Source of the DNA: Eledone cirrhosa
Taxonomy: Eukaryota
Length of the DNA stretch: 64,000 nt
Reading direction: 5' to 3'
Assembly (NCBI GenBank): GCA_964016885.1
Contig: OZ024743.1
Coordinates: forward strand, 333,250,001 to 333,314,000
Part shown: positions 1-64,000 of the stretch, in pieces
Layout: each line of letters opens with the position of its first letter
Numbering within the stretch: the first letter of the stretch is position 1
Position numbers and translations under genes: made by a program
The notes under the pieces: model-generated
Seen by the model: only the letters and a program-made list of their open reading frames with translations
Database searches by the model: none
What the model was told of the DNA's origin: nothing

Positions 1-3000
1 CCTTTAAAACCTCCATAGAACATACTACCTGCATCAGTTGTTAGCTGTCGAGACACTGCATCCTTTAAAACCTCCATGGAACAAACTACCTGCATCAGTT
101 GTTAGCTGTCGAGACACTGCATCCTTTAAAACCTCCATGGAACAAACTACCTACATCAGTAGTTAGCTGTCGAGACACTGCATCCTTTAAAACCTCCATG
201 GAACAAACTGCCTGTATCAGTTGTTAGCTGTCGAGACACTGCATCCTTTAAAACCTCCATGGAACAATCTACCTACATCAGTTGTTAGCTGTCGAGACAC
301 TGCATCCTTTAAAACCTCCATGGAACAAACTACCTGCATCAGTTGTTAGCTGTCGAGACACTGCATCCTTTAAAACCTCCATGGAACAAACTACCTGCAT
401 CAGTTGTTAGCTGTCGAGACACTGCATCCTTTAAAACCTCCATGGAACAAACTACCTGCATCAGTTGTTAGCTGTCGAGACACTGCATCCTTTAAAACCT
501 CCATGGATCAAACTACCTGCAACAGTTGCTAGCTATCGAGACACTGCACCCTTTAAAACCTCCATGGAACAAACTACCTACATCAGTTGTTAGCTGTCGA
601 GACACTGCATCCTTTAAAACCTCCATGGAACAAACTACCTACATCAGTTGTTAGCTGTCGAGACACTGCATCCTTTAAAACCTCCATGGAACAAACTACC
701 TACATCAGTTGTTAGCTGTCGAGACACTGCTTCCTTTAAAACCTCCATAGAACAAACTACCTGCATCAGTTGTTAGCTGTCGAGACACTGCATCCTTTAA
801 AACCTCCATGGAACAAACTACCTGAATCAGTTGTTAGCTGTCGAGACACTGCATCCTTTAAAACCTCCATGGAACAAACTACCTGCATCAGTTGTTAGCT
901 GTCGAGACACTGCATCCTTTAAAACCTCCATGGAACAAACTACCTACATCAGTTGTTAGCTGTCGAGACACTGCTTCCTTTAAAACCTCCATGGAACAAA
1001 CTACCTGCATCAGTTGTTAGCTGTCGAGACATAGCATCCTTTAAAACCTCCATGGAACAACCTACCTGAATCAGTTGTTAGCTGTCGAGACACTGCATCC
1101 TTTAAAACCTCCATGGAACAAACTACCTGCATCAGTTGTTAGCTGTCGAGACACTGCATCCTTTAAAACCTCCATGGAACAAACTACCTGCATCAGTTGT
1201 TAGCTGTCGAGACACTGCATCCTTTAAAACCTCCATGGAACAAACTACCTACATCAGTAGTTAGCTGTCGAGACACTGCATCCTTTAAAACCTCCATGGA
1301 ACAAACTACCTGTATCAGTTGTTAGCTGTCGAGACACTGCATCCTTTAAAACCTCCATGGAACAAACTACCTACATCAGTTGTTAGCTGTCGAGACACTG
1401 CATCCTTTAAAACCTCCATGGAACAAACTACCTGCATCAGTTGTTAGCTGTCGAGACACTGCATCCTTTAAAACCTCCATGGAACAAACTACCTGCATCA
1501 GTTGTTAGCTGTCGAGACACTGCATCCTTTAAAACCTCCATGGAACAAACTACCTGCATCAGTTGTTAGCTGTCGAGACACTGCATCCTTTAAAACCTCC
1601 ATGGATCAAACTACCTACATCAGTAGTTAGCTGTCGAGACACTGCATCCTTTAAAACCTCCATGGAACAAACTGCCTGTATCAGTTGCTAGCTATCGAGA
1701 CACTGCACCCTTTAAAACCTCCATGGAACAAACTACCTACATCAGTTGTTAGCTGTCGAGACACTGCATCCTTTAAAACCTCCATGGAACAAACTACCTA
1801 CATCAGTTGTTAGCTGTCGAGACACTGCATCCTTTAAAACCTCCATGGAACAAACTACCTACATCAGTTGTTAGCTGTCGAGACACTGCTTCCTTTAAAA
1901 CCTCCATAGAACAAACTACCTGCATCAGTTGTTAGCTGTCGAGACACTGCATCCTTTAAAACCTCCATGGAACAAACTACCTGAATCAGTTGTTAGCTGT
2001 CGAGACACTGCATCCTTTAAAACCTCCATGGAACAAACTACCTGCATCAGTTGTTAGCTGTCGAGACACTGCATCCTTTAAAACCTCCATGGAACAAACT
2101 ACCTACATCAGTTGTTAGCTGTCGAGACACTGCTTCCTTTAAAACCTCCATGGAACAAACTACCTGCATCAGTTGTTAGCTGTCGAGACATAGCATCCTT
2201 TAAAACCTCCATGGAACAACCTACCTGCATCAGTTGTTAGCTGTCGAGACACTGCATCCTTTAAAACCTCCATGGAACAAACTACCTGCATCAGTTGTTA
2301 GCTGTCGAGACACTGCATCCTTTAAAACCTCCATGGAACAAACTACCTACATCAGTAGTTAGCTGTCGAGACACTGCATCCTTTAAAACCTCCATGGAAC
2401 AAACTACCTGTATCAGTTGTTAGCTGTCGAGACACTGCATCCTTTAAAACCTCCATGGAACAAACTACCTACATCAGTTGTTAGCTGTCGAGACACTGCA
2501 TCCTTTAAAACCTCCATGGAACAAACTACCTGCATCAGTTGTTAGCTGTCGAGACACTGCATCCTTTAAAACCTCCATGGATCAAACTACCTACATCAGT
2601 AGTTAGCTGTCGAGACACTGCATCCTTTAAAACCTCCATGGAACAAACTGCCTGTATCAGTTGTTAGCTGTCGAGACACTGCATCCTTTAAAACCTCCAT
2701 GGAACAAACTACCTACATCAGTTGTTAGCTGTCGAGACACTGCATCCTTTAAAACCTCCATGGAACAAACTACCTGCATCAGTTGTTAGCTGTCGAGACA
2801 CTGCATCCTTTAAAACCTCCATGGAACAAACTACCTGCATCAGTTGTTAGCTGTCGAGACACTGCATCCTTTAAAACCTCCATGGAACAAACTACCTGCA
2901 TCAGTTGTTAGCTGTCGAAACACTGCATCCTTTAAAACCTCCATGGAACAAACTACCTGAATCAGTTGTTAGCTGTCGAGACACTGCATCCTTTAAAACC

Positions 3001-6000
3001 TCCATGGAACAAACTACCTGCATCAGTTGTTAGCTGTCGAGACACTGCATCCTTTAAAACCTCCATGGAACAAACTACCTACATCAGTAGTTAGCTGTCG
3101 AGACACTGCATCCTTTAAAACCTCCATGGAACAAACTGCCTGTATCAGTTGTTAGCTGTCGAGACACTGCATCCTTTAAAACCTCCATGGAACAAACTAC
3201 CTGCATCAGTTGTTAGCTGTCGAGACACTGTATCCTTTAAAACCTCCATGGAACAAACTACCTGCATCAGTTGTTAGCTGTCATGACACTGCATCCTTTA
3301 AAACCTCCATGGAACAAACTACCTGCATCAGTTGTTAGCTGTCAAGACACTGCATCCTTTAAAACCTCCATGGAACAAACTACCTGCATCAGTTGTTAGT
3401 TGTCCGGACACTGCATCCTTTAAAACCTCCATGGAACAAACTACCTGCATCAGTTGTTAGCTGTCGAGACACTGCATCTTTTAAAACCTCCATGGAACAA
3501 ACTACCTGCATCAGCTGTTAGCTATCGAGACACTGCATCCTTTAAAACCTCCATAGAACATACTACCTGCAACAGTTGTTAGCTGTCAGGACACTACATC
3601 CTTTAAAACCTCCATGGAACAAACTACCTGCATCAGTTGTTAGCTGTCAGGACACTGCATCCTTTAAAACCTCCATGGAACAAACTACCTGCATCAGTTG
3701 TTAGCTGTCGAGACACTGCTTCCTTTAAAACCTCCATAGAACAAACTACCTGCATCAGTTGTTAGCTGTCGAGACACTGCATCCTTTAAAACCTCCATGG
3801 AACAAACTACCTGCATCAGTTGTTAGCTGTCGAGACACTGCATCCTTTAAAACCTCCATGGATCAAACTACCTGCAACAGTTGCTAGCTGTCGAGACACT
3901 GCATCCTTTAAAACCTCCATGGAACAAACTACCTGCATCAGTTGCTAGCTGTCGAGACACTGCATCCTTTAAAACCTCCATGGAACAAACTACCTACATC
4001 AGTTGGTAGCTGTCGAGACACTGCATCCTTTAAAACCTCCATGGAACAAACTACCTACATCAGTTGTTAGCTGTCGAGACACTGCTTCCTTTAAAACCTC
4101 CATGGAACAAACTACCTGCATCAGTTGTTAGCTGTCGAGACACTGCATCCTTTAAAACCTCCATGGAACAAATTACCTGCATCAGTTGTTAGCTGTCGAG
4201 ACACTGTATCCTTTAAAACCTCCATGGAACAAACTACCTGCATCAGTTGTTAGCTGTCATGACACTGCATCCTTTAAAACCTCCATGGAACAAACTACCT
4301 GCATCAGTTGTTAGCTGTCAAGACACTGCATCCTTTAAAACCTCCATGGAACAAACTACCTGCATCAGTTGTTAGTTGTCCGGACACTGCATCCTTTAAA
4401 ACCTCCATGGAACAAACTACCTGCATCAGTTGTTAGCTGTCGAGACACTGCATCTTTTAAAACCTCCATGGAACAAACTACCTGCATCAGCTGTTAGCTA
4501 TCGAGACACTGCATCCTTTAAAACCTCCATAGAACATACTACCTGCATCAGTTGTTAGCTGTCAGGACACTGCATCCTTTAAAACCTCCATGGAACAAAC
4601 TACCTGCATCAGTTGTTAGCTGTCAGGACACTGCATCCTTTAAAACCTCCATGGAACAAACTACCTGCATCAGTTGTTAGCTGTCGAGACACTGCATCCT
4701 TTAAAACCTCCATGGAACAAACTACCTGCATCAGTTGTTAGCTGTCGAGACACTGCATCCTTTAAAACCTCCATGGAACAAACTACCTGCATCAGTTGTT
4801 AGCTGTCGAAACACTGCATCCTTTAAAACCTCCATGGAACAAACTACCTGAATCAGTTGTTAGCTGTCGAGACACTGCATCCTTTAAAACCTCCATGGAA
4901 CAAACTACCTGCATCAGTTGTTAGCTGTCGAGACACTGCATCCTTTAAAACCTCCATGGAACAAACTACCTACATCAGTAGTTAGCTGTCGGGACTGTCA
5001 AGACACTGCATCCTTTAAAACCTCCATGGAACAAACTACCTGCATCAGTTGTTAGTTGTCCGGACACTGCATCCTTTAAAACCTCCATGGAACAAACTAC
5101 CTGCATCAGCTGTTAGCTATCGAGACACTGCATCCTTTAAAACCTCCATAGAACATACTACCTGCATCAGTTGTTAGCTGTCAGGACACTGCATCCTTTA
5201 AAACCTCCATGGAACAAACTACCTGCATCAGTTGTTAGCTGTCAGGACACTGCATCCTTTAAAACCTCCATGGAACAAACTACCTGCATCAGTCGTTAGC
5301 TGTCGAGACACTGCATCCTTTAAAACCTCCATGGAACAAACTACCTGCATCAGTTGTTAGCTGTCGAAACACTGCATCCTTTAAAACCTCCATGGAACAA
5401 ACTACCTGAATCAGTTGTTAGCTGTCGAGACACTGCATCCTTTAAAACCTCCATGGAACAAACTACCTGCATCAGTTGTTAGCTGTCGAGACACTGCATC
5501 CTTTAAAACCTCCATGGAACAAACTACCTACATCAGTAGTTAGCTGTCGAGACACTGCATCCTTTAAAACCTCCATGGAACAAACTGCCTGTATCAGTTG
5601 TTAGCTGTCGAGACACTGCATCCTTTAAAACCTCCATGGAACAAACTACCTGCATCAGTTGTTAGCTGTCGAGACACTGTATCCTTTAAAACCTCCATGG
5701 AACAAACTACCTGCATCAGTTGTTAGCTGTCATGACACTGCATCCTTTAAAACCTCCATGGAACAAACTACCTGCATCAGTTGTTAGCTGTCAAGACACT
5801 GCATCCTTTAAAACCTCCATGGAACAAACTACCTGCATCAGTTGTTAGTTGTCTGGACACTGCATCCTTTAAAACCTCCATGGAACAAACTACCTGCATC
5901 AGTTGTTAGCTGTCGAGACACTGCATCTTTTAAAACCTCCATGGAACAAACTACCTGCATCAGCTGTTAGCTATCGAGACACTGCATCCTTTAAAACCTC

Positions 6001-9000
6001 CATAGAACATACTACCTGCATCAGTTGTTAGCTGTCAGGACACTACATCCTTTAAAACCTCCATGGAACAAACTACCTACATCAGTTGTTAGCTGTCAGG
6101 ACACTGCATCCTTTAAAACCTCCATGGAACAAACTACCTGCATCAGTTGTTAGCTGTCGAGACACTGCATCCTTTAAAACCTCCATGGAACAAACTACCT
6201 GCATCAGTTGTTAGCTGTCGAGACACTGCATCCTTTAAAACCTCCATGGAACAAACTACCTGCATCAGTTGTTAGCTGTCGAAACACTGCATCCTTTAAA
6301 ACCTCCATGGAACAAACTACCTGAATCAGTTGTTAGCTGTCGAGACACTGCATCCTTTAAAACCTCCATGGAACAAACTACCTGCATCAGTTGTTAGCTG
6401 TCGAGACACTGCATCCTTTAAAACCTCCATGGAACAAACTACCTACATCAGTAGTTAGCTGTCGAGACACTGCATCCTTTAAAACCTCCATGGAACAAAC
6501 TGCCTGTATCAGTTGTTAGCTGTCGAGACACTGCATCCTTTAAAACCTCCATGGAACAATCTACCTACATCAGTTGTTAGCTGTCGAGACACTGCATCCT
6601 TTAAAACCTCCATGGAACAAACTACCTGCATCAGTTGTTAGCTGTCGAGACACTGCATCCTTTAAAACCTCCATGGAACAAACTACCTGCATCAGTTGTT
6701 AGCTGTCGAGACACTGCATCCTTTAAAACCTCCATGGAACAAACTACCTGCATCAGTTGTTAGCTGTCGAGACACTGCATCCTTTAAAACCTCCATGGAT
6801 CAAACTACCTGCAACAGTTGCTAGCTATCGAGACACTGCACCCTTTAAAACCTCCATGGAACAAACTACCTACATCAGTTGTTAGCTGTCGAGACACTGC
6901 ATCCTTTAAAACCTCCATGGAACAAACTACCTACATCAGTTGTTAGCTGTCGAGACACTGCATCCTTTAAAACCTCCATGGAACAAACTACCTACATCAG
7001 TTGTTAGCTGTCGAGACACTGCTTCCTTTAAAACCTCCATAGAACAAACTACCTGCATCAGTTGTTAGCTGTCGAGACACTGCATCCTTTAAAACCTCCA
7101 TGGAACAAACTACCTGAATCAGTTGTTAGCTGTCGAGACACTGCATCCTTTAAAACCTCCATGGAACAAACTACCTGCATCAGTTGTTAGCTGTCGAGAC
7201 ACTGCATCCTTTAAAACCTCCATGGAACAAACTACCTACATCAGTTGTTAGCTGTCGAGACACTGCTTCCTTTAAAACCTCCATGGAACAAACTACCTGC
7301 ATCAGTTGTTAGCTGTCGAGACATAGCATCCTTTAAAACCTCCATGGAACAACCTACCTGAATCAGTTGTTAGCTGTCGAGACACTGCATCCTTTAAAAC
7401 CTCCATGGAACAAACTACCTGCATCAGTTGTTAGCTGTCGAGACACTGCATCCTTTAAAACCTCCATGGAACAAACTACCTGCATCAGTTGTTAGCTGTC
7501 GAGACACTGCATCCTTTAAAACCTCCATGGAACAAACTACCTACATCAGTAGTTAGCTGTCGAGACACTGCATCCTTTAAAACCTCCATGGAACAAACTA
7601 CCTGTATCAGTTGTTAGCTGTCGAGACACTGCATCCTTTAAAACCTCCATGGAACAAACTACCTACATCAGTTGTTAGCTGTCGAGACACTGCATCCTTT
7701 AAAACCTCCATGGAACAAACTACCTGCATCAGTTGTTAGCTGTCGAGACACTGCATCCTTTAAAACCTCCATGGAACAAACTACCTGCATCAGTTGTTAG
7801 CTGTCGAGACACTGCATCCTTTAAAACCTCCATGGAACAAACTACCTGCATCAGTTGTTAGCTGTCGAGACACTGCATCCTTTAAAACCTCCATGGATCA
7901 AACTACCTACATCAGTAGTTAGCTGTCGAGACACTGCATCCTTTAAAACCTCCATGGAACAAACTGCCTGTATCAGTTGCTAGCTATCGAGACACTGCAC
8001 CCTTTAAAACCTCCATGGAACAAACTACCTACATCAGTTGTTAGCTGTCGAGACACTGCATCCTTTAAAACCTCCATGGAACAAACTACCTACATCAGTT
8101 GTTAGCTGTCGAGACACTGCATCCTTTAAAACCTCCATGGAACAAACTACCTACATCAGTTGATAGCTGTCGAGACACTGCTTCCTTTAAAACCTCCATA
8201 GAACAAACTACCTGCATCAGTTGTTAGCTGTCGAGACACTGCATCCTTTAAAACCTCCATGGAACAAACTACCTGAATCAGTTGTTAGCTGTCGAGACAC
8301 TGCATCCTTTAAAACCTCCATGGAACAAACTACCTGCATCAGTTGTTAGCTGTCGAGACACTGCATCCTTTAAAACCTCCATGGAACAAACTACCTACAT
8401 CAGTTGTTAGCTGTCGAGACACTGCTTCCTTTAAAACCTCCATGGAACAAACTACCTGCATCAGTTGTTAGCTGTCGAGACATAGCATCCTTTAAAACCT
8501 CCATGGAACAACCTACCTGCATCAGTTGTTAGCTGTCGAGACACTGCATCCTTTAAAACCTCCATGGAACAAACTACCTGCATCAGTTGTTAGCTGTCGA
8601 GACACTGCATCCTTTAAAACCTCCATGGAACAAACTACCTACATCAGTAGTTAGCTGTCGAGACACTGCATCCTTTAAAACCTCCATGGAACAAACTACC
8701 TGTATCAGTTGTTAGCTGTCGAGACACTGCATCCTTTAAAACCTCCATGGAACAAACTACCTACATCAGTTGTTAGCTGTCGAGACACTGCATCCTTTAA
8801 AACCTCCATGGAACAAACTACCTGCATCAGTTGTTAGCTGTCGAGACACTGCATCCTTTAAAACCTCCATGGATCAAACTACCTACATCAGTAGTTAGCT
8901 GTCGAGACACTGCATCCTTTAAAACCTCCATGGAACAAACTGCCTGTATCAGTTGTTAGCTGTCGAGACACTGCATCCTTTAAAACCTCCATGGAACAAA

Positions 9001-12000
9001 CTACCTACATCAGTTGTTAGCTGTCGAGACACTGCATCCTTTAAAACCTCCATGGAACAAACTACCTGCATCAGTTGTTAGCTGTCGAGACACTGCATCC
9101 TTTAAAACCTCCATGGAACAAACTACCTGCATCAGTTGTTAGCTGTCGAGACACTGCATCCTTTAAAACCTCCATGGAACAAACTACCTGCATCAGTTGT
9201 TAGCTGTCGAAACACTGCATCCTTTAAAACCTCCATGGAACAAACTACCTGAATCAGTTGTTAGCTGTCGAGACACTGCATCCTTTAAAACCTCCATGGA
9301 ACAAACTACCTGCATCAGTTGTTAGCTGTCGAGACACTGCATCCTTTAAAACCTCCATGGAACAAACTACCTACATCAGTAGTTAGCTGTCGAGACACTG
9401 CATCCTTTAAAACCTCCATGGAACAAACTGCCTGTATCAGTTGTTAGCTGTCGAGACACTGCATCCTTTAAAACCTCCATGGAACAATCTACCTACATCA
9501 GTTGTTAGCTGTCGAGACACTGCATCCTTTAAAACCTCCATGGAACAAACTACCTGCATCAGTTGTTAGCTGTCGAGACACTGCATCCTTTAAAACCTCC
9601 ATGGAACAAACTACCTGCATCAGTTGTTAGCTGTCGAGACACTGCATCCTTTAAAACCTCCATGGAACAAACTACCTGCATCAGTTGTTAGCTGTCGAGA
9701 CACTGCATCCTTTAAAACCTCCATGGATCAAACTACCTGCAACAGTTGCTAGCTATCGAGACACTGCACCCTTTAAAACCTCCATGGAACAAACTACCTA
9801 CATCAGTTGTTAGCTGTCGAGACACTGCATCCTTTAAAACCTCCATGGAACAAACTACCTACATCAGTTGTTAGCTGTCGAGACACTGCATCCTTTAAAA
9901 CCTCCATGGAACAAACTGCCTGTATCAGTTGTTAGCTGTCGAGACACTGCTTCCTTTAAAACCTCCATAGAACAAACTACCTGCATCAGTTGTTAGCTGT
10001 CGAGACACTGCATCCTTTAAAACCTCCATGGAACAAACTACCTGAATCAGTTGTTAGCTGTCGAGACACTGCATCCTTTAAAACCTCCATGGAACAAACT
10101 ACCTGCATCAGTTGTTAGCTGTCGAGACACTGCATCCTTTAAAACCTCCATGGAACAAACTACCTACATCAGTTGTTAGCTGTCGAGACACTGCTTCCTT
10201 TAAAACCTCCATGGAACAAACTACCTGCATCAGTTGTTAGCTGTCGAGACATAGCATCCTTTAAAACCTCCATGGAACAACCTACCTGAATCAGTTGTTA
10301 GCTGTCGAGACACTGCATCCTTTAAAACCTCCATGGAACAAACTACCTGCATCAGTTGTTAGCTGTCGAGACACTGCATCCTTTAAAACCTCCATGGAAC
10401 AAACTACCTGCATCAGTTGTTAGCTGTCGAGACACTGCATCCTTTAAAACCTCCATGGAACAAACTACCTACATCAGTAGTTAGCTGTCGAGACACTGCA
10501 TCCTTTAAAACCTCCATGGAACAAACTACCTGTATCAGTTGTTAGCTGTCGAGACACTGCATCCTTTAAAACCTCCATGGAACAAACTACCTACATCAGT
10601 TGTTAGCTGTCGAGACACTGCATCCTTTAAAACCTCCATGGAACAAACTACCTGCATCAGTTGTTAGCTGTCGAGACACTGCATCCTTTAAAACCTCCAT
10701 GGAACAAACTACCTGCATCAGTTGTTAGCTGTCGAGACACTGCATCCTTTAAAACCTCCATGGAACAAACTACCTGCATCAGTTGTTAGCTGTCGAGACA
10801 CTGCATCCTTTAAAACCTCCATGGATCAAACTACCTACATCAGTAGTTAGCTGTCGAGACACTGCATCCTTTAAAACCTCCATGGAACAAACTGCCTGTA
10901 TCAGTTGCTAGCTATCGAGACACTGCACCCTTTAAAACCTCCATGGAACAAACTACCTACATCAGTTGTTAGCTGTCGAGACACTGCATCCTTTAAAACC
11001 TCCATGGAACAAACTACCTACATCAGTTGTTAGCTGTCGAGACACTGCATCCTTTAAAACCTCCATGGAACAAACTACCTACATCAGTTGTTAGCTGTCG
11101 AGACACTGCTTCCTTTAAAACCTCCATAGAACAAACTACCTGCATCAGTTGTTAGCTGTCGAGACACTGCATCCTTTAAAACCTCCATGGAACAAACTAC
11201 CTGAATCAGTTGTTAGCTGTCGAGACACTGCATCCTTTAAAACCTCCATGGAACAAACTACCTGCATCAGTTGTTAGCTGTCGAGACACTGCATCCTTTA
11301 AAACCTCCATGGAACAAACTACCTACATCAGTTGTTAGCTGTCGAGACACTGCTTCCTTTAAAACCTCCATGGAACAAACTACCTGCATCAGTTGTTAGC
11401 TGTCGAGACATAGCATCCTTTAAAACCTCCATGGAACAACCTACCTGCATCAGTTGTTAGCTGTCGAGACACTGCATCCTTTAAAACCTCCATGGAACAA
11501 ACTACCTGCATCAGTTGTTAGCTGTCGAGACACTGCATCCTTTAAAACCTCCATGGAACAAACTACCTACATCAGTAGTTAGCTGTCGAGACACTGCATC
11601 CTTTAAAACCTCCATGGAACAAACTACCTGTATCAGTTGTTAGCTGTCGAGACACTGCATCCTTTAAAACCTCCATGGAACAAACTACCTACATCAGTTG
11701 TTAGCTGTCGAGACACTGCATCCTTTAAAACCTCCATGGAACAAACTACCTGCATCAGTTGTTAGCTGTCGAGACACTGCATCCTTTAAAACCTCCATGG
11801 AACAAACTACCTGCATCAGTTGTTAGCTGTCGAGACACTGCATCCTTTAAAACCTCCATGGAACAAACTACCTGCATCAGTTGTTAGCTGTCGAGACACT
11901 GCATCCTTTAAAACCTCCATGGATCAAACTACCTACATCAGTAGTTAGCTGTCGAGACACTGCATCCTTTAAAACCTCCATGGAACAAACTGCCTGTATC

Positions 12001-14421
12001 AGTTGTTAGCTGTCGAGACACTGCATCCTTTAAAACCTCCATGGAACAAACTACCTACATCAGTTGTTAGCTGTCGAGACACTGCATCCTTTAAAACCTC
12101 CATGGAACAAACTACCTGCATCAGTTGTTAGCTGTCGAGACACTGCATCCTTTAAAACCTCCATGGAACAAACTACCTGCATCAGTTGTTAGCTGTCGAG
12201 ACACTGCATCCTTTAAAACCTCCATGGAACAAACTACCTGCATCAGTTGTTAGCTGTCGAGACACTGCATCCTTTAAAACCTCCATGGAACAAACTACCT
12301 GCATCAGTTGTTAGCTGTCGAGACACTGCATCCTTTAAAACCTCCATGGAACAAACTACCTGCATCAGTTGTTAGCTGTCGAGACACTGCATCCTTTAAA
12401 ACCTCCATGGAACAAACTACCTGCATCAGTAGTTAGCTGTCGAGACACTGCATTCTTTAAAACCTCCATGGAACAAACTACCTGCATCAGTAGTTAGCTG
12501 TCGAGACACTGCATCCTTTAAAACCTCCATGGAACAAACTGCCTGAATCAGTTGTTAGCTGTCGAGACACTGCATCCTTTAAAACCTCCATGGAACCAAC
12601 TACCTGCATCAGTTGTTAGCTGTCGAGACACTGCATCCTTTAAAACCTCCATGGAACAAACTACCTGCATCAGTTGTTAGCTGTCGAGACACTGCATCCT
12701 TTAAAACCTCCATGGAACAAACTACCTGCATCAGTTGTTAGCTGTCGAGACACTGCATCCTTTAAAACCTCCATGGAACAAACTACCTGCATCAGTAGTT
12801 AGCTGTCGAGACACTGCATTCTTTAAAACCTCCATGGAACAAACTACCTGCATCAGTAGTTAGCTGTCGAGACACTGCATCCTTTAAAACCTCCATGGAA
12901 CAAACTGCCTGTATCAGTTGTTAGCTGTCGAGACACTGCATCCTTTAAAACCTCCATGGAACAAACTACCTCCATCAGTTGTTAGCTGTCGAGACACTGC
13001 ATCCTTTAAAACCTCCATGGAACAAACTACCTGCATCAGTTGTTAGCTGTCGAGACACTGCATCCTTTAAAACCTCCATGGAACAAACTACCTGCATCAG
13101 TTGTTAGCTGTCGAGACACTGCATCCTTTAAAACCTCCATGGAACAAACTACCTGCATCAGTTGTTAGCTGTCGAGACACTGCTTCCTTTAAAACCTCCA
13201 TGGAACAAACTACCTGCATCAGTTGTTAGCTGTCGAGACACTGCATCCTTTGAAACCTCCATGGAACAAACTACCTGCATCAGTTGTTAGCTGTCGAGAC
13301 ACTGCATCCTTTAAAACCTCCATGGAACAAACTACCTGCATCAGTTGTTAGCTGTCGTGACACTGCATCCTTTAAAACCTCCATGGAACAAACTACCTGC
13401 ATCAGTTGTTAGCTGTCGAGACACTGCATCCTTTTAAACCTCCATGGATCAAACTACCTGCAACAGTTGCTAGCTGTCGAGACACTGCATCCTTTAAAAC
13501 CTCCATGGAACAAACTACCTGCATCAGTTGTTAGCTGTTGAGACACTGCATCTTTGAAACCTCCATGGAACAAACTACCTGCATCAGTAGTTAGCTGTCA
13601 GGACACTGCATTCTTTAAAACCTCCATGGAACAAACTACCTGCATCAGTTGTTAGCTGTCAGGACACTGCATCCTTTAAAACCTCCATGAAACAAACTAC
13701 CTGCATCAGTTGTTAGCTGTCGAGACACTGCATCCCTTAAAACCTCCATGGAACAAACTACCTGCATCAGTTGTTAGCTGTCAGGACACTGCATCCTTTA
13801 AAACCTCCATAGAACAAACTACCTGCATCAGTTGTTAGCTGTCGAGACACTGCATCCTTTAAAACCTCCATGGAACAAACTACCTGCATCAGTTGTTAGC
13901 TGTCGAGACACTGCATCCTTTAAAACCTCCATGGATCAAACTACCTGCAACAGTTGCTAGCTGTCGAGACACTGCATCCTTTAAAACCTCCATGGAACAA
14001 ACTACCTGCATCAGTTGTTAGCTGTCAGGACACTGCATCCTTTAAAACCTCCATGGAACAAACTACCTGCACTAGTTGTTAGCTGTCAGGACACTGCATC
14101 CTTTAAAACCTCCATGGAACAAACTACCTACATCAGTTGTTAGCTGTCAGGACACTGCATCCTTTAAAACCCCCATGGAACAAACTACCTGCATCAGTTG
14201 TTAGCTGTCAGGACACTGCATCCTTTAAAACCTCCATGGAACAAACTACCTGCATCAGTTGTTAGCTGTCAGGACACTGCATCCTTTAAAACCTCCATGG
14301 AACAAACTACCTACATCAGTTGTTAGCTGTCAGGACACTGCATCCTTTAAAACCTCCATGGAACAAACTACCTGCATCAGTTGTTAGCTGTCGAGACACT
14401 GCATCCTTTAAAACCTCCATG
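1..14421. repeat. 61-bp tandem satellite array (~236 copies, truncated by window start)
   Basis: Consensus CCTTTAAAACCTCCATGGAACAAACTACCTGCATCAGTTGTTAGCTGTCGAGACACTGCAT. The register recurs at 1, 62 and 3661 (60x61 later). There is a 9-bp insertion at 4991-4999 and a 1-bp deletion near 13552. The array ends abruptly at CCTCCATG (14421). Stops recur in every frame on both strands. Confidence 0.98.
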
Positions 14422-14609
14422 CTCCCCGAAATTCACCAACACTACACCTGATATTCCCCCTCCATACACACACATGCATGTATCTGTGTACATCATGACT
14501 CATATTCTGTTCACTTTCCTGACATTTGTACATTATTCTATGCACTATACATACACTTTTGATGAGTTGTAGTGCACCAGAGCACTGTACACAATAATTT
14601 TTATTATTT

Positions 14610-14775
14610 TTATGATGATAGTTGTGATGAAGGTGGAAATGCTCATGGTGATGATGATGATGATAGTTGTGATAAAGGTGGAAATACTCTTGGTGATGAT
14701 GATAGTTGTGATGAAGGTGATGATGATGATAGTTGTGATGAAGGTGGAAATGTTCATGGTGATGATGATGATGAC
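14610..14775. repeat. (GAT)n-rich low-complexity short tandem repeat
   Basis: Repeated GATGATAGTTGTGATGAAGGTG(GAAAT) units with GAT runs. These explain the overlapping low-complexity ORFs at 14545-14833. Confidence 0.85.
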
Positions 14776-15309
14776 CTATACTTTTGCTACAATTCTGTAT
14801 TTATCTCTGGATAATTTCTCAGAAATACTATAAAGTCCAGGTATTACGAGAAAACAAGGGAGCCTCTTCATGTTTGCTCGAAATGCTAGAAATACCAGCC
14901 AAATCTCCAACCACAATTCACATACCATTTTAAAGAAAGATGGACAAATTGCTTAATATAGTTCTCAATATACTCTTGGGTCTCAAATAATCGTCCTTCC
15001 CCCTTGCTTATTAATTTTTCAGAATTTTTTCAACCTTCCCTGCTTATTAAATTTTGTTAATCTAACTCCGGCAACATTTTTTTTTAAGTGGTAGCATTCC
15101 TGCAACAATTAATTTTCTTTATACATGAAAAAAAAAAAATGCATTAGTAGAAATCTCACACATAAAATAGATAGGATGGGTTGGGGTTTCAATATCTAAA
15201 CTAAACAACTAATACTTAGACATCTCAAGGAATGGATAAAATATCTTGTAGTGCACTTGAGCACTGTACACAATAATTTCCATTATTATTATGTAAATGG
15301 ACGTGTAGG

Positions 15310-15448
15310 CGCCATGGAAAAAAAGCACCCAGCACTCACTGTAAATGAGGTTGGTTTTAGGAAGGGCATCCAGTTGTAGAAATCAAGCCAGAATCAGTTC
15401 CCATCCCACCCTTACAAGCAGGGAAAAGCGGACGTAAAATGATGATTA
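15310..15448 (+). mobile_element. SINE-like fragment with RTE-type 3' tail
   Basis: Contains AGGAAGGGCATCCAGTTGTAGAA, whose reverse complement recurs at 21290-21765. Ends GGAAAAGCGGACGTAAAATGATGAT, like the RTE tails at 22330-22380 (-) and 26125-26176 (+). Confidence 0.55.
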
Positions 15449-15889
15449 TATACAGATATTGCTTCTCTGAATGATATCTTATCTATATATTTTAATCATT
15501 CATTGAGATGCCTAAGTATTAGAGACAAATAATCTTTTAATTAATATTAATAACTCCTTCATTGTAGAGTTGATTTAGATGTTTTTTTTGGCTGCTATTT
15601 ATAACGTTATTACAAGCTCGTCGCATTATCCTGATAAACAAAGATTTGTTCATTTAGTAGTTCAACAAAGCAACGTGTTGGACAGCATGTGGTTATTTCA
15701 ATGATTGGTACATCTTCTGTTTTTGAAACCATGGTAGAGAGATGTTTATATGAGACTTTCTTATTTTAGTCTGTCTGACTTATTCCCTTAAATAGTGTTC
15801 TTTTGGCGTAAGTTTAATATATATATATATGTATGTAGTTGTCTCAAGGCAGAAATGACCATAACAATCCTCAATCATTATAAATAATT

Positions 15890-16092
15890 GGGTGAAGGAT
15901 TGGCAGTATCGGTAGAGCGTCAGACAACATACAGTTACATCCCTTTATGTACTGAGTTCAAATCCCATTGAGGTTAGTTTTGCCTTTCATCCTAAAGGGT
16001 GTTGATAAAATAAAGTACCATTAACACACTGGGGTCAATTTAATCGACTTTCCACCCCCTAAAAATGGTTGGCCTTGTGCCAGAAACCATTA
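15890..16092 (+). mobile_element. tRNA-derived SINE, family A copy
   Basis: A-box-like TGGCAGTATCGG, B-box GAGTTCAAATCC, body TTTGCCTTTCATCC..GATAAAATAAAGTACC..GGCCTTGTGCC. Five other copies occur in the window. Confidence 0.8.
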
Positions 16093-16369
16093 AAAATAAT
16101 AGTTGAGAAAATACCCCTGGTGATTTAAAAAAAAGTGTTATACACATGTTATATACATGTACACAGTATTCTCAGAGATATATCTATGGCAAACACTTAC
16201 ATAACTGCTTTAATGTATTTCCTGTCTTATAAAAATACATAAGCCACCCTTGCCTATAAAAATACAGCTGCTTAAGATTACAACAGACTAACTACAAATA
16301 GAATTCTGCTAACTTTAAATATTACCTAACCACATGTTCTATTTTTGGAGAAATTTTCTTCTTAAACCT

Positions 16370-16525
16370 TTCATAACCACATTTCTAATGAAATACATTC
16401 TATTTTAATTAATTAATGAAGAATTTTGAGGGATTTGCTAAAATTATTAAATATTTCATTACTAAGATAGTAACTTAATGTAAGGTTCTTATATAAAATT
16501 ATGTTGGAAGATTTTAATTTAAATT
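16370..16525. repeat. AT-rich dispersed repeat
   Basis: TTTCTAATGAAATACA..AATTAATGAAGAA(T/C)TTTGAGGGATTT..TTTCATTAC..AATTATGTTG.AAGATTTTAATTT recurs at 19445-19620, with partial copies at 16590-16690 and 19632-19700. Confidence 0.6.
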
Positions 16526-16855
16526 GGAAACCTTTAAAATGGGTGGTTTTATTTCAAAGAACCAGAACCAGTTTTGGCTGTTTTTTTTTTAACCATATTT
16601 CTAATGAAAGTCTGTCTAAATTTCAAATAATTTAGAAAATTAGTAAGAAATTGGAAAGTTTTAATAATATAAATAACTTTCTCATTATTAAGTAGGTGTA
16701 TCTTATTACCCACCCTGTACAGTGCCATGCTTAACCACCCTCACAGCACTTAATATTGCCAAAACCCATTAATTTATTACAATGTAGCAATAAATTGTGA
16801 ATTAACACTACAGATGCAAGCAACATATTTGTAGTACCAATGTCAGCAGTTATTT

Positions 16856-17306
16856 ATATCATCATAATTTAACATCCCTTTTCCCTACTAGCAAGGGTTA
16901 GATGGGTCACCACAGACCAAGCCAACATTTTATTAAAGTTACTGACCTTTTCTCGCACTCTGCACAGTACACCTATATATATGGAGAATAGAAGCATGGA
17001 TGTGCAGTGCTAATGTGCATGAATGGCAAAGGCTGGATGAACTACGTGTAGAGAGTACAGTGCACTGTGAGTGCACAGAATACAGTTAGTGTATAGAGTG
17101 TGGAGGACAATGTATAGAGTATAGTGGATGTATAGAGTACGAATCTATGGTATGTTTAAATTTGAATTCAATATTCCCAAGTTAATTTATAAATGTAATA
17201 TTTGGTTGCTGACCATTATCATCATAATAATTTAACATCCCTTTTCCCTGCTAACAAGGGTTGGATGGGTCACCACAGACCAAACCAACATGTTATTAAA
17301 GTTACT
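16856..17306 (-). repeat. Two ~90-bp direct copies of an RTE-type 3' tail (16856-16945 and 17216-17306)
   Basis: TAATTTAACATCCCTTTTCCCT.CTA.CAAGGGTT.GATGGGTCACCACAGACCAA.CCAACAT.TTATTAAAGTTACTG occurs twice. Its reverse complement resembles the tail at 26125-26176. Confidence 0.65.
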
Positions 17307-17360
17307 GCACTATGCAGTGTACACCTGGTGTATATTATCTTGGCACCATCACTAGAGAAA

Positions 17361-17640
17361 GTGGAGGCATGTGGCCTAGTGGCAAGTGTGTTGGACTTGC
17401 GATTATAATGTTATTGGTTCGATTCCTGGACTGGGTTGTATGTTGTGTTCTTGAGCAAAACACTTCATTTCATGTTGCTCCAGTATACTCAGTTGAAAAT
17501 GAGTACCAGCAATAGCTGGGTGTTTAACCCTGTCATGACCAGGTGGTACTATTATACACTCAGTCGCTTCACACCATGGAAACTGGGATAAGCACTGGCC
17601 TGATGAGCTTCCTGTCTCGAGAAAGACTTTAGACTTTTTT
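17361..17640 (+). mobile_element. tRNA-derived SINE, family B (CORE-like central domain)
   Basis: A box TGGCCTAGTGG, B box GGTTCGATTCC, CORE-like TGTGTTCTTGAGCAAAACACTT, then AAATGAGTACC. A reverse copy lies at 23028-23328. ATCACTAGA on both flanks may be a target-site duplication. Confidence 0.8.
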
Positions 17641-17961
17641 AGATCACTAGAAAGGTTGTCATGTTTTTGACACCTAAAAGAGTTTCCTGACCCATGGGCA
17701 GGTTTTCTACAGCTCAATACCCTTTCTATTCCCAATCACCTTACAGTGTACTGAGGAGGGGGCGGGGGGGATTTATTGTGCAGATCACCAACACTAGAGA
17801 GGTTTTCTTGTTCATGACACAAAATTTTATCTTACAAGTAAATTTATGAGAAAAACAATCAACTCTTAAAAATGAAAAACCAAAAACAGACAAGAAATAA
17901 GTAAATATAAAGCATTTAATAGACAAAATTCTTAAAAATTCATAAAGAATAGATTTCAATT

Positions 17962-17967
17962 TTTATT
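17962..17967 (-). terminator. Putative polyadenylation signal (AATAAA) of SELENOM
   Basis: AATAAA on the minus strand ~80 nt downstream of the SECIS, followed by a U/GU-rich tract at ~17870-17910. Confidence 0.55.
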
Positions 17968-18049
17968 AAATTTTTCTTCTTTTTCGTTCCAATTGAATAT
18001 TGTTTATGTTTTATATATTCTAAAGTAGACTGTAATGCATGACAGCTAA

Positions 18050-18115
18050 ACAACTGTAAGAGGTCAGTCCCAAATCAAGAGTTTAAATTTGAAACGTCAT
18101 ATGAGTTACAGCTGT
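18050..18115 (-). promoter_or_regulatory. Eukaryotic SECIS element (form 1) in SELENOM 3' UTR
   Basis: Minus strand reads ACAGCUGUAA-CUCAU-AUGAC-GUUUCAAAUU-UAAACUCUU-GAUUUGGGAC-UGAC-CUC-UUACAGUUGU. This gives a 10-bp helix I, an AUGA/UGA non-Watson-Crick core (18097-18100 and 18064-18066), a fully paired 10-bp helix II (with G:U pairs) and AAA in the apical loop. Confidence 0.92.
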
Positions 18116-18779
18116 TATGCACAACAAACAGTTTAGAAATAGAAATGTTTCATATACTTTTCACACTTCCACCTACTCATGCACGACAGGTATCTATTAA
18201 TTCTTTCACACTTTCATCCAGCCATGCACGACAGTCACACTTTAGAAATGTATCTATAACTTTCACACATCTACACATGACCAGAGCAGAAATGACAGAA
18301 TTATACCATATTATACAGAAAATAACAACAAAACTGATTACAAAGATTAATAATTTGATTATAGATTATTGATAAGAGGAATGGAGGTGAAAATATCTGA
18401 AGTTATTTGAAAATTTAGCAAACTAAACCTAGTAGATGATATCTTGGTGGTTATTGGAACACTACTCACTATTGGTTTCTGATTGAGGCGCAAAGGAAAG
18501 TCATTTAAATTGATCCTGGTGCATATCAGATGTTGAAACTTTGTGAGACTAAATTAAATTTATTATATATATGAGAGAGAGAGGGGCCTATATACCACTA
18601 ACAAGACCTCATACTCTCAGTAAGATCATTCAGCCCATATTTTGTATAGCCTTTTTATAATTAATATTTCATTTCTTATGTTTTTCATAGATAATTATAA
18701 TTATTTTCCCTCCTAAATATACTAGGTAGAAAGCAGTTCTAAAGATCCCTGTAAAATACAACACCTAACTGTGTTAGCT

Positions 18780-19042
18780 TTGTTTCGTATCTATGGACAT
18801 GTAGTTAAAATGTCCCAGAAAAGAATCGCTGGACAAATTTTATGGACAAAACCAACTAGCAAGAGACCCAGGGTAAATCCTGAACAAGATGGTTAGATAA
18901 AATCCATGAGCTTGGCTCGTCTCATTTGGGGATCTAGCTGGAGAAGTTGGAGACAGTTGTTTCTGACAGGACCCGCTGGAAGGAGTGTTTGAGGTCTCTT
19001 CCCCCACAACCCTCTCAGGAATAAGTGGGCGAAGAAGAAGAT
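18780..19042 (+). mobile_element. RTE-clade (Rex3/Expander-like) LINE 3' fragment, degenerate, antisense within SELENOM 3' UTR
   Basis: Translates, with a frameshift and stops, to FRIYGHVVKMSQKRIAGQILWTKPTSKRPR / *TRWLDKIHELGSSHLGI*LEKLETVVSDRTRWKECLRSLPPQPSQE*, followed by a (GAA)n tail. This matches the RTE C-terminal pattern GHV..RPR..RW..LPP.P. Confidence 0.75.
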
Positions 19043-19262
19043 ACGTGTGTGTCAATTTAAAGTAGTAAAACGTTTGTAAATATGGTAGGTTTACAACAAT
19101 AGTTGGAGAGAAACCATTTCTGAAAAAACAAAACAAATAACAACATACACACATACATACGTACACAATTACATCCAAACTATTATGATAGCAACATACA
19201 CCCATACATTCAAACTCTATTATAAATGATCACCACATATACACCCATACATTCAAACTCTA

Positions 19263-19364
19263 TTATAAATCAGCATTTCCAGCTTTACTATTTTTTTTGG
19301 TGAATCCATTTGATGTCAACAGCTTATTGCAGTCATCCTGGGTTAAATCACTGAGATTGATTGT
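19263..19364 (-). CDS. SELENOM: Selenoprotein M, last coding exon (TINLSDLTQDDCNKLLTSNGFTKKNSKAGNADL*)
   Basis: Acceptor TTTCTTTTGCAG, phase 0, TAA at 19263-19265. Resembles the SelM segment RIPLSEMTREEINALVQELGF and ends in a KDEL-like NADL (human HADL). Confidence 0.9.
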   Translation of the reverse strand, partial: TINLSDLTQDDCNKLLTSNGFTKKNSKAGNADL

Positions 19365-19838
19365 CTGCAAAAGAAATATTCAGTAAGAAAACATAAAACT
19401 CGAGATTAAATTTTAAATATTCAAGAAAGATTTATAACTCGTTAACCCATGTTTCTAATGAAATACACTTTATTTCAATCAATTAATGAAGAACTTTGAG
19501 GGATTTACAAAAATGATTTATCATTTCATTACCAGGATAGTAAGTAATTATTAATTATTTCATTACTAATAACATATGGGTCTAATACAGAATTATGTTG
19601 AAAGATTTTAATTTATATAGGATATCTGTAGTTCAATTAATTAATGGAGAATCTTGAGGGATTTACTACAATTATTAATTATTTCATTACTAAGATAGTA
19701 ACCACTTCAGTAGTAGTACGGATTTTTTAAAATTCCATATACCTTTTTATTCACAGTTGTATAAATAACAAATTGTTCACAATTCTTTCAGAATGAAAAT
19801 ATAAACACAAACAAACACATATAATAATAATACAATTA

Positions 19839-21091
19839 CCGTATATACTCGCGTATAGGTCGCACTTTTTTTAACGATAAATAAGTATAAATTTTTGGGG
19901 TGCGAGCTATCCGATCGACATCAGACTGACCACTGATTTTTCAGACTTAATCAACGATGGGTATTTATAAAAATAACTTTGTTAATATTTTTTATTATTT
20001 AACATAATTTCATATATCTACCTTCTTATACATATATTTCTTGATTTTAAATTTTTTTACTAAAACTTCGTAGTGTTTACTTGTTTTCTATCTGACCGAA
20101 CCATCCGTCATTAAAATCAATAGAAATGCATACATAGTATTTAAAATGTAATTTCATTGTCTTAGCGTTGCGATGAACACGTATTGTGACATATTTACTT
20201 TAACAAGAAACAGATTATTGCACGTGGCTTTTCTTTTCCAAATTAGCAAGTGAGAAATAATTAGTACAAAAATTAGTAAGTGAGATATGTTAAAACGTCA
20301 TACTTTGAATCTAGAAGTACGTCTGATCGGTACAAGGTTTTAGTCTTTCTCGACATCCCAGGCAAATATTTTCATTGAAAAAAATGTATAAAACCTTTTC
20401 ACCAGTCAAAATAATATTTACAATGTACTCTTACACAATGTACGGTGTAAATTTACGTAACAGAATGTTCCCAATATATAAGTTCATTAACAGGTGTGAA
20501 CATGTATTGGTGTTGTATCTTTCAACCCAACCACGTTGCTGTAATATTTTCAATGGTGTCCGTCAGATCTTCGCTTTCACTTTCAAAGTAACTATCATCG
20601 TCAGAAATAAATACGTCTGATTCATTTGAAGATAAATCACTAATATTATCTTGTGTTTCTTTTTCATTTCGAATGTTGTCGCATGTAAAACCTTCAAAGT
20701 CGGTATTCGCTACTTTGGGAAGCCATGTTGATACGCAAAAAATCTGTTATACTTTCAACGTTATTTTTAACGTTGAAAGTATAACAGATTTTTTTGGTAT
20801 CAACATGGCTTCCCAAAGTAGCGTGTTATTTCAAGTTGTTTCACTATATTAAGAGTTAATTTTCGCGCTTAAAGGCTTTATCTCGCAGTAATCTCGAATT
20901 GACGAAATTTCGATGACGTTAATGTTTATTTTATAAATAAAACATGGTTTGGAGTATATATCGCAATGGTGAAGTAATGGATTATTAGTTTCAATTATCA
21001 TAAAAAATAGTAGTTTGACGGCCCAAATTTCAGTGCGATCTATCTGCGAGTCAATGGCAACTAGCCTATTTGCCGGGGCGAGTATATACGG
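19839..21091. mobile_element. Non-autonomous Tc1/mariner (Tc2/pogo-like) DNA transposon in SELENOM last intron
   Basis: Perfect 14-bp terminal inverted repeats CCGTATATACTCGC (19839) and GCGAGTATATACGG (21078-21091). TA target duplications at 19837-19838 and 21092-21093. Subterminal GTGCGA.CTATC motifs. No intact transposase. Confidence 0.85.
20708..20823. repeat. Near-perfect palindrome, 56-bp arms with 4-nt loop
   Basis: 20708-20763 is the reverse complement of 20768-20823 with 2 mismatches. The loop is TTTT. Confidence 0.95.
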
Positions 21092-21289
21092 TAACTATTT
21101 CTAGGAACCTTACAGATACACCACACCAAAATATACGATCAAAGCGAAAGAAACAAAAAAACAAAAACAACCATCAATTAACCACAAGGATCATCGGGAA
21201 TTTTTTAGTCAAGCCAACACGCTTGTGTATTCTATCATGGGACCAGCAATAGGTACGGTGTCGTGTCTTTTACACAGTTGGAGATCTCC

Positions 21290-21765
21290 CAAACCATTGT
21301 TTGGCATGGGTTCTACAGCTATCAATAATTACTAGAGAAGTTGTCATGGCTTTAAGTTGAGTCCTCTTGAGCCTTTTCTTTTGGCAAGGGTTCTACAGCT
21401 GGATGCCCTTCCTATCACCAACCTCTTTACAAGGTATACTGCATGTGTCTTATTATATTGCCACCACTAAAGAATCCTTTTGACCCTTTTTTGGCATGGG
21501 TTCTACGGCTAGATGCCCTTATTATTAACCACTTTACAAGGTGTACTGTGTGTGTTGTATCATGTTTCCAAAACTAGAGGTTGTCATGACCATCTTTGAC
21601 CCTTTTTTGGCATGGGTCTTACAACTGGATGCTCCTCATATCAACAAGTACTTTACAGAGTGTACTGTCTATGCCTTATCCCGTTATTACCACTAGAGAG
21701 GTTGTCATGCCCTTGACACAACAGAAGAATCCTCTTGGCCCTTTTTTGGCTTGGTTTCTACAGCT
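21290..21765 (-). repeat. Degenerate tandem copies (~4-5 units of roughly 85-145 bp) of a SINE-like domain
   Basis: Repeated TTTTGGCATGGGTTCTACAGCTGGATGCCCTT..TTTACAAGGTGTACTG..CACTAGAG..GTTGTCATG. It is the reverse complement of the 15330-15385 motif, with a similar stretch at 17643-17820. Confidence 0.65.
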
Positions 21766-22095
21766 TGGCAGAGTTGTTAGAACGTCAGATAAAATGCTTT
21801 GTAGTATTCATTCTGACTCTCTACTCTCTGAGTTCAAATCCTGCTGAGGTCAACTTTGCCTTTCATCCATTCAAAGTAAAAAAAAGTACTAGTCTAGTAC
21901 TGGGGTCAATTTTTCCTCTATATCTCTTTCTCACTTCCTTTCTGTCACTCTATCCTTCTCTGGAAGAAATCTACTGTATTCAGACCTGGAGAGGAGATGG
22001 GCTCCCCCAGATTTTAAAAATGCCCTAGAAATGCTGTATGTCAATATGGTGCTCCTATGACTCCCTTGGGAGTTATGGTTCCATACCATACTATA
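21766..22095 (+). mobile_element. Family A SINE with extended ~180-bp 3' segment
   Basis: CTGAGTTCAAATCC..GAGGTCAACTTTGCCTTTCATCC..AAGTACTAGTCTAG followed by TTTTCCTCTATATCTC..CCTTCTCTGGAAGAAAT..CCATACCATA. The same composite occurs at 24664-24986. Confidence 0.75.
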
Positions 22096-22181
22096 CCTAC
22101 AGCTTGATGCCCTTTACTGGGTGTATTTGGGTGCAAAATTCAAAACCAAAAGAAGAAGTAATTAATTAAACTCAGTCTTAC

Positions 22182-22260
22182 CTTTATTGTACTATCATTC
22201 TCATCAACTAGAAAGAGGTGTGGTTCTGCACCAGGAACAGCCTTGAAAACAACACCATCA
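22182..22260 (-). CDS. SELENOM: Selenoprotein M, internal 79-nt exon ((Y)DGVVFKAVPGAEPHLFLVDENDSTIK)
   Basis: CAG acceptor at 22261-22263 and donor AAG|GTAAGA. Phase 2 in, phase 0 out, fitting both neighbouring exons. Matches the SelM/Sep15-family motif K.LPGADPEL.L. Confidence 0.93.
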
Positions 22261-22327
22261 CTGATAACGGTTAAAGAAAACAACTTTTATTCCTCTGAGA
22301 AGAAAATAACATTTCTCACTAAGTGAC

Positions 22328-22690
22328 ATATTATCATCATCATCATTTTTACATCTGTTTTTCCACACTTAGATGGGTTGGACGGGTCCTTCTCAGCACA
22401 GCTTCTCTCCATTTGCTGAGTTTCTCCATCATCTCTTCTGTGAGTTTCAGTGATTTGAGGTCAGCTCTTACCACATCTGCCCAGGTCTTTCTTGGTCTAC
22501 CTCTACTGCAGCTCCCATCCACTGGCATTTCTTTCCACTTCTTCACCCATCAATCATCATCCATGTGCATCACATGTCCATACCAACACCATCTTCTCTC
22601 CTGCACACCACCTCAGGTTCTCCCTCAGTTCATCCAAGCTCTGCCTTTCTCTCACATTTACATTACACATCCAACAAAGTATGGCAGCTT
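22328..22690 (-). mobile_element. RTE-clade LINE 3' fragment (degenerate)
   Basis: Translates to VQERRWCWYGHVMHMDDD*WVKKWKEMPVDGSCSRGRPRKTWADVVRADLKSLKLTEEMMEKLSKWR, with the RTE motifs W.GHV and GRPRKTW. Ends in a (GAT)n tail. Confidence 0.85.
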
Positions 22691-23027
22691 TATTTCAATA
22701 CAGTCTATGCATTAACTTAGAATATTGATCTTTCCCAAACCTGATGAGTCTCCAGTTTGGCAAACCTTGAAACACCAAACTGGCCAAAACATTGTTAATG
22801 TGATGACTCAATGCTGCTGTGTGTAGGCCAGATTTGAAGCCATAAAGTAAAGTCATGAATAAACAATTTGGACAGATTCATGTTGATTCCCCGTTGATGG
22901 TGTAACAGAAAATGAGAAATACACACGGCATCTTACAACACAGTGACATAGTGTACCTATTCTAAAAAGCAGCATACACACATCTTACAACATATGAGAT
23001 CAAGAGAAACATTAATGAACAAATCAT

Positions 23028-23328
23028 AGTCTAAGTCTCTCTCAGTCAAAAGGCTGTCTCAAGCAAGGTTTGTAAGGTTAGTGCTTATCTATTTTGTGGC
23101 GAGAAGCAACTGAGAGTACAAGACTTCCCCCTGGACAGGACGCTAGTCCATTGCATGGTTAACCCCCCCACAGCTATTACTGGTACTCATTTTCAGCTGA
23201 GTATACTGGAACAACGTGAAATGAAGTGTTTTGCTCTAGAATGCAACACACAACCCAGCCCAGGAATCGAACTGACGGCATTATGATCGTAAGTCCAACA
23301 CCCTTACCACTAGGCCATGTGGCTCCAC
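23028..23328 (-). mobile_element. tRNA-derived SINE, family B copy
   Basis: Reverse-complement homolog of 17361-17640 (TGGCCTAGTGG, GTTCGATTCCTGG, GAGCAAAACACTTCATTTCA, AAAATGAGTACCAG). Confidence 0.8.
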
Positions 23329-23420
23329 AACAAATGATAGTAATATTGTAATATCTATTTTAGAGGAGAATAATTATGATAGACAAAATTAGAAAGAATG
23401 AGAGTATGTTAAAAGGATAC

Positions 23421-23491
23421 TATTGTGGAAGGTCATCATATATGAAGCGTTTGATTTCAGGTAGTTTGTTCAACTGTCATCCAGTGCAACT
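23421..23491 (-). CDS. SELENOM: Selenoprotein M, Sec-encoding 71-nt exon (SCTGUQLNKLPEIKRFIYDDLPQ(Y)); UGA=Sec at 23477-23479
   Basis: Acceptor TTTTCATTTCAG, then AGT TGC ACT GGA TGA CAG TTG AAC AAA CTA CCT GAA ATC AAA CGC TTC. Aligns with human SelM [24 protein letters not shown], with similarity continuing past the UGA. Confidence 0.94.
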
Positions 23492-23719
23492 CTGAAATGA
23501 AATAACATAAGAAAATAGTAAATATTTCAAAAATATTTCACTGATTCAAAATTTTACAATCAGTTGTATATATTTACATATAGAGAAATAAAAATAAAGG
23601 GGAGGGGGCAAGGGTATGGAAAGGAGTTTGAGTTTTGATTTCCTCAAATTACTTTGTATTATAATAGTCAATTGCATCCAGGATGTGGTAATGCTATAAA
23701 AAAGTTTGACCCTTTGATG

Positions 23720-23810
23720 ACTACAGCAGCCATTACTGCTACTGTTAGTGCTGCTGCTACTACTGCTACTACTATTACTGCCACCACCACCACCACCATC
23801 ACCACCATCA
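23720..23810. repeat. Compound trinucleotide microsatellite (CTG/CTA/CAC)
   Basis: GCTGCTGCTACTACTGCTACTACT..CCACCACCACCACCACCATCACCACC. Confidence 0.8.
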
Positions 23811-23873
23811 AAAAGAAGACTGATTAAAGTTTATGAGATTTCAAGTGTCTTCACATAAAATGTATTGAAATCA

Positions 23874-24056
23874 GGATTGGCAGTATCGGTAGAGAGTTGG
23901 ACACCATGCTTTCCAGCATAGAGTTACGTCCCTTTACGGGCCGAGTTCAAATCCCGTCGAGGTTAACTTTGCCTTTCATCCTTACGGGTCAATAAAACAA
24001 AGTAGCAGTAATGTACTGGGTAATTGCTGGCCTTGTGCCAAAAGTAGAAACAATTA
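23874..24056 (+). mobile_element. Family A SINE copy
   Basis: GGATTGGCAGTATCGGTAGAG..GAGTTCAAATCCCGTCGAGGTTAACTTTGCCTTTCATCC..GGCCTTGTGCCAAAAGTAGAAAC. Confidence 0.8.
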
Positions 24057-24105
24057 TTAAATAAAATATTTATTACTATATGCACCATTTTTGATGGGTA
24101 CTATG

Positions 24106-24108
<3 letters not shown>

Positions 24109-24191
<83 letters not shown>
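24109..24191. repeat. (TA)n followed by (GA)n microsatellite
   Basis: About 33 AT units followed by about 8 AG units. Confidence 0.95.
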
Positions 24192-24663
24192 AAATTCACA
24201 AACACAGCTTTGATAAAGATTAATAAGAAACTGAATATTACTTAATCGGTCCATAAAACAATGGATTATACACTTAGAAGACATTAAATTCATAGTTACA
24301 GTTAGAGAAATGAAACAAAATATATTAAATATTCTTTCTCTTGTTTGTCTTTCTCTAAAAATATCTGTGAATTATCAGATTAATTTACACAAATGTCAGT
24401 AACAGACATAGGTATTAATGTATTAAAATGTTAAGAAAGTCCCATACAATTTGTTAGTTGTGTCACAGCTGTGTGAAATATCAGTGATTACACTGATCTA
24501 TATCTGAACAAAGAGGACTGTTGTTGCTCTCTTTCAAAACAAAGGATCAAGCAGAGTTAGAACAGTGAGATGCCAGCAGAGCTGAGATTCAGCGAACCTA
24601 TTTGTAATACAGTTGTATCAATTATTTGATGTGAGCTGAGATTCAGTGGAGGTATTTATAACA

Positions 24664-24986
24664 CAGTCATTAGAATGTCGGAAAGAATGCTTTGCGGTAT
24701 TTGTTCCTGCTCTCCGTTCTCTGAGTTCAAATCCCACGAGGTCAACTTGGCCTTTCATCCTTTCAAGGTCAATAAAAAAAAGTACCAGTCTAGTTCTGAG
24801 GTCGATTTTTCCTCTATATCTCCTTCTCATTTCACCTCTCACTTTCTATCCTTCTCTGGAAGAAATTAGCTGTGCTCAGACCAGGAGAGGGACAGGCTCC
24901 ACTGGGTTTTAAATTCCCAAGAAATGCCGAATACCACTACGGCGCCCCTAAAACTCCATTAGGAGTTACAGGACCACACCATACCA
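24664..24986 (+). mobile_element. Family A SINE with extended 3' segment (second composite copy)
   Basis: Colinear with 21775-22095. Confidence 0.75.
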
Positions 24987-25029
24987 TATCAATTAGTTGA
25001 TATGCTGACATTTAGTGGAACTATTTATA

Positions 25030-25247
25030 ATGGTTTCTTATATAGCCACAAGGCCAGCAATTTTGGGGGAGGGGAAAGTTGATTAAATCGACCCCAGTGC
25101 GTGACTGGTACTTTATTTTAGCGATCCCGTGAGGATGAATGGCAAAGTTAACCTCGGTGGGATTTGAACTCAGATCATAAAGGGCCGTAACTCTATGCTG
25201 CAAAGCATGGCGTCCAACCCTCTACCGATACTACCAATCCACCACCC
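25030..25247 (-). mobile_element. Family A SINE, near full length
   Basis: Reverse complement of 15890-16092 and 23874-24056. Flanked by TTAGTGGA(A/G)CTATTTATAAT direct repeats at 25012-25031 and 25248-25267. Confidence 0.8.
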
Positions 25248-25914
25248 TTAGTGGAGCTATTTATAATAGTCATATCAATTATTTGATATGAGTTGAGATT
25301 TAGTGGAGGTATTTATAAGTCTAAAGTCTCATTAGGCTGGTGTTTATTCTGGTTTCCTTGGTGTTATACACCTGGGAGTACAAGGCCCCCCCCCCCCCCC
25401 CCCGGTTAGTGGAAGATAGGTGGTGAAAAGTAATATCCCACACAAAATGTAGTTGTAATGTTTATTTTGGGAGGTAATATGAGGAAGAAGTTATAATCAG
25501 TTGGTTAGTGGAAGTTAGGTGGTGAAAGGTAGTATCCCACACTAAATGTTTGGTTTTTGATAAAATCACTATTTTCTCTCCTAGCTGCAAGTTGGTTTGC
25601 ATTTTTATGGCAGTTAACATTACTACTGCTTGTTGAACGAACAGATTCACATATAGATACACACACAAAGACACATTCGCAAATATAGACACACACACAA
25701 TTAAAACTTTCTACCTTTCTTCTATTGCCATGAAATGTTTATTATGGGAGATTTAATCCTTTTATTACCATATACTTCTAGTGAAAGACATTGCCTGTGA
25801 TTTTCAAATAATTTGGAAAAATAATTTATTTGGACGAATTTAGTAACATAATTAAATTTCCTTTTAATAAGTTGGTGTTTGAAAGGTAACTTAAAAGTTC
25901 TCATATAAAATTAT

Positions 25915-26012
25915 AATTGTTTTTACTTTTGGCACAAGGCCAGCAATTATCCCAGTGTATTACTGGTACTTTATTTTATCGACCCCGTAAGGATGAAAGG
26001 CAAAGTTAACCT
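25915..26012 (-). mobile_element. Family A SINE, 5'-truncated
   Basis: TTTTGGCACAAGGCCAGC..TGGTACTTTATTTTATCGACCCCGTAAGGATGAAAGGCAAAGTTAACCT. Flanked by TATAAAATTATAAT repeats at ~25905 and ~26015. Confidence 0.75.
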
Positions 26013-26074
26013 TGTATAAAATTATAATGGAAGGTTTTTAGATAAATATAAATACCAAAGCAATTTTGTATTGT

Positions 26075-26176
26075 GACGAGCGAGGCACAGTCACCCGACC
26101 AATCTTGCCTCAAGTGGACAACTACCATCTAACCCATGCTAGCGTGGAAGATAGACGTTAAACGATGATGATGATG
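26075..26176 (+). mobile_element. RTE-type LINE/SINE 3' end with (GAT)n tail
   Basis: CCATCTAACCCATGCTAGCGTGGAAGATAGACGTTAAACGATGATGATGATG resembles the tail of the RTE fragment at 22330-22385. Confidence 0.6.
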
Positions 26177-26808
26177 AACCAGGGATAGTTTCAGACAGTT
26201 TAGTATCAAAAGGGTTGATGTTATTGATGGAATCCATTTTTTTAACTCATGTTTTTCTTTTTAAATAAAACCTAGTTCAAACCAATTATGGTTCCCATTA
26301 ATAAGAAAAAAAAAAGTTAAAATGTGAATCAACTAAAGAAACTTCTATTCTCAGGTCCCAAACAAAAGGGTGGGGTGGGGAAATCGGTAATTTTTCTACG
26401 TTGTCTCTGTTGATTTAAAAATAAAAATCAGTTGTTTAATTTACATAGAGACCCCAATATTTTATAACATGGAATTTCAAGTTCTGATGAAAGACTAGTG
26501 TCTAAAATGTAATAAACTCTTTTCCTAAGCGTTAAACTAATATATTTCTTCGTTGGACTGTGTTGTTTGCTATGTTGCTTCCATTTACTTTTTGCATGCA
26601 TACACACACACACATATATATATATGCAGAGACAGGTGATAGTGAGAGAGAGGAGGGATAAAGAAATCATGTTGAATGAATGGAAACATTTAGAACATTC
26701 ACCACCGCCCATTTGTTTTAAATTTGTGTTCTATGGATTTTAAATACAATGTTATAAAGTTTTCGAAAGACAGACAAAAAGACTGTGAAGTTATAATATT
26801 GTCTCTTG

Positions 26809-29800
26809 GCGTCTAGGTATTTAGTGTCCTAGGTCAGCATCTGGGTATTTAGTGTCCTAGGTCAGCATCTAGGTATTTAGTGTCCTAGGTCAGCATCTGG
26901 GTATTTAGTGTCCTAGGTCAGCATCTAGGTATTTAGTGTCCTAGGTCAGCATCTAGGTATTTAGTGTCCTAGGTCAGCATCTAGGTATTTAGTGTCCTAG
27001 GTCAGCATCTGGGTATTTAGTGTCCTAGGTCAGCATCTAGGTATTTAGTGTCCTAGGTCAGCATCTAGGTATTTAGTGTCCTAGGTCAGCATCTAGGTAT
27101 TTAGTGTCCTAGGTCAGCATCTGGGTATTTAGTGTCCTAGGTCAGCGTCTGAGTATTTAGTGTCTTAGCTCAGCGTCTGAGTATTTAGTGTCCTAGGTCA
27201 GCATCTAGGTATTTAGTGTCCTAGGTCAGCATCTGGGTATTTAGTGTCCTAGGTCAGCGTCTGGGTATTTAGTATCCTAGGTCAGCGTCTGGGTATTTAG
27301 TGTCCTAGGTCAGCGTCTGAGTATTTAGTGTCTTAGGTCAGCGTCTGGGTATTTAGTGTCCTAAGTCAGCATCTGGGTATTTAGTGTCCTAGGTCAGCGT
27401 CTAGGTATTTAGTGTCCTAGGTCAGCGTCTGGGTATTTAGTGTCCTAGGTCAGCGTCTGAGTATTTAGTGTCTTAGGTCAGCATCTGGGTATTTAGTGTC
27501 CTAAGTCAGCATCTGGGTATTTAGTGTCCTAAGTCAGCATCTGGGTATTTAGTGTCCTAGGTCAGCATCTAGGTATTTAGTGTCCTAGGTCAGCGTCTGG
27601 GTATTTAGTGTCCTAGGTCAGCGTCTGAGTATTTAGTGTCTTAGGTCAGCATCTGGGTATTTAGTGTCCTAAGTTAGCATCTGGGTATTTAGTGTCCTAG
27701 GTCAGCATCTGGGTATTTAGTGTCTTAGGTCAGCATCTGGGTATTTAGTGTCCTAGGTCAGCATCTAGGTATTTAGTGTCCTAGGTCAGCATCTAGGTAT
27801 TTAGTGTCCTAGGTCAGCATCTAGGTATTTAGTGTCCTAGGTCAGCATCTAGGTATTTAGTGTCCTAGGTCAGCATCCAGGTATTTAGTGTCCTAGGTCA
27901 GCATCTGGGTATTTAGTGTCTTAGGCCAGCGTCTAGGTATTTAGTGTCCTAGGTCAGCATCTGGGTATTTAGTGTCCTAGGTCAGCGTCTGGGTATTTAG
28001 TATCCTAGGTCAGCGTCTGGGTATTTAGTGTCCTAGGTCAGCGTCTGAGTATTTAGTGTCTTAGCTCAGCGTCTGAGTATTTAGTGTCTTAGCTCAGCGT
28101 CTGAGTATTTAGTGTCCTAGGTCAGCGTCTGGGTATTTAGTATCCTAGGTCAGCGTCTGGGTATTTAGTGTCCTAGGTCAGCGTCTGAGTATTTAGTGTC
28201 TTAGGTCAGCGTCTGGGTATTTAGTGTCCTAAGTCAGCATCTGGGTATTTAGTGTCCTAGGTCAGCGTCTAGGTATTTAGTGTCCTAGGTCAGCGTCTGG
28301 GTATTTAGTGTCCTAGGTCAGCGTCTGAGTATTTAGTGTCTTAGGTCAGCATCTGGGTATTTAGTGTCCTAAGTCAGCATCTGGGTATTTAGTGTCCTAA
28401 GTCAGCATCTGGGTATTTAGTGTCCTAGGTCAGCGTCTGAGTATTTAGTGTCTTAGGTCAGCATCTGGGTATTTAGTGTCCTAAGTTAGCATCTGGGTAT
28501 TTAGTGTCCTAGGTCAGCATCTGGGTATTTAGTGTCTTAGGTCAGCGTCTGGGTATTTAGTGTCGTAAGTCAGCATCTGGGTATTTAGTGTCCTAGGTCA
28601 GCGTCTAGGTATTTAGTGTCCTAAGTCAGCATCTGAGTATTTAGTGTCTTAGGTCAGCATCTGAGTATTTAGTGTCTTAGGTCAGCGTCTGGGTATTTAG
28701 TGTCCTAAGTCAGCATCTGGGTATTTAGTGTCTTAGGTCAGCGTCTAGGTATTTAGTGTCCTAAGTCAGCATCTGAGTATTTAGTGTCTTAGGTCAGCGT
28801 CTAGGTATTTAGTGTCCTAAGTCAGCATCTGGGTATTTAGTGTCCTAGGTCAGCATCTGGGTATTTAGTGTCCTAGGTCAGCATCCAGGTATTTAGTGCC
28901 CTAGGTCAGCATCTGGGTATTTAGTGTCCTAGGTCAGCATCCAGGTATTTAGTGCCCTAGGTCAGCGTCTAGGTATTTAGTGTCCTAGGTCAGCATCTGG
29001 GTATTTAGTGTCCTAGGTCAGCATCTGGGTATTTAGTGTCCTAGGTCAGCATCTAGGTATTTAGTGTCCTAGGTCAGCATCTAGGTATTTAGTGTCCTAG
29101 GTCAGCATCTGGGTATTTAGTGTCCTAGGTCAGCATCTGGGTATTTAGTGTCCTAGGTCAGCATCTAGGTATTTAGTGTCCTAGGTCAGCATCTAGGTAT
29201 TTAGTGTCCTAGGTCAGCATCTGGGTATTTAGTGTCCTAGGTCAGCATCTGGGTATTTAGTGTCCTAGGTCAGCATCTGGGTATTTAGTGTCCTAGGTCA
29301 GCATCCAGGTATTTAGTGTCCTAGGTCAGCATCTAGGTATTTAGTGTCCTAGGTCAGCATCTGGGTATTTAGTGTCCTAGGCCAGCATCTGGGTATTTAG
29401 TGTCCTAGGTCAGCGTCTGGGTATTTAGTGTCCTAGGTCAGCGTCTGGGTATTTAGTGTCCTAGGTCAGCATCTGGGTATTTAGTGTCCTAGGTCAGCGT
29501 CTGGGTATTTAGTGTCCTAGGTCAGCGTCTGGGTATTTAGTGTCCTAGGTCAGCATCTGGGTATTTAGTGTCCTAGGTCAGCATCTGGGTATTTAGTGTC
29601 CTAGGTCAGCGTCTGAGTATTTAGTGTCCTAGGTCAGCGTCTGAGTATTTAGTGTCTTAGCTCAGCGTCTGAGTATTTAGTGTCCTAGGTCAGCATCTGG
29701 GTATTTAGTATCCTAGGTCAGCGTCTGGGTATTTAGTGTCCTAAGTCAGCATCTGGGTATTTAGTGTCCTAGGTCAGCGTCTAGGTATTTAGTGTCCTAG

Positions 29801-32800
29801 GTCAGCGTCTGGGTATTTAGTGTCCTAGGTCAGCGTCTGAGTATTTAGTGTCTTAGGTCAGCATCTGGGTATTTAGTGTCCTAGGTCAGCGTCTAGGTAT
29901 TTAGTGTCCTAGGTCAGCGTCTGAGTATTTAGTGTCCTAGGTCAGCGTCTGAGTATTTAGTGTCCTAGGTCAGCGTCTGAGTATTTAGTGTCCTAGGTCA
30001 GCGTCTGAGTATTTAGTGTCTTAGGTCAGCATCTGAGTATTTAGTGTCTTAGGTCAGCGTCTAGGTATTTAGTGTCGTAAGTCAGCATCTGGGTATTTAG
30101 TGTCCTAGGTCAGCGTCTAGGTATTTAGTGTCCTAAGTCAGCATCTGAGTATTTAGTGTCTTAGGTTAGTATCTGGGTATTTAGTGTCCTAGGTCAGCGT
30201 CTAGGTATTTAGTGTCCTAGATCAGCATCTGGGTATTTAGTGTCCTAGGTCAGCATCTGGGTATTTAGTGTCCTAGGTCAGCATCCAGGTATTTAGTGCC
30301 CTAGGTCAGCGTCTAGGTATTTAGTGTCCTAGGTCAGCATCTGGGTATTTAGTGTCCTAGGTCAGCATCTGGGTATTTAGTGTCCTAGGTCAGCATCTAG
30401 GTATTTAGTGTCCTAGGTCAGCATCTGGGTATTTAGTGTCCTAGGTCAGCGTCTGGGTATTTAGTGTCCTAGGTCAGCATCTGGGTATTTAGTGTCCTAG
30501 GTCAGCATCCAGGTATTTAGTGTCCTAGGTCAGCATCTAGGTATTTAGTGTCCTAGCTCAGCATCTGGGTATTTAGTGTCCTAGGTCAGCATCTGGGTAT
30601 TTAGTGTCCTAGGTCAGCATCCAGGTATTTAGTGTCCTAGGTCAGCGTCTAGGTATTTAGTGTCCTAGGTCAGCATCTGGGTATTTAGTGTCCTAGGTCA
30701 GCATCTGGGTATTTAGTGTCCTAGGTCAGCATCTGGGTATTTAGTGTCTTAGGTCAGCGTCTGGGTATTTAGCGTCCTAAGTCAGCATCTGGGTATTTAG
30801 TGTCCTAGGTCAGCGTCTGAGTATTTAGTGTCTTAGGTCAGCATCTGGGTATTTAGTGTCCTAGGTCAGCGTCTAGGTATTTAGTGTCCTAGGTCAGCAT
30901 CTGGGTATTTAGTGTCCTAGGTCAGCATCTGGGTATTTAGTGTCCTAGGTCAGCATCTAGGTATTTAGTGTCCTAGGTCAGCATCTGGGTATTTAGTGTC
31001 CTAGGTCAGCGTCTGGGTATTTAGTGTCCTAGGTCAGCATCTGGGTATTTAGTGTCCTAGGTCAGCATCCAGGTATTTAGTGTCCTAGGTCAGCGTCCAG
31101 GTATTTAGTGTCCTAGGTCAGCGTCTAGGTATTTAGTGTCCTAGGTCAGCATCTGGGTATTTAGTGTCCTAGGTCAGCATCTGGGTATTTAGTGTCCTAG
31201 GTCAGCGTCTGGGTATTTAGTGTCCTAGGTCAGCGTCTGGGTATTTAGTGTCCTAGGTCAGCGTCTGAGTATTTAGTGTCCTAGGTCAGCATCTGGGTAT
31301 TTAGTGTCCTAGGTCAGCATCCAGGTATTTAGTGCCCTAGGTCAGCGTCTAGGTATTTAGTGTCCTAGGTCAGCATCTGGGTATTTAGTGTCCTAGGTCA
31401 GCATCTGGGTATTTAGTGTCCTAGGTCAGCATCTGGGTATTTAGTGTCCTAGGTCAGCGTCTGGGTATTTAGTGCCCTAGGTCAGCGTCTAGGTATTTAG
31501 TGTCCTAGGTCAGCATCTGGGTATTTAGTGTCCTAGGTCAGCATCTGGGTATTTAGTGTCCTAGGTCAGCATCCAGGTATTTAGTGCCCTAGGTCAGCGT
31601 CTAGGTATTTAGTGTCCTAGGTCAGCATCTGGGTATTTAGTGTCCTAGGTCAGCATCTGGGTATTTAGTGTCCTAGGTCAGCATCTGGGTATTTAGTGTC
31701 CTAGGTCAGCATCTAGGTATTTAGTGTCCTAGGTCAGCATCTGGGTATTTAGTGTCCTAGGTCAGCGTCTGGGTATTTAGTGTCCTAGGTCAGCATCTGG
31801 GTATTTAGTGTCCTAGGTCAGCATCCAGGTATTTAGTGTCCTAGGTCAGCATCTAGGTATTTAGTGTCCTAGGTCAGCATCTGGGTATTTAGTGTCCTAG
31901 GCCAGCATCTAGGTATTTAGTGTCTTAGGTCAGCGTCTAGGTATTTAGTATCCTAGGTCAGCATCTAGGTATTTAGTGTCCTAGGTCAGCATCTAGGTAT
32001 TTAGTGTCCTAGGTCAGCGTCTGGGTATTTAGTGTCCTAGGTCAGCGTCTGAGTATTTAGTGTCCTAGGTCAGCATCTAGGTATTTAGTGTCCTAGGTCA
32101 GCATCTGGGTATTTAGTGTCCTAGGTCAGCATCTAGGTATTTAGTGTCCTAGGTCAGCATCTGGGTATTTAGTGTCTTAGGTCAGCGTCTGAGTATTTAG
32201 TGTCCTAGGTCAGCATCTAGGTATTTAGTGTCCTAGGTCAGCATCTGGGTATTTAGTGTCCTAGGTCAGCATCTAGGTATTTAGTGTCCTAGGTCAGCAT
32301 CTGGGTATTTAGTGTCCTAGGTCAACGTCTGGGTATTTAGTGTCCTAGGTCAGCGTCTGGGTATTTAGTGTCCTAGGTCAGCGTCTGAGTATTTAGTGTC
32401 CTAGGTCAGCATCTGGGTATTTAGTGTCCTAGGTCAGCGTCTGGGTATTTAGTGTCCTAGGTCAGCGTCTGGGTATTTAGTGTCCTAGGTCAGCATCTGG
32501 GTATTTAGTGTCTTAGGTCAGCGTCTGAGTATTTAGTGTCCTAGGTCAGCATCCAGGTATTTAGTGTCTTAGGTCAGCGTCTGAGTATTTAGTGTCCTAG
32601 GTCAGCATCTGGGTATTTAGTGTCTTAGGTCAGCATCTGGGTATTTAGTGTCTTAGGTCAGCATCTGGGTATTTAGTGTCCTAGGTCAGCATCTGGGTAT
32701 TTAGTGTCTTAGGTCAGCGTCTGAGTATTTAGTGTCCTAGGTCAGCATCTAGGTATTTAGTGTCCTAGGTCAGCATCTGGGTATTTAGTGTCCTAGGTCA

Positions 32801-35800
32801 GCATCTGGGTATTTAGTGTCCTAGGTCAGCATCCAGGTATTTAGTGTCCTAGGTCAGCATCTGGGTATTTAGTGTCCTAGGTCAGCGTCTGGGTATTTAG
32901 TGTCCTAGGTCAGCGTCTGGGTATTTAGTGTCCTAGGTCAGCGTCTGGGTATTTAGTGTCCTAGGTCAGCGTCTGAGTATTTAGTGTCCTAGGTCAGCGT
33001 CTGAGTATTTAGTGTCTTAGCTCAGCGTCTGAGTATTTAGTGTCCTAGGTCAGCATCTGGGTATTTAGTATCCTAGGTCAGCGTCTGGGTATTTAGTGTC
33101 CTAAGTCAGCATCTGGGTATTTAGTGTCCTAGGTCAGCGTCTAGGTATTTAGTGTCCTAGGTCAGCGTCTGGGTATTTAGTGTCCTAGGTCAGCGTCTGA
33201 GTATTTAGTGTCTTAGGTCAGCATCTGGGTATTTAGTGTCCTAGGTCAGCGTCTAGGTATTTAGTGTCCTAGGTCAGCGTCTGAGTATTTAGTGTCCTAG
33301 GTCAGCGTCTGAGTATTTAGTGTCCTAGGTCAGCGTCTGAGTATTTAGTGTCTTAGGTCAGCATCTGAGTATTTAGTGTCTTAGGTCAGCGTCTGGGTAT
33401 TTAGTGTCGTAAGTCAGCATCTGGGTATTTAGTGTCCTAGGTCAGCGTCTAGGTATTTAGTGTCCTAAGTCAGCATCTGAGTATTTAGTGTCTTAGGTTA
33501 GCATCTGGGTATTTAGTGTCCTAGGTCAGCATCTGGGTATTTAGTGTCCTAGGTCAGCATCCAGGTATTTAGTGCCCTAGGTCAGCGTCTAGGTATTTAG
33601 TGTCCTAGGTCAGCATCTGGGTATTTAGTGTCCTAGGTCAGCATCTGGGTATTTAGTGTCCTAGGTCAGCATCTAGGTATTTAGTGTCCTAGGTCAGCAT
33701 CTGGGTATTTAGTGTCCTAGGTCAGCGTCTGGGTATTTAGTGTCCTAGGTCAGCATCTGGGTATTTAGTGTCCTAGGTCAGCATCCAGGTATTTAGTGTC
33801 CTAGGTCAGCATCTAGGTATTTAGTGTCCTAGCTCAGCATCTGGGTATTTAGTGTCCTAGGTCAGCATCTGGGTATTTAGTGTCCTAGGTCAGCATCCAG
33901 GTATTTAGTGTCCTAGGTCAGCGTCTAGGTATTTAGTGTCCTCGGTCAGCATCTGGGTATTTAGTGTCCTAGGTCAGCATCTAGGTATTTAGTGTCTTAG
34001 GTCAGCGTCTGGGTATTTAGCGTCCTAAGTCAGCATCTGGGTATTTAGTGTCCTAGGTCAGCGTCTGGGTATTTAGTGTCCTAGGTCAGCGTCTGAGTAT
34101 TTAGTGTCTTAGGTCAGCATCTGGGTATTTAGTGTCCTAGGTCAGCGTCTGGGTATTTAGTGTCCTAGGTCAGCGTCTGAGTATTTAGTGTCCTAGGTCA
34201 GCATCTGGGTATTTAGTGTCCTAGGTCAGCATCTGGGTATTTAGTGTCCTAGGTCAGCATCCAGGTATTTAGTGTCCTAGGTCAGCGTCTAGGTATTTAG
34301 TGTCCTAGGTCAGCATCTGGGTATTTAGTGTCCTAGGTCAGCATCTGGGTATTTAGTGTCCTAGGTCAGCATCTAGGTATTTAGTGTCCTAGGTCAGCAT
34401 CTGGGTATTTAGTGTCCTAGGTCAGCGTCTGGGTATTTAGTGTCCTAGGTCAGCATCTGGGTATTTAGTGTCCTAGGTCAGCATCCAGGTATTTAGTGTC
34501 CTAGGTCAGCGTCCAGGTATTTAGTGTCCTAGGTCAGCGTCTAGGTATTTAGTGTCCTAGGTCAGCATCTGGGTATTTAGTGTCCTAGGTCAGCGTCTGG
34601 GTATTTAGTGTCCTAGGTCAGCGTCTGGGTATTTAGTGTCCTAGGTCAGCGTCTGGGTATTTAGTGTCCTAGGTCAGCGTCTGAGTATTTAGTGTCCTAG
34701 GTCAGCGTCTGAGTATTTAGTGTCTTAGCTCAGCATCTGGGTATTTAGTGTCCTAGGTCAGCATCTGGGTATTTAGTGTCTTAGGCCAGCGTCTAGGTAT
34801 TTAGTGTCTTAGGTCAGCGTCTGAGTATTTAGTGTCCTAGGTCAGCATCTGGGTATTTAGTGTCCTAGGTCAGCATCTGGGTATTTAGTGTCCTAGGTCA
34901 GCGTCGAGGTATTTAGTGTCCTAGGTCAGCATCTGGGTATTTAGTGTCCTAGGTCAGCATCCAGGTATTTAGTGTCCTAGGTCAGCGTCGAGGTATTTAG
35001 TGTCCTCGGTCAGCATCTGGGTATTTAGTGTCCTAGGTCAGCATCTGGGTATTTAGTGTCCTAGGTCAGCATCTAGGTATTTAGTGTCCTAGGTCAGCGT
35101 CTAGGTATTTAGTGTCCTAGGTCAGCGTCTAGGTATTTAGTGTCCTAGGTCAGCATCTGGGTATTTAGTGTCCTAGGTCAGCGTCTAGGTATTTAGTGTC
35201 CTAGGTCAGCATCTGGGTATTTAGTGTCCTAGGTCAGCATCTGGGTATTTAGTGTCCTAGGTCAGCATCTGGGTATTTAGTGTCCTAGGTCAGCGTCAAG
35301 GTATTTAGTATCCTAGGTCAGCATCTGGGTATTTAGTGTCCTAGGTCAGCGTCTAGGTATTTAGTGTCCTAGGTCAGCATCTGGGTATTTAGTGTCCTAG
35401 GTCAGCATCTGGGTATTTAGTGTCCTAGGTCAGCATCTGAGTATTTAGTGTCCTAGGTCAGCATCTGGGTATTTAGTGTCCTAAGTCAGCATCCAGGTAT
35501 TTAGTGTCCTAGGTCAGCATCCAGGTATTTAGTGTCCTAGGTCAGCATCTGGGTATTTAGTGTCCTAGGTCAGCATCTGGGTATTTAGTGTCCTAAGTCA
35601 GCGTCTAGGTATTTAGTGTCCTAAGTCAGCGTCTGAGTATTTAGTGTCTTAGGTTAGCATCTGGGTATTTAGTGTCCTAGGTCAGCATCTAGGTATTTAG
35701 TGTCCTAGGCCAGCATCTGGGTATTTAGTGTCCTAGGTCAGTGTCTCGGTTTTGTGTCCTAGTCAGCGTCTAGGTATTTAGTGTCTGTCCTAGGTCAGCA

Positions 35801-38800
35801 TCTGGGTATTTAGTGTCCTAGGTCAGCATCTAGGTATTTAGTGTCCTAGGTCAGCGTCTGGGTATTTAGTGTTTTAGGTCAGCGTCTGAGTATTTAGTGT
35901 CCTAGGTCAGCATCTAGGTATTTAGTGTCCTAGGTCAGCATCTGGGTATTTAGTGTCCTAGGTCAGCGTCTGGGTATTTAGTGTCCTAGGTCAGCGTCTG
36001 GGTATTTAGTGTCTTAGGTCAGCATCTGAGTATTTAGTGTCTTAGGTCAGCGTCTGAGTATTTAGTGTCCTAGGTCAGCATCTGGGTATTTAGTGTCTTA
36101 GGTCAGCATCTGGGTATTTAGTGTCCTAAGTCAGCATATGGGTATTTAGTGTCCTAGTTCAGCGTCTAGGTATTTAGTGTCCTAGGTCAGCGTCTGGGTA
36201 TTTAGTGTCCTAGGTCAGCATCTGGGTATTTAGTGTCCTAAGTCAGCATCTGGGTATTTAGTGTCCTAGGTCAGCGTCTAGGTATTTAGTGTCCTAGGTC
36301 AGCGTCTGGGTATTTACTGTCCTAGGTCAGCGTCTGAGTATTTAGTGTCTTAGGTCAGCATCTGGGTATTTAGTGTCCTAGGTCAGCGTCTGAGTATTTA
36401 GTGTCCTAGATCAGCATCTGAGTATTTAGTGTCCTAGGTCAGCATCTGGGTATTTAGTGTCGTAAGTCAGCATCTGGGTATTTAGTGTCCTAGGTCAGCA
36501 TCTGGGTATTTAGTGTCCTAGGTCAGCGTCTAGGTATTTAGTGTCCTAGGTCAGCATCTGGGTATTTAGTGTCGTAAGTCAGCATCTGGGTATTTAGTGT
36601 CCTAGGTCAGCATCTGGGTATTTAGTGTCCTAGGTCAGCGTCTAGGTATTTAGTGTCCTAGGTCAGCATCTGGGTATTTAGTGTCCTAGGTCAGCGTCTG
36701 GGTATTTAGTGTCGTAAGTCAGCATCTGGGTATTTAGTGTCCTAGGTCAGCATCTGGGTATTTAGTGTCCTAGGTCAGCGTCTAGGTATTTAGTGTCCTA
36801 GGTCAGCATCTGGGTATTTAGTGTCCTAGGTCAGCGTCTAGGTATTTAGTGTCCTAGGTCAGCATCTGGGTATTTAGTGTCCTAAGTCAGCGTCTGGGTA
36901 TTTAGTGTCCTAAGTCAGCATCTGGGTATTTAGTGTCCTAGGTCAGCGTCTAGGTATTTAGTGTCCTAGGTCAGCATCTGGGTATTTAGTGTCCTAGGTC
37001 AGCATCTGGGTATTTAGTGTCCTAGGTCAGCATCTGGGTATTTAGTGTCCTAGGTCAGCATCTGGGTATTTAGTGTCCTAAGTCAGCATCTAGGTATTTT
37101 GTGTCCTAGGTCAGCATCTGGGTATTTAGTGTCCTAGGTCAGCATCTGAGTGTTTAGTGTCCTAGGTCAGCATCTGGGTATTTAGTGTCCTAGGTCAGCA
37201 TCCAGGTATTTAGTGTCCTAGGTCAGCATCTGGGTATTTAGTGTCCTAGGGCAGCATCTGGGTATTTAGTGTCCTAGGTCAGCATCTGGGTATTTAGTGT
37301 CCTAGGTCAGTGTCTGAGTTTTTGTGTCCTAGTCAGCGTCTAGGTATTTAGTGTCCTAGGTCAGCGTCTGAGTATTTAGTGTCCTAGGCCAGCATCTGGG
37401 TATTTAGTGTCCTAGGTCAGTGTCTGGGTATTTAGTATCCTAGGTCAGCGTCTGGGTATTTAGTGTCCTAGGTCAGCGTCTGAGTATTTAGTGTCTTAGC
37501 TCAGCGTCTGAGTATTTAGTGTCTTAGCTCAGCGTCTGAGTATTTAGTGTCCTAGGTCAGCGTCTGGGTATTTAGTATCCTAGGTCAGCGTCTGGGTATT
37601 TAGTGTCCTAGGTCAGCGTCTGAGTATTTAGTGTCTTAGGTCAGCGTCTGGGTATTTAGTGTCCTAAGTCAGCATCTGGGTATTTAGTGTCCTAGGTCAG
37701 CGTCTAGGTATTTAGTGTCCTCGGTCAGCGTCTGGGTATTTAGTGTCCTAGGTCAGCGTCTGAGTATTTAGTGTCTTAGGTCAGCATCTGGGTATTTAGT
37801 GTCCTAAGTCAGCATCTGGGTATTTAGTGTCCTAAGTCAGCATCTGGGTATTTAGTGTCCTAGGTCAGCGTCTGAGTATTTAGTGTCTTAGGTCAGCATC
37901 TGGGTATTTAGTGTCCTAAGTTAGCATCTGGGTATTTAGTGTCCTAGGTCAGCATCTGGGTATTTAGTGTCTTAGGTCAGCGTCTGGGTATTTAGTGTCG
38001 TAAGTCAGCATCTGGGTATTTAGTGTCCTAGGTCAGCGTCTAGGTATTTAGTGTCCTAAGTCAGCATCTGAGTATTTAGTGTCTTAGGTCAGCATCTGAG
38101 TATTTAGTGTCTTAGGTCAGCGTCTGGGTATTTAGTGTCCTAAGTCAGCATCTGGGTATTTAGTGTCTTAGGTCAGCGTCTAGGTATTTAGTGTCCTAAG
38201 TCAGCATCTGAGTATTTAGTGTCTTAGGTCAGCGTCTAGGTATTTAGTGTCCTAAGTCAGCATCTGGGTATTTAGTGTCCTAGGTCAGCATCTGGGTATT
38301 TAGTGTCCTAGGTCAGCATCCAGGTATTTAGTGCCCTAGGTCAGCATCCAGGTATTTAGTGCCCTAGGTCAGCATCTGGGTATTTAGTGTCCTAGGTCAG
38401 CATCCAGGTATTTAGTGCCCTAGGTCAGCGTCTAGGTATTTAGTGTCCTAGGTCAGCATCTGGGTATTTAGTGTCCTAGGTCAGCATCTGGGTATTTAGT
38501 GTCCTAGGTCAGCATCTAGGTATTTAGTGTCCTAGGTCAGCATCTAGGTATTTAGTGTCCTAGGTCAGCATCTGGGTATTTAGTGTCCTAGGTCAGCATC
38601 TGGGTATTTAGTGTCCTAGGTCAGCATCTAGGTATTTAGTGTCCTAGGTCAGCATCTAGGTATTTAGTGTCCTAGGTCAGCATCTGGGTATTTAGTGTCC
38701 TAGGTCAGCATCTGGGTATTTAGTGTCCTAGGTCAGCATCTGGGTATTTAGTGTCCTAGGTCAGCATCCAGGTATTTAGTGTCCTAGGTCAGCATCTAGG

Positions 38801-41800
38801 TATTTAGTGTCCTAGGTCAGCGTCTGGGTATTTAGTGTCCTAGGTCAGCGTCTGAGTATTTAGTGTCTTAGGTCAGCATCTGGGTATTTAGTGTCCTAGG
38901 TCAGCGTCTAGGTATTTAGTGTCCTAGGTCAGCGTCTGAGTATTTAGTGTCCTAGGTCAGCGTCTGAGTATTTAGTGTCCTAGGTCAGCGTCTGAGTATT
39001 TAGTGTCTTAGGTCAGCATCTGAGTATTTAGTGTCTTAGGTCAGCGTCTGGGTATTTAGTGTCGTAAGTCAGCATCTGGGTATTTAGTGTCCTAGGTCAG
39101 CGTCTAGGTATTTAGTGTCCTAAGTCAGCATCTGAGTATTTAGTGTCTTAGGTTAGCATCTGGGTATTTAGTGTCCTAGGTCAGCATCTGGGTATTTAGT
39201 GTCCTAGGTCAGCATCCAGGTATTTAGTGCCCTAGGTCAGCGTCTAGGTATTTAGTGTCCTAGGTCAGCATCTGGGTATTTAGTGTCCTAGGTCAGCATC
39301 TGGGTATTTAGTGTCCTAGGTCAGCATCTAGGTATTTAGTGTCCTAGGTCAGCATCTGGGTATTTAGTGTCCTAGGTCAGCGTCTGGGTATTTAGTGTCC
39401 TAGGTCAGCATCTGGGTATTTAGTGTCCTAGGTCAGCATCCAGGTATTTAGTGTCCTAGGTCAGCATCTAGGTATTTAGTGTCCTAGCTCAGCATCTGGG
39501 TATTTAGTGTCCTAGGTCAGCATCTGGGTATTTAGTGTCCTAGGTCAGCATCCAGGTATTTAGTGTCCTAGGTCAGCGTCTAGGTATTTAGTGTCCTCGG
39601 TCAGCATCTGGGTATTTAGTGTCCTAGGTCAGCATCTAGGTATTTAGTGTCTTAGGTCAGCGTCTGGGTATTTAGCGTCCTAAGTCAGCATCTGGGTATT
39701 TAGTGTCCTAGGTCAGCGTCTGGGTATTTAGTGTCCTAGGTCAGCGTCTGAGTATTTAGTGTCTTAGGTCAGCATCTGGGTATTTAGTGTCCTAGGTCAG
39801 CGTCTGGGTATTTAGTGTCCTAGGTCAGCGTCTGAGTATTTAGTGTCCTAGGTCAGCATCTGGGTATTTAGTGTCCTAGGTCAGCATCCAGGTATTTAGT
39901 GTCCTAGGTCAGCGTCTAGGTATTTAGTGTCCTAGGTCAGCATCTGGGTATTTAGTGTCCTAGGTCAGCATCTGGGTATTTAGTGTCCTAGGTCAGCATC
40001 TAGGTATTTAGTGTCCTAGGTCAGCATCTGGGTATTTAGTGTCCTAGGTCAGCGTCTGGGTATTTAGTGTCCTAGGTCAGCATCTGGGTATTTAGTGTCC
40101 TAGGTCAGCATCCAGGTATTTAGTGTCCTAGGTCAGCGTCCAGGTATTTAGTGTCCTAGGTCAGCGTCTAGGTATTTAGTGTCCTAGGTCAGCATCTGGG
40201 TATTTAGTGTCCTAGGTCAGCGTCTGGGTATTTAGTGTCCTAGGTCAGCGTCTGGGTATTTAGTGTCCTAGGTCAGCGTCTGGGTATTTAGTGTCCTAGG
40301 TCAGCGTCTGAGTATTTAGTGTCCTAGGTCAGCGTCTGAGTATTTAGTGTCTTAGCTCAGCATCTGGGTATTTAGTGTCCTAGGTCAGCATCTGGGTATT
40401 TAGTGTCTTAGGCCAGCGTCTAGGTATTTAGTGTCTTAGGTCAGCGTCTGAGTATTTAGTGTCCTAGGTCAGCATCTGGGTATTTAGTGTCCTAGGTCAG
40501 CATCTGGGTATTTAGTGTCCTAGGTCAGCGTCGAGGTATTTAGTGTCCTAGGTCAGCATCTGGGTATTTAGTGTCCTAGGTCAGCATCCAGGTATTTAGT
40601 GTCCTAGGTCAGCGTCGAGGTATTTAGTGTCCTCGGTCAGCATCTGGGTATTTAGTGTCCTAGGTCAGCATCTGGGTATTTAGTGTCCTAGGTCAGCATC
40701 TAGGTATTTAGTGTCCTAGGTCAGCATCTAGGTATTTAGTGTCCTAGGTCAGCGTCTAGGTATTTAGTGTCCTAGGTCAGCATCTGGGTATTTAGTGTCC
40801 TAGGTCAGCGTCTAGGTATTTAGTGTCCTAGGTCAGCATCTGGGTATTTAGTGTCCTAGGTCAGCATCTGGGTATTTAGTGTCCTAGGTCAGCATCTGGG
40901 TATTTAGTGTCCTAGGTCAGCGTCAAGGTATTTAGTGTCCTAGGTCAGCATCTGGGTATTTAGTGTCCTAGGTCAGCGTCTAGGTATTTAGTGTCCTAGG
41001 TCAGCATCTGGGTATTTAGTGTCCTAGGTCAGCATCTGGGTATTTAGTGTCCTAGGTCAGCATCTGAGTATTTAGTGTCCTAGGTCAGCATCTGGGTATT
41101 TAGTGTCCTAAGTCAGCATCCAGGTATTTAGTGTCCTAGGTCAGCATCCAGGTATTTAGTGTCCTAGGTCAGCATCTGGGTATTTAGTGTCCTAGGTCAG
41201 CATCTGGGTATTTAGTGTCCTAAGTCAGCGTCTAGGTATTTAGTGTCCTAAGTCAGCGTCTGAGTATTTAGTGTCTTAGGTTAGCATCTGGGTATTTAGT
41301 GTCCTAGGTCAGCATCTAGGTATTTAGTGTCCTAGGCCAGCATCTGGGTATTTAGTGTCCTAGGTCAGTGTCTCGGTTTTGTGTCCTAGTCAGCGTCTAG
41401 GTATTTAGTGTCTGTCCTAGGTCAGCATCTGGGTATTTAGTGTCCTAGGTCAGCATCTAGGTATTTAGTGTCCTAGGTCAGCGTCTGGGTATTTAGTGTT
41501 TTAGGTCAGCATCTGAGTATTTAGTGTCCTAGGTCAGCATCTAGGTATTTAGTGTCCTAGGTCAGCATCTGGGTATTTAGTGTCCTAGGTCAGCGTCTGG
41601 GTATTTAGTGTCCTAGGTCAGCGTCTGGGTATTTAGTGTCTTAGGTCAGCATCTGAGTATTTAGTGTCTTAGGTCAGCGTCTGAGTATTTAGTGTCCTAG
41701 GTCAGCATCTGGGTATTTAGTGTCTTAGGTCAGCATCTGGGTATTTAGTGTCCTAAGTCAGCATATGGGTATTTAGTGTCCTAGTTCAGCGTCTAGGTAT

Positions 41801-44800
41801 TTAGTGTCCTAGGTCAGCGTCTGGGTATTTAGTGTCCTAGGTCAGCGTCTGAGTATTTAGTGTCCTAGGTCAGCATCTGGGTATTTAGTGTCCTAGGTCA
41901 GCATCTGGGTATTTAGTGTCCTAAGTCAGCATCTGGGTATTTAGTGTCCTAGGTCAGCGTCTAGGTATTTAGTGTCCTAGGTCAGCGTCTGGGTATTTAC
42001 TGTCCTAGGTCAGCGTCTGAGTATTTAGTGTCTTAGGTCAGCATCTGGGTATTTAGTGTCCTAGGTCAGCGTCTGAGTATTTAGTGTCCTAGATCAGCAT
42101 CTGAGTATTTAGTGTCCTAGGTCAGCATCTGGGTATTTAGTGTCGTAAGTCAGCATCTGGGTATTTAGTGTCCTAGGTCAGCATCTGGGTATTTAGTGTC
42201 CTAGGTCAGCGTCTAGGTATTTAGTGTCCTAGGTCAGCATCTGGGTATTTAGTGTCGTAAGTCAGCATCTGGGTATTTAGTGTCCTAGGTCAGCATCTGG
42301 GTATTTAGTGTCTTAGGTCAGCGTCTAGGTATTTAGTGTCCTAGGTCAGCATCTGGGTATTTAGTGTCCTAGGTCAGCGTCTGGGTATTTAGTGTCGTAA
42401 GTCAGCATCTGGGTATTTAGTGTCCTAGGTCAGCATCTGGGTATTTAGTGTCCTAGGTCAGCGTCTAGGTATTTAGTGTCCTAGGTCAGCATCTGGGTAT
42501 TTAGTGTCCTAGGTCAGCGTCTAGGTATTTAGTGTCCTAGGTCAGCATCTGGGTATTTAGTGTCCTAAGTCAGCGTCTGGGTATTTAGTGTCCTAAGTCA
42601 GCATCTGGGTATTTAGTGTCCTAGGTCAGCGTCTAGGTATTTAGTGTCCTAGGTCAGCATCTGGGTATTTAGTGTCCTAGGTCAGCATCTGGGTATTTAG
42701 TGTCCTAGGTCAGCATCTGGGTATTTAGTGTCCTAGGTCAGCATCTGGGTATTTAGTGTCCTAAGTCAGCATCTAGGTATTTTGTGTCCTAGGTCAGCAT
42801 CTGGGTATTTAGTGTCCTAGGTCAGCATCTGAGTGTTTAGTGTCCTAGGTCAGCATCTGGGTATTTAGTGTCCTAAGTCAGCATCCAGGTATTTAGTGTC
42901 CTAGGTCAGCATCCAGGTATTTAGTGTCCTAGGTCAGCATCTGGGTATTTAGTGTCCTAGGGCAGCATCTGGGTATTTAGTGTCCTAGGTCAGCATCTGG
43001 GTATTTAGTGTCCTAGGTCAGTGTCTGAGTTTTTGTGTCCTAGTCAGCGTCTAGGTATTTAGTGTCCTAGGTCAGCGTCTGAGTATTTAGTGTCCTAGGC
43101 CAGCATCTGGGTATTTAGTGTCCTAGGTCAGTGTCTGGGTATTTAGTATCCTAGGTCAGCGTCTGGGTATTTAGTGTCCTAGGTCAGCGTCTGAGTATTT
43201 AGTGTCTTAGCTCAGCGTCTGAGTATTTAGTGTCTTAGCTCAGCGTCTGAGTATTTAGTGTCCTAGGTCAGCGTCTGGGTATTTAGTATCCTAGGTCAGC
43301 GTCTGGGTATTTAGTGTCCTAGGTCAGCGTCTGAGTATTTAGTGTCTTAGGTCAGCGTCTGGGTATGTAGTGTCCTAAGTCAGCATCTGGGTATTTAGTG
43401 TCCTAGGTCAGCGTCTAGGTATTTAGTGTCCTCGGTCAGCGTCTGGGTATTTAGTGTCCTAGGTCAGCGTCTGAGTATTTAGTGTCTTAGGTCAGCATCT
43501 GGGTATTTAGTGTCCTAAGTCAGCATCTGGGTATTTAGTGTCCTAAGTCAGCATCTGGGTATTTAGTGTCCTAGGTCAGCGTCTGAGTATTTAGTGTCTT
43601 AGGTCAGCATCTGGGTATTTAGTGTCCTAAGTTAGCATCTGGGTATTTAGTGTCCTAGGTCAGCATCTGGGTATTTAGTGTCTTAGGTCAGCGTCTGGGT
43701 ATTTAGTGTCGTAAGTCAGCATCTGGGTATTTAGTGTCCTAGGTCAGCGTCTAGGTATTTAGTGTCCTAAGTCAGCATCTGAGTATTTAGTGTCTTAGGT
43801 CAGCATCTGAGTATTTAGTGTCTTAGGTCAGCGTCTGGGTATTTAGTGTCCTAAGTCAGCATCTGGGTATTTAGTGTCTTAGGTCAGCGTCTAGGTATTT
43901 AGTGTCCTAAGTCAGCATCTGAGTATTTAGTGTCTTAGGTCAGCGTCTAGGTATTTAGTGTCCTAAGTCAGCATCTGGGTATTTAGTGTCCTAGGTCAGC
44001 ATCTGGGTATTTAGTGTCCTAGGTCAGCATCCAGGTATTTAGTGCCCTAGGTCAGCATCCAGGTATTTAGTGCCCTAGGTCAGCATCTGGGTATTTAGTG
44101 TCCTAGGTCAGCATCCAGGTATTTAGTGCCCTAGGTCAGCGTCTAGGTATTTAGTGTCCTAGGTCAGCATCTGGGTATTTAGTGTCCTAGGTCAGCATCT
44201 GGGTATTTAGTGTCCTAGGTCAGCATCTAGGTATTTAGTGTCCTAGGTCAGCATCTAGGTATTTAGTGTCCTAGGTCAGCATCTGGGTATTTAGTGTCCT
44301 AGGTCAGCATCTGGGTATTTAGTGTCCTAGGTCAGCATCTAGGTATTTAGTGTCCTAGGTCAGCATCTAGGTATTTAGTGTCCTAGGTCAGCATCTGGGT
44401 ATTTAGTGTCCTAGGTCAGCATCTGGGTATTTAGTGTCCTAGGTCAGCATCTGGGTATTTAGTGTCCTAGGTCAGCATCCAGGTATTTAGTGTCCTAGGT
44501 CAGCATCTAGGTATTTAGTGTCCTAGGTCAGCATCTGGGTATTTAGTGTCCTAGGCCAGCATCTGGGTATTTAGTGTCCTAGGTCAGCGTCTGGGTATTT
44601 AGTGTCCTAGGTCAGCGTCTGGGTATTTAGTGTCCTAGGTCAGCATCTGGGTATTTAGTGTCCTAGGTCAGCGTCTGGGTATTTAGTGTCCTAGGTCAGC
44701 GTCTGGGTATTTAGTGTCCTAGGTCAGCATCTGGGTATTTAGTGTCCTAGGTCAGCATCTGGGTATTTAGTGTCCTAGGTCAGCGTCTGAGTATTTAGTG

Positions 44801-47800
44801 TCCTAGGTCAGCGTCTGAGTATTTAGTGTCTTAGCTCAGCGTCTGAGTATTTAGTGTCCTAGGTCAGCATCTGGGTATTTAGTATCCTAGGTCAGCGTCT
44901 GGGTATTTAGTGTCCTAAGTCAGCATCTGGGTATTTAGTGTCCTAGGTCAGCGTCTAGGTATTTAGTGTCCTAGGTCAGCGTCTGGGTATTTAGTGTCCT
45001 AGGTCAGCGTCTGAGTATTTAGTGTCTTAGGTCAGCATCTGGGTATTTAGTGTCCTAGGTCAGCGTCTAGGTATTTAGTGTCCTAGGTCAGCGTCTGAGT
45101 ATTTAGTGTCCTAGGTCAGCGTCTGAGTATTTAGTGTCCTAGGTCAGCGTCTGAGTATTTAGTGTCTTAGGTCAGCATCTGAGTATTTAGTGTCTTAGGT
45201 CAGCGTCTAGGTATTTAGTGTCGTAAGTCAGCATCTGGGTATTTAGTGTCCTAGGTCAGCGTCTAGGTATTTAGTGTCCTAAGTCAGCATCTGAGTATTT
45301 AGTGTCTTAGGTTAGCATCTGGGTATTTAGTGTCCTAGGTCAGCGTCTAGGTATTTAGTGTCCTAGATCAGCATCTGGGTATTTAGTGTCCTAGGTCAGC
45401 ATCTGGGTATTTAGTGTCCTAGGTCAGCATCCAGGTATTTAGTGCCCTAGGTCAGCGTCTAGGTATTTAGTGTCCTAGGTCAGCATCTGGGTATTTAGTG
45501 TCCTAGGTCAGCATCTGGGTATTTAGTGTCCTAGGTCAGCATCTAGGTATTCAGTGTCCTAGGTCAGCATCTGGGTATTTAGTGTCCTAGGTCAGCGTCT
45601 GGGTATTTAGTGTCCTAGGTCAGCATCTGGGTATTTAGTGTCCTAGGTCAGCATCCAGGTATTTAGTGTCCTAGGTCAGCATCTAGGTATTTAGTGTCCT
45701 AGCTCAGCATCTGGGTATTTAGTGTCCTAGGTCAGCATCTGGGTATTTAGTGTCCTAGGTCAGCATCCAGGTATTTAGTGTCCTAGGTCAGCGTCTAGGT
45801 ATTTAGTGTCCTAGGTCAGCATCTGGGTATTTAGTGTCCTAGGTCAGCATCTGGGTATTTAGTGTCCTAGGTCAGCATCTGGGTATTTAGTGTCCTAGGT
45901 CAGCGTCTGGGTATTTAGTGTCCTAGGTCAGCGTCTGAGTATTTAGTGTCTTAGGTCAGCGTCTGGGTATTTAGCGTCCTAAGTCAGCATCTGGGTATTT
46001 AGTGTCCTAGGTCAGCGTCTGAGTATTTAGTGTCTTAGGTCAGCATCTGGGTATTTAGTGTCCTAGGTCAGCGTCTAGGTATTTAGTGTCCTAGGTCAGC
46101 GTCTGAGTATTTAGTGTCCTAGGTCAGCATCTGGGTATTTAGTGTCCTAGGTCAGCGTCTAGGTATTTAGTGTCCTAGGTCAGCATCTGGGTATTTAGTG
46201 TCCTAGGTCAGCGTCTAGGTATTTAGTGTCCTAGGTCAGCATCTGGGTATTTAGTGTCCTAGGTCAGCGTCTAGGTATTTAGTGTCCTAGGTCAGCATCT
46301 GGGTATTTAGTGTCCTAGGTCAGCGTCTGGGTATTTAGTGTCCTAGGTCAGCGTCTGAGTATTTAGTGTCTTAGGTCAGCGTCTGGGTATTTAGCGTCCT
46401 AAGTCAGCATCTGGGTATTTAGTGTCCTAGGTCAGCGTCTGAGTATTTAGTGTCTTAGGTCAGCATCTGGGTATTTAGTGTCCTAGGTCAGCGTCTAGGT
46501 ATTTAGTGTCCTAGGTCAGCATCTGGGTATTTAGTGTCCTAGGTCAGCATCTGGGTATTTAGTGTCCTAGGTCAGCATCTAGGTATTTAGTGTCCTAGGT
46601 CAGCATCTGGGTATTTAGTGTCCTAGGTCAGCGTCTGGGTATTTAGTGTCCTAGGTCAGCATCTGGGTATTTAGTGTCCTAGGTCAGCATCCAGGTATTT
46701 AGTGTCCTAGGTCAGCGTCCAGGTATTTAGTGTCCTAGGTCAGCGTCTAGGTATTTAGTGTCCTAGGTCAGCATCTGGGTATTTAGTGTCCTAGGTCAGC
46801 ATCTGGGTATTTAGTGTCCTAGGTCAGCGTCTGGGTATTTAGTGTCCTAGGTCAGCGTCTGGGTATTTAGTGTCCTAGGTCAGCGTCTGAGTATTTAGTG
46901 TCCTAGGTCAGCATCTGGGTATTTAGTGTCCTAGGTCAGCATCCAGGTATTTAGTGCCCTAGGTCAGCGTCTAGGTATTTAGTGTCTTAGGCCAGCGTCT
47001 AGGTATTTAGTGTCTTAGGTCAGCGTCTGAGTATTTAGTGTCCTAGGTCAGCATCTGGGTATTTAGTGTCCTAGGTCAGCATCTGGGTATTTAGTGTCCT
47101 AGGTCAGCGTCGAGGTATTTAGTGTCCTAGGTCAGCGTCGAGGTATTTAGTGTCCTAGGTCAGCATCTGGGTATTTAGTGTCCTAGGTCAGCATCCAGGT
47201 ATTTAGTGTCCTAGGTCAGCGTCGAGGTATTTAGTGTCCTCGGTCAGCATCTGGGTATTTAGTGTCCTAGGTCAGCATCTGGGTATTTAGTGTCCTAGGT
47301 CAGCATCCAGGTATTTAGTGCCCTAGGTCAGCGTCTAGGTATTTAGTGTCCTAGGTCAGCATCTGGGTATTTAGTGTCCTAGGTCAGCATCTGGGTATTT
47401 AGTGTCCTAGGTCAGCATCTGGGTATTTAGTGTCCTAGGTCAGCATCTAGGTATTTAGTGTCCTAGGTCAGCATCTGGGTATTTAGTGTCCTAGGTCAGC
47501 GTCTGGGTATTTAGTGTCCTAGGTCAGCATCTGGGTATTTAGTGTCCTAGGTCAGCATCCAGGTATTTAGTGTCCTAGGTCAGCATCTAGGTATTTAGTG
47601 TCCTAGGTCAGCATCTGGGTATTTAGTGTCCTAGGCCAGCATCTAGGTATTTAGTGTCTTAGGTCAGCGTCTAGGTATTTAGTATCCTAGGTCAGCATCT
47701 AGGTATTTAGTGTCCTAGGTCAGCATCTAGGTATTTAGTGTCCTAGGTCAGCGTCTGGGTATTTAGTGTCCTAGGTCAGCGTCTGAGTATTTAGTGTCCT

Positions 47801-50800
47801 AGGTCAGCATCTAGGTATTTAGTGTCCTAGGTCAGCATCTGGGTATTTAGTGTCCTAGGTCAGCATCTAGGTATTTAGTGTCCTAGGTCAGCATCTGGGT
47901 ATTTAGTGTCTTAGGTCAGCGTCTGAGTATTTAGTGTCCTAGGTCAGCATCTAGGTATTTAGTGTCCTAGGTCAGCATCTGGGTATTTAGTGTCCTAGGT
48001 CAGCATCTAGGTATTTAGTGTCCTAGGTCAGCATCTGGGTATTTAGTGTCCTAGGTCAACGTCTGGGTATTTAGTGTCCTAGGTCAGCGTCTGGGTATTT
48101 AGTGTCCTAGGTCAGCGTCTGAGTATTTAGTGTCCTAGGTCAGCATCTAGGTATTTAGTGTCCTAGGTCAGCATCTGGGTATTTAGTGTCTTAGGTCAGC
48201 GTCTGAGTATTTAGTGTCCTAGGTCAGCATCCAGGTATTTAGTGTCTTAGGTCAGCGTCTGAGTATTTAGTGTCCTAGGTCAGCATCTGGGTATTTAGTG
48301 TCTTAGGTCAGCATCTGGGTATTTAGTGTCTTAGGTCAGCATCTGAGTATTTAGTGTCCTAGGTCAGCATCTGGGTATTTAGTGTCTTAGGTCAGCGTCT
48401 GAGTATTTAGTGTCCTAGGTCAGCATCTAGGTATTTAGTGTCCTAGGTCAGCATCTGGGTATTTAGTGTCCTAGGTCAGCATCTGGGTATTTAGTGTCCT
48501 AGGTCAGCATCTAGGTATTTAGTGTCCTAGGTCAGCATCTGGGTATTTAGTGTCCTAGGTCAGCGTCTGGGTATTTAGTGTCCTAGGTCAGCGTCTGGGT
48601 ATTTAGTGTCCTAGGTCAGCATCTGGGTATTTAGTGTCTTAGGTCAGCGTCTGAGTATTTAGTGTCCTAGGTCAGCATCTAGGTATTTAGTGTCCTAGGT
48701 CAGCATCTGGGTATTTAGTGTCCTAGGTCAGCATCTGGGTATTTAGTGTCCTAGGTCAGCATCCAGGTATTTAGTGTCCTAGGTCAGCGTCCAGGTATTT
48801 AGTGTCCTAGGTCAGCGTCTATGTATTTAGTGTCCTAGGTCAGCGTCTGGGTATTTAGTGTCCTAGGTCAGCATCTGGGTATTTAGTGTCCTAGGTCAGC
48901 GTCTGGGTATTTAGTGTCCTAGGTCAGCGTCTGGGTATTTAGTGTCCTAGGTCAGCGTCTAAGTATTTAGTGTCCTAGGTCAGCGTCTGAGTATTTAGTG
49001 TCTTAGCTCAGCGTCTGAGTATTTAGTGTCCTAGGTCAGCATCTGGGTATTTAGTATCCTAGGTCAGCGTCTGGGTATTTAGTGTCCTAAGTCAGCATCT
49101 GGGTATTTAGTGTCCTAGGTCAGCGTCTAGGTATTTAGTGTCCTAGGTCAGCGTCTGGGTATTTAGTGTCCTAGGTCAGCGTCTGAGTATTTAGTGTCTT
49201 AGGTCAGCATCTGGGTATTTAGTGTCCTAGGTCAGCGTCTAGGTATTTAGTGTCCTAGGTCAGCGTCTGAGTATTTAGTGTCCTAGGTCAGCGTCTGAGT
49301 ATTTAGCGTCCTAGGTCAGCGTCTGAGTATTTAGTGTCTTAGGTCAGCATCTGAGTATTTAGTGTCTTAGGTCAGCGTCTGGGTATTTAGTGTCGTAAGT
49401 CAGCATCTGGGTATTTAGTGTCCTAGGTCAGCGTCTAGGTATTTAGTGTCCTAAGTCAGCATCTGAGTATTTAGTGTCTTAGGTTAGCATCTGGGTATTT
49501 AGTGTCCTAGGTCAGCATCTGGGTATTTAGTGTCCTAGGTCAGCATCCAGGTATTTAGTGCCCTAGGTCAGCGTCTAGGTATTTAGTGTCCTAGGTCAGC
49601 ATCTGGGTATTTAGTGTCCTAGGTCAGCATCTGGGTATTTAGTGTCCTAGGTCAGCATCTAGGTATTTAGTGTCCTAGGTCAGCATCTGGGTATTTAGTG
49701 TCCTAGGTCAGCGTCTGGGTATTTAGTGTCCTAGGTCAGCATCTGGGTATTTAGTGTCCTAGGTCTGCATCCAGGTATTTAGTGTCCTAGGTCAGCATCT
49801 AGGTATTTAGTGTCCTAGCTCAGCATCTGGGTATTTAGTGTCCTAGGTCAGCATCTGGGTATTTAGTGTCCTAGGTCAGCATCCAGGTATTTAGTGTCCT
49901 AGGTCAGCGTCTAGGTATTTAGTGTCCTCGGTCAGCATCTGGGTATTTAGTGTCCTAGGTCAGCATCTAGGTATTTAGTGTCTTAGGTCAGCGTCTGGGT
50001 ATTTAGCGTCCTAAGTCAGCATCTGGGTATTTAGTGTCCTAGGTCAGCGTCTGGGTATTTAGTGTCCTAGGTCAGCGTCTGAGTATTTAGTGTCTTAGGT
50101 CAGCATCTGGGTATTTAGTGTCCTAGGTCAGCGTCTGGGTATTTAGTGTCCTAGGTCAGCGTCTGAGTATTTAGTGTCCTAGGTCAGCATCTGGGTATTT
50201 AGTGTCCTAGGTCAGCATCTGGGTATTTAGTGTCCTAGGTCAGCATCCAGGTATTTAGTGTCCTAGGTCAGCGTCTAGGTATTTAGTGTCCTAGGTCAGC
50301 ATCTGGGTATTTAGTGTCCTAGGTCAGCATCTGGGTATTTAGTGTCCTAGGTCAGCATCTAGGTATTTAGTGTCCTAGGTCAGCATCTGGGTATTTAGTG
50401 TCCTAGGTCAGCGTCTGGGTATTTAGTGTCCTAGGTCAGCATCTGGCTATTTAGTGTCCTAGGTCAGCATCCAGGTATTTAGTGTCCTAGGTCAGCGTCT
50501 AGGTATTTAGTGTCCTAGGTCAGCATCTGGGTATTTAGTGTCCTAGGTCAGCATCTGGGTATTTAGTGTCCTAGGTCAGCGTCTGGGTATTTAGTGTCCT
50601 AGGTCAGCGTCTGGGTATTTAGTGTCCTAGGTCAGCGTCTGAGTATTTAGTGTCCTAGGTCAGCGTCTGAGTATTTAGTGTCTTAGCTCAGCATCTGGGT
50701 ATTTAGTGTCCTAGGTCAGCATCTGGGTATTTAGTGTCTTAGGCCAGCGTCTAGGTATTTAGTGTCTTAGGTCAGCGTCTGAGTATTTAGTGTCCTAGGT

Positions 50801-53800
50801 CAGCATCTGGGTATTTAGTGTCCTAGGTCAGCATCTGGGTATTTAGTGTCCTAGGTCAGCGTCGAGGTATTTAGTGTCCTAGGTCAGCGTCGAGGTATTT
50901 AGTGTCCTAGGTCAGCATCTGGGTATTTAGTGTCCTAGGTCAGCATCCAGGTATTTAGTGTCCTAGGTCAGCGTCGAGGTATTTAGTGTCCTCGGTCAGC
51001 ATCTGGGTATTTAGTGTCCTAGGTCAGCATCTGGGTATTTAGTGTCCTAGGTCAGCATCTAGGTATTTAGTGTCCTAGGTCAGCGTCTAGGTATTTAGTG
51101 TCCTAGGTCAGCGTCTAGGTATTTAGTGTCCTAGGTCAGCATCTGGGTATTTAGTGTCCTAGGTCAGCGTCTAGGTATTTAGTGTCCTAGGTCAGCATCT
51201 GGGTATTTAGTGTCCTAGGTCAGCATCTGGGTATTTAGTGTCCTAGGTCAGCATCTGGGTATTTAGTGTCCTAGGTCAGCGTCAAGGTATTTAGTGTCCT
51301 AGGTCAGCATCTGGGTATTTAGTGTCCTAGGTCAGCGTCTAGGTATTTAGTGTCCTAGGTCAGCATCTGGGTATTTAGTGTCCTAGGTCAGCATCTGGGT
51401 ATTTAGTGTCCTAGGTCAGCATCTGAGTATTTAGTGTCCTAGGTCAGCATCTGGGTATTTAGTGTCCTAAGTCAGCATCCAGGGATTTAGTGTCCTAGGT
51501 CAGCATCCAGGTATTTAGTGTCCTAGGTCAGCATCTGGGTATTTAGTGTCCTAGGTCAGCATCTGGGTATTTAGTGTCCTAAGTCAGCGTCTAGGTATTT
51601 AGTGTCCTAAGTCAGCGTCTGAGTATTTAGTGTCTTAGGTTAGCATCTGGGTATTTAGTGTCCTAGGTCAGCATCTAGGTATTTAGTGTCCTAGGCCAGC
51701 ATCTGGGTATTTAGTGTCCTAGGTCAGTGTCTCGGTTTTGTGTCCTAGTCAGCGTCTAGGTATTTAGTGTCTGTCCTAGGTCAGCATCTGGGTATTTAGT
51801 GTCCTAGGTCAGCATCTAGGTATTTAGTGTCCTAGGTCAGCGTCTGGGTATTTAGTGTTTTAGGTCAGCGTCTGAGTATTTAGTGTCCTAGGTCAGCATC
51901 TAGGTATTTAGTGTCCTAGGTCAGCATCTGGGTATTTAGTGTCCTAGGTCAGCGTCTGGGTATTTAGTGTCCTAGGTCAGCGTCTGGGTATTTAGTGTCT
52001 TAGGTCAGCATCTGAGTATTTAGTGTCTTAGGTCAGCGTCTGAGTATTTAGTGTCCTAGGTCAGCATCTGGGTATTTAGTGTCTTAGGTCAGCATCTGGG
52101 TATTTAGTGTCCTAAGTCAGCATGTGGGTATTTAGTGTCCTAGTTCAGCGTCTAGGTATTTAGTGTCCTAGGTCAGCGTCTGGGTATTTAGTGTCCTAGG
52201 TCAGCGTCTGAGTATTTAGTGTCCTAGGTCAGCATCTGGGTATTTAGTGTCCTAGGTCAGCATCTGGGTATTTAGTGTCCTAAGTCAGCATCTGGGTATT
52301 TAGTGTCCTAGGTCAGCGTCTAGGTATTTAGTGTCCTAGGTCAGCGTCTGGGTATTTACTGTCCTAGGTCAGCGTCTGAGTATTTAGTGTCTTAGGTCAG
52401 CATCTGGGTATTTAGTGTCCTAGGTCAGCGTCTGAGTATTTAGTGTCCTAGATCAGCATCTGAGTATTTAGTGTCCTAGGTCAGCATCTGGGTATTTAGT
52501 GTCGTAAGTCAGCATCTGGGTATTTAGTGTCCTAGGTCAGCATCTGGGTATTTAGTGTCCTAGGTCAGCGTCTAGGTATTTAGTGTCCTAGGTCAGCATC
52601 TGGGTATTTAGTGTCGTAAGTCAGCATCTGGGTATTTAGTGTCCTAGGTCAGCATCTGGGTATTTAGTGTCCTAGGTCAGCGTCTAGGTATTTAGTGTCC
52701 TAGGTCAGCATCTGGGTATTTAGTGTCCTAGGTCAGCGTCTGGGTATTTAGTGTCGTAAGTCAGCATCTGGGTATTTAGTGTCCTAGGTCAGCATCTGGG
52801 TATTTAGTGTCCTAGGTCAGCGTCTAGGTATATAGTGTCCTAGGTCAGCATCTGGGTATTTAGTGTCCTAGGTCAGCGTCTAGGTATTTAGTGTCCTAGG
52901 TCAGCATCTGGGTATTTAGTGTCCTAAGTCAGCGTCTGGGTATTTAGTGTCCTAAGTCAGTATCTGGGTATTTAGTGTCCTAGGTCAGCGTCTAGGTATT
53001 TAGTGTCCTAGGTCAGCATCTGGGTATTTAGTGTCCTAGGTCAGCATCTGGGTATTTAGTGTCCTAGGTCAGCATCTGGGTATTTAGTGTCCTAGGTCAG
53101 CATCTGGGTATTTAGTGTCCTAAGTCAGCATCTAGGTATTTTGTGTCCTAGGTCAGCATCTGGGTATTTAGTGTCCTAGGTCAGCATCTGAGTGTTTAGT
53201 GTCCTAGGTCAGCATCTGGGTATTTAGTGTCCTAAGTCAGCATCCAGGTATTTAGTGTCCTAGGTCAGCATCCAGGTATTTAGTGTCCTAGGTCAGCATC
53301 TGGGTATTTAGTGTCCTAGGGCAGCATCTGGGTATTTAGTGTCCTAGGTCAGCATCTGGGTATTTAGTGTCCTAGGTCAGTGTCTGAGTTTTTTTGTCCT
53401 AGTCAGCGTCTAGGTATTTAGTGTCCTAGGTCAGCGTCTGAGTATTTAGTGTCCTAGGCCAGCATCTGGGTATTTAGTGTCCTAGGTCAGTGTCTGAGTT
53501 TTTGTGTCCTAGTCAGCGTCTAGGTATTTAGTGTCCTAGGTCAGCGTCTGAGTATTTAGTGTCCTAGGTCAGTGTCTCGGTTTTTGTGTCCTAGTCAGCG
53601 TCTAGGTATTTAGTGTCTGTCCTAGGTCAGCGTCTAGGTATTTAGTGTCCTAGGTCAGCATCTAGGTATTTAGTGTCCTAGGTCAGCGTCTGGGTATTTA
53701 GTGTCCTAGGTCAGCATCTAGGTATTTAGTGTCCTAAGTCAGCGTCTGAGTATTTAGTGTTTTAGGTCAGCGTCTGAGTATTTAGTGTTTTAGGTCAGCG

Positions 53801-56800
53801 TCTGAGTATTTAGTGTCCTAGGTCAGCATCTGGGTATTTAGTGTCCTAGGTCAGCGTCTGGGTATTTAGTGTCCTAGGTCAGCGTCTGAGTATTTAGTGT
53901 CCTAGGTCAGCATCTAGGTATTTAGTGTCGTAGGTCAGCATCTGGGTATTTAGTGTCCTAGGTCAGCGTCTGGGTATTTAGTGTCCTAAGTCAGCATCTA
54001 GGTATTTTGTGTCCTAGGTCAGCATCCAGGTATTTAGTGTCCTAGGTCAGCATCCAGGTATTTAGTGTCCTAGGTCAGCATCTGGGTATTTAGTGTCCTA
54101 GGTCAGCATCTGGGTATTTAGTGTCCTAGGTCAGCATCTAGGTATTTAGTGTCCTAAGTCAGCGTCTAGGTATTTAGTGTCCTAAGTCAGCGTCTGAGTA
54201 TTTAGTGTCTTAGGTTAGCATCTGGGTATTTAGTGTCCTAGGTCAGCATCTAGGTATTTAGTGTCCTAGGTCAGCGTCTGGGTATTTAGTGTTTTAGGTC
54301 AGCATCTGGGTATTTAGTGTCCTAGGTCAGCATCTAGGTATTTAGTGTCCTAGGTCAGCATCTGGGTATTTAGTGTCCTAGGTCAGCGTCTGGGTATTTA
54401 GTGTCCTAGGTCAGCGTCTAGGTATTTAGTGTCCTAGGTCAGCGTCTGGGTATTTACTGTCCTAGGTCAGCGTCTGAGTATTTAGTGTCTTAGGTCAGCA
54501 TCTGGGTATTTACTGTCCTAGGTCAGCGTCTGAGTATTTAGTGTCCTAGATCAGCATCTGGGTATTTAGTGTCCTAGGTCAGCGTCTGAGTATTTAGTGT
54601 CCTAGATCAGCATCTGGGTATTTAGTGTCGTAAGTCAGCATCTGGGTATTTAGTGTCCTAGGTCAGCATCTAGGTATTTAGTGTCCTAGGTCAGCGTCTA
54701 GGTATTTAGTGTCCTAGGTCAGCATCTGGGTATTTAGTGTCCTAGGTCAGCGTCTAGGTATTTAGTGTCCTAGGTCAGCATCTGGGTATTTAGTGTCCTA
54801 GGTCAGCGTCTAGGTATTTAGTGTCCTAGGTCAGCATCTGGGTATTTAGTGTCCTAAGTCAGCGTCTAGGTATTTAGTGTCCTAAGTCAGCATCTGGGTA
54901 TTTAGTCTCCTAGGTCAGCGTCTAGGTATTTAGTGTCCTAGGTCAGCATCTAGGTATTTAGTGTCCTAGGTCAGCATCTGGGTATTTAGTGTCCTAGGTC
55001 AGCATCTGAGTATTTAGTGTCCTAGGTCAGCATCTGGGTATTTAGTGTCCTAAGTCAGCATCTAGGTATTTTGTGTCCTAGGTCAGCATCCAGGTATTTT
55101 GTGTCCTAGGTCAGCATCCAGGTATTTAGTGTCCTAGGTCAGCATCTGGGTATTTAGTGTCCTAGGTCAGCATCTGGGTATTTAGTGTCCTAGGTCAGCA
55201 TCTAGGTATTTAGTGTCCTAGGTCAGCGTCTGAGTATTTAGTGTCCTTGGTCAGCGTCTAGGTATTTAGTGTCCTAGGCCAGCATCTGGGTATTTAGTGT
55301 CCTAGGTCAGTGTCTGGGTTTTTGTGTCCTAGTCAGCGTCTAGGTATTTAGTGTCCTAGGTCAGCGTCTGAGTATTTAGTGTCCTAGGTCAGCATCTAGG
55401 TATTTAGTGTCCTAGGTCAGCATCTGGGTATTTAGTGTCCTAGGTCAGCGTCTGGGTATTTAGTGTCCTAGGTCAGCGTCTGGGTATTTAGTGTCTTAGG
55501 TCAGCATCTGAGTATTTAGTGTCTTAGGTCAGCGTCTGAGTATTTAGTGTCCTAGGTCAGCATCTGGGTATTTAGTGTCTTAGGTCAGCATCTGGGTATT
55601 TAGTGTCCTAAGTCAGCATGTGGGTATTTAGTGTCCTAGTTCAGCGTCTAGGTATTTAGTGTCCTAGGTCAGCGTCTGGGTATTTAGTGTCCTAGGTCAG
55701 CGTCTGAGTATTTAGTGTCCTAGGTCAGCATCTGGGTATTTAGTGTCCTAGGTCAGCATCTGGGTATTTAGTGTCCTAAGTCAGCATCTGGGTATTTAGT
55801 GTCCTAGGTCAGCGTCTAGGTATTTAGTGTCCTAGGTCAGCGTCTGGGTATTTACTGTCCTAGGTCAGCGTCTGAGTATTTAGTGTCTTAGGTCAGCATC
55901 TGGGTATTTAGTGTCCTAGGTCAGCGTCTGAGTATTTAGTGTCTTAGGTTAGCATCTGGGTATTTAGTGTCCTAGGTCAGCATCTGGGTATTTAGTGTCC
56001 TAGGTCAGCATCCAGGTATTTAGTGCCCTAGGTCAGCGTCTAGGTATTTAGTGTCCTAGGTCAGCATCTGGGTATTTAGTGTCCTAGGTCAGCATCTGGG
56101 TATTTAGTGTCCTAGGTCAGCATCTAGGTATTTAGTGTCCTAGGTCAGCATCTGGGTATTTAGTGTCCTAGGTCAGCGTCTGGGTATTTAGTGTCCTAGG
56201 TCAGCATCTGGGTATTTAGTGTCCTAGGTCTGCATCCAGGTATTTAGTGTCCTAGGTCAGCATCTAGGTATTTAGTGTCCTAGCTCAGCATCTAGGTATT
56301 TAGTGTCCTAGCTCAGCATCTGGGTATTTAGTGTCCTAGGTCAGCATCCAGGTATTTAGTGTCCTAGGTCAGCGTCTAGGTATTTAGTGTCCTCGGTCAG
56401 CATCTGGGTATTTAGTGTCCTAGGTCAGCATCTAGGTATTTAGTGTCTTAGGTCAGCGTCTGGGTATTTAGCGTCCTAAGTCAGCATCTGGGTATTTAGT
56501 GTCCTAGGTCAGCGTCTGGGTATTTAGTGTCCTAGGTCAGCGTCTGAGTATTTAGTGTCTTAGGTCAGCATCTGGGTATTTAGTGTCCTAGGTCAGCGTC
56601 TGGGTATTTAGTGTCCTAGGTCAGCGTCTGAGTATTTAGTGTCCTAGGTCAGCATCTGGGTATTTAGTGTCCTAGGTCAGCATCTGGGTATTTAGTGTCC
56701 TAGGTCAGCATCCAGGTATTTAGTGTCCTAGGTCAGCGTCTAGGTATTTAGTGTCCTAGGTCAGCATCTGGGTATTTAGTGTCCTAGGTCAGCATCTGGG

Positions 56801-59800
56801 TATTTAGTGTCCTAGGTCAGCATCTAGGTATTTAGTGTCCTAGGTCAGCATCTGGGTATTTAGTGTTCTAGGTCAGCGTCTGGGTATTTAGTGTCCTAGG
56901 TCAGCATCTGGCTATTTAGTGTCCTAGGTCAGCATCCAGGTATTTAGTGTCCTAGGTCAGCGTCTAGGTATTTAGTGTCCTAGGTCAGCATCTGGGTATT
57001 TAGTGTCCTAGGTCAGCATCTGGGTATTTAGTGTCCTAGGTCAGCGTCTGGGTATTTAGTGTCCTAGGTCAGCGTCTGGGTATTTAGTGTCCTAGGTCAG
57101 CGTCTGAGTATTTAGTGTCCTAGGTCAGCGTCTGAGTATTTAGTGTCTTAGCTCAGCATCTGGGTATTTAGTGTCCTAGGTCAGCATCTGGGTATTTAGT
57201 GTCTTAGGCCAGCGTCTAGGTATTTAGTGTCTTAGGTCAGCGTCTGAGTATTTAGTGTCCTAGGTCAGCATCTGGGTATTTAGTGTCCTAGGTCAGCATC
57301 TGGGTATTTAGTGTCCTAGGTCAGCGTCGAGGTATTTAGTGTCCTAGGTCAGCGTCGAGGTATTTAGTGTCCTAGGTCAGCATCTGGGTATTTAGTGTCC
57401 TAGGTCAGCATCCAGGTATTTAGTGTCCTAGGTCAGCGTCGAGGTATTTAGTGTCCTCGGTCAGCATCTGGGTATTTAGTGTCCTAGGTCAGCATCTGGG
57501 TATTTAGTGTCCTAGGTCAGCATCTAGGTATTTAGTGTCCTAGGTCAGCGTCTAGGTATTTAGTGTCCTAGGTCAGCGTCTAGGTATTTAGTGTCCTAGG
57601 TCAGCATCTGGGTATTTAGTGTCCTAGGTCAGCGTCTAGGTATTTAGTGTCCTAGGTCAGCATCTGGGTATTTAGTGTCCTAGGTCAGCATCTGGGTATT
57701 TAGTGTCCTAGGTCAGCATCTGGGTATTTAGTGTCCTAGGTCAGCGTCAAGGTATTTAGTGTCCTAGGTCAGCATCTGGGTATTTAGTGTCCTAGGTCAG
57801 CGTCTAGGTATTTAGTGTCCTAGGTCAGCATCTGGGTATTTAGTGTCCTAGGTCAGCATCTGGGTATTTAGTGTCCTAGGTCAGCATCTGAGTATTTAGT
57901 GTCCTAGGTCAGCATCTGGGTATTTAGTGTCCTAAGTCAGCATCCAGGGATTTAGTGTCCTAGGTCAGCATCCAGGTATTTAGTGTCCTAGGTCAGCATC
58001 TGGGTATTTAGTGTCCTAGGTCAGCATCTGGGTATTTAGTGTCCTAAGTCAGCGTCTAGGTATTTAGTGTCCTAAGTCAGCGTCTGAGTATTTAGTGTCT
58101 TAGGTTAGCATCTGGGTATTTAGTGTCCTAGGTCAGCATCTAGGTATTTAGTGTCCTAGGCCAGCATCTGGGTATTTAGTGTCCTAGGTCAGTGTCTCGG
58201 TTTTGTGTCCTAGTCAGCGTCTAGGTATTTAGTGTCTGTCCTAGGTCAGCATCTGGGTATTTAGTGTCCTAGGTCAGCATCTAGGTATTTAGTGTCCTAG
58301 GTCAGCGTCTGGGTATTTAGTGTTTTAGGTCAGCGTCTGAGTATTTAGTGTCCTAGGTCAGCATCTAGGTATTTAGTGTCCTAGGTCAGCATCTGGGTAT
58401 TTAGTGTCCTAGGTCAGCGTCTGGGTATTTAGTGTCCTAGGTCAGCGTCTGGGTATTTAGTGTCTTAGGTCAGCATCTGAGTATTTAGTGTCTTAGGTCA
58501 GCGTCTGAGTATTTAGTGTCCTAGGTCAGCATCTGGGTATTTAGTGTCTTAGGTCAGCATCTGGGTATTTAGTGTCCTAAGTCAGCATGTGGGTATTTAG
58601 TGTCCTAGTTCAGCGTCTAGGTATTTAGTGTCCTAGGTCAGCGTCTGGGTATTTAGTGTCCTAGGTCAGCGTCTGAGTATTTAGTGTCCTAGGTCAGCAT
58701 CTGGGTATTTAGTGTCCTAGGTCAGCATCTGGGTATTTAGTGTCCTAAGTCAGCATCTGGGTATTTAGTGTCCTAGGTCAGCGTCTAGGTATTTAGTGTC
58801 CTAGGTCAGCGTCTGGGTATTTACTGTCCTAGGTCAGCGTCTGAGTATTTAGTGTCTTAGGTCAGCATCTGGGTATTTAGTGTCCTAGGTCAGCGTCTGA
58901 GTATTTAGTGTCCTAGATCAGCATCTGAGTATTTAGTGTCCTAGGTCAGCATCTGGGTATTTAGTGTCGTAAGTCAGCATCTGGGTATTTAGTGTCCTAG
59001 GTCAGCATCTGGGTATTTAGTGTCCTAGGTCAGCGTCTAGGTATTTAGTGTCCTAGGTCAGCATCTGGGTATTTAGTGTCGTAAGTCAGCATCTGGGTAT
59101 TTAGTGTCCTAGGTCAGCATCTGGGTATTTAGTGTCCTAGGTCAGCGTCTAGGTATTTAGTGTCCTAGGTCAGCATCTGGGTATTTAGTGTCCTAGGTCA
59201 GCGTCTGGGTATTTAGTGTCGTAAGTCAGCATCTGGGTATTTAGTGTCCTAGGTCAGCATCTGGGTATTTAGTGTCCTAGGTCAGCGTCTAGGTATATAG
59301 TGTCCTAGGTCAGCATCTGGGTATTTAGTGTCCTAGGTCAGCGTCTAGGTATTTAGTGTCCTAGGTCAGCATCTGGGTATTTAGTGTCCTAAGTCAGCGT
59401 CTGGGTATTTAGTGTCCTAAGTCAGTATCTGGGTATTTAGTGTCCTAGGTCAGCGTCTAGGTATTTAGTGTCCTAGGTCAGCATCTGGGTATTTAGTGTC
59501 CTAGGTCAGCATCTGGGTATTTAGTGTCCTAGGTCAGCATCTGGGTATTTAGTGTCCTAGGTCAGCATCTGGGTATTTAGTGTCCTAAGTCAGCATCTAG
59601 GTATTTTGTGTCCTAGGTCAGCATCTGGGTATTTAGTGTCCTAGGTCAGCATCTGAGTGTTTAGTGTCCTAGGTCAGCATCTGGGTATTTAGTGTCCTAA
59701 GTCAGCATCCAGGTATTTAGTGTCCTAGGTCAGCATCCAGGTATTTAGTGTCCTAGGTCAGCATCTGGGTATTTAGTGTCCTAGGGCAGCATCTGGGTAT

Positions 59801-62800
59801 TTAGTGTCCTAGGTCAGCATCTGGGTATTTAGTGTCCTAGGTCAGTGTCTGAGTTTTTTTGTCCTAGTCAGCGTCTAGGTATTTAGTGTCCTAGGTCAGC
59901 GTCTGAGTATTTAGTGTCCTAGGCCAGCATCTGGGTATTTAGTGTCCTAGGTCAGTGTCTGAGTTTTTGTGTCCTAGTCAGCGTCTAGGTATTTAGTGTC
60001 CTAGGTCAGCGTCTGAGTATTTAGTGTCCTAGGTCAGTGTCTCGGTTTTTGTGTCCTAGTCAGCGTCTAGGTATTTAGTGTCTGTCCTAGGTCAGCGTCT
60101 AGGTATTTAGTGTCCTAGGTCAGCATCTAGGTATTTAGTGTCCTAGGTCAGCGTCTGGGTATTTAGTGTCCTAGGTCAGCATCTAGGTATTTAGTGTCCT
60201 AAGTCAGCGTCTGAGTATTTAGTGTTTTAGGTCAGCGTCTGAGTATTTAGTGTTTTAGGTCAGCGTCTGAGTATTTAGTGTCCTAGGTCAGCATCTGGGT
60301 ATTTAGTGTCCTAGGTCAGCGTCTGGGTATTTAGTGTCCTAGGTCAGCGTCTGAGTATTTAGTGTCCTAGGTCAGCATCTAGGTATTTAGTGTCGTAGGT
60401 CAGCATCTGGGTATTTAGTGTCCTAGGTCAGCGTCTGGGTATTTAGTGTCCTAAGTCAGCATCTAGGTATTTTGTGTCCTAGGTCAGCATCCAGGTATTT
60501 AGTGTCCTAGGTCAGCATCCAGGTATTTAGTGTCCTAGGTCAGCATCTGGGTATTTAGTGTCCTAGGTCAGCATCTGGGTATTTAGTGTCCTAGGTCAGC
60601 ATCTAGGTATTTAGTGTCCTAAGTCAGCGTCTAGGTATTTAGTGTCCTAAGTCAGCGTCTGAGTATTTAGTGTCTTAGGTTAGCATCTGGGTATTTAGTG
60701 TCCTAGGTCAGCATCTAGGTATTTAGTGTCCTAGGTCAGCGTCTGGGTATTTAGTGTTTTAGGTCAGCATCTGGGTATTTAGTGTCCTAGGTCAGCATCT
60801 AGGTATTTAGTGTCCTAGGTCAGCATCTGGGTATTTAGTGTCCTAGGTCAGCGTCTGGGTATTTAGTGTCCTAGGTCAGCGTCTAGGTATTTAGTGTCCT
60901 AGGTCAGCGTCTGGGTATTTACTGTCCTAGGTCAGCGTCTGAGTATTTAGTGTCTTAGGTCAGCATCTGGGTATTTACTGTCCTAGGTCAGCGTCTGAGT
61001 ATTTAGTGTCCTAGATCAGCATCTGGGTATTTAGTGTCCTAGGTCAGCGTCTGAGTATTTAGTGTCCTAGATCAGCATCTGGGTATTTAGTGTCGTAAGT
61101 CAGCATCTGGGTATTTAGTGTCCTAGGTCAGCATCTAGGTATTTAGTGTCCTAGGTCAGCGTCTGAGTATTTAGTGTCCTAGGTCAGCATCTGGGTATTT
61201 AGTGTCCTAGGTCAGCGTCTAGGTATTTAGTGTCCTAGGTCAGCATCTGGGTATTTAGTGTCCTAGGTCAGCGTCTAGGTATTTAGTGTCCTAGGTCAGC
61301 ATCTGGGTATTTAGTGTCCTAAGTCAGCGTCTAGGTATTTAGTGTCCTAAGTCAGCATCTGGGTATTTAGTCTCCTAGGTCAGCGTCTAGGTATTTAGTG
61401 TCCTAGGTCAGCATCTAGGTATTTAGTGTCCTAGGTCAGCATCTGGGTATTTAGTGTCCTAGGTCAGCATCTGAGTATTTAGTGTCCTAGGTCAGCATCT
61501 GGGTATTTAGTGTCCTAAGTCAGCATCTAGGTATTTTGTGTCCTAGGTCAGCATCCAGGTATTTTGTGTCCTAGGTCAGCATCCAGGTATTTAGTGTCCT
61601 AGGTCAGCATCTGGGTATTTAGTGTCCTAGGTCAGCATCTGGGTATTTAGTGTCCTAGGTCAGCATCTAGGTATTTAGTGTCCTAGGTCAGCGTCTGAGT
61701 ATTTAGTGTCCTTGGTCAGCGTCTAGGTATTTAGTGTCCTAGGCCAGCATCTGGGTATTTAGTGTCCTAGGTCAGTGTCTGGGTTTTTGTGTCCTAGTCA
61801 GCGTCTAGGTATTTAGTGTCCTAGGTCAGCGTCTGAGTATTTAGTGTCCTAGGTCAGCATCTAGGTATTTAGTGTCCTAGGTCAGCATCTGGGTATTTAG
61901 TGTCCTAGGTCAGCGTCTGGGTATTTAGTGTCCTAGGTCAGCGTCTGGGTATTTAGTGTCTTAGGTCAGCATCTGAGTATTTAGTGTCTTAGGTCAGCGT
62001 CTGAGTATTTAGTGTCCTAGGTCAGCATCTGGGTATTTAGTGTCTTAGGTCAGCATCTGGGTATTTAGTGTCCTAAGTCAGCATGTGGGTATTTAGTGTC
62101 CTAGTTCAGCGTCTAGGTATTTAGTGTCCTAGGTCAGCGTCTGGGTATTTAGTGTCCTAGGTCAGCGTCTGAGTATTTAGTGTCCTAGGTCAGCATCTGG
62201 GTATTTAGTGTCCTAGGTCAGCATCTGGGTATTTAGTGTCCTAAGTCAGCATCTGGGTATTTAGTGTCCTAGGTCAGCGTCTAGGTATTTAGTGTCCTAG
62301 GTCAGCGTCTGGGTATTTACTGTCCTAGGTCAGCGTCTGAGTATTTAGTGTCTTAGGTCAGCATCTGGGTATTTAGTGTCCTAGGTCAGCGTCTGAGTAT
62401 TTAGTGTCCTAGATCAGCATCTGAGTATTTAGTGTCCTAGGTCAGCATCTGGGTATTTAGTGTCGTAAGTCAGCATCTGGGTATTTAGTGTCCTAGGTCA
62501 GCATCTGGGTATTTAGTGTCCTAGGTCAGCGTCTAGGTATTTAGTGTCCTAGGTCAGCATCTGGGTATTTAGTGTCGTAAGTCAGCATCTGGGTATTTAG
62601 TGTCCTAGGTCAGCATCTGGGTATTTAGTGTCCTAGGTCAGCGTCTAGGTATTTAGTGTCCTAGGTCAGCATCTGGGTATTTAGTGTCCTAGGTCAGCGT
62701 CTGGGTATTTAGTGTCGTAAGTCAGCATCTGGGTATTTAGTGTCCTAGGTCAGCATCTGGGTATTTAGTGTCCTAGGTCAGCGTCTAGGTATATAGTGTC

Positions 62801-64000
62801 CTAGGTCAGCATCTGGGTATTTAGTGTCCTAGGTCAGCGTCTAGGTATTTAGTGTCCTAGGTCAGCATCTGGGTATTTAGTGTCCTAAGTCAGCGTCTGG
62901 GTATTTAGTGTCCTAAGTCAGTATCTGGGTATTTAGTGTCCTAGGTCAGCGTCTAGGTATTTAGTGTCCTAGGTCAGCATCTGGGTATTTAGTGTCCTAG
63001 GTCAGCATCTGGGTATTTAGTGTCCTAGGTCAGCATCTGGGTATTTAGTGTCCTAGGTCAGCATCTGGGTATTTAGTGTCCTAAGTCAGCATCTAGGTAT
63101 TTTGTGTCCTAGGTCAGCATCTGGGTATTTAGTGTCCTAGGTCAGCATCTGAGTGTTTAGTGTCCTAGGTCAGCATCTGGGTATTTAGTGTCCTAAGTCA
63201 GCATCCAGGTATTTAGTGTCCTAGGTCAGCATCCAGGTATTTAGTGTCCTAGGTCAGCATCTGGGTATTTAGTGTCCTAGGGCAGCATCTGGGTATTTAG
63301 TGTCCTAGGTCAGCATCTGGGTATTTAGTGTCCTAGGTCAGTGTCTGAGTTTTTTTGTCCTAGTCAGCGTCTAGGTATTTAGTGTCCTAGGTCAGCGTCT
63401 GAGTATTTAGTGTCCTAGGCCAGCATCTGGGTATTTAGTGTCCTAGGTCAGTGTCTGAGTTTTTGTGTCCTAGTCAGCGTCTAGGTATTTAGTGTCCTAG
63501 GTCAGCGTCTGAGTATTTAGTGTCCTAGGTCAGTGTCTCGGTTTTTGTGTCCTAGTCAGCGTCTAGGTATTTAGTGTCTGTCCTAGGTCAGCGTCTAGGT
63601 ATTTAGTGTCCTAGGTCAGCATCTAGGTATTTAGTGTCCTAGGTCAGCGTCTGGGTATTTAGTGTCCTAGGTCAGCATCTAGGTATTTAGTGTCCTAAGT
63701 CAGCGTCTGAGTATTTAGTGTTTTAGGTCAGCGTCTGAGTATTTAGTGTTTTAGGTCAGCGTCTGAGTATTTAGTGTCCTAGGTCAGCATCTGGGTATTT
63801 AGTGTCCTAGGTCAGCGTCTGGGTATTTAGTGTCCTAGGTCAGCGTCTGAGTATTTAGTGTCCTAGGTCAGCATCTAGGTATTTAGTGTCGTAGGTCAGC
63901 ATCTGGGTATTTAGTGTCCTAGGTCAGCGTCTGGGTATTTAGTGTCCTAAGTCAGCATCTAGGTATTTTGTGTCCTAGGTCAGCATCCAGGTATTTAGTG
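26809..64000. repeat. 28-bp tandem satellite array (~1330 copies, truncated by window end)
   Basis: Consensus GTATTTAGTGTCCTAGGTCAGC(A/G)TCT(G/A)G. The register repeats every 420 bp (15x28). Rare indel variants occur at ~35741, 41368, 51727 and 58192. Stops recur in every frame on both strands. Confidence 0.98.

Follow-up and report, generated by a model that had tools for sequence, protein, structure and literature searches.

Minor introns are already on record in the selenoprotein M genes of mammals. In MIDB, SELENOM of human and Selenom of mouse are both entered as minor-intron genes (Table S1/S2, PMC6717393), with a 371-nt intron at chr22:31105287-31105657 in human and a 321-nt intron at chr11:3516521-3516841 in mouse. 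According to Table S6 of PMC11347168, two of nine datasets (those with U12 and U6atac morpholinos) show a response of the human intron, and one of six U11-knockout sets shows a response of the mouse intron; since a response in one or more datasets is seen for approximately 60% of the human minor introns that are expressed, as stated in the part of that study drawn on here, the response of the human SELENOM intron is typical. Among 11 mouse tissues, the Selenom intron passes the filter in two, with a mis-splicing index of 0.025 in bone and 0.020 in cerebrum (Pcyt2: 0.10-0.50), and such low retention (~2%) can also reflect fast decay of the retained RNA. More generally, a survey of more than 3,000 genomes concludes, in the sections considered here, that most minor introns persist neutrally, and describes a relative enrichment in molluscs (PMC10639083). 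In O. bimaculoides, 401 of 114,266 introns are minor and all four minor snRNAs (U11/U12/U4atac/U6atac) are present. SelM genes, for their part, are known in sponge, sea anemone, annelid and amphioxus, to go by the part of PMC3473315 used here.

We analyzed a 64,000-nucleotide stretch of Eledone cirrhosa DNA (contig OZ024743.1; hereafter the window), in which a minus-strand gene with the features of SELENOM carries a predicted minor intron directly after its Sec exon. An initial annotation had called this intron U12-type and proposed that it could couple selenium supply, NMD and minor splicing. It had also suggested comparing the class of the intron with SELENOM orthologs and observing the effect of U6atac knockdown, and for both the published data supply an answer: the human and mouse introns are already catalogued as minor, and the human intron is mis-spliced under U6atac and U12 morpholinos in the two datasets mentioned above. 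The reading that we consider highly probable is that the intron in the window would be excised by the minor spliceosome, is likely the same ancient intron as that of human and mouse SELENOM, and is likely an ordinary, efficiently spliced intron with no role as a selenium sensor.

The selenoprotein M gene and its surroundings

Most of the window consists of satellite DNA, and the non-satellite interval, 12.4 kb in length with 35% GC, contains dispersed repeats and one minus-strand gene between two long homogeneous arrays (Table 1). The exon with the in-frame UGA reads S-C-T-G-UGA-Q-L-N-K-L-P-E-I-K-R-F-I-Y-D-D-L-P-Q, followed by TA at its end. With the UGA taken as Sec, it matches positions 5-27 of the Pfam profile PF08806 (Sep15_SelM; E = 4.4e-6, 27.1 bits against a cut-off of 26), and its best PDB match is mouse Selenoprotein M (2a2p, E = 8e-4). 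The 79-nt exon matches the same profile starting at exon residue 2 (E = 0.088), and because the two matches are adjacent, with a gap exactly large enough for the split Tyr plus the residue that follows, the 71-nt and 79-nt exons are contiguous. CXXU is described as the hallmark of SELENOM and CXU as that of SELENOF in the portion of PMC9344019 relevant here; a SELENOF (Sep15) identity was rejected, the motif in the window being CxxU (C-T-G-U) and not CxU. The last coding exon has no PF08806 profile match, and the predicted protein ends in A-D-L, as does human SELENOM. Such C-terminal ends have an ER-retention-like role, and the protein would probably be located in the ER.

Searches for further homologues used single exons of 23-48 residues as queries, so short that blanks carry little weight: a representative-protein search with the 79-nt exon and its flanks returned just five long repeat-like proteins (30-41% identity; the one inspected was a tandem-repeat sequence), a PDB search with the same exon gave no match, and word-index searches found no homologue.

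In the predicted 3′ UTR, approximately 1.16 kb past the stop codon, we found a SECIS-like hairpin with a fold z of -2.85, for which none of 200 shuffles was equally stable, and which matches Rfam SECIS_1 weakly (19.7 bits against a gathering threshold of 35, E = 9.4). Its AAA loop agrees with the AA loop given as the non-placental form for SelM in the part of PMC3316567 consulted. A separate AATAAA, at 18564 on the minus strand, comes after the stop codon but ahead of the hairpin; if used, it would yield an mRNA lacking the SECIS, and it may be a chance occurrence in AT-rich DNA.

No convincing signal-peptide (first coding) exon was found in 23492-27000. This gap, along with the position of the gene between two long satellite arrays, could be taken to indicate a dead or orphan gene fragment without a first exon, whose intron goes unused. 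Against this stand three exons in a single open frame with intact splice sites, the CxxU motif and the A-D-L end, as well as the SECIS-like hairpin and the AATAAA signals downstream of it, and we regard a dead fragment as extremely improbable. The signal-peptide exon probably sits beyond the 28-bp array; satellite DNA may account for over 37 kb of the gene's first intron, or the gene may be broken at this array in the assembly.

The introns also contain repeats. The palindrome in the last intron yields mir-548-like Rfam matches at ~20.7 kb; a microRNA at this position was rejected, as the scores fall below gathering and reflect the palindrome, which is probably a MITE-like element. The 158-nt repeat of the minor intron includes a weak tRNA-like Rfam match (23256-23324), which suggests a tRNA-derived SINE. 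In the introns flanking the two central exons, a segment of ~220 nt is duplicated, with copies 77-84% identical and ~2.9 kb apart. No tRNA genes were found in the window, and no U11, U12, U4atac or U6atac snRNAs were present among the Rfam matches in 14400-26900.

Table 1 Features of the window, with positions counted from its first nucleotide
Feature	Position	Strand	Remarks
Satellite, 61-bp unit	1-14421		236 copies, 95% matches
Inverted copy of 158-nt repeat	17361-17518		87%; downstream of SECIS-like hairpin
AATAAA signals beyond SECIS-like hairpin	17967, 17920, 17777	-	
SECIS-like hairpin, predicted 3′ UTR	18050..18109	-	AUGA 18100-18097, 10-bp stem, AAA loop, 3′-side UGA
Last coding exon	19263..19364	-	TAA stop at 19265-19263 after 33 codons, which end in A-D-L; assignment based on frame, acceptor and C-terminus
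Last coding intron, U2-type	19365..22181	-	2,817 nt
Palindrome, near-perfect	20708-20823		56-nt arms, 96% complementary, 4-nt spacer; within last intron of SELENOM gene
Duplicated segment (~220 nt), first pair	21877-21994 and 24773-24890		
Duplicated segment (~220 nt), second pair	21769-21841 and 24662-24734		
Next coding exon after Sec exon	22182..22260	-	79 nt, then U2 donor GTAAGA at 22181; PF08806 profile 30-51
Predicted U12-type GT-AG intron	22261..23420	-	1,160 nt, phase 2, within Tyr codon TA|T
Minor-type branch-site 12-mer TTTTCTTTAACC	22269..22280	-	one C-to-T change from commonest core
158-nt repeat within minor intron	23171-23328		
Minor-type 5′ splice site 12-mer ATA|GTATCCTTT	23412..23423	-	identical 12-mer in MIDB table
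Sec exon	23421..23491	-	71 nt, CxxU motif; PF08806 and PDB match
In-frame UGA, putative Sec codon	23477..23479	-	Sec reading based on family match and SECIS
U2-type acceptor of intron before Sec exon	23492..23521	-	ordinary, pyrimidine-rich, ends CAG; pyrimidine fraction 0.8 over 20 nt
Satellite, 28-bp unit	26812-64000		1,328 copies, 92% matches

Splice signals and ancestry of the intron

The donor, GTATCCTTTT, begins at 23420 on the minus strand and fits RTATCCTT, and the candidate branch adenosines at 22272 and 22271 lie 12 and 11 nt, respectively, before the end of the CAG at 22261. In U12-type introns the branch point is ~10-20 nt from the 3′ splice site; here, after the branch 12-mer, just GTTATCAG remains before the intron end. 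These are the signals that the initial annotation had described without giving a strand, and its other particulars hold as well: the Tyr codon is split TA|T in phase 2, with profile continuity across the exons, the next donor (GTAAGA) is of the ordinary U2 type, and the UGA lies 56 nt from the minor-intron junction, with a further junction downstream—the last one, U2-type and 135 nt after the UGA. No in-frame alternative donor occurs within 35 nt of the minor-intron donor. The nearest strong alternative acceptor, at 22295, was rejected since it breaks the frame, and no good in-frame alternative to the acceptor was found.

Neither motif is enriched window-wide (RTATCCTT, 4 found vs. 5.1 expected; TTCCTTRAY with at most one mismatch, 16 found vs. 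47 expected, both against a baseline distorted by the satellites), so it is motif placement and not abundance that counts: the sole RTATCCTT in the 12.4-kb interval falls exactly at the exon edge. The background chance that a GT continues as ATCCTT is 2.5e-4, and the chance of any of 8 common branch 8-mers within a 15-nt window is 2.3e-3; the joint value for donor and branch, 6e-7, is post hoc, as the list of 8-mers was our own and included the observed one.

To score the intron class, as the initial annotation had proposed, we matched both 12-mers exactly against the 794 rows of the MIDB minor-intron table (supplement file 1 of PMC6717393). The donor 12-mer is found there 8 times, scoring 92.64 with the human matrix and 92.05 with the mouse matrix, and the branch 12-mer occurs twice, both times in a catalogued human minor intron, scoring 86.90. 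The scores in the window (92.6 and 86.9) are higher than those of the human SELENOM intron (91.4 and 84.2) and of the mouse Selenom intron (89.0 and 74.2). Across the table, GTATCCTTT is counted 455 times and TCTTTAAC 49 times, vs. 243 for TCCTTAAC and 174 for TCCTTGAC.

A minor-like intron in the course of conversion, removed in practice by the major spliceosome, might also present GT-AG ends, a C-T instead of a C-C in the branch site, and a pyrimidine fraction before the CAG (0.75 over 20 nt) that resembles the U2 acceptors (0.8 and 0.7), a measure which, although U12-type introns are expected to lack a U2-type pyrimidine tract ahead of the AG, here does not separate the two classes. A C-C pair in the branch site is said to mark strong minor use in the section of PMC11347168 that deals with it, and the missing second C counts against strong minor use of the intron in the window. 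The donor, however, matches the minor 9-mer perfectly and follows an A, not a G, and both 12-mers outscore those of the human and mouse introns that do respond to loss of minor splicing. We give conversion hardly any credence, and on its splice signals the intron is almost certainly U12-type. Like other GT-AG U12-type introns it combines an RTATCCTT donor, a branch site near the acceptor and a non-zero phase, and is a single minor intron among major ones, with nothing distinctive except the one-base branch-site variant.

A GT-type minor donor follows an exonic TA in human (CTA) and mouse (GTA), as it does here, and the branch core TCTTTAAC is identical in mouse Selenom and in the window, whereas the mammalian introns, at 371 and 321 nt, are much shorter than the 1,160 nt found here with repeat-like sequence inside. 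From Sec48 to Tyr67 the human protein spans 19 residues, equal to the window, which would place the human junction 56 nt past the UGA too. The pair Phe66-Tyr67 is compatible with the listed exonic CTA (human sequence from the relevant part of PMC5364654), although four of the five Tyr residues of mature human SELENOM could give an exonic CTA, so that the human intron position is not fixed thereby. A search of the supplement of PMC7507305 found no SELENOM rows. The intron in the window likely occupies the same codon as the human minor intron. We take the latter to lie at Tyr67, with a 79-nt exon after it; in mammalian SELENOM a further U2 intron presumably separates the Sec codon from the minor donor, both of which are here in one 71-nt exon. 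That SELENOM carries a minor intron in both mammals, the exonic TA and the 19-residue spacing between Sec and Tyr are consistent with one inherited intron, without amounting to proof.

Selenium, NMD and intron class

If the intron is the ordinary minor intron that we favor, its GTATCCTT donor would be recognized by base-pairing with U11, and its branch site, 11-12 nt ahead of the CAG, by base-pairing with U12, as the sequence and the human knockdown data suggest, and splicing would join TA to T, rebuilding the Tyr codon. With the intron retained, TA would instead read TAG, a stop exactly at the junction (window 23420-23422), and the unspliced RNA would be unproductive; retention in human and mouse would likewise give a stop at the junction, if their donors are in that phase. 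Unspliced RNA of the gene in the window contains two stop-like codons, UGA and UAG, 56 nt apart.

An immediate UAG upon retention would also suit a rate-limiting switch independent of selenium, in which the intron throttles SELENOM according to U6atac levels, for example under stress or in particular tissues. A general switch model for the minor spliceosome has reportedly been published (PMC3728624). The response of the human intron to U6atac and U12 morpholinos agrees with such a switch, but in Table S6 of PMC11347168 the intron is unresponsive in 7 of the 9 datasets for human and in 5 of the 6 for mouse, retention was picked up in no more than two of the 11 mouse tissues, at ~2%, and the MIDB authors caution, in the passage at hand, that inefficient splicing is not general to all minor-intron genes (PMC6717393). 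We consider this kind of throttling unlikely.

The initial annotation went further, and held that expression depends on two rare machineries which could couple selenium, NMD and minor splicing. The need for both machineries stands, following trivially from the intron class and the Sec codon; the coupling is not supported. It would mean that the intron has been kept 56 nt after the UGA, with slow splicing or the junction complex tuning the response to selenium. The 56-nt spacing is real, likely shared with human, and just above the limit of the rule described in the part of PMC4105750 drawn on here, by which NMD calls for a junction located over 50-55 nt past the Sec UGA. The NMD-sensitive selenoprotein mRNAs named there, those of GPx1, SelW, SelH and SelM, share this arrangement with the gene in the window, and SelM mRNA drops modestly at low selenium in HEK293T cells (PMC4105750). 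UPF1, moreover, is itself a minor-intron gene.

The 50-55-nt rule nevertheless holds here with or without the minor intron, because the U2 junction lies 135 nt past the UGA. A minor-intron-dependent, selenium-responsive NMD switch would require the minor junction for this rule, and the minor junction is not required. As for the 56-nt spacing, protein length dictates it as soon as the position of the intron has been inherited. The rule is also a weak predictor of selenium sensitivity, because GPx4 mRNA satisfies it yet is stable according to parts of PMC4105750 and PMC5397149. Pre-mRNAs did not change in low selenium in a representative subset, where SelM is not named, and intron class goes unmentioned in the NMD model, as far as the parts of the paper examined are concerned (PMC4105750). 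The junction complex is a disputed contributor to invertebrate NMD, its role being argued both ways even in flies in the portion of PMC6173133 concerned. Directly after the UGA we found no stable hairpin (z = 0.47, 132 of 200 shuffles as good), and a literature search of limited, mostly open-access scope found no published link between selenium and minor introns.

Nor do selenoprotein genes as a group favor coupling. SELENOM and TXNRD2 are the only selenoprotein names in the MIDB table, and minor introns in 2 of 25 human selenoprotein genes are at chance level (P ~0.22, for a base rate of 714 in ~20,000 genes, a round total not taken from the table). In both human and mouse, TXNRD2, like SELENOM, has a minor intron of the GT type (MIDB), but this selenoprotein gene is classed as NMD-resistant, with its UGA close to the last junction, in the part of PMC4105750 cited above, which implies that minor introns and selenium-linked NMD are not generally found together. 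UPF1, a core NMD factor, and TXNRD2 are both minor-intron genes in human and mouse (PMC6717393, rows 587 and 83), and the donor 12-mer of mouse UPF1 is identical to that in the window.

With the U2 junction, the ~2% retention in mouse, the chance-level count of selenoprotein genes and the GPx4 counterexample all against it, we judge coupling of selenium, NMD and minor splicing to be very unlikely, and it is just as doubtful that the minor intron has been kept since the common ancestor with mammals as a two-input gate, set by U6atac level and selenium, on SELENOM mRNA reaching decay. Low mouse retention, the lack of enrichment among selenoprotein genes and the neutral persistence of most minor introns in the genome survey favor an ordinary intron. 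In the spliced mRNA of such a gene, the UGA would be read through as Sec via the 3′ UTR SECIS, and termination at the UGA when selenium is short could expose the mRNA to decay. Decay would be equally possible via the U2 junction or via the 3′ UTR of more than 1.1 kb, which would make intron class irrelevant.

Were coupling true after all, disorders of the minor spliceosome would be tied to selenoprotein output, and a SELENOM minigene would lend itself readily to testing the idea. In practical terms, the gene is an annotation trap, combining an in-frame UGA, a minor donor and a missing first exon. The feature itself is already known, the SELENOM minor intron being catalogued in human and mouse; to this the window adds what is likely an invertebrate copy of the catalogued intron, which would date the intron deep in animal history.
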